The notes under the pieces are model-generated. The model worked only from the letters and a program-made list of their open reading frames with translations. It searched no databases and had not been told where the DNA came from. Shown here piece by piece: positions 1 to 64,000 of a stretch of 64,000 nt of DNA. Positions within the stretch are counted from its first letter, which is position 1. The number at the start of each line of letters is the position of its first letter. Source of the DNA: Iphione sp. A-MEVVRFRX5 (lineage: Eukaryota); contig OZ320316.1 of the NCBI GenBank assembly GCA_976226885.1, positions 77,004,001-77,068,000 on the forward strand. The letters run 5' to 3'. Position numbers and translations under genes: made by a program.

Positions 1-3000
1 TGTAATCTCCTGTATTGGCATCAATTATGCCTCTGTCAATTGCTTCTTCTCGGGAGAGTTCTTTCCCAGTTACTGGATCGACAACCTTCTGAATTTTATC
101 CATTTCATTTTGAGCCCTACTGCCGCCTATGATGAATTCTTCCTTGGTACGTACAGTGTCAATCACACGGCCCTTGATGAGATTTTCTTCGTATGCCTGG
201 CCGATGGAAATGGAGTCACCAGTCTCTCTATTTTGATACATGCTCCGGTCTTTGCTGATGATACCGTCGGCAATAGCTCGGTCAAGGTGTGCCTTCTTTC
301 CAGTGACGGGATGTATGACAGCCTCGACGGCCAACTTGATCTTCTCACGAATGATGACTTTCCTGAGGACTGGGGCATCACTGCCCGGAACCTCGGCCAC
401 TACCCCTTCACGGAGAGCCTCACGCAAGGGCCTCATCCTGTTGGAGACAGGGTCCACATAGCGGCCAGTAGGTCCCATTATGCCATGTTGTACAGCAGTG
501 AGAAGGTCTGTTGGTTCGCCACCATTAGGATCGTGCACCTCTGCAGATTTAGAGTCCAGGACACCTTTCTCTAGCGCCTGCTTCAACGTCATGCTCTGGT
601 CTGTCTGTGGGTCAACAAAGGTTCCCTTTTCCGTATCGACTAGACCCTGGCGAATGGCCCTCATCAGCGAGAGGCCTTTCTTTTGATCTACCCTTGACGT
701 TGTCTCCTGAACACGTGTGAATTCCAGGATGTCTCTATCTGGAGCATCTGAGGCAAGGTCGTCACTAGAGAGCAGTCGCTCACTGGATCTGGACCGAGAG
801 CGTTCACGTCTTCCCTTCTTAATGGCCTCCTTTACTGCCAATCCTGCCATGACGGGAGCACCAATCAAGGCAAGAAGGCCAAGTTTGGCCGCCTTTTGGA
901 TTGTCATCTTCCGACCAGTACTGTGCTGGATGAATTGGCCGGTTTTGGGATCCATTCTGCCTTCTCTAATCGCTTGTTCTAGTGACATCATCGTGAACGT
1001 TTCTGTGTCGTACAAAATAGACTCCTTATCGATAAACCCTTTATCCATGGCTTCCTGTAGGCTCATCTTTCGTCCTGTATTCGGATCAGTAAATACTCCC
1101 GTGTTTTCATCAAAGTAGCCTTTGGTGATAGCCTCTGTCAGCGCCATACTGGGTTGGGAGCTGTCTGTTTCTTCTGCTAACGCATCGATCATGTCTTGCC
1201 GGATAGCGTCGGTGATTGGCATATGGGTGCCTGTAGTCGGGTCTAGATAGGTGCCGCGTTTGATATCGATGAAACCCTTTTCCACCGCTTCAGAGAACGA
1301 CATGCTATGATGCTGTGAGGACCTTTTCTCGAGTGTTGTCTCTTCAGTAGTTATTACGCTCAGACCACCAGCAGGGAGTACAACGTAGCCTTTTCGGATC
1401 GCTGCATCAAGCGGCATAAGTACCCCTGTTATTGGCTCCATGAAGGTGTTCTGGCGAACATCAATGAGTCCCTCGGCGAGAGCATCTTCGAACCGCATAC
1501 CGTCGACGCCCTCCTCTGGTTGCTCTTCCACTTCAGGTGCTATGATGAAGCCATACTGTATAGCATCCAATAGAGTCATTACCTCGCCGGTGTAGCGGTC
1601 CGTGAATGTACCCGTCTTGGCATCGATCAAACCATCAGTGAGGGCCTCATTGAAGGTAACAGCTTTGGTGGGTTTTGGCTCGGTCTTCACAGTAACTGTG
1701 GGTTTCTCTTCAACAAGATAGTCTTCTCGTGACTCAAGTAGCCCGAGTTGCACGGCACGTCTGATGTCCATAGTTTCACCTGTTCGTGGGTTGGTGTACA
1801 TGCCAGTTCTTACGTCTATGTAGCCTTTCTCAATGGCCTCCTGAACACCCATTGTGTCTTTCCCTTTGATACCGTGCTCGGGAACCAGTCCCTCCAGACA
1901 AAACTCACTGAAGCTCATCAGCTTCCCTGTTGCAGTGTTTCGTACGTCGCCTGTGTTGGGATCAAGGATTCCCATCCGCATAGCATCAGTAAGGGTCAGG
2001 CGTTTACCTGTTGCTGGGTCGATGATGATGGAATCATTGGGATCCAAGAAACCAAAGTCAATTGCTTCTTTGATGGTCATCTTTCTATCTGTTCCAGGAT
2101 GACGCAGCAGACCAAGTGGAACAATTAGAAGGCCACGGGTGACTGCTTCATTCAGGGTTACTCTGTCTGGGACTGTCTGCCTAACCTGCTGCATTCTGGT
2201 CTCAATGAGATGAGCAATGTGCGAATCTATTAGGCCTTTCTGCCTGGCAGTGCTGACAGACATCCGCTCCTGGGTTGCTGTGTCAGTGATGATGCCACTC
2301 TCCCAGTTGATGTCAATTAATCCTCGGTCAATGGCTTCTTGGAAGCTTAGCTGATGGCCAGTTCTCCTATCCAGCACCTGTCCCTGATCCCATTCTCTTG
2401 TAATCTGTTCTTGCAGTGGATAATCCCCATGACTTCTCTGGTGTTCAGTGATTTTGATCGTCCGCTCCCCACCACTGACGGTGCTGGATTTTCTTACTTC
2501 TGTCTTCGTGATTACCGATGGTCCTGCATCCTTGGGCTTCTGCAGGCTGATCTCCACAGACAGTGGTTTGTCAATGACTTGGCCAGGCTTGGGCTGGACA
2601 CTTATGTCCACATCGTATGGCATGTGGTCAGGTTGCTTCTTAATTTGCATTTTGGTGACACTAACGGATGTATCGGGTTGGTCTTCCCCTCCTGGGTAAT
2701 ATTCCGTTGTCGCCGGAGAGGGTTTGATGGATGGTTGTGTAGGCCATTGTGCTTGTCTGATGGAAGCACTATCTTCCTGGCTAACAACCTCCTTAACCTG
2801 TCTTGTATGAGATGCCGATGTGACCTTCTGTGATGCTTTAAATCGGCCATCGTCCATTTCTACCTGAACGGGATGTATTTCACTTGTCATGTCGACCTCC
2901 TTCAAACCATGAGCTTCCTTGGCCATGTGGCCTTTACTAAGCAGCGAGGGTCTGTCTTTGAGTGAAGGCTCCAATGGAAGGACTTGGCCCTTTTCGGTAT

Positions 3001-6000
3001 GTGGAACCACAATTTTCTCGCGAAGATTGGCTTTCATGTCTGTCTTCTCCTTTTTCTCTTTTATAGTCTTAGTCAGTCGGCGGACACCTTCAGCGGCAGC
3101 CATCCCGGCCAAGACTGGAGCCCCGACAACTGCCAGGAGTCCCAATTTGGCAGCATCTTTTGCATTGATGCGTCGGCCTGAGGTTGGGTCCTTGTAATCA
3201 GCAGTATTTGCATCGATTAGACCTCGTTGCTTGGCCTCATCAATGGAAACCCGTTTTTTCATTACTGGGTCATACACTGTTGGTGCATCAGGGTCGATCT
3301 TTCCTTCTTTAATGGCCTGAGGCAATGGAATCTTGACACCTCGCTGCCAATCCATCACATACTCTGAGTCTGCACTGACCGCTGATTCAACCAAGCCAGA
3401 ATTGACTGCATCCCTCAAAGAGAGAAGTTTCTTGTGTGCTTGTGTGTCGATAAAATCACCTGTCTGTCCATCTACAATTCCCTGCTGGATGGCTTGGTGC
3501 ATGGTCAACCTCTGGCCAGAGTTTGGACTGACAATGACTGTTGTTTCTGGATTGATCACTCTCTGGTCAATGGCTTCTTGCAGCGTCAGTTGTTGTTTGG
3601 TGTGGGGATGGAGAACCCGGGCTGTATCTAGATCTAACATGCCACTAAGGATGGCATCTTCAAAGTTAACAGGTGACATTCGGGCTTCATTTCTAATAAA
3701 CTGCGGATCTACAGTGATATCCAGTTCCTTCAATCTATTTTCATTTACAAGTCCACTGTAGCTACTGACAAGGTTTTTCACCAAAGCATCCTGTAGGGAG
3801 ACACTTCGTCCTGTCTTGATGTCGACAATAGCTGCAGCCTTGGGATCGAGACAGCCACGGTTGATAGCCTCGTGAATTGTCATATGCTTTCCTGAGTTTG
3901 GTTCGATGAACCGACCAGTCCGGATGTCATATAGACCCAGTTTTACAGCACTATCAAATGACAGTCCTTTTGTTTCTTCCTGATCGGCTGGGGTGGTATC
4001 CATCGCTTCTTCTACAATGATGGTCTTTACTTCTGGCTCCACCAACTTGGTTGTCTGGATAGTCAAGGTTACAGTGTCTTCTTTGCTGTCGTCCTGTACA
4101 GTGCGTGCGGTTTCTACCACTTTGCTGTCACCTTCTATTGTCCTGATTTCTTCCTTCAGTTTTATTTCATGAGGATCGTGTGGGCGTGTCAAGCCTCTGA
4201 AAGGCATGGTCTCTGCCTTACGACTCAGGAGGTCAGCTGTCAGCTGGTCAATGAATCCTTCACGTACTGCTTCATGAAGTGGGATTTTCTCTCCAGTTCG
4301 GCCATCACGGACACAACCATTGGACCAGTCTGTTACAACACGTGCCTGCTGTGGGACAAACTCTTCAATCAACGGTTCTGAGCTCAAAGACGACCGTTCG
4401 GGCCCAAAGCCACGCTGCTTGTCACTGCTACTTGGATTCACAAGGCCCAACGCCATAGCCTCATCTATGGGGATTGTTTTGTTGTCCTTCGGGTTGTAGA
4501 AGGTCGTCTTGTCTTTGCTCAGCAGTCCCAGTTGTGTTGCTTGTGTTACTGATATAACTAGACCAGAGATCGGGTTCAAAACAGATACAATCTCTCCTGG
4601 CATTCCTTCCTTTTGGGTAGCAACCACATCACTGCGGAAGTGTTCCTGGGCTGTTGCTGCGACCAGCTCACCGACAATCAGACCCCGGTTTAGAGCTTCT
4701 GAGATGGGGATGGTTTCCCGTGTTTGTGCATTGATGTAGACACCTTGCTCCTCGTTAACGATGCCACGTCCATGGGCCTCCTGCAAGGTTATAATCTCTC
4801 CCGTTGTAGCATCTTTCACACCTGTGATTTGGAATTTCTTCGTGACTTCTGTCAACTCCTCATGAGCCATCTCGTCCAAGGCATCCAAATCATCGTCAAT
4901 GTGAATGCTGGGAACTCGTTCTTCATCTTCATCAACTTCTGTTTCTTCTAAGCCTAGCTCGACTTTGACAAGCCCTTTGTCGATGGCATCACTGATGGAC
5001 ATTACCTCTCCTGTTGCTTTGTTGTAATACTCGCCCTTACTTTTATCAATGACTCCTAGTTGTATCGCTTCGCTTGATGGAATTTCCATTTTGGTTACTG
5101 GGTGAATCACTGACTTTATGGTGTAGGTAGTGCTTCGAGAAGCAAGAATCCTGCTTTCAGCCATACTGTCAACAGGCTTTTGTGAACTGGATACAGTTGC
5201 CATAATCAGACCTTTTGAAATGGCATCCGTTACCATCATTTTATCACCGGTGACAGTGTTGACATACTGACCCTCACTCTGGTTCAGTATACCCCTTTTA
5301 ATGGCCTCAGTGACGGAGATCTGTTGTTTAGTGTTAGGGTCCATAACACTATGGATTTTGCAGGTTTGTGTCTCCTGTATGTACCGTGGACCCTTTGCCA
5401 TTGGTGAGGTGGTTATAGTACTGGTGGTAGCTATGACCAGTCCACGTTTGATGGCCTCTGAGATAGGAATTTGCTGCCGACGGCCATGAGCGTCACGGCC
5501 ATTATACCGCCCGTTGGCTTGATCAATTACCCCCTTCTTGAGAGCCTCAGCCACATCAATCATTTCACCCGTGGTGGGATCAATGGCGCCAGTGATGGTG
5601 AAGCTCTGGGTTTCCTTGATACCCATCAAACCGGCGGAAATGCCACTGTCATCAGGTTCTGCTTGAATGTATCCTGCTTCAATCGCCTCATTGATTGTCA
5701 ACACATCTGCTGAGGTCGGGTGTGTATAGGACCCACGTGCCTGGTCAAGAAGATGACGTCTGCTCGCACGATCAGGGTCGAGCCATTCGCCAGTGCGTGG
5801 ATCTAGCACCGATTTTATTATCATTCTTTTAACTTCAGCAATGTGTGGCACTTCCTTGGACTTATCCTTGTAGATGATGATGTGTGTCTTCAAGAGATCA
5901 TCCATAGTTTGGGGGACTTTTGTCCGTGGGTCAGTGAAGCGTCCCGTTGCATCAAGTAGCATTTTTTCTAGGGCTTCTTTCAATGGAAACTCTTTCTTGC

Positions 6001-8587
6001 TAATGGGATGTATGAAGTGGGCTATCTCTACATCAAGCAATTCACGATCAACGGCTTGCTCCAATGGCATTTCTTGGCCATTGGTAGGGTCGACGAAAAC
6101 ACCCGTCGCTGTAGCAAGCAGTTTCATAGCAATAGCTGTTCTCAGTGGAATGGGGAAGGTCACATCACCAGAGAATTCACTTTGTGCTGTTGTGCGAAGT
6201 TGGGACAATTTTGCTTCTTGTGTCGAGATGGCTTCAATGCCTTCCTCCGTACGGCGAGTATGGAAGTCCCGCCGCTCTGACCAGTGTACGTCTTCCTTTC
6301 CACCTTCAATATCACGAACATACTGATCAGACTCTTGCATTGTGACACGATCCTCAGGAACGATGGCTTCCAAGTCGGTCTGGCCTACGGGTACCATCGT
6401 GCCTCCCCTCATGTCACTTGGTATGGAACTCATAGTTGACAGGGTTTCTGAGTCCCATTCAGAAGCTGAGGAGAGGAGTAAGCCTCGTTGGACAGCCTCG
6501 CTCAGTAGCATGGTGTGGCCTGTTGCTGGGTCGCGGAAAGTACCCTGCTCCTCATTGACAATGCCCTGCCGCACCGCCTCAGCCACTGAGATGGCACGCG
6601 GTGGCTTGTCTTGAGCTTCTGACGGTTTAATCTGCGTCATGATCGTCTTGGTGGCCATAACTGCACTTGTAAGCCTCATGAGACGTTGTGCATCTCCAGG
6701 CTGCAGCAGTCCACAATCAACTGCTTCTTCTAGGGTCATTGAGCGGCCCGTTGTTGGATGTTTGACCTGGCCAGAGGACGGATCTAACAGGCCCCGTTTC
6801 AGAGCTTCCATTACACTGAGGTGACTACCAACAATATCTGTGAGACCTGAGTCACTCGAGAGCTGCTCTGCCAGCTCCGGGTCCACAAAGCCTCGTCGAA
6901 CAGCTTCCTCTAGTGACATCCTTCGTCCAGTTGTGTGATCAACGTAGGTTGCTGAGCCTGGATCGAAATAGCCTCGACTAATTGCCTCAGCCAAGTTGAG
7001 CGATTCATCAGTCACTGCATCACGGATTCCACGCTGAGCAAAGGTCACATCCTGGCTAAAGATCTGTGCCAGACCTTCATTGATAGCACCATGAAGGCTC
7101 AATCGCCGGCCACTCTTTGGGTCAACAAACTCGCCAGATGGGCTCACCAGTCCATAGGTGATTGCCTCTTGAAGGGAAAGCAGATCATTAGACCGTGGAT
7201 CAAGGATACACTTGAAGTCAAGATCAAGGATACCTTTCTCCAGAGCCTGCTGAAGTGTAAGTTTCCGGCCAGTATTCTGGTCTTTGATGACACCACCAGC
7301 ATCCATAATACCCTCTGTCAATGCTGTGTGTAGCGACATTGGCTGCTGGATGAGACCTCGTTGTTGGGCCTCATTCAGACCCATCGGACGTGTGGTGCGC
7401 AGGTCCACAAATACTCCAGTGTAGGGATTGATAATACCTTGATCAATGGCTTCTTGAACAGTGAGTTTTTCGCCTGTCACTGGGTGCAGCACCTCACGTA
7501 TACGTGGGTCGATGATTCCCCGATCTACAGCTTCCTGAAGGGTCACCTTCTCCCGCGATACAGGCTCGTAGAAGTGGCCACTACCAGGTATGTAGAGTCC
7601 TTTCTTCAGAGCGTCGGCCAGTGATAATGACACTGGAGCTGTGTCCATGTTGGGAACCCCGTAATATGCTTCTGACTGCGATGTGGATGAAGTGCGAATG
7701 CTGACATAGGAGAGAGTTTGCAGTGCCTCCTGAGAGATCACATGTCTTGCAGCAGCCTCCTCCAGGGTCATTACTCTTCCAGAACGGGGATCAGTTACCT
7801 GGCCTGAGAGGGGGTCATACCAGCCACGCTGCATGGTCTCCAGGATAGTGAGCTCTCGGCCAGTGGATGGATCTATCAGGCCACACTTGTGATGCAAGTG
7901 ACGGACCAGGTCCTTGTCTACATAGTTGAGCTTTGCTGCTTCAGATAGCGACATGGTGCGGCCCGTGCGTGGGTCTGAGAAGAGACCGGTTGTCACATCG
8001 AGCAGGCCGCTCTCGATGGCCTGTTCAAGGGACATCTTCCGGCCAGTCTTCGGGTTGAGTACGGCTGACACAAATACCACCTGGCCACGAGGTACTGTGG
8101 ACGTGGAGGAAACAGTTATCACAGACTGTACGGAATGGGGCAGAGTGACAGTCTCATCACGTGCGTCCTTTCCTTTACTGACCACTGAAATGCTAGTGAT
8201 GTTTGGCTGAACCTTGGGTGGTGCCATGGCTGAAGGTCCCTTCTTGGAGGGTACACTTGACACAGTGATGGTTTTGAAAGTCTCTATTGGTACGGCAGGC
8301 GTCTTCAGCCTAGCCTCCTGCTCTAGACTGTGCTGAGAGCTGCTCTTAGAGATCTGTACAATGCGGGCCCCACTTTGTACCTCACTGCTTGGAGTTACAG
8401 GGGCTGAGCTGCTAGTCGTCTTGGCTAGTATTACGCGACTCTGGAAGCTTGAAGACGGACTGAGAACTGGCCCATCTGTTGGGGACTTCAGCTGGATTCC
8501 AGCCCAGTCAATCTGGTCATCATCATCCAACATCCGCAATTCCGAACGGAATGTACGGATGCGAGGTATCACATCTTCCACTGCATA
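1..8587 (-). CDS. shot/MACF1/DST: Giant spectraplakin exon encoding plectin (plakin) repeats, truncated by the window edge (at least 2862 codons)
   Basis: Acceptor ttgttttcag|TAT GCA. The same frame reads plectin-repeat text near the start (VLNPKTGRKMSLEQAIESGLLD) and at the window edge (LSREEAIDRGIIDANTG). The ORF track reports no stop-terminated ORF in this frame, consistent with an open frame to position 1. Confidence 0.92.
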
Positions 8588-8866
8588 CTGAAAACAAGGA
8601 ATTCAGGTTGAAAATGACATACCTTTCTTAAATAGTTTAAGAAAGAGAGACCTTAAATAATGCTCATCCCGTCAAAATTTCTTCCAATAGTGTTACCAGG
8701 CAATATTTTCACGAAAATCAGTAGGTCCTACTACTGGTGGAAGTTGTAGTGTTGGACGTATAATTGGACCTTTTACAAGTGATATCTGACTTGTTTGCAT
8801 CAGAAGGAACTCTAGTAGGTTGACATACCAATCTAGGAGTCGAAGAAACAGTGAAATGACAATTAC

Positions 8867-9091
8867 CGGGAAGTAGAGTCCCGCAGAATCGTGAAGGTGC
8901 TTGAGCTGTCGGACACGGTGGTTCAACTCAGCGAGCAGCTCCATGTAACGTCGATTGAGCAGGTCTAAATCGTTACACACTGTGTCCACACCACTGAGCA
9001 TGCGAGGACGCTTCGTTTTGTGAGCAGCATCAAGGCTGGGATGTGTCTCTTCGAGACTCTTTCGGAATTGTTTGATTTTCTTTTCGTACAG
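8867..9091 (-). CDS. shot/MACF1/DST: Spectraplakin exon (end of plakin domain)
   Basis: LYEKKIKQFRKSLEETHPSLDAAHKTKRPRMLSGVDTVCNDLDLLNRRYMELLAELNHRVRQLKHLHDSAGLYFP; 225 nt. Confidence 0.92.
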
Positions 9092-11709
9092 CTGAAAAGC
9101 AAAATAGTATGACTCTGGTTAGACTAAAGTGTACCTTATTACGACATTTTGAATTGAAAAAATAAATAATCTATGGAGAAGATTTGAAAACAAGTAATTG
9201 TTTATATTTTCATGAATATATTGAAATGTTCTGAGAAGCATGTACGATGAGGAAGAGAATATATCAATCAGCTTCATCTTTGTTTTGGCAGATAATGGAA
9301 AATGTGAATTACACAAAAAGAATAACAATTAGAAATTAGCTTTGATAGGGCGGTAGAAGCATATTTGTTAAAAAATTACTTGTAAAGAAAAATAACAAAG
9401 CTTAACAAAATGTACTATGTATAATAAAAAAAATCGGTGCACACGAGATCATTACAAAGGTCTGGAAATGTCATGCAGAAGTCAAGACAAAGTGGTCCTC
9501 TGTTGTGGGTAAAAGTTTCGAATGGATTGTAAACGAAGAAAATAGTCAGCAGTCCAGCGAAGGCTGATGATATATACGGACGCATAGAAATAGACAAATT
9601 CCATTGTTAATGAACTCATAGAGAACATTTCCCCCATCATTGCAATACAGTATTTTACAGTGTGTCTGGTCTATGAAAGGGTAGTGTTTTCTTGGTGGTC
9701 TGGGGGCAGGGGAAAAGATACATGAAGTAACCCCAGTCAGGGCACCTGACCGCCAGTTAGTAATGAGCGGGACGTAGAGGTGCAGCAGGTTCAAGCAGGA
9801 AAAACACATTCCGTGCGAAAGTGAGTACTTAAACACACTAACACATGCAACATCATTTCCGAGACACCATCATGCTTCCTTCACAATAGCACACCAGGCG
9901 TTGGATTATTCAATTTTTTTTTTAACAGTCAGTGTGTCGTTAGAGAGGGAGCATTGTGTTAGAAGCGACGAACGTTTCATGGCCATGCAACAGTTACAGA
10001 CACGAATTCTAGAGTAGTTATGAGAATATTCGGTCAGAGGTCTTATGAGTTAGATACATCTAGACCGCCTCATGGTTTCACTGAAATAATATATCTAAGG
10101 ACGATTTAACATATTTCGAAAATTGTAGTTCAAAAGAAACATATGCCTCCTGGAGACAAAAAAATAGCATCTTAAATACACTTCAATGTATTAATTCAAG
10201 TGTCTCTCCTCTCTTCCTACAGAGACTACAGTCAAGGCCCCCACAGCTTTTTTTGGTAAGTTCCTTATCACAAATAATTTCCCCTTTTCGATGTTTAATG
10301 GTCGGAATAGGTTTGAAACTCATACGATCCTCTTTAAACGCGACGCGATATTAGAGGTTATCGCATTATCGGAATGAAATTACTTGACAAAACACAAAAC
10401 ATTATCTTCCTTTCCCATGAGTTTAACGCAAATTAAACATAACGTAGATGAGAACAGTAGGTAGGCATTGAGACACTCCACTATGAAGCAATTACTTACT
10501 TAAAAGCGTCTATAGTGGTCCCGCACAGACTTAAGACTGTCGACCACGCAAACATAGCAATGTCTGCGGTGGATGCTGCACGTTTTACAGTGAATGCTGT
10601 GAAGCAGTAACACACGCCGAACGGATATGCAGAGTAGGAAGAGGGGACGACGGCTTCACACCAACACAGAGACATGGGTTACGGCGTGAGGACAGCAAAG
10701 TCAACAGGAAGGGATTCAATGCAGAAATAATACAAGCAGGGTTGGTATATAGGTTGACTGGAGAAACGAGGAGTTGAGAGGGGGAAAAAAGGTGAAACCG
10801 CTGAAATGAGATAAGATCTACATTGCCTGTAAAGCAGGCACTTGATCAATGAACAAGACAATACACAAATATATACACGAGGCCAGATAAAAAAATAGTA
10901 CCTAAATGAAACAAAAGAAACAAATGGATTTGAAATAAAGGTAAGATTCGTCATTCACAGTAACAGTTTAAACAATTAGTGGTTAATTGCAGTCGTTGTT
11001 CTCTCCAATATACATGCGTTTCATGCTCTATCCGTTTATTTGTGAGCGTGAGATGATGCCAGTGAAATCTTTTGAAAAATAGTTAAGGATTATTAGCTGA
11101 AAGAGTGTCATTATTAGGGAAATACCATTACTATTTCAGGCGAGATTCTCCTATCAAGGCCTCTACAAACGTTCACAGCTGCCTCAACCCAAGTGGGGAG
11201 ACGGACGGTACGTCTTCACATTCGCCTACAGAGAGCGCAGCAATTGTAAATCAAGCAGTAGAGGTTGGGAAATGAAGAAATTAAATCATCCTCCTAGGTC
11301 AGGTACTGGAGCATCATTCAGGGATTTGAATCATAATCGATCATTTCGTAAGCAGCACAAGGGTCAGGGACACGGGGAGGTGAGCAGGTAATCACTATGG
11401 CAAAGAGCGTGGACACCCGCTGATAGCCAGGACAACAAAACACCGGCTTGAGCACTAACTGAGCATTTATAACCCACTGAGGTCAAATGCTACAGTCACG
11501 TCAGCACAGGAACATGTGGTAACTTGAAACTGCACCGTAAAAGAGACAAGCCGTGTCTTTGTCCTTTCTTTCCATGCCATGGCAACTGTTTTACTTGACA
11601 ACTGTGTCAGTTTCGACGTGGTGCTTCCAGTTGCTATAGCATTGGACCGTCGGGACGTGATTTGCAATGCAGTACGAAAAATGTCCTGCATCTTTCGTAA
11701 ATCGCCTAC

Positions 11710-11793
11710 CTTGGCTTCCTTGACGAACTGCCCACCATTCCGATTAAGCGCCTCGATCTGCGGTCGTCGCTCCTTGAGCTCGTTGTACAGCTC
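11710..11793 (-). CDS. shot/MACF1/DST: Spectraplakin exon
   Basis: ELYNELKERRPQIEALNRNGGQFVKEAK; 84 nt. Confidence 0.9.
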
Positions 11794-12122
11794 CTACAAA
11801 CAGGAGCACGTTGCTGTACATAGCAGTACATCCGCTCGCTAAATACTGCCCCCAAACTGATTTCTTATTAGAACTACCGTATACTCAGTTATGTACTCTT
11901 TCAAACATTTTTTTTCTGTTTAGAAACACATGTAACATCGTTTCGTAGTGATCATTGCAGAAGAAAATCTAATTACCTTTTAAGTATGACAACTAGAAAG
12001 TGTATTTTAACGATATTTTTACACAATAAATTCTCACTCCTACTAGTTACAAAAAAAGTGTAGTAAGCTGGTAGGTTTTAACTAATTACCGGAGCAAACC
12101 AGGAGTTTCTGGGTCTACTCAC

Positions 12123-12282
12123 CACGGTAGGCTCGACCATAGCCCGCGCGTCAGCACCATTGGTAGGTTGGGGCGGCAGGTCGCGGACCCGGCGCTGCAT
12201 CGACGACACCCACGGACCCTCCGTGCCCATGCCGTTTTGGTAGAGGGTCAGCAGGTCGAGACCATCGTCGGCGTTGCGTAAT
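12123..12282 (-). CDS. shot/MACF1/DST: Spectraplakin exon
   Basis: LRNADDGLDLLTLYQNGMGTEGPWVSSMQRRVRDLPPQPTNGADARAMVEPTV; bridges phase 2 to 0, so no exon is required inside the N gap. Confidence 0.85.
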
Positions 12283-12490
12283 CTGAAAATGGTAATGGAC
12301 CGGATGAGGAAAACAAAAAAAATGCAGAGTCGGCAAAACTGACGGGGAATATAGACGACCTACGTACATCCCAAGTTCTTGGATCAAATGAAACTTAGTG
12401 TGCATATTACCCTTTCTATAGGATAAATGGTAAAAGGACTAATTTACAATTCGCACATTAACAAGAGTGTGGACCTGTGAGGACTATTGT

Positions 12491-12642
12491 NNNNNNNNNN
12501 NNNNNNNNNNNNNNNNNNNNNNNNNNNNNNNNNNNNNNNNNNNNNNNNNNNNNNNNNNNNNNNNNNNNNNNNNNNNNNNNNNNNNNNNNNNNNNNNNNNN
12601 NNNNNNNNNNNNNNNNNNNNNNNNNNNNNNNNNNNNNNNNNN
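12491..12642. other. Assembly gap (152 N), intronic
   Basis: Run of N; the flanking exons join in frame without it. Confidence 0.99.
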
Positions 12643-13234
12643 ACCACCTTGATTGGCAGCTTCTTTTGGGGGTAGTTGGCTAGACTTGTTTAAGTCCTTC
12701 AGGTTTACAACTCTCGGTTCTGCCTGACCGGGCACAGCCCCCTTGGTTCTGCCTCACTGAGCACCAGACTGCTACAAACCCTTGGTTCTGCATGACTGAG
12801 CACTGAGTGTGTATGTATGTGCATTGTCAGACCTAGGAACCCCTGAACCAGGTATGTATGTTGGTAGGTGTGTTAGGAAAAGAGTAAAATTGGCATAATT
12901 TCACCTTCAAAATATTTGAATTACTACCAAAATTACCCAGTGCCATGGGGCCATATATATCAATATCATATATTAAAATCAGCTTTTTTGAGTGAAGGGT
13001 TTAAGACTTATAAGACCCACAAGAGTGTGACGGATGGTCGGGACACCAGCTGGCAGCATTCCTAATGTCCCCCCCTCTATGAGGCGGGGGACAATTAAAA
13101 GGCAAATTGAATACAATCCATGGGATTATTTTATCGAATAATTTATCTGGTTTGAATAGTGCCTGTTTTTCTTAAGTCTATACTGCAACTCTTCCTCTGT
13201 CAGGGATCAATGATACTCCTAAAAACGGACGTAC

Positions 13235-13428
13235 CTCTCCGCTGTTTGGATGTTGAGGTTCTCCCAGCGTGAGACCGTGGCGTCCACTTCCCGCTCGAGC
13301 CGCTGGACGTCTGGGTGTGAGCGCGCCATGCCCGGCCGACTGCGGGCCACTAACTGCTTGACGGCCATCATGTCCTGGCCAAGCTGGTTCACAGCAGGGC
13401 CAAGATGCTCCGTCTTCTCCACTAGGTC
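13235..13428 (-). CDS. shot/MACF1/DST: Spectraplakin exon
   Basis: DLVEKTEHLGPAVNQLGQD...HPDVQRLEREVDATVSRWENLNIQTAER; 194 nt. Confidence 0.92.
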
Positions 13429-13728
13429 CTGGGAAAAAACAAAGGGGTGAGAAAAAAAAACAGGTGACAACCTAGCCTGTGGAAGAACTGAAGTAAGTTG
13501 AATACTTTACACAAAAGTTTATGCTTTTGGTCCAAAAATATTTTGTGATGTTTTCTTAGGACGAGTAAGTGAATGTATGATACATGCAATTGAAAACATG
13601 GGTGGGCCAAATTTGAAAAAAAAAAGATCAATACACAAATCTATTCCACAATATCTACTCCGATAACCTTACACACGATATAGGGACCGCAACAATGAAG
13701 GAAATTATATCATGGCTGTTGAAAGTAC

Positions 13729-13867
13729 CTTCAGTTGGTACTGCATTGTTCGCAGAACCTCAACATTAGATGTCATGATGTCCTGAGATATCAGTTGTCT
13801 CTCGTAATCTGCCAGTGTGTGGTTGAGTTCATCGAGACTATTGAGTACAATCTCTACAGATTTTAAT
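13729..13867 (-). CDS. shot/MACF1/DST: Spectraplakin exon
   Basis: LKSVEIVLNSLDELNHTLADYERQLISQDIMTSNVEVLRTMQYQLK; 139 nt. Confidence 0.9.
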
Positions 13868-14273
13868 CTGGAGACGGGAGACGAAATTTCAAATTTTACT
13901 GACATTGCAAAAGTAACGATAAGTGGATCCAATTCAATATCCTTAGCAATGAACATTTCAAGTTTATATGAGTTACATGGTTTTAAATCAAAACAAACTT
14001 AAAAAAATGTATAGGAATACATCCATGACCGCAACATATGCCTACGCCTTATAAAGGCATCGTATCAGCCATTGCACATAATTTTAACATTATCTTGCAC
14101 TACATTTCGCAAGGAAAAGATTTCTGGTCTTCTGTTGTATTATACGTGTATTCTACTTCTGGTGCATATTCCTCCTCGAATCTTAGCCATCCATGGACCC
14201 TGTGGTCATGTATACTAGGCCAAACATATAATTATACAGCTCTGTCTTTGAGACTCTACGACAAAGGACGTAC

Positions 14274-14440
14274 CTCTCTACGTAGACGTGAGACATGGCC
14301 CACAGGTGGTCCCACTTCTCGACGACGGCACTGTAGCGGGCTTCCACCTCCGGTGTCCGCCGTGCGGGACTCATGCCTTGGTACATGTCCTGCATCTGCT
14401 CGATGGTGGGCTCCAAGCCCTGGAGACTATTCTCGAATTC
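14274..14440 (-). CDS. shot/MACF1/DST: Spectraplakin exon
   Basis: EFENSLQGLEPTIEQMQDMYQG...VVEKWDHLWAMSHVYVER; 167 nt. Confidence 0.9.
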
Positions 14441-27533: not shown

Positions 27534-28781
27534 CGTCAAGACCTGGCAACGGTCACCTAGACGTGGTAGTTTTTACAGGGGCCATTTCTCCTGCGAAAAG
27601 TCTATTATTTCAAGCGGTTCATCCCAGCGCGCCAACAGCACCACTCCAATAACAAAACAACGGCCCGGATGTGTCCACCGCTCACTGTCCATTTACATAT
27701 CGCCGAGGTATCCACTCGTGGTTAAATCACTGCTGGATAGAATGTCCTCTCAAGGGGCCGAGGGGTTAGTCGTCTCCTGTTTTGGCTGGGCTGAACATGG
27801 TGACAATGGATATCATCCCCTCGTTAGGCTGGCAACATTCCCGGCTGCATTTACAAGCGGCAGTCTGACTAGGCTCTGATCTTTCTGCACTCCCCATCTG
27901 TGGTAACCACATGTCCGAACGCAATGTGTGCACGTTCGATGCCGTCCATTGTTATTCTATATAATACTGTGTCCGATCCTGGGCATATGTGTGATTACTT
28001 GTACGCCGTCGTCGGTAAGTTCACGTGTGCATCTGAACGTCAGAAGCACATGCCTACGCGTACGTAAAACGCGTGCACGTATGCGCGTTCTCCACTGCGT
28101 ATATCACCGCCGTGCGTGTGCCTGCATCAGCACGTGTTGTCTCCGAGGGTGAGACAGCAAACGAGACAAGGGCCCTATCGAGCGAATGGATAAGCAGCTT
28201 TCATCAGGTGGGCGCTGCACTGTCTAACGGACGAACACCCACACAGTCCTGTTCCGGGTGTGTTCGGAAAAGTAACCAAGCAATCATTCAGCACAAACTA
28301 AATTTAGAAGTGAAGGCACATTTCCAATAGAAACCTGAAGTGGCCTCTCAACTGATGCAAAAGTTCAACCTACGGCTTTTCCTGATAACGGGGATGAATG
28401 ATATGAAAGGTATGCGGCACGAAGCTGCCAGCTTATCAGCAGCGTTCTCAAGTGGCCAAGATAACTTTACATATATATGTATGTGCAAAACTGCCACCAT
28501 CGATCGGGTAACTTTGTCTTTGTCTGACAATATCGAATAGGCCGCTGTACGTTATACCGAACAAACAACGAGGTCTTTCAGTTATTATTTTAAGAACAGG
28601 AAGCTGATCTCACGTGCAAACAGTATTCTCAGTTTTGTCTCATATCATATTCACATCCAACAGCAGCACATTAGAAACACCCTGCTTTCCATCAAAAATG
28701 CAGTATTTTATGAATATATACCAAAAAACGACTCGAAGAATGTCCTGGTTTTATACGGACACATATGGATGTTTACTATAT

Positions 28782-29367
28782 TGTAGGCTAAAGCCTAGGT
28801 TTAGTTACACTGCTAGTAGCAGGGGTCATTGAGTGCAGAACTTGGGGTCAATGAGTGCAACTTCTGATGCCACTGTCATGTACCATCTGAGGTCAATGAG
28901 TGCATTCTGGTGACCTCATGGAAATTTCCACTACTGTGTTAATGTGATGTGATTGGTTGATGGACTAGTGGAAATTTCCACTACTAAGGTGTGATTCTCT
29001 GATTGGCTGGTGGGAGATCACCCCACCTGCCCATATTAGGTAATAGAGTTATGATTGGTCACTGAGAGATCACCCCATATTTCCTAATATGGGGGGAGCT
29101 CTCTGATTGGTGGAAAACATTCTATAACTTGTTACTTTGTATCTTTTATAAGGAAAAGTGTACTGATTGGCTAGAAACATTCTTTCTGACATGATACATT
29201 GTTACAATTAATGGAACTACATTCTGATTGGTTAATCGGTGAGGCTAGGCCTCTGATTGGTGGAATGACACTCAGAAGGGATATATAAACGGTGGTTTTG
29301 GAAGGAAATAAACAGTTTGGAACCAGCAATTGTGGTGTTCACAGCAACTTTATTGGTCCACTTTACA
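28782..29367 (+). repeat. 5' LTR (586 bp)
   Basis: No difference from 39708-40293 by eye; TATATAAA at 29282, AATAAA at 29307, seven GATTGG (inverted CCAAT) boxes. Confidence 0.97.
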
Positions 29368-29368
29368 C

Positions 29369-29386
29369 TGGTGGCAGCGGTGGGAT
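29369..29386 (+). promoter_or_regulatory. Primer-binding site complementary to the tRNA-Leu 3' end
   Basis: TGGTGGCAGCGGTGGGAT is the reverse complement of ATCCCACCGCTGCCA+CCA, the 3' end of animal tRNA-Leu (AAG type) as I recall it; starts 1 nt after the LTR. Confidence 0.9.
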
Positions 29387-29392
29387 AGGATA

Positions 29393-30253
29393 ATGGCCCG
29401 CAAGATAGTGGACGTTGACGAGGAAGTACAGCTGAGAATGCCACGGGGAGTGGAGGAAGAAGAAGAGGCACCGGAGCCATTTGTGTTAGCTCCTGAAGAG
29501 CCCCTGAAGCTGAACAGTCTCAAGCCTGAGCGTTTTGACGGTCGCACTGATGATTGGGAGAGTTGGCTGTTGCAGTTCGAGGAGTGGGCAGGTGCCTGCA
29601 ATTGGTCGGAAGGGCAGAAGTCGGCGGCACTCACGCTACTACTCTCAGGAAGTGCTCGCGCATTTTACGGCGACTTGTCCAGGGAAGAGCGAGAGACGTA
29701 TGGGGCCAAAGTGAACGCTCTACAGGCCAGATTCGGCCGAGGCCGGAACCGCATCATGGCGATGCAGGACCTTTCCAGTGCCAAGCGCCACAAGGGAGAG
29801 GACGTACGGGCCTACGCCGACAAAGTTAAAAGGTTGGTGAGGAACGCGTATGAAGATGCGGGACGCGAAACCAGGGAGCTGGCTACCGTCTCAACGTTCC
29901 AACGGGGCCTGACAGAAGATCTGCATCTCAAGTGCCTCGAGGCCAAGTGCGAGACACTAGAACAGGCGATACAGGTTGTAGAAGTGCAAGAGAAGTTTCA
30001 GACAAGACGGGTACATGCAGTACAAGCAACCAAGGATCCCCAGCTGACGTGGAAGCAGGAGATGCAAGACCTGCTGTCGAAACAGATGGAGCAACTCCGG
30101 ACGGAATTGAAGAATGACGGGGAAGCTAGAAGAAATCGCCGCAAGCTCCTCACCTGCTTCGAGTGCAAAGAGATAGGACATATCCGCAGGGAGTGCCCAC
30201 TCCTCACCAAGGCGAAGCAGTCGGAAAACGACCAGCGGTCACTCCCACAGTAA
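29393..30253 (+). CDS. gag: Gag (286 aa) with a single CCHC zinc knuckle
   Basis: KPERFDG...WESWLLQFE retrotransposon-gag N-terminus; CFECKEIGHIRREC. The ATG at 29393 follows the primer site; the ORF-track start at 29330 lies inside the LTR. Confidence 0.95.
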   Translation: MARKIVDVDEEVQLRMPRGVEEEEEAPEPFVLAPEEPLKLNSLKPERFDGRTDDWESWLLQFEEWAGACNWSEGQKSAALTLLLSGSARAFYGDLSREERETYGAKVNALQARFGRGRNRIMAMQDLSSAKRHKGEDVRAYADKVKRLVRNAYEDAGRETRELATVSTFQRGLTEDLHLKCLEAKCETLEQAIQVVEVQEKFQTRRVHAVQATKDPQLTWKQEMQDLLSKQMEQLRTELKNDGEARRNRRKLLTCFECKEIGHIRRECPLLTKAKQSENDQRSLPQ

Positions 30254-33200
30254 GGCAGGGGGAGATGACCGCGTTGCCGGAATCGGGGACACTGGTAGAG
30301 GCAGGCCAGGGATTGTATCTGAAGGTAAGCGCATTTGAACAGAGCTTCCTTTTGCTGGTAGATACAGGGGCCGAAGTTTCTATCATTAACCCCCGGTTTG
30401 TCCCTGACCTGCCTCATACCATGTTACCATCCCGGATAGTGGGAGCAGGGGGTCATACTATTCCTACTTTTGGGAAGAGAATGGTCCGAGTTCGGATAGG
30501 AGCTAAGGATTTTGATCACGAATTTGTGTTAGCAGAGATTGATGGTGATGGGATCTTAGGCAATGATTTCCTAGGGGAACATAAAGCAATCCTAGATGTA
30601 GCAGAGAGGAAAGTTATGATGTATAATCAGACCTTCGGTTGTAACAGGGTCATCCGTCAGGGAGACAGGTGTTTGAAGGTTGTGTCTGATGTAGAAATTC
30701 CCGCGGGAAAGGGGTGCCTCATCCCAATTGTTAACCCAGGCGGTACCACGCTGCTGGTGGAAGGAGTCCATGAAGATCAAGTGGAAAAGGGGATTGTGAG
30801 CGTTCGATGTGTGGTTGACACAAGTCTCCCGGTGTGGAATCCAGGGTCAGACACCGTGCTGGTCAAGGGAGGGACACCAATAGCCCTGGGGACTGCAGTG
30901 CCGTCAGAGGGCCTCCCAACTGAGACACAAGCAAGAGTCAACCGTGTGAGGGCACTCTCCCCAGTCGAACAGGAGTTAGTCGAAGGACTGACGGAGGGAG
31001 CGAAGTCGCAGCTGAGCGAGGGGGAACAAGCTAAACTTAAGGCACTGTTGAAGAACTTCATACATGTGTTTGCTAGAGATAAGTTCGACCTGGGGCGGAC
31101 GGGAGTCACGCAACATCGAATCTATACGGACACTGACCATCCGATCAAACAAGCCCCCCGTCGGTTACCCCTAGCAAAGAGGCAGGAAGAGCGAAAGTTA
31201 GTGCAGGAGATGCAAGAACTCGGGGTCATCCGGGAAAGCAGGAGCCCCTGGTCAAGTCCCATCGTTATGGTAAAGAAGAAGGATGGCTCAACGCGCTTCT
31301 GTGTTGACTACCGTAAACTCAACCAGAGAACCAAGATTGATGCCTACCCTTTGCCCCGCATCGACGACTCACTTGGGACGTTGGCTGGAGCCAAGTTCTT
31401 CTGCTCCCTGGACCTCGCCTCCGGGTACTGGCAGGTGAAGATGCACCCTGAAGATGCAGAGAAGACCGCCTTCTCGACGTCATTGGGCCTGTACGAGTTC
31501 ACGGTCATGCCCTTCGGCCTAGTGAACGCCCCCGCAACCTTTGAGAGATTGATGGACACCATCCTGCGGGGCCTCACGTGGGACCAGTGCCTGGTATATT
31601 TGGACGATATCCTCGTTTTCGGTCAAGATTTTGAGCAAACACTAGGCAGACTTGAGGCTGTCCTGTCCAGATTCGAATCGGCCGGGTTGAAGTTAAAGCC
31701 CTCGAAGTGCAAGTTGTTCCTAACAGAAATCGACTTCTTAGGGCATCGCATTTCACAAGATGGCATCGCCACAGACCCGGGGAAGATCAAGAGCATCGCC
31801 GACTGGCCGACGCCAACCTGTACGACGGGGATACGCGCTTTCTTGGGCATTTGCTCCTACTACCGAAGGTACGTCCCAGATTTCGCCACCATTGCGAGTC
31901 CACTTAATCAACTCACCGGGAACAGGTCGACTTTCCGCTGGACCGAAGAGCAACAGGAGGCTTTCAAACGGTTGAAGAAGGCACTGATGTCCAGCCCCAT
32001 TCTCGGTTTCCCCATGCCAGAAGGAGAGTACACCCTGGATACAGACGCCAGTGACGTAGGACTAGGAGCGGTTCTGTCTCAACAACAAGAGGACCGAGAG
32101 GTGGTGATCGGGTATTTCAGCCGCAGCCTGAGCCCGGCTGAACGCAAGTACTGCGTCATGCGACGAGAGCTGTTAGCGGTGGTGACCAGTCTCAAACACT
32201 TCCACTTCTACCTATATGGACGAGCAGTGACAATTAGGACAGACAACGGTGCAGTCAGCTGGGTAAATCGCATTCGGGACCCAGAGGGGCAACTTGCACG
32301 CTGGATCGAACGCATCCAACAGTACCAGACGAAGTTTGTACATCGAGCCGGAAGATCTAACGGGAATGCAGATGCCCTGTCCCGACAGGAATGCAAGCAA
32401 TGCCACCAGGAACACCTTCTGGAGGAGGACCAGTCCAGCCGGGTCGCGGTCATCACCCGAAGCCAGACTCAAGACACCGATCACCGGGAGCTGCGACTAC
32501 AACAACTAGCGGACCCTGACATTGGCCCAATTCTCAAACTTCGAGAGGCCCAGACAACTCAACCGCCTTGGGAAGAAGTATCTCCTTCCTCTGCGGCAGC
32601 AAAAAGCCTGTGGCGACAATGGAATAGGCTCGAAGTGATTGATGGGATACTCCACCGACGCTGGATCGGAATTGGGGCCGATTACTCCCGAGTTCAAGTC
32701 GTGCTGCCGACCTCGAAGCGGACAGAAGTCATCCGGGCCGTCCACGGCGGGAAAGCGGGAAGCCACTTGGGATGTGATCGGACGACTTTCCTGGTGGGAC
32801 TAGCGTACTATTGGCCGGATATGAAGGGAGACGTCCGGGAAGTCTGTCAGTCATGCCACTGTGCCCTGCTAAACAAGACAGCCCTTGCCCCTCAGGCAGG
32901 GCTAACCTCTTACATAGTAGGAGAACCTATGGAGAGATGGTCTATGGACGTAGCTGGCCCATTCCCCATTACCCAACGGGGGAATAAGTACGTCTTGATG
33001 ATCGGTGACCACTTCTCCAAATGGTTAGAGGCTTTCCCGATGCCGGATCAGAAAGCCGAACGGGTGGCAAGGCTGATTCTGGAAGAAGTAATCGTTAGAT
33101 ATGGCTGTTTCCGCGAACTGCATAGTGACCAGGGGACGAATTTCTGCAGCGAAGTAATTCACTCCCTCTGCGAGCTGATGGAGATCAAGAAAACACGCAC

Positions 33201-33867
33201 CACGCCGATGCACCCTCAGGGAGACGGTTTCGTAGAAAGAAGTTTCCGCACTCTTGGACGCATGCTGAAGGCCTACCTCTACGAACACGAGGCCGAATGG
33301 GACGAGGCACTCCCGTATTTGATGATGGCCTACCGAGCGTCCCCACAAGCCAGCACAGGATTCTCTCCAAACTTCTTGATGTTTGGCCGGGAGATCACGT
33401 TGCCACTACACGTGATGGATGGGGTCCCCAGCCGAGACCCGGACTCGGATCACCCGCTGGAGGTGGCAGTGAACAGAACTCATCATCGAATGCAGCAGGC
33501 CTTCAAGAAAGCCAGGGAGAACCTAAAGTGCGCGGCAAAGACACAGGCGCATCAATACGACAAGAGAGTACGACAAGAAGAAATACATCCAGGGTCGGTA
33601 GTATGGCTCCACCATGCACAACCGCCACGGGGGAAGGCTCCAAAGCTCCACTTTCCTTGGCGAGGTCCCTGCCTTGTGACGCAAGTGCTGGACTCGGGAC
33701 GAGCAGTTGTGCAGCAGTCGTGCTCATCTCCAGGGAAGGTAGTCCACAGGAATCGCCTACTGCCATTTAAAGACAAACGACTGCCCCCATGGATTACGCG
33801 CTGGAAGAAGATCAACGAGAAGAGCACGCCGCGACGGGATGAGGTACCCCCAACCCAAGAGGTATAA
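30163..33867 (+). CDS. pol: Pol polyprotein (protease, reverse transcriptase, RNase H, integrase), in the -1 frame relative to gag
   Basis: LLVDTGA protease; LDLASGYWQ, MPFGLVNAP and YLDD in RT; TDASDVGLG in RNase H; integrase D-D-E (MDVAGP, HSDQG, VER) and a GPY/F-like WRGPC motif; uninterrupted frame. Confidence 0.98.
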   Translation: MQRDRTYPQGVPTPHQGEAVGKRPAVTPTVRQGEMTALPESGTLVEAGQGLYLKVSAFEQSFLLLVDTGAEVSIINPRFVPDLPHTMLPSRIVGAGGHTIPTFGKRMVRVRIGAKDFDHEFVLAEIDGDGILGNDFLGEHKAILDVAERKVMMYNQTFGCNRVIRQGDRCLKVVSDVEIPAGKGCLIPIVNPGGTTLLVEGVHEDQVEKGIVSVRCVVDTSLPVWNPGSDTVLVKGGTPIALGTAVPSEGLPTETQARVNRVRALSPVEQELVEGLTEGAKSQLSEGEQAKLKALLKNFIHVFARDKFDLGRTGVTQHRIYTDTDHPIKQAPRRLPLAKRQEERKLVQEMQELGVIRESRSPWSSPIVMVKKKDGSTRFCVDYRKLNQRTKIDAYPLPRIDDSLGTLAGAKFFCSLDLASGYWQVKMHPEDAEKTAFSTSLGLYEFTVMPFGLVNAPATFERLMDTILRGLTWDQCLVYLDDILVFGQDFEQTLGRLEAVLSRFESAGLKLKPSKCKLFLTEIDFLGHRISQDGIATDPGKIKSIADWPTPTCTTGIRAFLGICSYYRRYVPDFATIASPLNQLTGNRSTFRWTEEQQEAFKRLKKALMSSPILGFPMPEGEYTLDTDASDVGLGAVLSQQQEDREVVIGYFSRSLSPAERKYCVMRRELLAVVTSLKHFHFYLYGRAVTIRTDNGAVSWVNRIRDPEGQLARWIERIQQYQTKFVHRAGRSNGNADALSRQECKQCHQEHLLEEDQSSRVAVITRSQTQDTDHRELRLQQLADPDIGPILKLREAQTTQPPWEEVSPSSAAAKSLWRQWNRLEVIDGILHRRWIGIGADYSRVQVVLPTSKRTEVIRAVHGGKAGSHLGCDRTTFLVGLAYYWPDMKGDVREVCQSCHCALLNKTALAPQAGLTSYIVGEPMERWSMDVAGPFPITQRGNKYVLMIGDHFSKWLEAFPMPDQKAERVARLILEEVIVRYGCFRELHSDQGTNFCSEVIHSLCELMEIKKTRTTPMHPQGDGFVERSFRTLGRMLKAYLYEHEAEWDEALPYLMMAYRASPQASTGFSPNFLMFGREITLPLHVMDGVPSRDPDSDHPLEVAVNRTHHRMQQAFKKARENLKCAAKTQAHQYDKRVRQEEIHPGSVVWLHHAQPPRGKAPKLHFPWRGPCLVTQVLDSGRAVVQQSCSSPGKVVHRNRLLPFKDKRLPPWITRWKKINEKSTPRRDEVPPTQEV
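30223..30278 (+). promoter_or_regulatory. Predicted -1 ribosomal frameshift signal (G_GAA_AAC plus hairpin or pseudoknot)
   Basis: Heptamer is in the gag frame at 30223-30229; 5-nt spacer; stem GCGGTCACTCCC (30235-30246) pairs with GGGAG-a-TGACCGC (30260-30272); loop GGCA can pair with TGCC (30275-30278). Confidence 0.75.
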
Positions 33868-34140
33868 CTTTCCGGTTTTGGTGATGGATTGGGGACAGGT
33901 TCCCGCTGGAGTATCTTAGCATCCCGAAAAGTCGTACAGCAGGGTAAGGGACAGGTGCCCTGGAGCGTCTCAGCGTCTCGAAAGTCCCACTAGTTATTCC
34001 TTAGTTCCTCTATTGGCCTTTGCAGTTGGCGAGGTCCCCACATTTCCGTTTGGCCAGGGCAAGAGAGATCCCCCTGGAGCGTCTAGCGTCTCGAAAACCC
34101 TCTGGTTAGACTTTAGTTCCTTGTGTTCTAAGAGTTCTTT

Positions 34141-34794
34141 GTCAGGGAAGGAAGATGGTTCCCCTGGAGCGTCTCAGCGTCTCAAAAGTCTTCGGTCAGG
34201 GAAGGAAGATGGTTCCCCTGGAGCGTCTCAGCGTCTCAAAAGTCTTCGGGTCAGGGAAGGAAGATGGTTCCCCTGGAGCGTCTCAGCGTCTCAAAAGTCT
34301 TCGGTCAGGGAAGGAAGATGGTTCCCCTGGAGCGTCTCAGCGTCTCAAAAGTCTTCGGGTCAGGGAAGGAAGATGGTTCCCCTGGAGCGTCTCAGCGTCT
34401 CAAAAGTCTTCGGGTCAGGGAAGGAAGATGGTTCCCCTGGAGCGTCTCAGCGTCTCAAAAGTCTTCGGTCAGGGAAGGAAGATGGTTCCCCTGGAGCGTC
34501 TCAGCGTCTCAAAAGTCTTCGGGTCAGGGAAGGAAGATGGTTCCCCTGGAGCGTCTCAGCGTCTCAAAAGTCTTCGGTCAGGGAAGGAAGATGGTTCCCC
34601 TGGAGCGTCTCAGCGTCTCAAAAGTCTTCGGGTCAGGGAAGGAAGATGGTTCCCCTGGAGCGTCTCAGCGTCTCAAAAGTCTTCGGGTCAGGGAAGGAAG
34701 ATGGTTCCCCTGGAGCGTCTCAGCGTCTCAAAAGTCTTCGGTCAGGGAAGGAAGATGGTTCCCCTGGAGCGTTTCAGCGTCTCAAAAGTCTTCG
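34141..34794 (+). repeat. Tandem array of 12 x 54/55-bp units inside the retrotransposon
   Basis: Unit gtcagggaaggaagatggttcccctggagcgtctcagcgtctcaaaagtcttcg(g); unit lengths 54,55,54,55,55,54,55,54,55,55,54,54; flanked by a duplicated ~150-bp block and diverged units (about 33890-35050). Confidence 0.97.
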
Positions 34795-35381
34795 AAGTTA
34801 TTCCTTGGTTCCTCTATTGGCCTCTGCAGTTGGCGAGGTCCCCACATTTCCGTTTGGCCAGGGCAAGAGAGATCCCCCCTGGAGCGTCTAGCGTCTCGAA
34901 AACTCTCTGGTTAGATTTTAGTTTCTTGCGTTCTAAGAGTTCTTTGTCAGGGAAGGAAGATGGTTCCCCTGGAGCGTCTCAGCGTCTCAAAAGTCTTCGG
35001 TCAGGGTAAGGGACAGGTGCCCTAGAGCGTCTCAGCGTCTCAAAGTCCCACTAATTATTGGTTCCCCCAGACCTACCCCGAATCTTTCCATTAGCGATAT
35101 GGAAGGGAGCCCCATTCTAGGTCCGACACCAAAAAGGGGGGGGGGCTCCACCGCATGATATCTCAGGGGCCCAGTAGCATGAGTAGAATCAGTCGGGGTG
35201 GGGACCGTCTGCCGCGCTACCAACCAACGGACGGGTCGCCAACCTCGACTATCTACGCCTCGACGGAGAGAGACATCGGCACTGGGCTGCCGGTGAGCGA
35301 CCAAGTCAAGTCTGCAGATCCGGGCACTATGACCGCCAGCGGCTGCGGCTGGGCAGGACCACGATCCCAGGCGACACGACC

Positions 35382-35532
35382 GTCGTCCGCTGCATAGGAG
35401 GAAGATGTCCCAGATGATACGACCATCATCTGCTGCACCTACCTTGTCGGGTTGCCGACTGCTGTCGTCCGCTGCATAGGAGGAAGATGTCCCAGATGAT
35501 ACGACCATCATCTGCTGCACCTACCTTGTCGG
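35382..35532 (+). repeat. 69-bp direct repeat, two copies (35382-35450, 35464-35532)
   Basis: Identical copies with period 82. Confidence 0.9.
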
Positions 35533-35931
35533 AGAAAGTGGAGACAACACTACCACGCGTTAATCCCCAGAGTGGTGACTGTTACTTACCTGTGATGAAT
35601 TTGGATTGAGGACGATGATCCTAGCGAGAAGACGGGGGGACCACGGTCCCTATCGCCCCTGCGGACTGTTCCAGGCATCCGGGTGATTGCAGAGACACTT
35701 ACCATCCTCAAACGGCACGACCACCACACTTCTCAAGCCCAAGACAACAACAGATACAGGTATGTGACAGTGGCATCAATATGGGTAAAGGACGGGGTTG
35801 CTACTATTTGGCACTCGGCAGTTAGTGTGAGTCTCTAGATGGGGAGACCCCTATGTGAAGAGTTACCGACATGTGAACGTGAAAATAGAAAAAGCCAGTA
35901 AGACACAAGTGCAGGACAAGTGGATTTTTTT

Positions 35932-35937
35932 TTTATT
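35932..35937 (-). terminator. Poly(A) signal of the antisense gene
   Basis: AATAAA on the minus strand about 20 nt after the TAA stop (35957-35959), followed by a U/GU-rich tract (cttgtcctgcacttgtgtcttactggctttttctattttc). Confidence 0.7.
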
Positions 35938-35956
35938 TAGATGAAGAGTATGACGC

Positions 35957-36635
35957 TTATTCCTCGTCGGATGATATGCAAATAGGCCAGAAGCCGGTGT
36001 CGCCGGGGACTAGCCCCGTGCACCACCGCTCCATGGCGGGAATGTCCAATCCGGGTGGCAGAATGGGGGAGCGGCTGGGGGTGTCCTGGGCGGATGTGGA
36101 TGAAACACTGGGCGAGGCCGGAGTAGAGGGGATGCTCTCTTCGTCTGTTGAGCGCTCGGATGTGCCGGGGGAAGCGACGGAGGCGGTGAGAGTGCCGGGA
36201 ACGAGGGGGTCCTCCCCCTGGCTCCCCCCGACCCCGCTGTCATCGGAGGTGAGACCGGGGTCAAGTATACTGGTGGCCATGCTTCCGTACTCCCACTCGT
36301 CGTCGTTGCTGGGATGATCCTCGGCCTCCCCGGCGGCGGCCAAGAGGGCGTCCACGACACGGGGGGATGGTGGCGCATCATCCCGCGGCCAGATCACAGT
36401 GGCCGGGGCAGCGTCCCGCGGCCATACGACGGTGGCCGGCTGTTGCGGGTCGCTAGCAAGCAGCCCCGCAATGATATCGTCGCTCCGGCGCACGGTCAGG
36501 TCGATGGTATAGTTGGGACCGTAGAGCGCCAGATGCCCCGGGACATCTAGGTAGAAAGGGGCCTCCGGGGCTGCCCGCACCCCTGCAACCCGCACCCGCG
36601 GGCCGGGGGTGTAAATATCCACGTATGGGACGCCC
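35957..36635 (-). CDS. Antisense accessory gene, last coding exon (acidic, Pro/Ser-rich)
   Basis: Acceptor ctcatttcccttcctag|G GGC GTC CCA TAC GTG is in frame with the 221-aa ORF, which ends ...WPICISSDEE*. Confidence 0.75.
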
Positions 36636-36760
36636 CTAGGAAGGGAAATGAGACGAGGATGTCAGGGGGGAACAGCCATAATTAGGACAGGTGGGTTAGC
36701 ACAATGATAGAGACAAAGATGCAAACGGGATAAAGAAGCTGTAGAGAGGGGAATACTTAC

Positions 36761-36823
36761 GGGAATCCCTCATCGGGGACCGGGATGAGTCCACCTGGCT
36801 GGGGTACCCAGGGATCTCCATAC
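36761..36823 (-). CDS. Antisense accessory gene, internal exon (63 nt)
   Basis: Acceptor cctatctcccttcctag, donor gtaagt; YGDPWVPQPGGLIPVPDEGF; phases match both neighbours. Confidence 0.72.
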
Positions 36824-36947
36824 CTAGGAAGGGAGATAGGGATGGCATTTAGCTGCTGGTGATGAGGGAGGTGTTCAAATGAGGACTCAGAAATTCATGG
36901 AACTAGTCAGGAAATCACTAGGAAATGGACATAGATGGGACGCTTAC

Positions 36948-37007
36948 CGGGGGTCAGTGGGCGCGTAACCACCAAAAATAGGATCGGCATAAGCAGGCAG
37001 GGGGAAC
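36948..37007 (-). CDS. Antisense accessory gene, internal exon (60 nt)
   Basis: Acceptor cttattttccttctcag, donor gtaagc; FPLPAYADPIFGGYAPTDP; no stop; phases match. Confidence 0.7.
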
Positions 37008-37137
37008 CTGAGAAGGAAAATAAGCACTGACCTATAGTGAGATAAGTTACCTGGTAATGAAGACAAGGGAAATTACAGGGAGGCCTTTTTTTTATCAGAC
37101 ATTGACTATGGAGAATGGTAACCCCTCCCCACACACG

Positions 37138-37148
<11 letters not shown>

Positions 37149-37199
<51 letters not shown>
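37149..37199 (+). repeat. A51 homopolymer inside the retrotransposon
   Basis: Read directly; preceded by (CA)n. The length may be a sequencing artefact. Confidence 0.9.
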
Positions 37200-37201
<2 letters not shown>

Positions 37202-37336
37202 TGGGGTGAGTGGATATGTATCTCAGAAACCCATTTAGCAACCCTACCAGACCCTCTAGCCTGGATGTACATTTGTCATTGAGATGAGCTGACCACACAC
37301 ATATTTAGAAAATTTGTCAAAATTGGCCCTACTTAC

Positions 37337-37435
37337 ATGTCAATGGATGGGCGAAACTTTCAAAATTCGGGTGACAGGCTCTCCAAACTTTGGGGAGGCA
37401 GGCCGGGCCGGCGGCGGGGGAGCGATGGAGATCGA
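37337..37435 (-). other. Antisense accessory gene, upstream exon (mostly 5' UTR; ends in AT, completing ATG on splicing)
   Basis: Acceptor ccactccag, donor gtaagt; exon end ...GACAT joined to the next exon's G TTC CCC gives ATG. A further gtgagt donor lies at 37490. Confidence 0.5.
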
Positions 37436-38009
37436 CTGGAGTGGCGGCGAGCCGGATAACAAGGAGCGAGCGACGACAACAGCTACTCACAGCGACTTTC
37501 GGGCTCAGAATGATGAAAAATTCGCGGTGACGACATCAAACTTCGTGATATGACGTTGCTGGCACGAGGTTGAGATGGAGACAGCCCGAAAAGATCGAAA
37601 GGAACAGTTTGAATGGGTTTTCGTTCCACGATGACGCACGGTGGAACGGAGCCCGAAATGAGCCCGAAATTTTACGACACTCCATATTTGGGAACGTCGT
37701 TTGCGACATCTGTACCCACCTGCAGCAGCGTTTTCGGGGAAGAACGAGCCGGCGGGAACAGCACCCAAAGAGCGAGGAAAAGGTTGTTCGACCCGAAATT
37801 TGGTGGGGAGCGACCCGAAGTTGGAAGGTCGAGGCCACGGGAGCAACGGGTCGGTGAGGACGGACGATTACGAGAAACATTTGGTGGGGAGCGACCCGAA
37901 GTTGGAAGGCCGAGACCACGGGAGCAGCGAGTCGGCGAGGACGGACGACTACGAGAAAGATTTCAACCGGCCCGAAACTGGTGAGAAACGACCCGAAGTT
38001 GGAGTGAAC
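37340..38009. promoter_or_regulatory. CpG-rich, putatively bidirectional internal promoter region
   Basis: Lies between the divergent antisense gene and ORF3; 11 CCCGAA/TTCGGG hexamers in about 630 bp; 81-bp tandem duplication (about 37800-37960). Confidence 0.45.
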
Positions 38010-39494
38010 ATGTCTCGTCGGCTACTGGACCCGGATGAACCCATCCCAGAAGGCAAGATATTGTGCCCACCGTGTTTAGTGAGGGGACTTAGACGGGTGT
38101 GTTCTGGGAAGAAGGGTCTCAGGCGTCATCTGTTGGAGCAACACAGGGGGAAACGCAGAAAACCTATGGCATGCCTGTTCTGCCGGTCCTCCCACTGTGA
38201 CAACCATTCGTGGCTGACCCACACTCGTCGACACCATCAGTGGGCAGTCGAGTTGCACCTCACGGATGAACCATACCGTTCACTGTTTCATCTAGTGTAC
38301 AGGGAGAGAGTAGAGGCAGATGCTCCAGACGATCAGGTAGCGCGGGCAATCATAGCGGCACGAGAATATTGGAAGAGAAGACAGAAGGTTACCAAGGAGA
38401 TGATGATCCGCCTACTGAGAGAAGCTGAAGAGTCCCTGAGAGATGACCAGGCGAGGGCACCACCGCCTGGGAGAGAGCCCGAGACATTGCCGGCACCTAC
38501 CGGTCCAGTTGCCAGGTCTCAGTCTACTGGCTCACCGACATCCCCTGTACCAGCTGTGGGTCCCACTGGGGCTCGTAAGTTCAAGTCAACCAAGGCAAGG
38601 GGACCAGCGGCTGTGAAAAGCGAGACTGCGACAACAGCCCCCGGGCAGCCAACACCGTCTACATCAACTGCAGGCTCCTCTGCCACCCAGGGATTTAGGC
38701 CCCTCGAACCGAAGGGATCGCCAGCCACGAAGCACGGGGCCGTGGCAACGCCTGCTCCACTGACCCAGACCCCCATAAAGGTTGATAGTGCCAGGACGAC
38801 CTCCCCCGGTCGCAAGAGGACCAGGGTGGCCTTACAGACCGCCACGGGCGAACGGGCTCTTCCCGACAACACGACAGCACGACAACAGGTCCCAGCCGAG
38901 GGACAGCCAGCTACGTTTGTCCCCGAGGAAGACTCGATCATCAGCATGCTGAGGGGGGAGATGACCGGCGACGATCCGAGAAGAGAGAGGGCGAGGGCCC
39001 TACTGGACGGAAGAATTCCCCCATATCGGGCGGCGATGCGTGAGCGGCCCACATCCTCCACTATACGCCTTCCCCAGCGAATCATCTGGCCTCCAAGGGA
39101 CTGGGACCAGGCCGATGGGGGCTCACGATTCCTGTGTAGCCTCAGCGTGGCATGGACCCTACACATGGCCGAGGACAGAGTGATGCCAACAGACAGGCTG
39201 GGACCCCTCCGGGACAGACCATTCCTCTTGCTGCCAGGCATGTCTTACCCCACGGATGACCTGTGGGGCGATCCCGCATCACTGGGGACAGAGCACGATG
39301 ACATTATCCAGCAGGTACAAGGGTTGCTTAGGACAGGAGACCGGCCACCAGCGTCGACGGTTACATTGTGGGATGCCCAGGCCGACGAAGCGAGACGACA
39401 CCTCACCAGGGTGAACCCCGCCGTGCTGGACCTTTGCCGAACAGGCCCCCCTCTCTCCCGCCCCCTCACCTTGAGAGATTACTGGGCACTGTAG
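38010..39494 (+). CDS. Accessory ORF3 (494 aa from the first ATG): two C2H2-type zinc fingers, low-complexity linker, C-terminal domain of unknown type
   Basis: CPPC-X17-H-X4-H and canonical CLFC-X12-H-X3-H (38064-38237); basic clusters RGKRRKP and PGRKRTR; no signal peptide or TM segment; frame open back to a TTG at 37701. Confidence 0.85.
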   Translation: MSRRLLDPDEPIPEGKILCPPCLVRGLRRVCSGKKGLRRHLLEQHRGKRRKPMACLFCRSSHCDNHSWLTHTRRHHQWAVELHLTDEPYRSLFHLVYRERVEADAPDDQVARAIIAAREYWKRRQKVTKEMMIRLLREAEESLRDDQARAPPPGREPETLPAPTGPVARSQSTGSPTSPVPAVGPTGARKFKSTKARGPAAVKSETATTAPGQPTPSTSTAGSSATQGFRPLEPKGSPATKHGAVATPAPLTQTPIKVDSARTTSPGRKRTRVALQTATGERALPDNTTARQQVPAEGQPATFVPEEDSIISMLRGEMTGDDPRRERARALLDGRIPPYRAAMRERPTSSTIRLPQRIIWPPRDWDQADGGSRFLCSLSVAWTLHMAEDRVMPTDRLGPLRDRPFLLLPGMSYPTDDLWGDPASLGTEHDDIIQQVQGLLRTGDRPPASTVTLWDAQADEARRHLTRVNPAVLDLCRTGPPLSRPLTLRDYWAL

Positions 39495-39694
39495 ACGCCT
39501 ATTATACAAGTTTAGCTAGTTTTAAGTTAGTTAGGTGGACTGTTTGAATCGTTAACAAGGTTATTGAAAACGGAAGGAGATTATTTGGTACTAGGACTTT
39601 TTCTCTTGGAAAACAATGCTGGAGCTCCGCGAGGGAAAGACACCATAAGGGGGTGAGTACAGATCTTTTTTTTTGTGAGCCCATGCCTGGGATT

Positions 39695-39707
39695 AAGCAG
39701 GGGAGAG
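39695..39707 (+). promoter_or_regulatory. Polypurine tract
   Basis: AAGCAGGGGAGAG immediately before the TG of the 3' LTR. Confidence 0.92.
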
Positions 39708-40293
39708 TGTAGGCTAAAGCCTAGGTTTAGTTACACTGCTAGTAGCAGGGGTCATTGAGTGCAGAACTTGGGGTCAATGAGTGCAACTTCTGATGCCACT
39801 GTCATGTACCATCTGAGGTCAATGAGTGCATTCTGGTGACCTCATGGAAATTTCCACTACTGTGTTAATGTGATGTGATTGGTTGATGGACTAGTGGAAA
39901 TTTCCACTACTAAGGTGTGATTCTCTGATTGGCTGGTGGGAGATCACCCCACCTGCCCATATTAGGTAATAGAGTTATGATTGGTCACTGAGAGATCACC
40001 CCATATTTCCTAATATGGGGGGAGCTCTCTGATTGGTGGAAAACATTCTATAACTTGTTACTTTGTATCTTTTATAAGGAAAAGTGTACTGATTGGCTAG
40101 AAACATTCTTTCTGACATGATACATTGTTACAATTAATGGAACTACATTCTGATTGGTTAATCGGTGAGGCTAGGCCTCTGATTGGTGGAATGACACTCA
40201 GAAGGGATATATAAACGGTGGTTTTGGAAGGAAATAAACAGTTTGGAACCAGCAATTGTGGTGTTCACAGCAACTTTATTGGTCCACTTTACA
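39708..40293 (+). repeat. 3' LTR (586 bp)
   Basis: No difference from the 5' LTR by eye; followed by ATAT. Confidence 0.97.
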
Positions 40294-43200
40294 ATATACA
40301 TTATTACTCTCGCCAGTCGTGCTGCGGTTAGTGCACAACATACATCACATCGGAGGCACAAACTCCGCCAGCAGCTGGGAGTGGTCGATAGGGATCTGCT
40401 GTTGAGTGGTCTAACCTTGTCGTTCTCCCACCAAAAGCGAATATAAAGGCTCCTCAACTGCAAACAAAGTCCGGTCGTATGAGATATATACAGCGAGCTG
40501 GGATGGGCGATCTGGTGCCGCGGTCGCCAAGCCCTACTTTTTTACGGGCGTGTGCGGCGAGTGATGTGAACGTGGTGCGGCTGATGCCGGCCGGCCGGCT
40601 ATCGTGGACCTATCGTGTCTTGGCACTAGCCACGCAAGGGCCGGGGCGGCTCAGCAACCGGCAACAACACCTGTTATAGCCGGTCACCGTTGGATCACCA
40701 AGCCCCAACCCACCCCAACACCTCCCACCATCCCAATCGTCGCGCGTCGTCATAGCGGTATAACTTTCCCATCGTGGAAACAAAAGATGGACCATGCTGA
40801 CATTCCTTTACCGCGTTGATACGGTCAGAATCCTTTTCCCTGGGTGTGATACTTATATAATCAGAGCGCATATGGCTATCACGTAAACATGACATCTGTG
40901 GAGAAATTACCCGTAATGCTGTAAGAATCATGTAATTATATCGCAACGATTTAGCGGGCCCCAGTTCGTGAAATTGAAACTTTACCGTCCAGCTCACGCA
41001 AAATGGAAATATGAAATTGGCAATTTTCCCAGGGAAAAAAAGACGATGTTGCCTGGCACAAACGCAATAAAACATACAATGTAATGCACTGTTCGGACAA
41101 ATTACATATATAACTCATTTCAACACGTAAATACATATACATTCATTGTAGATTTCAAAACGCCTTCAGCTTTCGTATTTTGAGAGGCGTTAACGTTCGA
41201 TTTTATATCAACGTGCTATATATTCAGGAGAGCCCGAACCTGATTGGTCTGTAATAATCACCAAAGAGCTTTCTACAAGAACTCAAGTTCCAGTTTTCCT
41301 CGCCTGATGAGATCAAAGGACTGGCCGACATGCGGTAGATATTGACCTCGTGTTGCCCCCCATTCATGAAGTCGGCAATCCGGGTACTTGTGGCGAGCAA
41401 GGTGTAAACAAAGAGTTGTCAAAGCAATTTTCATACAGATTTCAATGGTATCATATGAATCCATTGTGAAAAATGTTTAGGTTTATCCTTAATCTAATGG
41501 ACCACATTAGTGTTTAGATAAAAATCCTCTGTTAAAATTTCTAATTTAGCAAAAACCCTACAGAGGTGAAAAGTGGGTGATAATCAGGGAGTTTCTGCAT
41601 ATTCTAATGTGAAATCTAAGGCCTGGTGAAAACACACTGATAATAATTTTGACATATGAACTCTATCTACAGGTAGTTCTAGGTGTGTTTTCATTATAAT
41701 ATCAGAGTTGGCATTGAAATCATTGCCAAATGATTATTATAGACATAAACATTATAATGACTCAAAGAGAGAAGCCCACTACCTTTCACCTCCACCCCAG
41801 GCAAACTGACCTACATTTGACTAAGGGTACCAGGCTTATCAGCCACTGTGACGTCATTCCCACTTCAAGAATTGTCAAGCTAACGCATCCATACTGTTAT
41901 CTCTATGTGTATGCCCCATCGGTCGTCAGAGATTGTCGGTGTGACATTTCAACAAAGTTTCTTTCCATATTACTGAGCATTTAATTGGTCTCTGTCATCT
42001 TTGAATGTTTATTTCCGTGAAAGAACGTTAGGAACAACGCCAATATATGTCGGTGGCATCCTGTAGTGTTCCCTTTTTTGCGTGTCCACCTATGTTGGAC
42101 AATATTTGTAAGTCTTTTATAACTCTTTTTTCCTTCCAAAGAAGCCAATGAAAGACATTCATCTGGACGCGATCCTCGATAGGAATAACAGTTGAAAGTC
42201 AGACGTGATACGAATTAATATATCTTCATGACACGGTAGAGCGAACAACGAATGTATTGTACCTAAGCAGGATTCTGCTTTACAAAAAGCTTCCTAACTA
42301 TACAACTTTGATAAAGGAAAAACGTATTCAAATAACGTAGTGTGGCCGTAGATACTGACCTATTTATATACATTATAAATGGGATGGCCTAAAATTTCTA
42401 CTTGTTTTTCCTCGTGGCTGACACGAAATAATGGCGACCGTATGCCACATATCTAGGAATGACAGCCCTGAAAATAACCTTCCAAGTTATATAGATATTG
42501 CCATAATGTAAATCCTACTCACATTCTGAATTCGTGACCAGTGGCTGACTTTGACAAGCAAACACACAGCCATTTACGCGTTCAGTATTTTAGGGATGAT
42601 TTCATTTATATATATATACGTGTTACAGCTTTTTATTCTATAGGTTTAGCTGAGCATCTGACAATTAAGAAACGCAAGGTGGAATAAATTGGTGTATAAC
42701 AATGCAATTATTTTTGCGTGGGCCGATACTTTTACATTTGAAATCTAGGCCACCTACGGTAACATGGTGGTTCAGCTGTGAGTCAGTTTTGAAAAGTGTT
42801 TTCCCTCTAGTCTGCTTTTCATTTTCAAACATTGGACGCTGGTGTTATCTAAAAGCAGGACTGGTAAACACGGCGTGAGAGCATGTTTGTCCAGACTTCT
42901 CCTTAAAAAATCCTGGTGACATATTTAACAACTCGGCGTCTCTCTGTTGAGAAGCGGCCCGTGTTAAGTACTACATTAAATTAACATCAAGAATTATACG
43001 GGTCATGTTTACTTCGAAAAGACAACGGTATCGATATCTTTCCTTTTTTTGTCTTGAAAACAATATCATAGCACTCTGAGGATGTACAGTCAACAATTTT
43101 TGTCACGACTTGGCATTAACTGAGGACCATGGCCGTCTATTTACAGAGATCGATACAAATGTAGATAAGGTACACAAAGATATCAGTTTGCAACGAGACT

Positions 43201-44289
43201 GTTTACCAGACGTTGAAAAAACTATCGATTAACAGATTTCGTTTTGAGGAAGCGCGTAATATCGGCAAGAAGGCACCTTATTACGCCCCTAGCTTGTGCT
43301 GCCACCTATCGTTTGCTCACTGGACAATCTGTTCCGACCTCCCAATCCATTTGCCTAAAGTGTGACTGTATATGATCAGGTTACATAACAAAAGAAAGAG
43401 TATTACAACGAAGAAAAAAAATCCCCATACAAGAAAAGGCGTCAATGGTCATTTTGCGTATTTTTGAGAAGCAGTACATGATTTTCACGTTTTTTGTGTG
43501 TGTGTGTGTCGAGTTTTCATATGTACGTAGACACTTGTGTTACATCACACTCACACATGACAAAGGCGCTTGTATAGTCATCCCAAGCATTTATAGCGAA
43601 ATTTCCATGCACGCATGTTGGCATATTGCTGTGTTTGGAAGCATGTTTTCACTGTGAAAAATTATTACTTTGTTGATCCAATAACTGCTCTATACATTCA
43701 CTGTGTATACATTTTACACAAGTCCATAATGATAGTCTCCTCAAAACACACTAAAAGCACATGCTACATTGATGACACAATGTGACAATTCCCATTCCAA
43801 ATACATGGAACACTCCTACATGTAACACGCTTGACGCCGCATGCTTTCATGGAAACATTCGTGTATATTCATGATTTTAAAGAACACATGGCAAATAAGC
43901 TTACACGCCTAACAGTGACATACATGCATGGAAATTGAACATTAGGGTGAGTTTATTATTGCTGAAACCTGAGTATTTTTCTTCTGCATAGTTCGTATGT
44001 TACAAAATGAAGCTGATGAAAGGGCCTATCGTTGGCGTCAGTCTTGCATGATATCACAAAGACTGGCGGTAGGGTCCTACATGTGAATGTCAAAAACATC
44101 CTAAAGAAATGTGGAGACTCACTAATCTGGTCACCATTGGTTCCACTTGATCGGAGCTGGAATAGCAAATAAGACGCTGGTCCCTTTTCAACTGGCTAGA
44201 TTAGTGAGATGGCCTGGTTACTGAAGTGAACGCATCCCCAGGGTTCACTGTTATTTCTTCCAAATGTTGTTAATTGGGGATGGACTCAC

Positions 44290-44385
44290 CTGCAACTCTT
44301 CGAACAGCTGCACAAGCCTTTGTCGGTCCTGCTGTTTGGGTGGGATCTCTTCAATGCGAAACCGGTTGAAATCAGACAACTGGGA
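44290..44385 (-). CDS. shot/MACF1/DST: Spectraplakin exon (last traced exon upstream of the 20-kb retrotransposon-containing intron)
   Basis: SQLSDFNRFRIEEIPPKQQDRQRLVQLFEELQ; strong polypyrimidine acceptor, donor gtgagt; 96 nt, phase 0/0. Confidence 0.9.
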
Positions 44386-47300
44386 CTAGAAATAGAAAAA
44401 GAAAGGGTTTTATAGCACAAAGTTCATGACCGCATGCTAGATACGTAGTTTAGATTATGGTTGAACTTATGATTCAACCGGTGTGGTATATCTCTGTTAA
44501 CGAATCGTCTAAGCACGAATCGGCTTGACCTTATTAGTGAATGTCTAACCAAAAATCTGAGAAAATCATTTTTAACAGCATATCCTGATAGCAAATTTTC
44601 CCACAGCGAAGTGGTATGATGGAGCGCATCTACTTCGTTAACGGAGGTATGCCAGTATGGTGGGTATCTTATACAATCAAAAAGAAAACAAGTGAACCGA
44701 AGAGAACCGGAGCTGAGCTGGTGACGCTTTAATTCACAATCTAATGACATCACACCGTGTGTACATGTACTCCATCAATGTCTGATGATGAGGAATGGAA
44801 AGCAGTAAAACAAGCAAGCGTCAGTGCATTGAGACTATAGAAAACACATCCTCGAACTTTCTAATTAACGGCAAATAATAACGCATAAAAACACACCTAT
44901 GTTCTAACCCATGTACATTCCATGGCCGATTTTGTCACTTCAAGGTGTGTTGCGGATGAGTAGATCAGTATGACATCCGTCCAAGGTTTTATTTCTATTT
45001 TTTAGTTCAAATATATTTAGATTGTCAAATGTACGCTTTGTTATAGTTTGAGCCATTTCAGCTACGGCTACTGCTGAATGATGCCCATTCAGTCTGGTAA
45101 GTTACTATTAACTAATTCTGTCATTCTGCCACGGGTTCAGTGTAGTAAACAAATCAATATACTGTATTTGCTCAAGGGTGGGCGAAAGAGGTCTACTTAG
45201 TGGTATATAATATCCATCAGTATTGCCTGTCAGCGTCAGATAATCTCAAGGGAGGGAGGGAAAGGTGGTGCGTATGTGAAGTGGAATGTAACTGTTTTTT
45301 TCTGACCTGTGGGGGCAGACGAACTTGCTGACCTAACCTAATCTGACCTTGGCTTCCAGTGGAACTCAGACCACAGAATTACTTGACTGACTCATTGCCT
45401 ACAAAAAACACCAGATATTTGAGCAAGACTACATGCAACAGGGACACGGACAAGGAAAACATATATACACATGTATATAATCGGAGACAAATGTGGCTTT
45501 TTATCCTGCAGATTTGATTACGGCAGACAGAGCCATGTAAAAGGAACAAGTGTGCTATATTACCAATAACACAGATGTTATGAACATTTCTCTGCATCTT
45601 ATCAGCCGAAAAGCAGACGGAGAAATAAGACTTCCCAGTGTCGTTCCATTAAGTTGTAGTAACAATAATCTTTTCAGTTTTGAATTTAGAAATACGAGTT
45701 ATTCTTGAACTGTGAAAAAAACAACCGATGACTGACGTGGAAATGCCAGACAATAGTCCTTATTTGACTGGATGTATATATACATGTATATAGTTACTAT
45801 CTTTTGATACAAAACCTGTAGTGACTTTTTGCTAAAGGAACATTGATGCAGGGAGCATGTTGGACAGGGCACACCGCTTACATTCTCTATTTCCACTTGA
45901 CAGAGAGCCGGGGACAACAACATTGACCTTACAAACGATTAGGTCTCCAGCCGGAGGGCGCTGACGTTTGCTATCGGTGCACAAGCTGCCGTGTTGTGTG
46001 TGGAATTCCTAGTGGGCCATGATACTATGTACAGAGAACGTGAATACTTCATATGCATTGATGGCGCTGTCTAAACCCTTTGGCCTTTGAAATGCTGCGA
46101 AAAATATCTCCCATAAAACTGCTTTTTAGATCTCATTTTCCACATGATAGAAGCTACATTCCCCTGCGCATTTCTGGGCGGAGCCTAAGGGTGGTATTCT
46201 CCTCTCATTTTTTTGGTATTAGGTCCTATTTTCTTTGTAGACTTTGGGGAACCCTGTGACGTGAAAGTCATACCAAGAAGCCTCCGACACATACAACAGT
46301 GTATCCTGGCTAAACAAGAACGTATTGTCGGCGCGAGGGATTCTTCCCCCCTTCCTCCTACCTCCCACTTTAGGTTATACACACAATAAGCTTGGAGAGG
46401 AGCCAAGTTTCCCGTGGATAATATTGTGACTCCGCTATATACTGTAGACATATACCTATTTACAGTACAGTACAAATCGTATCGCAAGTGTCGTATTGTC
46501 CTGAATAATAAATGGAAACAACTGTAATCTGCTGATGTAGTTTTATGTATTTCTACAGATGGTATGCCAACACCTTTAAAAACAACGTGGCTTCAAAATG
46601 TTGCGTGGCCATTTCTGAGACACTTCCCATAATGGTAACCATATGTCTATGCCTATCGTTCTCTCTTGTACCTCCTGATGTTCGTATATAATGCCTGTCA
46701 CTCCCTCTTGTACGACCTGCAGTTTGTATATATATGTTAGAGCTGAGCAGATCTGCCCTCAAAAAGAGAACAGGACCAGTAACAATTGGGTCCTTCCCCT
46801 TGGCAATGGTGTAGAGTTGAGAAGATAGTGAACCCGACCCGACCTTTCCCCCTCATTTTTTATCAGTCTGGATGGCAATCAAACAGTTCTCCATGGTAAT
46901 CTAAACGGCTAAACTGTACACGTTTCCTGCGCTTACTAGACCTATAGATATATGTACATGCATCCTACTTCGGATGTGGGTGGATTTGTTTGTGGCTACT
47001 GGACGAACCGCGGGGGAAATTATCACAATGCCTCGCCAGTGAGTCACGCTGTCGATGCTTAAAGCTTCTGTCCGCTTGGAACTGGTTCAAGCAAACGTTT
47101 ACCTCAAGAAGTTCAAACTCGATTCGGGAAAATAAACTTCGTCGAAGTACTTCCACTTCCCGAGGCCATTATACAGCCTGTATGTAGCATATAATACACA
47201 TTTTTTTTTGGTCGTATGAGTTGTACTTGTTATTGCCAAAGTAGACAGTTTTATGGGTCTGCCAGTATATCACAACTCCCATTATTAGCACCATGAAAGC

Positions 47301-49858
47301 TTTGCCGGCACTCACAGTCACTATTGTGATCAGGTGGTAGCGTACTCTATGTAAGTCGTTCACTACCACCTATTTGCCCTGTCATTTAAATGGGTTAAAT
47401 GATTGTGCTGTGGAGACCTTTTCAAGTTGAGAAAAGCATCTACAACTTGATCCCTAATATCCCACATTAAGAAGGGCATGCGTATTAAGGGGGGATTTAG
47501 GCTTTACGGCCCACCTCTGGGATCAATAGACGTATTTGGCCGACTGTGACAACCTTTAACATCTAAAGGGGGGTAGCTATGCTGGGGCATTCTCTTAATC
47601 ATGATGGCAGGTGAAGCCCTGGAGCGCCATAGGTTGCGACCGGGTGGGGGTGGAGGTTGGGGGGCGGGGGCACACGTCAACGTTATGGGCCATCAAGGGA
47701 AGGCCTATGACGAGTGACAGTCCCAACCTCAATGGTAATATATGGCAGATATGTTCCTGTAGCCTGGTGAAGGGCACAGTAGCCCCACACTTGAGAAAGT
47801 ACACTATAAGATTCTAGTCAGGCACCTCGTACGAAAAGTTGTTGGCTACTACCAACATATCAAAAACAACATCAGAAAGTGGTTCGGCCATCTCTAGCTC
47901 CTTTTCCCCCAGTCCCACACTAACGAGATTTGTGTTTTTTTTTTCATTGTTAAATCGTTTCGCTACTTTGTATTTTAGACAGTTAAGTTTAAAAAATTAA
48001 GATATGCGATACGTTTTGTGGAAAATAGACTTGTTCTTTAAAGGTAGGTACCATGATCACACTTTTAAAAAATATTATATCCATTAGGGAGTGTGGCGAC
48101 TCGTCAAAATGCAACTTCTCCTTACTTTGAAAACATTTTGAATAGGCAGGCCTACGGCAGGGGAACAATGCTCACTTGTTTTGTGATGTGCCCACCACCA
48201 AGAGAAAAGATCTCCTTCAAACACTTTTACAGGAGGAACAACTTTTCTTCTTTGCTATGGTTTGTGATAATAAATGGCTGACAAACAATTACTACTGTAC
48301 AATAACATTACAGAGAGTTCCAACTCAGTCCACGTTAGGAATCTGGTAATAATAATAATAATAATATATTTTCAAAGTCATTTTTCTATTCATTTCGGGC
48401 TTGTTAAAGTTGCTGAAAAGAATGAATTTTGTTCACTGGTGCCTTGTATTGACTTATAAAATGAATAAATATATTATCCCGAAACATTCCCTTTACTAAT
48501 GGTTTCCATTAATTCAAAAGGGTGTTTTACTTTGGACATAGGAACTAATATTACAATCTATTCCATTCCCGGACGAAACTTTACAATTTCATGAATAAGT
48601 TCAGTCTCATATTGAGCCCTGACAGTAAAATTTGCTTAAAAATCGTGATTAATGTTTTTATGTATTTAGACTGAAGTTACTTAGGTAAGAAGAGAAACTA
48701 AAATACTGTATGGTTTTACACTACCTTATTTATTACAGCGGCAGGAATTAGAATCAGAAGTAGTTCTGTTCATTAGTTTCTTCCTACCAGGTTTGGTGAA
48801 TGTGATTTGAGTACATGTAAATGTGTTTTTTATTTGCTCCTTTGATATTATGGAAGTGGTTTAGGGTAATGGGCACAACTGACGTTTTGTGTCAGAAAAG
48901 GCCAAATTAAACACAAAACGAACGCATCTTCATCTTGCACTACTTCTTCAGCTGGGTGTAATATGGCTTGACTGGGGAGTTTCATAGTGGTAATATCATG
49001 AGAGATTCCCCACACCCTGCAGATTGGCACCCATGACATTATATATCGAAATCTGGTGATGTTAGGGATAGGGTACCAGTCTACATACCCTGTAAACCAC
49101 CAGGGCAAGTGCCGAAGGGACTTGTAGTGGTCACAGGAGGACAATTATATATAAACATTACTTCACTGAAAAAAGATGTATTTTTTTAAGACTTTGGGCC
49201 AAATTTCCATGCATCCATATCTCCATGTAGCGTGTGCATGCAAGCTTTTGGGAATATAAGATAATATCAAGATTGTATCTATGTGCCCGTGTTGTGTGTG
49301 GCAAGCTCTGTGTCTCTATCTAGGATGTTTTTGGAATGAGACATGTCCCATTTCCTGTGGACATGTATTCATGTCCATCTGTGTTTTCAGCATGGCTTTT
49401 TTAAAAATAATGATATATAGAAAAAGTGTTACTGAGGTGTAAATGGCAAAAACGCTGCATTGATGGTATTTTAGTGATTATGGGGTTAAAAGTGTGTGAA
49501 CTTTCCATGGTGCTCCATGGGCCCAAAACACACTACATGGATACACATGTGCATAGAAATTCGGCCTTATCAGAGAATACAAGCATTCCAGAAATCCACA
49601 GAGACTAATCCATGAAATTAAGTATGTGAACTGCAATAGCTACACTATGTGCACCGTAAGCTCTAGATGTGCAGCTGGTACAATGACAATTAACTCGAAT
49701 CTAATAGACTTTCAAAAATTCACTGACCTCAACAGTACTACGGAGAGTGTTTCTATAGCACTCCTACCATATTTCACACTGACATTTCAGTGCAAGAACA
49801 CGTATACATGTACGTTTATATGAAGCATTTCGTAGTTTATCATTGTAAAATGACATAC

Positions 49859-49978
49859 CTTCATCTCGATCAGCGTGGCTGGGAAGTTGCGGTCGAGCAT
49901 GAGGGCAGTGGCGTCGCGCAGCCAGACGAGCAGTGAAGAGGCCAGCTCGCGGTACTCCTCCCACTTCAGTTGGCGCTC
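49859..49978 (-). CDS. shot/MACF1/DST: Spectraplakin exon, start of plakin domain
   Basis: ERQLKWEEYRELASSLLVWLRDATALMLDRNFPATLIEMK; 120 nt, phase 0/0. Confidence 0.9.
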
Positions 49979-52900
49979 CTGGCGAGGCAAGGTAAAGACA
50001 CGATCTAACTTGTAATTTGTTACCTGGATCTCCATGGTTGATGCGGGTTGCTACTAGAGCAATTCCTCTAATTACCACCTAACGATGTGCTACGCTCCTT
50101 AGTGTGTGAATGCGTCAATAAAGTAAGCTGACAGTTCAAAGCAGTCTGTGGTAGTTGACCCTGTCTCAGTCGAGTAATGTAACTTTTGCGTGCTGTCTTG
50201 CTCTAAACAGAAGCAAGATAAGATTATCACGACGGGGCACACGGAGGGGCACCGAAAGTAAACGACACCGCCCAGTCGGTCAGTTCACGTAAAAGCTTAA
50301 AGCAATCGACTTTTAAACTTTGGTAAACAATGGGTAGCTGTTAAAACAGGACGAGATTATTATTTAAGGGCCACCGGTTGTTGATGCCATGTTAGCCACT
50401 TGCAAAAAGCTCGTAACAATAGGGTCAGAGAAACAGACCCTCCGGCGCTGTTTACTTGTATCGCAAAAGCAAGGCAACTTCTTCGGATGCGGCTTTATGA
50501 ATCAGGTGTGTGGGAGGGCGGGCAGATGGGCCACAGGTTGCCGCATCTATTTCAGCTCCTTGACACACAACGGTGTACTCGAGTTAAGTGAGTGGGCGTT
50601 CTTCCTACTGGGACGTTACTGCGGTTCCATATACCAAGAATCGTCAAGAACTGTCCGGTAGGCACGTTAGAGGGACGACCCTTTCTGATTTTGTATATAT
50701 ATAGATTTTTTTCTCCGCTTGCCTCGAGCGGTCTCTTATATGTGCCTCACAAAGGATGACTACAGATGCTAGTGGCCAGTGCGATATCCTGTGCGACTAC
50801 AGATGCTCCTTGTTTCTCTAGGCACGTCTGACATACATGAGCACGAAGCCTGTAAGGTACCCTGTCTACACTCCGAGTACAAGTCCACTACAGTTGTCCG
50901 GACACCCATCAAACAAGTACTCCAAGCCAAGATGCTGCTTATGCGTCAACTTCTTGTGTCGCCCTCTTCTTCTGTGGAGAAAGGGATTCCTAAGCCTGGG
51001 CTAGATTTTATCTGTAAAGCTGTCGTTGGTCAATTAATATCCTCATAAAACTTCAAGGAGCATTTCAACAGTTAGAATATATACAAGGACTGAAAGCAGA
51101 TGATGATAGACGGCGAGTGTGTGCAAAGTCGGGGGGGGGGCAATCTTCACCTCTTCAACACAGACACTAACAGCAATGGACCAGGCACTGGCTGCTCCAA
51201 AGCAAGCCACTCTCCTAGATCAGCACTCTTAATTGTAACTCCAATTTATCGTCATAGAACTATCGAAAACTCGGTCGACGCTTTCCTACAGTATCCAACT
51301 GATGAAGATGATAGTAGCCGGTGTCAAAATATCCTCAAAACGGCGAGCCTCGACTTGGTCAGAGCCTCTTCGGCTTTTCTTCTCCGTAAACTCAATCGGG
51401 ATCCAAACCATGGATCCACGATACACGCTAAAGATGCTTGGGATGCTCAACGACGCCGGTCGGTCTCAGGTAGAATCGCTTTGGATCGCTTTGCAGCAAC
51501 AAGTGGGGACGTGTGCTGTGTGCTGTGACTGCCACGGTGTAACTCAACACTCTGAAAGCATCCGAGCGTCCTGCCGTCCTTTTATATCCCGCCTGCGGTC
51601 GTCCGTCACTACGTCGGGGGTTAGCATCACTGTCTGAGTGCGTGTATGTCGGTCTGTCTGTGAAGCGTGTGGTAGTTTCAAGTCGAATGGGCCGACCTGT
51701 CATCCCGGGCAGTCACTAGCCGCCCTGACTCCTTTAAGGTTGTTGTTAGCGCCTTTCTGATTTGTTTCAACAGACTCTATTGCCACCGCACCGACTGCAC
51801 TGTGATTAAAGGGAACAACTGTTAATTTGGCGAATGTTTAACATGGACTTCGCCGCAATCTTTCCACCTCTAAAAACTGGCAGACTGCCACCCAACGTGC
51901 GCCACCTATTTTTAAGGAAGGCCAAGGGGCTGACAGATCTATCAGCTGAAGGACTAGTGAGAGCAGGGGAGCGGATGCTTAGGGGACTGACAGAATGGAG
52001 TCACAATGATTTAATTCGTTGAAAGCGCTAGGGAACAAACCCTCCTATACAATGTGGACCATTTTAAGGGGCCCGGTGATACTGGTGCTCAGCTTTGTTC
52101 GGTTGCTTCAGCCTATGTGAACTAAAGGCGAACCTAGTACGTCTATCCCACAAGCCTGAGTGGTTGAAACGGCGCCGGTCTGCCATACATATTAATACCC
52201 ACAAAAACGAGTGGTGCACACACGATCTGGGCCAGGACGCGACCAGACGCCGATGGAATACTGAACACATGAATGAAGACCCCTGTATATGGGTCAACTC
52301 CTACTTTTCAACCAACAACATACATCCCTTTTCGTCCCTGTGTCATTGACTTCTTTTCCCAACCGCCTCTGGAACTTAGTATTTTACATTGGTACACCTG
52401 ATGTTGGCGGCACTGCGAAAGGTGCATCCCTCAGGTTACATTCATCACAGGTATTAGTGCGCAGTGCTGCCCTAAAGGCAAAAAGCACCTCATCTGTAAT
52501 CGAGACAGAGGACTATGGAGAGGCCAAAGGCAGCAGAGCAATATCACAAGGCAGAGAGAAAAGGGGGGCCCAATAACGCTTCACCAAGAATTCAAATCAC
52601 TCGTAAGGCTTAGAGAAGGAGTATATAACAAATCACGAAGAATTGATTTCTCGATCCTAAATTACCAGGAAATGCGGAATAATGCTTAACCCTATTCTTT
52701 AGGGGGGGGGGCAAATAACTCGACACCAAGAATTAACAGCACCCATTACGCTTCACTAAAATACCCGTCCCCCCTGTACAGAATGGACGATGCAAGAAAG
52801 CATTCATAATGAGAAAGCCAGAAAGATTAAGAGAAGTGCGACAGAAAGAGAAAAAGGAAAGTCTTGTATTGGGAGCAATACAAACCAAGGTGGTAGGAGG

Positions 52901-53979
52901 AGGAGCATAATTAAAACCATAATGGCAACTGGTTGTACCATGTTTCCTTATGCCAGACCAATCTTACGACATTTTAAAGAACAAAAGAGGCACTTCCGAG
53001 TCGTTAATAATTAGGAACATTTTTGCGAAAATAAATATACCATTTCAATGCGTTGATATCTCTGTATTGTCATCATACAATTTATGTTCCTTTTGCCAAC
53101 CGTTCGGGGTGAATTTCAAAGCCAATCTGCAGTAGCGAATTTTTCACGGGCCTCCATCAGATTTATCGGGTATACGCAATATATATATAATATATACTAA
53201 AAAGGATTACTGAAATATCCACTTTTTCTGATCAACACGAGGGGGCAGCAGTAGCCCGGCTTCGCTCTCTATGTAGTGCAAAATCCCACGGGACTCTATA
53301 TTGGCCTCCTCTGGCAGATGGATGCTTTCCAATAAACCAGGACCAGAGGTACTGACGCGGACAAACTGATGGAATGTGTTGACCACTCCAGGCAACTGTG
53401 GCCCCCACCAACCAGTTCACTCTACGGGGAGATGATATTTTTCTTTTTTCCTTTCTTTTTATTGTGGTATCAACCATAGGGATACACACTTTTTCTGTAC
53501 TGACCCAGTGGGCCAAAGTGTGCACATTTCTGGTGGGCGTCCAGGAGTGCCAGGCTAAATAAAGGTGCCTCAATTGGTAGATTGAAGAATGAAGGGGAGC
53601 GAAGGTCTGCCCTTGAAGAAACAGCACGTTGCCAGACACATTCAGTTTCTCACATCGCTCTTCGATAGCGAAACGGAAAAACTACCACAGACTGTCGTTT
53701 TAAGAATTTAGGACACTATATAGAAAAAAAAACTTAAACACGTGTGGCGCACGCAGCTGCCGGCGATTAATTTAATGGTTTAAAACACGAACACTGAACC
53801 ATTTCTTTCAAATGAACCACGAAAGACACTACGTCATTCGAAGAGAAGCAACTCAATATGTATGTAGTCCATTTACAGCTATTCTTCTTCCATGAAAACG
53901 ACAATGTGGCTAATATACTTTTATCTTCTTTTTAAGGCTGTGTATTAAAGTACATGGCAGAAGGAAAGTTGTTGCTTAC

Positions 53980-54086
53980 ATTGTCGCGTAATGATTGCTC
54001 CGTGCTGGGGACTTCAGGGAACACATCATAAAGCGAGGAAACGTAGGTAATGAGCGACTTCTCGTCTGGGCGGGCTACGTCCACAT
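53980..54086 (-). CDS. shot/MACF1/DST: Spectraplakin exon, end of CH2
   Basis: [36 protein letters not shown]; acceptor tcttatcttag, donor gtaagc. Confidence 0.95.
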
Positions 54087-54583
54087 CTAAGATAAGAGGG
54101 GAATACATGCTAGTTCACAGGTATGATAAAACCAACGTTTATAAGGACTGGCCCGATACAATAATAAACCACAACCGAGGAAGTCATTTCCATCCATTAT
54201 CTCATTCAGGTCTCCCATTTATTTTCAATAGATAGGTGACATTTGTCATTGAAGACTTCACCGTTGCTTCGCTGATCACAGGCAGATGAAAGTGACTCTT
54301 AGAGGAAATGAGATTAGTTGCCGCCTGAAAGTTTCCCTATCCGCACACCTTGGCTTGAAGCCAAACATTTATAGAAGAATCCCCTAGTGGTTTATGCTGC
54401 CCTGCATTTCTCCAGTAGGTATACCGCCTTTCAATTAATATGTCAACCAAGGCATTTTAATGTTGAATGGCAAAGCCAAAATATTAATTTTGCTTACTTC
54501 GACAGGTCAGTGACATGCGAGAACAGTTACCAACCATGATACTGAGTGAGCGACAAGGTCAATGGGCTTCTCATTAAAGTTAC

Positions 54584-54699
54584 CTTCAGGGTCGAGGAGC
54601 CGGGTGACACCAAATTCCTTCTCCGCAATGCTGAAGGCCATCTCCAGGTTCTCCTGCGCTGTCTGCTTGGCCACACGCCGGAAGTCGACGAGGTCAGGC
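54584..54699 (-). CDS. shot/MACF1/DST: Spectraplakin exon, CH2 continued
   Basis: PDLVDFRRVAKQTAQENLEMAFSIAEKEFGVTRLLDPE; AG/GT boundaries; phase matches both neighbours. Confidence 0.95.
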
Positions 54700-57145
54700 C
54701 TGCGAAAAGGAAACAAGCACATGTTCAAGATCCTTTAACAACATGTGGCTGGAAATGGGTGTAAGCAGCAATGCTAATATTCTGTCCTACTCTGCATGAC
54801 ACATTTATATGAGGAACCCATATGCTTACTGGGGACGTTGAGCCAACAGCACAGCAGGGGTTTCCTGGCACCTGCAAACTACCTTTCTAATATGTAATCC
54901 TGCGTGCGCTTTACCTATGTAAAAGCCTTTGAAGAGTTTTCCCCCATAAGCTGAACGACTGGGGTGGTCTATGGCTATTTCACCTTTTGAAAGCGTCATA
55001 TAAAATGAGCTATGAAAACAACAGGATGGATGGCTAGGGCTTTCTGGATACTGTAAATAGCCCTGACAACTACACATTCATTGAACATGTTATCATACAT
55101 TTGTCGTTAATGGCTTGTGAAGAATATCCGATCGCTTCAGTTAAAAACAAATAAAGGTCACACTTGCTTTTAGAAACTGGGTATGCTCTGTAATACACAA
55201 ATATATCCTTTATCTCCCGCATATATGGACGACTTTGGGATCACCTTTGCTTCTCTCTACCTGTATGGTTATTCACAACTCATTTCATAACGCCCCACAC
55301 TCCTCAGGACAGGATGTATGAATTTGGATTTAAGACTGTTACACTGTTTATATAGCCCTGTTTCACATAAGTGCCGAATCCCGTAGTGATAGGGTTAGTA
55401 ACGGGACCAGATATGACAAGAAATATCTTTACATAACGGCCTAGAGCGGTTAAGCATGATACCTAAGTGTTGATCTGGACCAAAGTGGCAGGGAGGCTAT
55501 ATGAACAATTAAGCTCAGTGAATGTGACTGTCACCCTCCCCCCGAGTACATACACGTATGCTATTACTGTCGGAATTATGACAACATTAGGTCAGCCCCC
55601 CTTACTAGAAACGATAATTTCCTGTGAGGTTAACCTCCGTACCTCGGGTGATGAGTGTCGGCTGCAGGGGTCCACTTTTGGCGAAAGGACACAGAGACCC
55701 ATGTTTATACTTATGGAACATAGGACGCAGTAATTTGCTTAGTGCTGCTTAAGCATCTTCTGTATCCCTGAAGACGTAGCTTCCGATACAAGAGAACGAG
55801 CATTCTCCATTTTGTCGTTCCTACTGCGGACCTATGAAAATCCTACGCACGGTTTCGAGTGAGCGACGTCCATGAGTAAACTTTATGCTCACTTGCAAAT
55901 GTACACTTCCACTTGATCAACAGTTACAGGTAAACGCTACTAAGATTTTTGAGCTTTATCTATCTTAGAACGACTAGCAGGTGACTAACTTTCCGATTCG
56001 ATCCATCCATGCCGTGTGTTATCCAGCTGTACGTATTATAAGACAATGAACTGGTAACTTCCTTCTACAGATCTTTTCCCTCCTCGGCCGCCAAGCCCTG
56101 TCCGTTCAGGTTACTCCCCGAGACTCTTGCTGACACCCCCGGAGTCAGAGAAAAGTCGGCTTGCCAACACAAACATTGTTCGTAGCGGACGTTAATCCTG
56201 TAGCTGCTGCTCGCCGAATGTGCACGCATACAAACATGACACGAGCGTGACGACCATCTGACCCCGGGCGCTCGTAACTGGACGTCGGCATTTCAATCAC
56301 CTGCCCACCCGATCCGATGTAACAGACCGCTCGAATGGCCCTCACCTCATTTGCTCATTCGCACTTTGATTAACACCTGCAGTTTTCTCGGTGGTTTGTA
56401 TGCGTGAGAACAGAAATGCAGATCCGCCATGCAGAGCTTATTCGACGGAGGCTACATGTATGCAGTTTGACTGGTGAGCTAAATTATGCGGAGCCCATGA
56501 GCTGATAATGACTGCCTTTACGTTCTTTCGCTCTGTACAGTGTTATATGTGTTAGGCACTGATATATCTGTGTTTATTCCAAGTCAGACGGGACTGCATT
56601 GTGTAAATAAGAGGCTAGCTACGTTTAGATGGCTGACAGATGTCCTTCTGAATTGTGTCAATTGTAGGTGGATGAAGTTATACCCGTAAGTGTACATATA
56701 AAGGAATCTTCAAGATTAGCCTCTCCTGCAGAATTAGGACTTCTGAGATTTTTTTCTTGCATTTCCTTCTGGATCCTCCACCTGAAACGATACATTCCCA
56801 CATGCCTGATGAACCGCCAGTCACCTCAACAAGAATCCTCCCTTGTTTCTGAAAATACTCCAGATATTTAGAAATTACACTCCAACCCAGGTGGCACAAT
56901 GCCACCAGTGTACCTTCAGTGACCGAACCCCAAAGATACGGCCGGTTGACGCCTCTAACCCCCTACTTTCCTCAACCACCCTGCTAGTGCTGGGCACAGG
57001 TGACCTGTTCAAGTGGTCATGATGATAAGCTGGTATAGAAGGCACGCCATTGTCCATTCATGCCATCCTTGTGATGTCAAGCTGTATGTAGCTGGCTACG
57101 TGCGACTGGTTCACTGTTGGTAGCAATGCGCCATAATGCAATGGA

Positions 57146-57275
57146 CATTCTCATCTAATACCTGATGAAGGCAAAAATTGTCCGAAACGTTGGGTAATTA
57201 AAACGACTTAAAATTCACTCGCCGTGTTGTGTTTGGTGACTTCCAACTTTATTAATGCATTCTCATCTAATACCT
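57146..57275 (+). mobile_element. Short Penelope-like remnant with a degenerate hammerhead motif between 18-bp direct repeats
   Basis: CTGATGA-aggcaaaaattgtcc-GAAAC-GTT (57162-57191); CATTCTCATCTAATACCT at 57146 and 57258. Confidence 0.45.
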
Positions 57276-57680
57276 AGGACGAGCAACATAGGAATCAAAG
57301 TACAAACGCACAGAATGTAATTCACCTAATCGCCTACCTGCTTCACCTGACCTATTCATGTGTTGTTACGGGCTTTGTCCCTCAATGCTGGTAGAATTAC
57401 CAACCCTTGGGAAGCGTGTTATGAGGAACTACATTAAGGATTCTAGTGTTAAACCTTCACATATCATTTACAAATAACATCACCTAACCTGAAGGGATTC
57501 ATGCAATACACACACAGTATTGGACGAACCTGATCAGTACATTTTCTGTTTAGTTAATTTTGTTGCGCATATTATGTACAAACTAAATACAGTAGAACCT
57601 TGGTACTGGGACATCCCATAGCACCAGACACCCATTTAACTAGGACAAATTTTGTTGGAACCAAGGCTGTTATCTATAGT

Positions 57681-58442
57681 AGTGGGGGCTCTTAGGGCCT
57701 GAAATGGCCAAACTCGTTACGGAGTGGATAAAAGCGCCATTTTTTGTATATAGATCTAATTTTTTAATTTTTGAAGTTAAGTCATAATTTCTTGAGTACT
57801 GGATCTTTACTATTCTCTGGTAGGAATATTTCATAATTTAAATGAAAAACACTATATCAATCTGTTACACTTGATTCATCAGTAAAGAAGAACTGAGACC
57901 CTCAGCAGCAGAATTTGACCAAATTTGGAAATAACATGTCTGATTAGAATTGAAGAAAGGGGGACAAAGAATTATCATAAACTTCTGGAAAAACCATCAA
58001 AATGAAGCTTAAGACTTCTATTTTCATATAAGCTGTGATATAAACTAGAATAGTTCTTTACAGTTGTTTCCATGGAAACAATATAAGGTCAAATCACTTT
58101 TTGTATGAAATTTTGAGGTCAAAGTTCAAATTTTAATGACCTTGACCTTGACCTAAACAAATAAAATTAGTGTATTTAGAACAATTATCTATAAATGTTT
58201 GTATATGAGAATTTATATCATAATATGATAATTAGTCTTTTACCAGGACCAATATTTATATGAAAATTTGATGTAATGAAAATTTTCAAAATTTTCAGAT
58301 ATAAATGGTTGCCATGGCAACCATGTTCAGCTTTCAAGATGTGGACCCTTCTAAAATGAAAATTTAAAGTCTTTTAGATCTATATACAAAAAATGGCGCT
58401 TTTATCCACTCCGTAACGAGTTTGACCCTAAGAGCCCCCACT
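57681..58442. mobile_element. Non-autonomous DNA transposon with ~60-70-bp terminal inverted repeats, apparently nested in a truncated TACAGTAGAACC-type MITE starting near 57590
   Basis: Left agtgggggctcttaggg...ttttttgtatatagatcta mirrors right tagatctatatacaaaaaa...ccctaagagcccccact; target duplication ambiguous (ATAGT 5 bp or TAG 3 bp). Confidence 0.75.
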
Positions 58443-59404
58443 ATAGTTTATGTACCTCTTAGAACTGGGAACACCCCTTAAATGTGGACACTTCCACTGG
58501 GAACCAAGTGTGCCCCAATTCTGTCTGTCAGAATGTTAACTTGGTACACAAACATTTATGCGTTTGACTCTAGGTCTTTTCACTCCAGGGTCGTTACCAA
58601 ACAACACGTCCCAAACTACAATTACTGGCATAAAACTGTGTTATGGGTATAGGTATCCAGAGTACGGACATGTAACGAAATTCGACAGACCTCTTGAGAC
58701 CACTGGTCTTATCCATTAAGCACCACAGGTGCCACGAAAGGTCAAAGACAGTGCATGGATGAGTCCTGCTAGTTTGGTTGTGCATTGTTAAGCCTCAGCT
58801 GAGTAGATTCAAGGGGTGGTGGATGATCAAAGTGCCTGCTCCAAAGGTTGATAGTCGAGAGGCCAGAACAAAGCATTCCTGTCGTGTGTCCTCTGCATGA
58901 CTTTCGCGTTCGAGAACTGTCACCTAAAGATAGGCTCGTGTTACGAGGACGCTGTTCAGGCGCCAAACATGTCATGCTCATCCTGTAATAAATCATCTTT
59001 ACACGTCCCTCGCCAAGCGGTATTAATAGGAAGAAGTGACGGACTACTCCCGATGCTGTCCCATCCACTCCATACCATTTAACAGCCATCTCACTCACTC
59101 CATTCAATTCTACAACTAACAGCTGACATGAGGGACGATCGAAACCTACCTCGGTTGACGGGTCATGCACAGGAGCAGACAGACATTCAATACGCTTTTC
59201 CATACATCATAATATGGACAATAATTGTCATCTATAATACATCCATCATTACAAAGTAAAAAAAAATAACTTTTTCCCGTCCTACATCCAATAATCATGT
59301 AGCACTCCACTGGTCACAATAACAATGGTCACGCTAAACGAATTCGATCCGCTGTATACACACGTACCACGTTGGTTTAGTAACATTGATGAGGTCGAAC
59401 CCAC

Positions 59405-59571
59405 CTGTGCCGATGTAGGATGGAGAGGAAGGCCTTCCCGTCGCGCCAGCTGCTGGAGAAGTCCCGGATGCGCACGCCGGGGTACCCCTCTACTGTTCGG
59501 CGGCTCCATAGCAGCAGAGCCTCCCGGGCGCTGAGGTCATCAGCATGACCCGTCACCACCACATCCGAAAT
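59405..59571 (-). CDS. shot/MACF1/DST: Spectraplakin exon, start of CH2 (second calponin-homology domain)
   Basis: [56 protein letters not shown]; acceptor ctgctgcag, GT donor; 167 nt, phase 0 to 2. The CH1 exon was not found in the window and is presumably beyond 64000. Confidence 0.95.
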
Positions 59572-62500
59572 CTGCAGCAGAAATTAGAACGACACGGGGT
59601 AAGATTTAACCGTATAGCGCATATGTGTTCCGCTTTGGACTGACACAACAGGTGGTTTCGAAAGGTCACACATAAATACATGTATGTGGGCACGTGTGTA
59701 CGTTCACGTGCGTATGGGTGTTGATTATTCGGTTTTGCAGACACAGAGTGTTCGATGAGTAAGAGGCGACAGCTGATCAAATATAGCAGATATACATGTG
59801 GAGTCGACCAGGAGGGATGATGTGAGAGTGCAAAAAAAAAGAATCACAAATAGTGATGCTATGTAGAGTTTAATAACAAATACTGCGACAAGCATTGTTT
59901 GTCTGAGAAATCATTCATATTTCGTAAGGAGGATCAATTTAATATTACTACTTGGCCAAAGGACAAATAAAACAGCCAAAGTCGCTTTTATATATTCCAA
60001 TTTCTATTAGAAAAAAGTTACTTTTTCCTGGCCTTCGCTATTATGTAGGAGGGAAACACGTGGCTAAATATTCGTTACTTGAGCGGAATTTTATAATGAA
60101 GTTACTGTCAAGACGAAGAGGGCACAATTTTTTAATCCCATCACAAGTAAGACAGTGTAATTTGCTGCATGTCTGCGCGTGTTTTTTTTTACCTTTCGCG
60201 ACACTGACATGCCAACAGACGTGTGACGCACGCAATATAAAAAAACTATATAACTGTGGGGCAAATGATGAACATTTGCACGAGATCGTCCAGAGGTTTG
60301 ACTTGCACGAACTGGTTCGGCCTGGAGCCATGGATTAGGACATTGGCATCGACGGGGCCTCCCAACTCCTGCTGGTTATGAGAGGCCAGGAAAGTTCTTG
60401 ATCCATGTGGAACATTCCCTCTAAAAAAATACTGCAGTACTCTCTTCGCTTTCGCTCCACGCCCCAGGTATGTACATGTACATATCTATACGCATTGGAA
60501 GCATATTTTACCTTCACATATACACAACGGAAAACCTAAATCACATAAGCTATCTCAGAGCTGTGATCACAGCTTGGTCTTGATGCACGTATGATATGAG
60601 CGGCGCGCCACCGCTGATCGGTCTAACCTCACCTTTCTATGGAGCCGAAAACTTGGTCGTTTGCTCTTGTTCCTCTTAATTGATGAGAATCGACCGCCGA
60701 CCATTCCACTAGTATCATCCATGATTACTGAGGGTAATCCCAGGAGGAGAGGTTACAGTGTTATGTCCCCTTTCTTCTTGGTGGTGTTGTCTTTCCCCAA
60801 CTAGGTACTCCTTGCTTTCTGGCGGCTTTCTCGAGGCCCAGCACGGGCCCAGGTAAAACACATGACACGCTCACATTAACCAAAAGTGCGGGCCCCCTCC
60901 CCATGATACACGAAATGCCGACAGGGCCAGGCGTAAACTAGCGCATGGCCATTAATGCTCTAAAACATTACAGGTGCCACTAGCTGCAACCTCGAGTAGA
61001 GCTGCAAATGCTTGACACATTGCCAGAACTGTGCAAGAAACATCAAGTCAAGCTCGCCGCTGTCCTGGATTCAATATAATACCTGAATCTTAAGTGATTA
61101 GCATGACGAGAAATGTATCCAGAAAGAATTCAACTCGGTAAAATCCAACAGTCTCCAGCCAGTGGGTTGACATCCGGTAACCTCCATCGGAGCTAAGAAG
61201 TCACTATTTATGTCCTTACGTCTATCAAGTCGAGACGGCACTGGGGCTAGATCGACGCTAGCACCTTTAGTTATTGTGTCAGTGGCTGTAGACAAAGTAA
61301 CCCAGGATTCGGCGACGGCTTGTTCTGTAAATAAATTACACCAGCCACCAGAGCGATACGACGCTGCCAAGATTCCCTGCTCAGATGGTTCAGGCTCAGT
61401 CATTATGACCTGAGGACGCTGGCGGCGAACTTGGAATCAACAATCAGCCTTTGTTATCAACAACACCAAACGTCCTATTATACATTGTTACCTTTCTTGA
61501 ACTCGAGTTTACAGTGACATTTTCTTTCGTCTAACAAGTCTAAACCTAGAGCAAACGGCTGTTATTTTTTTCTTTTTATCTGTAGAGTGGCCCCTCTGTT
61601 ACACCTTTCTCCTTTGATGTGTACATTTATACATGCAATCTATGCAGTTTATTATGAAACGGCGAAGATCTGGTATTTGAACCAACATAGGCCCTTTAAC
61701 AATTATTTAGGTGCTTCTACCTTAATGAATATCGGCCAGTTCAATAGCATGCCAAAGAACTTTCGTAGTCAGTTTATCTACTCCTGTGATCATTTTTAAC
61801 TCAACTAAAAACACAGTATGTAACGAGCAATAATCGGAAAGCTCCTTCATCACTGAAAGATAAAGACTGACTTCAAAGGAAATTGCCCATTTTTTTAAGG
61901 CACTGCACCTTGTTGACAGTCTGCAAAGACCTGAGTGGATCGGTCACTCGCCCACATTCCTGATCCCGAACGTATATTTCATATGACCCCAAGAGTCCCA
62001 TTACACGACATATTGCGAAACTTTCATTATCAGCCCTAAGAGCGATTAAGAACCGGAAAAATGCTAATCAGCTTTCGCACACGGGTTTACACGTGTATAT
62101 GTATAAATATAAATCGTATATAAATGTACAGGGAAGTATATATGCACATACAAGTACATTACTGGCACGACTCAAGCGTTCGCGTGTTTATGAAGTAAGG
62201 TCGAACAGGGTGTAATAAATATATACACCAATCCTTTATTTGCGGCTTGAATAAAATGAATTTTTTCTCGAACGTTTACAACATAAGAGGTTGTAAACGT
62301 CAGGACATCCAGCACCAGCAGTCCTCATTGCTGTGAACACCTTGGGCAGTTAACAAGAAGCGCGTATCCTCTTTCAATAACACGTGGCCCGTTAGAGCCT
62401 GTCCAACCCATAAACTTGGCCTCCTCCTCCTCCGCTCACCTCTTCTTCATCTACTCCAGTCTATCTACCCTCTCCTTCCAAGAAACCCCACCTGCCAGGG

Positions 62501-63453
62501 AGTAGGCAGGCACCAGCCGGATGGGGTCATCAGTACTCGCCGATCTCTCAAAGTGGGTCACAGTTCGTTCACTATTCGCAAGAGGTCGCCTGCGGCATGA
62601 AATTTTGATCAATGCAGCGGCGAATCTGAATGTGCAGCATAGATTGAAGATATAAGTGTCTCTTGTTCTACTTCCCAATTGGCGGTAACCATCGACATGT
62701 TACTTTCCGTACTGGCTTGACAACGGTCTGAACTAAAGATGGTCGTCAGAGGTTTGGTGCTCCCCACCCCCAACTACATTTGATAAACTGCGAGTCCCTG
62801 CCCACATTGGGTTATAGGATTAGTGCGTGTACCGTACGTGTATTTCATTTAGGGAAGTAGATGCGGCCCTGGTTTGTGTCTAACACACCCCTGCCGCGTA
62901 ATGAGGCTTCCTATTTCAGGGACCAGGAGATTATCAATTACACACATGTCGCTGGACCCCAGGCTATTTTCAAACCTCCGAAGCAACAAATTACTGATTG
63001 CAACGGTAATGACTACACGTAATCTCCTGAGATGAAAGGGAACATTTCCAGCTGACATGTTCCATTACTTTTCAGTAGTAAATAGAACCAATTTCGTTAT
63101 CATTGGTTTTTCAGACCGCAGATTTGTAAATGACAGAATTATATATACATGGATCGAAGGCACCAAGAGCAAAAAAAAGAACATGTCTGTATGTAGGTGT
63201 GTACAGATGTATTGGCATACCTAACACCGACATAATTTTCCACGAATTTCTTCAAAGCACCAGAATTGACTGACGCCATAATTTTCATTCAGTTCCTTCC
63301 ACGTACACCTGAATTCACCAGCCTCATGATAAGCATGCATAATCTTATTCCAAATACACTAGAACTGCCTCATGTTATAATAATTTAGCAGGAAGCTCTT
63401 CTAAAATAGGTCTAAATATACTTCACGCAGGCACACATATCAATATACATGTA

Positions 63454-63638
63454 CAGTCAACTCCCACTTAGGAGACCACCTCTGGGAGTGGGACTGAAGG
63501 AGGAATGATCTCCCTTGCAATCTGGTTTCCCCCGAGATCTCCTTTTATACAGGAAATATACTGTTTGAGACTGTGATATAGTGATCTCCCCTGTGATCTG
63601 GTCTCCCCTACAATCTGGTCTTAGGTGAGAGTCCACTG
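63454..63638. mobile_element. Tc1/mariner(pogo)-type MITE, 185 bp
   Basis: TA|CAGT...ACTG|TA ends with imperfect ~24-bp inverted repeats. Confidence 0.65.
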
Positions 63639-64000
63639 TACATGTATGTGATTCTCCTCCTCACTGATTATCTGTCTGTGTCTCTATGTGCATGACTTTT
63701 GTGGATTAAGCCCCCTTTTCCAGGTATTTGATCTTTGTCCCGGTTGTTGTTCTGAAATGCGTGGGAATAGAGTGTCTTTGACTGGGGTGCATGATGCTAT
63801 TTAGTTTACATTTTAGTTACATTGTGCAAAGTGACCCTGGGGGCCAGGCTGATAATGGCTTGAAATCAACCTCTCATGCATCTCAGGGTTGCATCTGTAT
63901 GTGATAGATCCATCGGTTGGTTAATCAGCATCTTGCTGCTGCAGCCATTAAAACTGTTAGGAAATATGGTTAGCAGGTAGGTATGTCCTATGTACTGGTT

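Follow-up and report, generated by a model that had tools for sequence, protein, structure and literature searches.

A Gypsy retrotransposon of Iphione sp. with a pair of divergent accessory genes, a predicted promoter between them and an exchangeable zinc-finger cassette

Animal transposons escape or manage host silencing in ways that are still being worked out. In the parts of the literature available here, the clear case of an element-encoded, family-specific system is plant VANC (PMC6719617), for which motif binding and demethylation have been shown with the proteins of Arabidopsis VANDAL elements (PMC5735166, PMC6719617). The element described here, found in a 64-kb window (the whole stretch of DNA analysed), resembles that system, as the available parts of the two papers describe it, in encoding an accessory protein with conserved domains and a variable region (PMC5735166, PMC6719617) and in carrying short family-specific motifs that are massed in noncoding regions and tandem repeats and that differ between related families. 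VANDALs as described there are plant Mutator-like DNA transposons, whereas ours is a Gypsy element known from sequence alone, with normal CpG decay in the promoter and an exchange of alleles inside a single family. No sequence likeness to VANC was found in the module proteins, and a comparison with VANC/MAIN-like folds gave neither a Pfam match nor a fold match for a C-terminal domain model of pLDDT 64.

The 3′ half of HTLV-1 contains HBZ, a spliced accessory gene on the antisense strand that is expressed from a 3′ LTR promoter and encodes a bZIP protein. The original prediction had drawn this analogy, which holds for position and for nothing beyond it: the antisense gene here matches nothing in Pfam, and an internal promoter is predicted for it. 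Our literature search, over mostly open-access papers and with Repbase and Dfam outside its scope, found no description of this layout for an animal Gypsy element; Daidara, a giant springtail element, was not among the papers found.

Foamy viruses, in the available parts of three reports (PMC4929722, PMC8670036, PMC13220597), likewise have two accessory genes, tas and bet, in the 3′ half, and Tas binds both an internal promoter and the LTR. Two sister families of our element (F and H) carry their motif at the internal promoter and the LTR, like the Tas targets described there; in contrast, foamy viruses are vertebrate retroviruses with env and with both accessory genes in sense, and the LTR of the window family lacks sites. 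No homology to Tas or Bet was found in the module proteins. Conserved antisense ORFs between pol and the 3′ LTR are reported for most copies of the plant and fungal Gypsy elements Grande, RIRE2, Retand, PvRetro13 and Boty (brtn), with function given as unknown in the available part of the source and with a tandem repeat also in Retand (PMC7264820). Our gene is of this type in place and conservation, but it belongs to an animal element and has three introns, a divergent sense gene, family motifs and allelic cassettes, and no homology to those ORFs was found. Animal elements with non-env extra genes include bdelloid LTR elements (PMC5408684) and Cer1 with its CERV (PMC10309623), and the bdelloid ORFs are common to distant element lineages (PMC5408684), as the zinc-finger gene is here. 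Unlike ours, these ORFs are lipase-, exonuclease- or Rev-like and in sense, and the available parts of the two papers describe no divergent pair or motif code (PMC5408684, PMC10309623).

Element architecture and the antisense gene

The Gypsy element spans 28782-40293 of the window (11512 nt, 11.5 kb) and is young, as its LTRs are identical. The 5′ LTR (28782..29367, plus strand; 586 nt, with a TATA box at 29282, AATAAA at 29307, only 2 CpG and no CCCGAA) matches the 3′ LTR (39708..40293, plus strand, 586 nt) at 100%. It has the structure of a Ty3/Gypsy element: LTRs beginning TG and ending CA, a 4-nt target duplication (4 nt in 19 of the 22 copies for which both ends could be located), a primer-binding site (29369..29386, plus strand) that we take to be of the tRNA-Leu type, a polypurine tract (39695..39707, plus strand), and gag (29393..30253, plus strand, with a CCHC knuckle) followed by pol (30130..33867, plus strand) in the domain order PR-RT-RH-IN, pol overlapping gag in a different frame and its stop ending at 33867. 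At two matches of the primer-site pattern ARAGORN gave no tRNA; one of them looked by eye like the primer site of another element.

The region behind pol, 33868-39707, makes up 5840 of the 11512 nt (51%), in agreement with the 5.8-kb module, half of the element, that had been proposed, and the coordinates bear out its order: a 54/55-nt array, a four-exon antisense gene, a CpG-rich stretch and a sense zinc-finger (ZF) ORF. The ZF gene lies downstream in 40 of the 40 closest integrase copies, and the module is thus standard for the window family; copies without RT-RH-IN (LTRs 98.5-100% identical) still have it. As had been claimed, neither accessory protein looks like env: a signal peptide, a membrane anchor and a fusion-protein domain were found in neither, hydrophobicity is low in both (best 19-residue Kyte-Doolittle means of 0.65 and 0.77), and a Pfam search gave zero matches for either protein of the window element.

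The array zone (33927..35044) has a core at 34141-34794 of about 12 units of 54/55 nt; the number of units differs from copy to copy, and the array is still present in deleted copies. Long ORFs across it are frame-shifting repeats and not genes, and a role as RNA structure was rejected, the array RNA being less stably folded than every one of 200 shuffles (z +2.9). Smaller repeats are a 69-nt direct duplication (35382..35532) and a 51-nt A run (37149..37199, plus strand), which is a T run within intron 1 of the antisense gene; a long intronic T run is seen in sister families too.

The antisense gene, on the minus strand, is predicted from the sequence to encode 267 aa in four exons (coding 37338-37337, 37007-36948, 36823-36761 and 36635-35957). 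Exon 1 (37337..37440, its 5′ end inferred) would supply the first two letters of a start codon completed by splicing (AT|G) and lies more than 2 kb from the LTR; exons 2 (36948..37007) and 3 (36761..36823) are 60 and 63 nt long in 25 of 25 copies each; and exon 4 (35957..36635) contains a conserved domain of about 55 aa, an acidic Pro/Ser-rich middle and a conserved C-terminal tip. All six GT/AG splice sites are intact in 24 of 25 aligned copies, and a poly(A) signal (AATAAA, 35932..35937, minus strand) is present in 28 of 29, in keeping with the spliced, polyadenylated gene originally proposed, although splicing and expression are here predicted from sequence. The gene is kept in most copies under pol-like constraint, with dN/dS of 0.08-0.24 in the 21 of 24 pairwise comparisons that show amino-acid changes against 0.09-0.15 for pol, values that indicate purifying selection. 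A second allele, 33% identical to the first, replaces approximately 35895-37000 in 4 of the copies retrieved. The domain of about 55 aa appears beta-rich by eye, as a prediction; an ESM Atlas search with it gave no usable match.

The zinc-finger gene and its exchangeable cassette

The sense ZF ORF (38010..39494, plus strand; 494 aa) ends 213 nt before the LTR, close to the 210 nt first estimated. Its N-terminal part, up to about 38441, has two C2H2-like fingers and helices, followed by a low-complexity linker and a conserved C-terminal domain (38910-39485) with W-P-P and L-L-P-G motifs and no conserved catalytic-looking residue set; the protein is basic and lacks a membrane stretch. Two things identify the fingers: a conserved spacing of Cys and His, and weak C2H2 matches that relatives give below the Pfam cut-off in every case; the window protein itself has no C2H2 match in Pfam. 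In the four diverged within-allele pairs, dN/dS was 0.10-0.23 for the domains and 0.35-0.58 for the linker, which points to purifying selection on this gene as well. Estimates of dN/dS had been named as a check on the original prediction, and with both ORFs evidently selected and the module in every close copy examined, it is not a one-off capture.

The main feature of the module, absent from the original prediction, is that the ZF gene forms a sharply bounded 1.9-kb cassette (37735..39645, plus strand, allele A in the window; boundaries approximate) with at least five alleles. The main alleles are 42-60% identical to each other and saturated at silent sites, whereas their backbones are 98-99% identical; such deep, swappable alleles on near-identical backbones suggest long-term selection within a transposon family. 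Among the 40 closest integrase copies, 9 carried A, 17 B, 12 C and 2 D, and the same cassette swap was seen in one sister family. Antisense allele 1 was seen combined with each of the ZF alleles A-E, and ZF allele D in combination with either antisense allele. All five ZF alleles have one motif (CCCGAA) in common, so an arms race between protein and motif alone does not account for the cassette; the deep alleles also keep one finger-2 helix.

Predicted internal promoter region and family motifs

Between the two genes lies a CpG-rich region (37339..38009) that is predicted to hold a divergent promoter and the 5′ leaders of both, with a CpG observed/expected ratio of 1.3-1.5 at 37400-38000 versus 0.7 in the flanks. 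CCCGAA, a nonpalindromic motif, has 11 sites here (16 per kb versus 0.2 per kb in the flanks), most of which point outward, and is the top 6-mer of the promoter, with 10 copies versus at most 9 in any of 500 shuffles. It has been re-made in the 5′ stretch that is private to each of alleles A-E and cannot be aligned between them, and in 10 diverged copies its positions were 92.7% conserved versus 84.4% for neighbouring bases. The array region (33868-35060) has 7 sites, and a search of the window family LTR found none. The analogy with VANC had pointed to repeated motifs in the element; the promoter region is their main carrier and the array only a secondary one. Private CpG transitions among window family copies were raised 3.2-5.4-fold in the promoter and 4.6-fold in pol; such similar levels argue against lasting methylation protection of the copies, in a count that is blind to stage-limited demethylation. 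No TATA box with initiator was found for the antisense gene in the window family.

The layout is common to families whose pol is 57-61% identical, each related family having its own short, mostly palindromic motif in the internal promoter region and the sister families having it in the LTR U3 also. F, L141 and L144 each have 8-12 copies of CTTGGG-n4-CCCAAG in the promoter region and 9-15 in the tail/LTR, against 0 in both regions of the 9 other elements tested; CTGYGG-n2-CCRCAG / CTACGG-n2-CCGTAG occurs 7-10 times, only in L138, L140 and L143. The exact F dyad has 958 genome occurrences versus 0 for a control and was clustered at 48 of the first 50 sites listed. Sites in both the internal promoter and the LTR U3, the pattern of Tas, were found in F, L140 and L143 but not in the window family. 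All 15 LTR dyads of F lie upstream of the TATA box, an arrangement repeated in L140 and L143; in F and L143 a dyad sits just 5′ of the TATA box of the antisense gene, with an initiator 31-33 nt further, and 7 of 10 sister loci have TATA and initiator at that spacing. Some L138 dyad variants, by eye, include non-pairing mismatches. Family X, L148 and the sequence upstream of the L151 homologue yielded no clear motif.

Three motif classes correspond to three clades of the ZF tree, and the finger-2 helix classes (D-N-H/Y-S-W, D-E-Y-A-W and D-E-H/Y-Y-W) match them; the half-sites of four families can be aligned on CC-N-N-A-R, with changes that follow the element tree. Of the two genes, it is the ZF gene that the motif tracks more closely, as L148 has no CCCGAA despite an antisense domain that is 77% identical.

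Candidate mechanism, alternatives and distant relatives

Taken together, this is a complex Gypsy element whose two accessory genes are both under selection and flank an internal region that is predicted to be a divergent promoter. On balance, the ZF protein is probably an element-encoded DNA-binding activator or anti-silencer acting via the element's own repeated motif: its fingers would read the short motif in the noncoding DNA, and the protein would switch on element transcription or keep the element unsilenced, with the C-terminal domain perhaps recruiting host proteins or joining subunits. The antisense protein may be a second regulator or a counter-defence factor, whose gene would retain its introns since the genomic RNA that gets copied is of the opposite strand. 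As the alleles are alike in motif and finger-2 helix, they likely differ in surfaces seen by host defence or partner proteins and are likely held by frequency-dependent selection, inter-copy recombination shifting them across backbones. Of the regulatory or anti-silencing system originally put forward, the regulatory part is favoured by family motifs that follow the ZF clade, whereas anti-silencing in the strict VANC sense so far gains no support, the CpG transitions being raised in the promoter and in the rest of the element alike. Counting against the activator or anti-silencer reading, the window family LTR lacks the motif, unlike the Tas pattern, and since motif and protein are inherited together and form only three clades, their agreement may be plain kinship.

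Host transcription factors could themselves be the binders, given that the H-clade half-site looks like a Runx site and that kappaB-like cores occur in some F dyads; the accessory proteins would then do other jobs, for example blocking a restriction factor, with the alleles as escape variants. Two kappaB-like and eight CCAAT-like sites in the window LTR are consistent with this, and deep alleles with a fast linker would fit host conflict, but half-sites that change along the element tree would need a new host factor each time, and a basic two-finger protein is encoded right beside the sites; we consider it unlikely. The same motif evidence, with palindromes flanking the divergent promoter and adjoining a TATA box, would also suit repression, in the manner of a phage repressor bound to operators that separate divergent genes: a self-limiting or immunity switch would hold copy number down, with the alleles as compatibility types. 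Four alleles at intermediate numbers agree with such types, yet one motif for all alleles leaves no immunity types at the DNA level, and retention of the module by RT-RH-IN-less copies fits a need or benefit in cis over a brake, making repression rather improbable.

Export elements are often located behind pol, where the array lies and is kept in deleted copies, and one accessory protein might be a Rev- or CERV-like binder of motif hairpins or of this array that exports unspliced genomic RNA. The F and H dyads can be folded as stems with 4-nt loops, and CERV of Cer1 is a precedent in an LTR retrotransposon, as the available part of that report describes it (PMC10309623). We nevertheless regard RNA export as distinctly improbable, considering the poor folding of the array RNA, the nonpalindromic window motif, the mismatched L138 dyads and the gathering of sites in U3 and at the antisense TATA box. 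Two small divergent genes, each with alternative alleles, also recall an addictive poison-antidote pair with allele-specific matching; the independent swapping of the two genes and searches that found no enzyme-like or toxin-like feature make this very improbable. That the module is captured host or foreign DNA drifting neutrally would agree with two proteins for which no match to a known family or fold was found, but it is refuted by purifying selection, the ZF gene behind all 40 integrase copies, the layout kept across the pol divergence and a homologue behind pol in another organism, and has next to no probability left.

The wider proposal, that an animal retrotransposon clade has its own DNA-binding regulator, a family motif code and a set of ancient alleles, kept in balance on a swappable cassette that persists longer than its backbones, is plausible but falls just short of probable; if true, it would provide an animal equivalent of VANC or Tas, made from a protein family that has not been described. 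The candidate proteins and candidate target motifs form three matched sets in one genome, which makes cross-binding of fingers and motifs directly testable.

A word-based search across 5.8 billion proteins, with the window ZF protein as query, returned nothing, a PDB sequence search nothing under E 1, and two single-protein queries of IMG/VR no relative. Two AlphaFold models of the C-terminal domain reached pLDDT 54 and 64, and the latter had no fold match in PDB, BFVD or VIA-wide (best Z 4.1). ESM Atlas leads for this domain (QRICH1, 25% of members; ALOG; phage integrase N-domain) were weak, with scores of 0.88-0.93 and 85-147 shared features, and were dropped as unsupported by the fold searches. 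Relatives came up only in a profile search, which gave 11 matches, of which 8 were repeat-protein noise and were discarded and 3 were real. The ZF gene is also present in a distant 26-kb env-carrying Gypsy element, family X has a Baculo_F match, unlike the window element, and a homologue lies behind Gypsy pol in another organism. An unnamed protein family annotated as host genes in bivalves likely gains a predicted identity as a retrotransposon regulator, and if so, many similar bivalve "hypothetical proteins" would be members of it. Relatives of the ZF protein include proteins of Dreissena and Ruditapes.

An accessory module downstream of pol

A full Gypsy element spans 28782-40293 (+) of the window. 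Its two LTRs are each 586 nt long and identical, the target duplication measures 4 nt, and both a primer site and a polypurine tract are present. The gag includes a CCHC knuckle, and pol is open with the domain order PR-RT-RH-IN. The module layout of the original prediction was borne out: the 5840 nt from pol to the 3' LTR hold an array, an antisense gene (37440-35957, -), a CpG-rich region (37339-38009), and a sense zinc-finger (ZF) ORF (38010-39494, +). The LTR (28782-29367) has 2 CpG in 586 nt, which may amount to methylation avoidance through CpG absence, as well as eight CCAAT-like boxes and two sites that we take to be kappaB-like. The extended complement of the primer site had 1404 genome-wide matches, and the one read was the primer site of another element.

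The post-pol module is standard for the window's family. Copies were sampled with integrase DNA as the query, so that they were not picked by module presence, and 40 of 278 candidates were scored; the best 40 listed were 97-100% identical to the window. Counter to the one-off capture of a host fragment that the original prediction had named as its refutation, all 40 were followed on their own strand by a ZF match (positions compared by hand), within about 4-6 kb of the integrase in 38, at 7 kb in one, and at 15 kb in one. The window's ZF protein had at least 155 matches in its own genome (87 scored of 8767 candidates). Among 30 other loci fetched by ZF match, 28 belonged to the window's family and had its backbone; RT, RH, and IN were absent from 9 of these 28 through an internal deletion starting near 30700, and these 9 copies, with LTRs 98.5-100% identical, retain the array, antisense gene, and ZF gene. 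Two window-family copies on contig C22 of the source genome (17.277-17.299 Mb; L077-L079) stand in tandem with a common middle LTR and carry an identical small pol insertion.

The antisense gene is modeled as four minus-strand exons encoding a putative 267-aa protein, with three introns, all phase 2, and a predicted start codon completed by the first splice. A second antisense allele, with a last exon 33% identical (about 35895-37000), occurs in four copies, which were excluded from the splice-site alignment of 25 copies. All six splice dinucleotides are intact in 24 of the 25, exons 2 and 3 are of constant length in all 25, and intron 1 ranges from 239 to 521 nt. The proposed test of coding constraint showed purifying selection: dN/dS against the window copy was 0.08-0.24 in 21 of 24 comparisons, those with amino acid changes, and internal stops were confined to 4 of the 25 aligned copies. 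The small exons are likewise constrained (dN/dS of 0.19-0.36, five diverged copies), and an AATAAA lies 3' of the gene in 28 of 29 copies. We infer that the introns can persist because the copied RNA is of the opposite strand. A long T run in an intron (37149-37199; an A run in genomic RNA) recurs in the sister-family elements F, L138, and L143, a feature common to families with pol about 60% identical.

The zinc-finger gene as an exchangeable cassette

In the ZF ORF, two C2H2-like fingers and the helices that follow them are joined through a low-complexity linker to a C-terminal domain (C-domain) that is conserved. It exists as alleles A (the window copy), B, C, D, and E, with G probably a further one; among A to D, identity is 50-59% over the finger domain and 45-56% over the C-domain, and gag and pol can match the window at 98-99.6% identity in copies that carry B, C, or D. 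Compared at the DNA level, copies are 91-100% identical as far as about 37700, 34-75% over about 37700-39650, and 94-100% beyond. Silent sites are saturated between alleles (pS of 0.73-0.89), whereas comparable pairs of copies give a pol pS of 0.03-0.06. Both ZF domains, for which the same selection analysis had been proposed, gave a within-allele dN/dS of 0.10-0.23 for four diverged pairs; three close pairs, in which changes were few, ranged over 0-0.46. The module is real, under selection, and unusual, and the element is a complex retroelement with candidate accessory regulators.

On the gag-PR tree of 29 copies, 11 ZF allele changes are needed versus a minimum of 4. That tree differs from the RT tree, and recombination is therefore general in the window's family; what sets the cassette apart is its allele depth and fixed borders. 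By allele, the best 40 listed integrase copies comprised 17 B, 12 C, 9 A, and 2 D; the assignment used identity class and the length of the frame, with direct alignment for only part of the copies. Sister family F has the same swap pattern (backbone 93-96%, cassette 65-68% identical), and the antisense and ZF genes exchange alleles independently of each other.

Distribution beyond the window's family

The order of pol, short repeats, antisense gene, ZF gene, and LTR was also found in eleven further loci and in F, in families with pol 57-61% identical, and the ZF and integrase trees are concordant at family level. A distant ZF homologue, 29% identical in the C-domain, belongs to family X, a 26.2-kb Gypsy (contig C10, about 63.003-63.030 Mb; L130, L118, L117, L119, and L128) with at least 150 loci, which has 1.5-kb LTRs 98.7-99.5% identical and a pol frame of 1778 codons about 30% identical. 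Its extra region of about 13 kb holds several ORFs without assigned identity, the ZF homologue among them, and the element also has an env of Baculo_F type; a search of family X for an antisense-gene homologue found none. On contig C11 (about 75.829-75.841 Mb; L112 and L111), a family X copy is interrupted by another, distinct Gypsy, which has an env-like ORF and whose LTRs of 833 nt are 99.8% identical.

Profile and follow-up searches found the C-domain in 11 proteins of other organisms, six of which have N-terminal C2H2-like fingers; three of the 11 come from named species, Dreissena polymorpha or Ruditapes philippinarum. Another of the 11 is encoded in a JGI metagenome contig, about 790 nt downstream of a Gypsy pol that is 43% identical to that of the window, and has no antisense partner gene; pol was not seen in the examined stretch of three other homologue contigs. 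Three bivalve proteins, P0013, P0014, and P0019, are listed as host genes, one of them under the name glycosyltransferase-like; they have the C-terminal domain in common and may be retrotransposon genes. The layout extends across the clade, and the ZF gene is of still greater age.

Antisense extra ORFs are known from plant and fungal Gypsy elements (PMC7264820), non-env extra ORFs are common to different lineages in rotifers (PMC5408684), and Cer1 has a Rev-like extra ORF (PMC10309623). The layout is absent from the consulted portions of surveys of mollusc LTR elements (PMC6238403) and annelids (PMC8220671), a giant-element review (PMC6431247), and a plant TE protein atlas (PMC13547354). The mostly open-access literature searched yielded no animal element in which an allelic cassette and a motif code accompany a divergent gene pair; the element families themselves may already be catalogued, for instance in Repbase or Dfam.

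Family-specific motifs and a possible function

CCCGAA is the top 6-mer of the window's predicted divergent promoter (37339-38009), with 11 sites (16 per kb versus 0.2 per kb in the flanks), a count above 500 of 500 shuffles once a duplication was removed. The motif is present again in the private 5' part of each allele A to E, and the array zone has 7 more sites. Across 10 diverged copies, its bases are 92.7% conserved versus 84.4% for the bases around them, the sites being defined on the window copy. Sister-family elements carry palindromes instead: CTTGGG-n4-CCCAAG in F, L141, and L144, CTGYGG-n2-CCRCAG in L138 and L140, and CTACGG-n2-CCGTAG in L143. These sites lie in the LTR U3, upstream of the TATA box, and, at 7 of 10 loci, beside a predicted TATA-plus-initiator promoter of the antisense gene; the 1298-nt LTR of F (contig C1, 68.84-68.85 Mb) consists of 120-nt repeat units, each of which has two palindromic sites. 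A cross-table of 12 elements restricted each motif class to its own clade's noncoding DNA, and no clear motif was seen in sister locus L148, family X, or L151, a locus with a ZF homologue. The finger-2 helix is invariant inside each motif class and different between classes, and finger 1 is variable from allele to allele. With three motif-protein clades, co-evolution cannot be told from kinship. Since the alleles keep one motif, selection would act on protein surfaces outside the DNA-reading core.

In the simplest reading, the ZF protein would bind the family's motif sites and thereby activate or unsilence the element. Such activation would resemble that by foamy-virus Tas, described in the parts consulted as acting at its own internal promoter and LTR (PMC4929722, PMC8670036, PMC13220597); however, the window element's LTR has no CCCGAA, which counts against the Tas form in the window's family. 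Action on motifs in the element's own noncoding DNA would equally recall VANC, which acts at motifs within VANDAL noncoding DNA (PMC5735166). Evidence against a strictly anti-methylation version of the predicted anti-silencing role comes from private CpG transitions, which show a 3.2-fold excess in the promoter (20 copies; 5.4-fold in 16 B copies), as they do in pol (4.6-fold); the copies therefore seem to be germ line methylated throughout. Alternatively, the ZF protein might be a repressor switch, one of the accessory proteins might be an RNA-export factor, the motifs might be host-factor sites with the accessory proteins serving in counter-defense, or the two genes might form a poison-antidote pair.

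Elsewhere in the window, an open frame of 2867 codons with many plectin repeats (2-8602, -) is a plakin-family exon, and it marks the host as an animal. Probable MITEs, short and bounded by terminal inverted repeats, lie at 23339-24012 (51-nt repeats, with an internal 41-nt tandem repeat) and 57695-58438 (65-nt repeats).

What the first reader, a model, noticed from the sequence alone, without database searches (positions are those of the whole stretch)
35932..37536. Intron-containing antisense gene inside the LTR retrotransposon, with its start codon assembled by splicing
Seen: consecutive GT-AG introns on the minus strand with strong signals (36760-36636, 125 nt; 36947-36824, 124 nt; 37336-37008; 37490-37436). 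Exons 37007-36948, 36823-36761 and 36635-35957 join in one open frame. The upstream exon ends in AT and the next begins with G, creating ATG and a 267-aa protein (MFPLPAYADPIFGGYAPTDPRYGDPWVPQPGG...WPICISSDEE). An alternative acceptor at 37051 with ATG 37536 also gives an open 329-aa form. AATAAA and a U-rich tract follow the stop. Introns can survive retrotransposition when antisense to the genomic RNA. The junction-made ATG would make translation strictly splice-dependent. The ORF track shows only the last exon.
Basis: partly seen in the sequence, partly recalled or inferred. Interest (0 to 1): 0.9.

Follow-up and report, generated by a model that had tools for sequence, protein, structure and literature searches.

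The report
Spliced antisense gene inside a retrotransposon
An intact, recently inserted Ty3/gypsy retrotransposon of an animal genome carries, on its opposite strand, what looks by sequence like a complete small gene with three introns. Its only possible ATG start codon is formed when the first intron is removed, but no RNA data or sister copies were available to prove that it is expressed.

Summary
The element (28782-40293) is an intact Ty3/gypsy retrotransposon with identical 586-bp LTRs and a 4-bp target duplication.

Joining the exons gives an open 267-codon frame that starts at a junction AT|G and ends 19 nt before the only minus-strand AATAAA nearby.

This is more than chance:
- The intron chain is unique in both strands of the window and appears in 0.2% of composition-preserving shuffles.
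- Four of the nine minus-strand GTAAGT hexamers of the window cluster here.
- The introns are sharp GC and CpG troughs.
- The last exon has codon periodicity as strong as gag (p=1e-7), including the 118 codons upstream of its first Met.
- Without splicing, an in-frame stop closes every exon's frame upstream, with no ATG in between.

Weaknesses:
- The protein is an orphan with no homologue in 1.84 billion representatives, and is predicted disordered.
- No sister copy or transcript could be found.
- The nearest related family lacks the gene.
- The 55-nt "intron" (37490-37436) looks exonic.

Verdict: probably a real antisense accessory or passenger gene. It is a new variant of a known kind (plant Retand-type antisense ORFs, HTLV HBZ). 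The splice-made ATG is plausible but unproven.

The parts
28778..28781 (.). Left copy of the target-site duplication ATAT. The right copy is at 40294-40297.
   Evidence: Read directly.
28782..29367 (+). 5' LTR, 586 bp, TG...CA. It carries repeated CTGATTGG boxes, a TATA-like box and AATAAA, and is followed by a primer-binding site that starts TGG.
   Evidence: 100% identical to 39708-40293. Sequence read.
29393..30253 (+). gag, with a CCHC zinc knuckle.
   Evidence: Pfam zf-CCHC, E=2.5e-5. Codon periodicity chi2=46.8.
30163..33867 (+). pol: protease, reverse transcriptase, RNase H, integrase (the Ty3/gypsy order). The reading frame is intact.
   Evidence: Pfam RVP, RVT_1, RT_RNaseH, Integrase_H2C2 and rve.
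33898..35059 (.). Tandem array just after pol. The core, 34141-34794, holds 12 copies of a 54/55-bp unit at 99% identity; the flanks are degenerate.
35932..35937 (-). AATAAA polyadenylation signal, 19 nt after the stop. It is the only one on the minus strand in 35000-36000, and a GU/U-rich stretch follows.
35957..36635 (-). Exon 4: the last 225 codons plus the stop codon (35959-35957).
   Evidence: - GC 0.667 and CpG o/e 0.9.
- Codon periodicity chi2=43.3, p=1e-7. The 354 nt before the first Met give p=8e-6 on their own.
- The predicted frame matches reference coding patterns best for three of the four references; for the fourth (ORF3) two other frames fit better.
- The predicted frame also has the best codon score of the six frames.
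36636..36760 (-). Intron 3, 125 nt: GTAAGT ... CTGAC branch-point candidate ... tttcccttcctAG.
   Evidence: - GC 0.464, CpG o/e 0.39.
- One of the low-GC stretches found in the element interior (124-nt windows with GC <= 0.465) spans exactly 36636-36760.
- If read through, an in-frame TGA lies 10 codons upstream of exon 4.
36761..36823 (-). Exon 3, 63 nt.
   Evidence: Open in frame. GC 0.635.
36824..36947 (-). Intron 2, 124 nt: GTAAGC ... ctcccttcctAG.
   Evidence: GC 0.46, CpG o/e 0.19. An in-frame TGA lies 25 codons upstream of exon 3.
36948..37007 (-). Exon 2, 60 nt. Its first G completes the junction ATG.
   Evidence: GC 0.60.
37008..37336 (-). Intron 1, 329 nt: GTAAGT ... ttttccttctcAG. 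It contains a run of 51 T (37149-37199 on the + strand as A) and a (TG)n stretch. An alternative acceptor lies 43 nt upstream (last intron base 37051).
   Evidence: GC 0.365, CpG o/e 0.09. Homopolymer run. Alternative acceptor.
37337..37536 (-). Exon 1 (5' untranslated). Its 5' limit is unknown. It ends in ...GAC AT| and contains no ATG between 37535 and 37337.
   Evidence: CpG o/e 1.22.
37537..38009 (.). CpG-rich spacer between antisense exon 1 and the ATG of sense ORF3: a candidate internal, possibly bidirectional, promoter. It holds most of a cluster of 10 CCCGAAR motifs that spans 37497-37998, and an 81-bp duplication (37798-37959).
   Evidence: 10 of the 23 window matches to CCCGAAR lie in 37497-37998. 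CpG o/e 1.34. Duplication. The promoter role is an inference.
38010..39494 (+). Sense ORF3, 494 aa from its first ATG. The N-terminus has two CxxC...HxxxH C2H2-like pairs. No transmembrane segment was noticed on reading the translation (no prediction was run).
   Evidence: - Translation.
- No Pfam, PDB or database homologue.
- Weak tblastn match (28% over 114 aa, E=7e-6) to the sense ORF3 of the related element in L001.
39708..40293 (+). 3' LTR, preceded by the polypurine tract AAGCAGGGGAGAG.

Best explanation
The 11.5-kb element is an intact, very young Ty3/gypsy retrotransposon. Between pol and its third sense ORF it carries a self-contained protein-coding gene on the opposite strand.

Proposed mechanism, with shown and inferred steps marked:
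1. Transcription starts in or next to the CpG-rich, motif-dense spacer at 37.5-38.0 kb and runs leftwards (inferred).
2. Three canonical introns of 329, 124 and 125 nt are removed. The signals and the composition are shown; the splicing itself is inferred.
3. Removing intron 1 joins ...AT to G..., which makes the only in-frame AUG of the mature message. The arithmetic is shown; its use as the start is inferred.
4. Translation gives a 267-aa protein that is very acidic (net charge -27), proline-rich, lysine-free and mostly disordered. The transcript ends at the AATAAA 19 nt after the stop.

The introns lie antisense to the genomic RNA, so the spliceosome does not recognise them in that RNA and they are copied intact at each round of retrotransposition. 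This is an established principle.

The most likely role is an accessory or regulatory factor of the element, or a recently transduced host gene riding in it. The sequence gives no direct clue to its biochemical activity.
For: - **Intact single insertion.** The LTRs are 586/586 identical, with TG..CA ends, a 4-bp ATAT duplication, a primer-binding site and a polypurine tract, and intact gag, pol and ORF3.
- **The gene is flanked by element parts.** pol and the tandem array lie on one side. ORF3 lies on the other and has a weak homologue in the related L001 element.
- **Splice chain.** It is exact and in frame, unique in 128 kb of sequence, and found in 0.2% of block shuffles. GTAAGT hexamers cluster here.
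- **Composition.** Exons have GC 0.60-0.67. Introns have GC 0.37-0.46 and CpG o/e 0.09-0.39. Low-GC stretches coincide with the introns, one of them exactly with intron 3.
- **Coding signal.** The last exon has periodicity p=1e-7, equal to gag and pol, while the introns, the spacer and the downstream region show none. The predicted frame fits best for three of four references and has the best codon score of six frames.
- **Splicing is needed for translation.** 118 periodic codons precede the first Met of exon 4. Every exon's frame is closed upstream by a stop, with no ATG in between.
- **Terminator.** A single AATAAA follows just after the stop, while the + strand of the whole 10.3-kb interior has none.
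- **Promoter-like spacer.** CpG o/e is 1.2-1.3 and CCCGAAR motifs cluster there.
Against: - There are no RNA data.
- No sister copy of the family was found in any collection, so neither splice-site conservation nor the substitution pattern could be tested.
- The protein is an orphan. There is no hit in the word-indexed search, full HMMER against 1.84 billion representatives, metagenome loci or Pfam. PDB gives only chance-level matches, best E=0.017.
- Single-sequence AlphaFold2 gives mean pLDDT 40.
- The nearest related family (pol 45-46% identical, L001-L004) shows no such gene.
- Exons 2 and 3 are too short for a periodicity test (p=0.10).
- The donor of intron 1 has T at position -1.
- The chain scan gives a false positive elsewhere (L002).
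Confidence: 0.6

Rival explanations
1. The gene is a passenger. A host gene, or part of one, was transduced into the element in antisense orientation and has no role in the element's life cycle. One route is read-through of an ancestor copy that sat antisense in a host gene, followed by recombination. It still looks coding and spliceable because the capture is recent.
For: - The related L001 family goes from pol to ORF3 without this gene, so it looks like a lineage-specific insertion of about 2.6 kb.
- The unit is complete and host-like, with a CpG-rich 5' end, introns whose GC (0.37-0.46) is close to the host background of 0.42, and a polyA signal.
- The present copy itself sits antisense next to or within a host plakin gene. 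That is the configuration in which such a capture can start.
- Transduction is the origin discussed for plant antisense ORFs (PMC7264820).
Against: - No host paralogue was found in the window or in any database.
- A conserved host gene would be expected to have homologues somewhere.
- The frame is intact in a copy that has just transposed, although a recent capture would give the same result.
Confidence: 0.2
2. The gene is real, but translation does not start at the junction ATG. One option is the 329-aa form, which starts at ATG 37536, removes a 55-nt intron (37490-37436) and uses the upstream acceptor at 37051. Another is a non-AUG start such as GTG 36622. A third is the internal Met (residue 161 of the 267), which gives about 107 aa.
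For: - The 329-aa frame is open.
- Both acceptors pass the strict filter.
- The transcription start is unknown, and ATG 37536 lies upstream.
Against: - The 55-nt intron is very short and has exon-like composition (GC 0.62, 6 CpG).
- The 43-nt extension has intron-like composition and ends in a perfect acceptor.
- Without that 55-nt intron, ATG 37536 opens only a 17-codon upstream ORF.
- An internal-Met start leaves 118 strongly periodic codons unexplained.
Confidence: 0.15
3. It is a chance pattern. A long open frame and splice-like motifs arise by composition in a GC-rich spacer that is pyrimidine-rich on the minus strand. There is no gene.
For: - GC-rich retroelement DNA gives long antisense ORFs, for example 38519-39241 opposite ORF3.
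- It also gives false intron chains (L002).
- The protein is an orphan and is predicted to be disordered.
Against: - Periodicity of p=1e-7 appears in a stretch where no long sense ORF exists; the longest plus-strand ORF there is 113 aa.
- Shuffles reach a 3-intron chain in 0.2% of trials.
- The GC and CpG troughs match the intron borders, unlike in L002, where 'introns' and 'exons' have the same GC.
- GTAAGT hexamers cluster here.
- The polyA signal is placed exactly after the stop.
Confidence: 0.07
4. The gene entered after integration as a nested insertion, or the arrangement is an assembly chimera. In either case it is not part of the transposing unit.
For: It cannot be excluded from one copy alone.
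Against: - The LTRs are 100% identical, so there has been very little time since insertion.
- No terminal repeats or target duplication flank the region.
- GC-rich, element-like sequence runs continuously on both sides.
- Element components lie on both flanks.
Confidence: 0.05

Closest known systems
Antisense additional ORFs of plant Tat/Retand-type Ty3/gypsy elements (Silene Retand, maize Grande gene23, rice RIRE2)
   Same: - A long region between pol and the 3' LTR.
- A tandem-repeat array next to pol.
- A gene on the antisense strand in that region.
- For Grande, transcription from an internal promoter of its own.
- Products without a clear function.

Sources: PMC11963269; PMC7264820.
   Different: - The host here is an animal, not a plant.
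- There is no TRP28 or PMD domain (Pfam found nothing).
- The plant ORFs are described as continuous ORFs. The two papers read do not use the word intron at all, whereas this gene has three introns and a split start codon.
- A further sense ORF (ORF3) lies downstream of it here.
HTLV-1 HBZ and related deltaretroviral antisense genes (APH-2)
   Same: A protein-coding gene on the minus strand of an LTR retroelement, expressed from a spliced antisense mRNA. Its first exon supplies the start of the coding region and little else (PMC3185765).
   Different: - HBZ starts in the 3' LTR and carries a whole ATG in exon 1. Here exon 1 lies about 2.2 kb inside the element and supplies only AT.
- The spliced HBZ form described there joins exon 1 in the 3' LTR to the main coding exon. 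Here there are three introns.
- HBZ is a bZIP protein. No domain was found here.
Reverse-oriented, intron-containing expression cassettes in retroviral and lentiviral vectors (beta-globin vectors)
   Same: The same logic applies. An intron needed by an internal gene is kept through the RNA genome stage only if the cassette is antisense to the genomic RNA (PMC6775231).
   Different: Those are engineered constructs. This would be a natural element using the same arrangement.
Start codons interrupted by an intron (for example ribosomal protein L19 of the microsporidian Nosema ceranae)
   Same: The ATG is split by a spliceosomal intron, so only the spliced mRNA has the start codon (PMC2685015).
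   Different: Those are ordinary cellular genes, not genes carried inside a retroelement.
Spliced antisense transcripts of the Drosophila TART telomeric retrotransposon (recalled from memory; the splicing was not checked here)
   Same: Antisense RNAs of a retrotransposon. Their antisense, non-coding nature is noted in PMC7264820. I recall them as spliced, but did not verify that.
   Different: TART is a non-LTR element, and its antisense RNAs are regarded as non-coding.

Membership tests
Ty3/gypsy (Metaviridae) LTR retrotransposon | Paired LTRs with TG...CA ends, flanked by a short target-site duplication | tested here: met
   586-bp LTRs, 100% identical, with a 4-bp ATAT duplication.
Ty3/gypsy (Metaviridae) LTR retrotransposon | gag with a CCHC knuckle, and pol in the order protease, RT, RNase H, integrase | tested here: met
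   Pfam hits in that order along the 1234-aa ORF.
Ty3/gypsy (Metaviridae) LTR retrotransposon | A primer-binding site after the 5' LTR and a polypurine tract before the 3' LTR | tested here: met
   TGGTGGCAGCGG... follows 29367 and AAGCAGGGGAGAG precedes 39708. The matching tRNA was not identified.
Spliceosomal, protein-coding gene | GT-AG introns with consensus donor, pyrimidine tract and branch-point candidates, with the reading frame kept across junctions | tested here: met
Spliceosomal, protein-coding gene | A coding signature (codon periodicity, frame-specific composition) in exons but not in introns | tested here: met
   Last exon p=1e-7 against joined introns p=0.55. Frame test. Exons 2 and 3 are too short (p=0.10).
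Spliceosomal, protein-coding gene | A spliced, polyadenylated transcript is observed | not testable with these tools
   The host genome and transcriptome are not in any collection reached.
Plant Retand/Tat-type elements with antisense ORFs | A long region between pol and the 3' LTR, holding a tandem array and an antisense coding region | tested here: met
Plant Retand/Tat-type elements with antisense ORFs | The antisense product carries a TRP28 (PF04195) or PMD domain, and the element belongs to the plant Tat lineage | tested here: not met
   No Pfam family at E<=0.1. The host gene is a metazoan plakin. The best-scoring named pol relatives are from arthropods, sea anemones and a bivalve. The resemblance is analogy, not membership.
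Deltaretrovirus-type antisense gene (HBZ/APH-2) | The antisense transcript starts in the 3' LTR | tested here: inconclusive
   The predicted exon 1 lies 2.2 kb inside the 3' LTR, next to a CpG-rich spacer. Further upstream exons cannot be excluded without RNA. Minus-strand donors do exist at 39126 and 38535.
Deltaretrovirus-type antisense gene (HBZ/APH-2) | A bZIP or related domain, and homology to HBZ or APH-2 | tested here: not met
   No domain and no homologue.
Transduced host gene | A cellular paralogue with the same intron positions exists in the host genome | not testable with these tools
   There is no paralogue in the window, and the host genome is not available.

The most novel reading that the evidence does not exclude
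An animal LTR retrotransposon maintains its own multi-intron accessory gene in antisense orientation. The gene is driven by an internal bidirectional promoter shared with a sense zinc-finger ORF. Its start codon exists only after splicing, so the protein can be made solely from the processed antisense mRNA, and never from unspliced antisense RNA or from any read-through product. The protein would be a disordered, acidic, lysine-free regulator of the element's own cycle or of host defence.
Probability: 0.25. Interest if true: 0.8.

Novelty: new variant of a known kind. Interest (0 to 1): 0.58.

Why it matters
Antisense accessory genes are well known in deltaretroviruses and in plant Tat/Retand elements. 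I found no description of a multi-intron antisense gene in an animal Ty3/gypsy element in the library searched.

If transcripts confirm it, three things follow:
- It would be a natural counterpart of the reverse-oriented, intron-containing cassettes built into retroviral vectors.
- It would show that LTR retrotransposons can carry and spread complete host-style genes, introns included.
- It would offer a tractable case for asking what such antisense genes do.

Standard ORF-based annotation of transposable elements would see only the last exon. Similar genes may therefore be overlooked elsewhere.

Tried and rejected
**Homology searches for the last exon. All were negative apart from chance-level PDB matches.**
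- Word-indexed search of 5.8 billion proteins.
- Full HMMER against 1.84 billion representatives.
- Metagenome loci.
- Pfam.
- PDB gave only chance-level matches to light-harvesting-protein N-termini, best E=0.017.
- Rfam on 33800-38100.

**ORF3.** No hits.

**Search for sister copies through pol.**
- The best relatives are only 45-46% identical, all from one ENA assembly.
- Metagenome loci are 31-36% identical.
- Nothing was found in the viral or prokaryote-genome collections.
- A 23-nt exact pattern gave no match.

**The related family.** L001-L004 shows no similarity to the 267-aa protein (checked against L001). It shows no comparable antisense chain, except a composition-driven one in L002 that has no GC contrast.

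**Exon-intron duplication.** Exon 2 + intron 2 and exon 3 + intron 3 might be a tandem duplication, but the support is only marginal (z about 2), so it is not claimed.

**Similarity between the antisense protein and ORF3.** There is none.

**A second antisense spliced frame.** A 157-aa frame downstream, with its ATG abutting a GTAAGT donor at 35702, has no codon periodicity (p=0.37) and no exon/intron contrast. It is treated as unproven.

**Structure.** Single-sequence AlphaFold2 gave pLDDT 40, so no fold search was run.

**Limits kept.**
- No contig handled here was taken for human.
Full report
**1. What surrounds the finding.**
- The finding lies inside an 11,512-bp LTR retrotransposon at 28782-40293.
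- Its two LTRs are 586 bp long and 100% identical. They begin with TG and end with CA.
- A 4-bp ATAT duplication flanks the element. A TGG... primer-binding site follows the 5' LTR, and a polypurine tract precedes the 3' LTR.
- gag has a CCHC knuckle. The 1234-codon pol is intact and reads protease, RT, RNase H, integrase, which is the Ty3/gypsy order.
- After pol come, in order:
  - a 54/55-bp tandem array (core 34141-34794, 12 copies at 99% identity);
  - about 0.9 kb with no long sense ORF;
  - the region of the finding;
  - a CpG-rich spacer;
  - a third sense ORF (38010-39494) with two C2H2-like cysteine/histidine pairs and no database relative.
- The host is an animal. The minus strand of the window carries a plakin-family gene with a giant plectin-repeat exon (2-8602) and an SH3 exon close to that of human plectin.
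- Nothing handled here was taken for human sequence.

**2. The observation.**
- On the minus strand, introns 37336-37008, 36947-36824 and 36760-36636 have donors GTAAGT, GTAAGC and GTAAGT.
- Their acceptors are long pyrimidine tracts ending in CAG or TAG. Branch-point-like CTGAC and CTTAT motifs lie about 17-26 nt upstream of the acceptor, with no AG in between.
- Joining AT (end of exon 1) with exons 2, 3 and 4 gives 804 nt in frame: 267 codons and a stop.
- AATAAA follows 19 nt after the stop. It is the only such signal on that strand between 35000 and 36000.
- The alternative 329-aa form is also open.

**3. Is it more than chance?**
- A strict scan finds a 2- or 3-intron chain at this locus only, in both strands of the window. 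The scan requires a GTRAGY donor, an acceptor with at least 11 of 15 pyrimidines plus YAG, a kept frame, and a last exon of at least 150 codons.
- Shuffles that keep dinucleotide content in 300-nt blocks of the element interior reach a 3-intron chain in 0.2% of 1000 trials.
- The window has nine GTAAGT hexamers on its minus strand. Four of them lie in 35584-37336.
- The same scan gives chains in one unrelated locus (L002). There the 'introns' and 'exons' have the same GC, and the chains overlap a decayed sense ORF. The chain on its own is therefore not sufficient.

**4. Independent evidence from composition.**
- Exons 2-4 have GC 0.60-0.67. The three introns have GC 0.365, 0.46 and 0.464, with CpG o/e 0.09-0.39.
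- Only 7.7% of 124-nt windows in the element interior fall at or below GC 0.465. Those windows pick out intron 3 exactly (36636-36760), intron 2, intron 1 and the 3' end of the gene.
- The proposed 55-nt intron 37490-37436 does not share this signature (GC 0.62). I regard it as part of exon 1.

**5. Independent evidence for coding.**
- The nucleotide-by-codon-position test on the last exon gives chi2=43.3 (p=1e-7). That is as strong as gag (46.8) and pol windows (27-50), and stronger than ORF3.
- The joined introns (p=0.55), the downstream 0.9 kb (p=0.57) and the spacer (p=0.53) show nothing.
- The predicted strand and frame have the classical pattern of G-rich first and G-poor second positions. 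They correlate best with gag, pol and the host plakin exon; against ORF3, two other frames fit better. They also have the highest codon-usage score of the six frames.
- The sense strand has only a 113-codon ORF here.

**6. Why splicing is needed.**
- The first Met inside exon 4 is at its codon 119. The 354 nt before it are strongly periodic on their own (p=8e-6).
- Reading back without splicing meets an in-frame stop with no ATG in between:
  - 10 codons before exon 4;
  - 25 codons before exon 3;
  - 23 codons before exon 2.
- Exon 1's frame is closed by a TGA 8 codons before the junction.
- With the three supported introns removed, the junction AT|G is therefore the only AUG that can open the coding region. 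It has a purine at position -3.
- No ATG lies between 37535 and 37337. A transcript starting in that 200-nt stretch would have the junction AUG as its first AUG.
- The alternatives are the 329-aa form, which needs the doubtful 55-nt intron and an acceptor 43 nt upstream, and non-AUG initiation.
- Given that the gene is real, I put the junction AUG at roughly even odds or somewhat better.

**7. The product.**
- The 267-aa protein has 41 Pro, 26 Asp, 13 Glu and no Lys, with a net charge of -27. About 3.2-3.5 Lys would be expected, so P(0) is about 0.03-0.04.
- It contains a short WPRD repeat.
- It has no detectable relative in any search, apart from chance-level PDB matches.
- Single-sequence AlphaFold2 predicts disorder (mean pLDDT 40). 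The exception is a small C-terminal hairpin containing two Cys.
- Its function cannot be read from the sequence.

**8. Is it part of the element?**
- It is flanked on both sides by element components.
- ORF3, on its far side, has a weak but specific match (E=7e-6) to the sense ORF3 of the nearest related family. In that family ORF3 follows pol directly.
- The gene therefore looks like a lineage-specific acquisition between pol and ORF3.
- The LTRs are identical, and no insertion scars flank the region. The simplest reading is that the gene went through the last round of reverse transcription with its introns. That is possible precisely because they are antisense to the genomic RNA (principle: PMC6775231).
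- A plausible origin is antisense transduction of host DNA by read-through and recombination. This is an inference; transduction is also the origin discussed for plant antisense ORFs in PMC7264820.

**9. Expression signals (inferred).**
- Exon 1 and the 0.47-kb spacer up to the ORF3 ATG have CpG o/e 1.2-1.3, against about 0.74 in the host DNA.
- The stretch 37497-37998 holds 10 of the 23 CCCGAAR motifs of the window. The spacer also contains an 81-bp duplication.
- This fits an internal, possibly bidirectional promoter serving the antisense gene and ORF3.
- The sense strand of the whole interior lacks AATAAA and ATTAAA, as expected for a genomic RNA that must not be cut early.

**10. Comparison with what is known.**
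[quoted passage not shown] For Grande, an internal promoter is also shown (PMC11963269; PMC7264820).
- Those genes encode TRP28 or PMD domains, are in plants, and are described without introns. This is analogy, not membership.
- HTLV-1 HBZ is a spliced antisense gene whose first exon supplies the ATG (PMC3185765). It starts in the 3' LTR, carries a whole ATG in exon 1, and encodes a bZIP protein.
- Start codons split by introns are known in cellular genes (PMC2685015).
- Six library searches found no animal LTR retrotransposon with a multi-intron antisense gene. The library is incomplete.

**11. Verdict.**
- The gene is probably real (about 0.6-0.75), and the splice-made start codon is plausible but unproven.
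- The function is unknown, most likely accessory/regulatory or passenger.
- It is a new variant of a known kind. Interest is moderate to high, and depends on transcript and copy-conservation data that these tools could not supply.

Noticed in passing
window 35389-35705 (minus strand): Just downstream of the gene's polyA signal lie two more perfect GTAAGT donors, at 35702 (preceded by ATG) and 35589, with pyrimidine-tract acceptors. Joining them gives an open 157-aa frame whose ATG abuts the donor. It has no codon periodicity (p=0.37) and no exon/intron GC contrast. It is probably not coding, but it may mark alternative 3' exons of the antisense transcript.
   Followed up: partly
window 37497-37998: CCCGAAR motifs cluster here (10 of the 23 in the window). 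The stretch also has CpG o/e 1.2-1.3 and an 81-bp duplication. It lies between antisense exon 1 and the ORF3 ATG and is a candidate internal bidirectional promoter.
   Followed up: partly
window 33898-35059: A tandem array of a 54/55-bp unit lies directly after pol (12 copies at 99% identity in the core, degenerate at both ends). Plant Retand elements have arrays at the same position (PMC11963269).
   Followed up: partly
window 38010-39494 (+): Sense ORF3 is 494 aa, with two C2H2-like CxxC...HxxxH pairs near the N-terminus and a long Pro/Ser/Thr/Ala-rich middle. No transmembrane segment was noticed by eye. It is an orphan apart from a weak match to the ORF3 of the L001 family, and it is not env-like.
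   Followed up: partly
window 29368-39707 (+): No AATAAA or ATTAAA occurs on the sense strand of the whole 10.3-kb interior of the element. By my rough estimate about 4-5 would be expected by chance.
   Followed up: no
window 2-8602 and 8696-22269 (minus strand): A host plakin-family gene lies here. It has a giant exon of at least 2867 codons with at least 14 plectin repeats, an SH3_10 exon at 16080-16373 close to that of human plectin, and spectrin-like exons in between. The retrotransposon lies upstream of these exons, or in an intron, and is antisense to the gene. The element's minus-strand exons and polyA signal therefore point the same way as the host gene and could trap its transcripts.
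   Followed up: partly
window 37149-37199: A run of 51 A on the plus strand (T on the gene strand) next to a (CA)n stretch lies inside intron 1. The sense genomic RNA would carry an internal A51 tract.
   Followed up: no
window 35382-35532: An exact 69-bp direct repeat at 82-bp spacing, on the minus strand downstream of the antisense gene.
   Followed up: no
L001 8343-22579 (also L003, L004; ENA sample ERZ25767047): The nearest related family (pol 45-46% identical) is also giant: 14.2 kb with 716-bp identical LTRs. It has a 921-aa sense ORF3 directly after pol and several tandem arrays before the 3' LTR, but no detectable antisense gene.
   Followed up: partly
   Followed up: no
window 23586-23831: A 41-bp tandem repeat followed by (TC)n microsatellites, in host sequence.
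   Followed up: no
window 35960-36100 (C-terminus of the 267-aa product): The C-terminal PGDTGFWP stretch gives weak PDB matches (E=0.017-0.5) to N-terminal regions of light-harvesting proteins. These are most likely chance.
   Followed up: no

Follow-up and report, generated by a model that had tools for sequence, protein, structure and literature searches.

ORF3, the third gene of an 11.5-kb Gypsy LTR retrotransposon found at positions 28782-40293 of the window (the whole stretch of 64,000 nucleotides of Iphione sp. A-MEVVRFRX5 analysed here), is intact and under purifying selection. Its homologues are linked to Gypsy pol, it is exchanged between elements as a cassette, and it is accompanied by motif arrays that are specific to each element family. 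It represents a new accessory-protein family, and the polymorphism of its cassette is directly observed. We infer from these sequences that its product binds the motifs. There would be about an even chance that this protein is an element-encoded transactivator or anti-silencer, working like Tas of foamy viruses or VANC of plants. LTR retrotransposons are commonly thought to borrow host transcription factors. If the proposed function is true, a self-encoded factor with family-specific operators would amount to the control logic of complex retroviruses in a transposon.

Element architecture and the ORF3 protein

The order of the pol domains, the LTRs, the target duplication, the primer-binding site (PBS) and the polypurine tract identify the element as a Ty3/Gypsy LTR retrotransposon (Table 1). 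Both 586-bp LTRs are identical and the element is flanked by a 4-bp target duplication, ATAT. Its PBS is presumably of the tRNA-Leu type.

Table 1. Positions, in the window, of the features of the element and of ORF3
Feature	Position	Strand	Remarks
5' LTR	28782..29367	+	586 bp, TG...CA, 0 differences from the 3' LTR; no CCCGAA
PBS	29369..29386	+	site of like type also in families E, F and G and in L072
gag	29393..30253	+	286 aa, CCHC knuckle, intact
pol	30265..33867	+	1200 aa, protease-RT-RNase H-integrase (Gypsy order), intact
Tandem array	34141..34794	+	54/55-bp units; CCCGAA on the minus strand in 6 units
Antisense gene, main exon (predicted, spliced)	35957..36635	-	226 codons; acidic, Pro/Ser/Gly-rich, no Lys, no Pfam match
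Antisense gene, predicted 63-nt exon	36761..36823	-	AG/GT bounded, same phase as its neighbours
Antisense gene, predicted 60-nt exon	36948..37007	-	further donor site at ~37336
Divergent internal promoter region (putative)	37366..37997	.	11 CCCGAA: 8 plus, 3 minus
ORF3 cassette, type A	37735..39645	+	upstream motif region, ORF3 and 3' UTR; homology edges ~37720-37740 and ~39640-39650
ORF3	38010..39494	+	open frame, 494 aa
Zinc finger 1	38064..38144	+	extended C2H2, residues 19-45; C19-x2-C22-x17-H40-x4-H45
Zinc finger 2	38172..38237	+	residues 55-76; C55-x2-C58-x12-H71-x4-H76, canonical spacing
C-terminal domain, unnamed fold	38988..39431	+	residues ~327-474; G-x2-P, WPP-x2-W, LLPG; common to mussel-type relatives
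Polypurine tract	39695..39707	+	
3' LTR	39708..40293	+	

Among 13 insertions of the same family (family 1, or F1), target duplications are 4 bp long, mostly ATAT, ATAG or GTAT, and both sides match in 9. In the copy L050, the target duplication is mismatched and the gag-pol start of another copy is found head-on past the 3' LTR, which suggests a nested or rearranged insertion. The LTR of the window element (28782-29367) contains two GGAAATTTCC palindromes, seven CCAATCA and three GGTCA-N-TGAGTG repeats, which we take to resemble NF-kB, CCAAT-box and nuclear-receptor sites, respectively; its commonest 7-mer is a CCAAT-box word. In the tandem array, units with and without the full CCCGAA alternate, and the copy number differs between family-1 copies. 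Just before the 3' LTR, positions 39653-39700 (GTGAGT...TTAAGCAG) look like a 48-nt intron ending within the polypurine tract, present in all six family-1 copies compared; its splicing would remove the polypurine tract from the RNA.

ORF3 was initially placed in the env position. It does lie between pol and the 3' LTR, but 4.1 kb past the end of pol (33867), behind the tandem array and an antisense multi-exon gene. Its frame of 494 codons is indeed open, as first reported, and remains so back to 37662; in an alignment with the three other cassette types (see below), their start Met falls on the Met at 38010. A 610-aa product of the longer frame was rejected, the extension upstream of 38010 not being conserved.

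The pair of C2H2 fingers announced in the preliminary description, one canonical (finger 2) and one extended (finger 1), is also found, with a conserved ligand spacing that ranges from x15 to x17 in finger 1 across homologues. The conserved last ligand of finger 2 is H76, not H75, and the fingers are joined by GKRRKP, without a TGEKP linker. The helix of finger 1 varies between cassette types, Arg39 being invariant, while positions 65 and 67 of the finger-2 helix are constant inside a family and differ across families. All eight Zn ligands are invariant in the 17 intact homologues from four families (L032, where Arg replaces His71, stands outside this set), hence ORF3 is not a chance reading frame; a lack of conservation of these Cys and His residues had been set beforehand as a possible refutation. 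Pro, Thr and Ala make up 47% of residues 150-300 (71/151), as expected from the first account of this linker, but its basic NLS-like clusters are not conserved and the linkers of type C and of family E are acidic. Basic residues are conserved at the N-terminal end, ahead of the finger-1 helix and in the stretch that joins the two fingers. The C-terminal motifs LLDGRIPPY, IWPPRDW, FLLLPG and TLWD are present. The selection check proposed at the outset gives, pooled within types, a pN/pS of 0.13 for the N-domain (fingers), 0.35 for the linker and 0.14 for the C-domain (9 pairs out of 11, two in which a sequence recurred being excluded), values that place the finger domain and the C-domain under purifying selection.

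Pfam has no match for ORF3, for either of its domains or for the antisense exon, and its zf-C2H2 family matches none of eight members from this genome and six of ten distant relatives. Among sequences of solved structures, the ORF3 profile meets fingers only at E 1.7-2.2, which is chance level. A word-indexed homologue search gave no match with ORF3, nor with a mixed family alignment; as members of this alignment are themselves in that database, the second result carries no information. In the same way, the ESM Atlas gave no match of at least 0.9 for ORF3 and no usable match for the C-domain of a relative, and no ORF3 relative was found in viral contigs.

The location between pol and the 3' LTR would suit a protein akin to Env or a gene recently captured from the host, and endogenous retroviruses are reported to exchange env between backbones by template switching (PMC10536682). 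Such an origin is extremely improbable. The homologues of ORF3 are Gypsy-linked, which led us to reject a captured host gene; Env was rejected since there is no hydrophobic segment (maximum 19-residue Kyte-Doolittle mean of 0.77) and no envelope-family match in Pfam. Unlike env, the gene exchanged here encodes a soluble zinc-finger protein, and moves with its upstream motifs, rather than a receptor-binding glycoprotein.

Homologues of ORF3 and its exchangeable cassette

A search of the 1.18-Gb assembly with ORF3 gave 155 matches, with 12 full-length copies 94-100% identical (8/12 free of stops) and many further ones at 34-59% identity. Three more families (E, F and G) were added by two further genome searches. 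Fifty-four stretches of 10 kb, hand-picked to span the diversity and with open frames favoured, were then compared. A Gypsy gag or pol is located upstream in the same orientation at 50 of these 54 homologous loci (19/20, 17/20 and 14/14), in all four families; the linkage to pol that the preliminary description asked about is therefore found, and the homologues are not host genes. No backbone was seen at L044, and L068-L070 are degraded and were left out of further analysis. Seven family-1 copies (L033, L036, L037, L038, L045, L047 and L050) are non-autonomous derivatives that share one deletion, from RT to integrase, with gag and protease retained, and that carry differing cassette types. ORF3 is intact in four of these seven. 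Family G has comparable derivatives (L080, L081 and L087).

Beyond this genome, 1.84 billion representative sequences were searched with a profile, which gave eight matches at E < 0.001. Seven of them carry the C-terminal G-x2-P / WPP-x2-W / L-LPG domain, and two of the seven also start with two C2H2 fingers; the remaining one (P0003) matches in the fingers alone and was excluded from the family. The named distant members are from Mytilus. A profile-profile comparison of the genome group with the distant group (probability 87%, E 4e-6, 132 C-domain columns) makes the kinship of ORF3 with this mussel-type group distant but credible. In the distant group, the extended and the canonical finger come in reverse order; the fingers match DNA-binding C2H2 arrays (CTCF, E 1e-5) and in one Mytilus protein the finger domain is fused to an integrase. 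Four metagenome loci were also obtained, and both of those with flanks are Gypsy-linked. L073 has a pol ~800 bp upstream, at 52% to the RT region of the window element, whereas in L072 there follow an LTR-sized stretch, a PBS and gag. No motif array was seen at the two distant loci with flanks. ORF3 is a real and old element-borne gene of an unnamed protein family, whose C-terminal domain also occurs within mussel proteins now annotated as hypothetical genes.

At the DNA level, family-1 copies can be aligned with the window starting in the 5' LTR or in pol, as far as ~37,720-37,740, and once more from ~39,640; they are mostly unalignable in between. Family-1 ORF3 genes belong to the types A (that of the window), B, C and D with a variant D', the others being 42-51% identical to type A overall. 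Between types, identity within the domains is 46-60% and synonymous sites are saturated (pS 0.71-0.85), whereas the pol ahead of the different types is 98.8-99.2% identical (dS 0.03-0.07). The DNA trees of RT and integrase (12 copies each) both contain two fully supported backbone lineages, each with A, B, C and D or D', and the closest relative of the window element by RT and integrase is a type-D copy. Because saturated types sit on 99% identical pol in both lineages, the types must long predate the backbone, onto which recombination has shuffled them. Recombinant LTR 'clans' provide a reported precedent for exchange (PMC6894440).

The two LTRs of a copy show 0-5 differences in six copies of types B-D that bear pol and 1-9 in the seven pol-deleted copies, and each of the four family-1 types has very young insertions, with differences at 0-1 of 586 sites. 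Such small numbers imply that all family-1 types are currently in use. The other families resemble family 1: in family E, five ORF3 types occur on backbones that are 85-97% alike; the two types of family G share ~50% identity, with a backbone at 97.7%; and family F is a milder case. This cassette exchange was overlooked in the preliminary description, as was the antisense gene to which the regulatory region is common.

Rapid positive selection behind the divergence between types was rejected, since synonymous sites are saturated and change within types is purifying. Selection for rare types is the preferred reason for their persistence; divergent types could be kept because rarity brings an advantage, such as escape from the silencing that the host directs at a master switch. 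Whatever the function of ORF3, the types could also be interchangeable leftovers of old subfamilies or horizontal imports, with a backbone that recombination homogenises as far as homology extends and without any advantage for rare types. This is a real possibility, although we place it somewhat below even. Recombination between co-packaged copies of LTR retrotransposons is reported as established (PMC6894440), loss of homology yields common edges automatically, and the purifying change within types gives no sign of positive selection. However, drift and hitch-hiking with backbone sweeps should eliminate types, and yet saturated types persist on both family-1 backbone lineages and recur in families E and G, and all four family-1 types have the very young insertions mentioned above.

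Motif arrays and the antisense gene

The non-coding region between ORF3 and the antisense gene contains 11 CCCGAA in 800 bp, two of them inside an 81-bp tandem duplication (37798-37963) and one at -18 from the ORF3 start codon. The best 6-mer reached at most 6 in 100 resamples, and 52,488 bp of flanking DNA hold 11 CCCGAA in total. A homologue of the antisense gene is found in all four families. In the window (35957-37340, minus strand), this predicted spliced gene displays small exons rich in Pro, Gly and aromatic residues, a short conserved core and an acidic tail; the predicted exons contain neither a finger nor a basic cluster. Families E, F and G have a TATA-like box oriented toward it. 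In the upstream regions of L051, L063 and L075, a ACCGGAAGT...AACATCCG block, which we take to be ETS-like, is conserved in families F and G and partly in E, while the dyad motif changes.

The upstream motif is CCCGAA in family 1, CTTGGG-N4-CCCAAG in E, TTTGSG-N4-CSCAAA in F and YTCGTG-N4-CACGAR in G, with half-sites that can be aligned across families (CCCGAA, CCCAAG, CSCAAA and CACGAR). In 22 upstream regions searched with these four patterns, which were defined after seeing the very sequences counted, a region holds 5-12 copies of the motif of its own family and 0-1 of the others, except for 2-4 E-type dyads in F. Inside a family, the motif is constant even where the upstream DNA of two types is unalignable. 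Upstream of the LTR TATA box (one copy per family), 14 strict dyads are found in E, 5 in F and 3 in G, those of F being of a symmetric form, one that the E pattern matches too. The LTR of the window element has no CCCGAA. Response-element-like motifs thus occur at both the internal region and the LTR in families E, F and G but not in that of the window, whose sites are mostly single half-sites rather than N4 dyads.

The dyads have variable 4-nt spacers, and the mismatches in 93 sites are 21 of G.U type, 14 of A.C type and 42 others. The variety of spacers and the kinds of mismatch make us favour double-stranded DNA sites and reject an RNA hairpin. Family F dyads show C.C and G.G mismatches in both orientations. 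An NFI site was also rejected, the spacer being N4 here and presumably N5 for NFI.

Among 128 ungapped N-domain columns, five are fixed within every family yet different between families, and two of these (65 and 67) belong to the finger-2 helix. Of all 285 columns in both domains, position 67, Ser in families 1 and G but Ala in E and F, is the one column of this kind that tracks the G/A of the motif; this suggestive match is a single phylogenetic contrast, since the separation of F1+G from E+F may have arisen once (RT tree 86/96). Types A-D have 2-4 different residues at each position of the finger-1 helix, whereas the 6-bp motif core is invariant, so that a simple two-finger reading of 6 bp fails; this helix may be a protein-contact surface. 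In families E-G, finger 1 has Pro or Gly in helix positions. The canonical finger recognition code fits either strand just partly and was left out of the evidence.

Possible functions of ORF3 and known systems

Because the motif arrays are family-specific, a regulator that binds CCCGAA clusters is the best-supported reading of ORF3. The regulator proposed in the preliminary description would thus hold for the internal region; its binding to the LTR is unsupported by the motif count there, and a role as targeting factor gained no support. The binder would be encoded by the element, since four different motifs occur in one host and a host factor is not expected to change its target along with the element family. 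Between the two internal gene products, the predicted antisense exons, devoid of finger and basic cluster, were counted toward ORF3. Also counted in its favour were the matches of distant fingers to DNA-binding C2H2 arrays and the four pol-deleted family-1 copies whose ORF3 is intact.

The two-finger protein would bind the family motifs upstream of its own gene and, in three of the four families, also in the LTR, and this binding would activate or un-silence transcription of the element itself. The protein could be made from the internal divergent promoter and act as a dimer on palindromic sites, finger 2 contributing to motif specificity. Activation would then proceed in a positive loop, at the internal promoter first and at the LTR next.

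Activation and repression are indistinguishable from sequence. A protein that binds the same motif arrays could repress the element, as a control of copy number or immunity in which the types are specificity groups; the sites less than 20 bp from the start codon (-18 in the window) and the retention of the gene by pol-deleted copies would be in line with this. We nevertheless judge repression to be distinctly unlikely, as a core motif identical for all types of a family would entail cross-reaction at the DNA level and the dyads upstream of the LTR TATA box, up to 14, resemble enhancers. It also seems unlikely, if rather less so, that host factors or another protein of the element bind the motifs while ORF3 acts on RNA or as a protein adaptor, for example to export the unspliced genomic RNA, the part that CERV plays for Cer1 (PMC10309623). 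That precedent, the predicted introns on both strands of the element, the atypical fingers (among them the Pro/Gly in the finger-1 helix of families E-G) and a motif that is constant in a family like the homogenised backbone genes, and not type-specific like ORF3, all speak for it. It is opposed by the occurrence of four different motifs in one host, by the family-diagnostic residues of the finger-2 helix and by an antisense protein without DNA-binding features.

ORF3 as an activating or anti-silencing protein has its closest likenesses in two systems. Tas (Bel1) is reported to be encoded by an accessory gene near the 3' end and to act as a dimer, in a positive loop, on response elements at the internal promoter and in the U3 of the LTR (PMC3798896). 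This layout is matched in families E, F and G. By contrast, the family of the window has no LTR sites, the element is an env-less Gypsy retrotransposon whose protein has C2H2 fingers and whose internal region is divergent and common to an antisense gene, and homology is not expected. VANC of Arabidopsis VANDAL elements is described as an element-encoded anti-silencing protein with conserved domains and a variable region; VANDAL motifs are short, family-specific, about two bases apart between families and piled up in non-coding DNA, often by tandem duplication (PMC5735166). In the same way, ORF3 families accumulate a family-specific motif in non-coding regions, partly in tandem repeats. However, VANDAL is a plant (Mutator-like) DNA transposon, the word 'zinc' is absent from the main text of the VANC paper, and the sites found here are palindromic in three families. 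Moreover, divergent types on one backbone have no mention for VANDAL in the part of that paper covered here. ORF3 can be likened to Tas and VANC in its putative working, as a member of neither family.

Other elements offer looser parallels. CERV, encoded by an LTR retrotransposon of an animal (Cer1 of C. elegans), is described as a nuclear accessory regulator whose metal site is rich in Cys (PMC10309623); it involves a possible C4 finger and RNA export, whereas ORF3 combines two C2H2 fingers with a DNA motif array next to its gene. Plant Ty3/Gypsy elements (Grande with gene23, RIRE2, Retand) are reported to carry extra sense or antisense ORFs of unknown function between pol and the 3' LTR, some with a nuclear product and their own promoter (PMC7264820). 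'Zinc finger' is absent from that review, and the element described here is from an animal and has its sense and antisense genes arranged back to back. In literature titles and the opening lines of abstracts (most subscription journals, Repbase reports and supplements being outside this scope), neither a Gypsy element with a C2H2 ORF3 nor cassette types of this kind were found to be described. Term look-ups in three papers on invertebrate LTR elements (PMC8220671, PMC13524379 and PMC8556966) found neither of them.

A wider scheme would combine an own sequence-specific factor, co-evolving palindromic operators in the LTR and the internal promoter, and ancient unalignable types under frequency-dependent selection, with the rest of the element swept uniform. 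Taken as a whole, it is tentative and on the improbable side; if true, it would be a polymorphism of mating-type or phage-immunity kind inside an animal retrotransposon. With four families, four motifs and at least four types in one family, this genome provides a natural panel. It lends itself to following, in an animal, the co-evolution of a DNA-binding protein encoded by a transposon with its sites, and to asking whether escape from silencing maintains accessory-gene polymorphism.

Elsewhere in the window, positions 2-8602 (minus strand) form one open exon of at least 2867 codons, presumably of a plakin-repeat host gene, which points to an invertebrate animal as the host. MITE-like elements are located at 23339-24012 and 57695-58438, with terminal inverted repeats of 51 and 65 bp, and the former contains a 41-bp tandem array.
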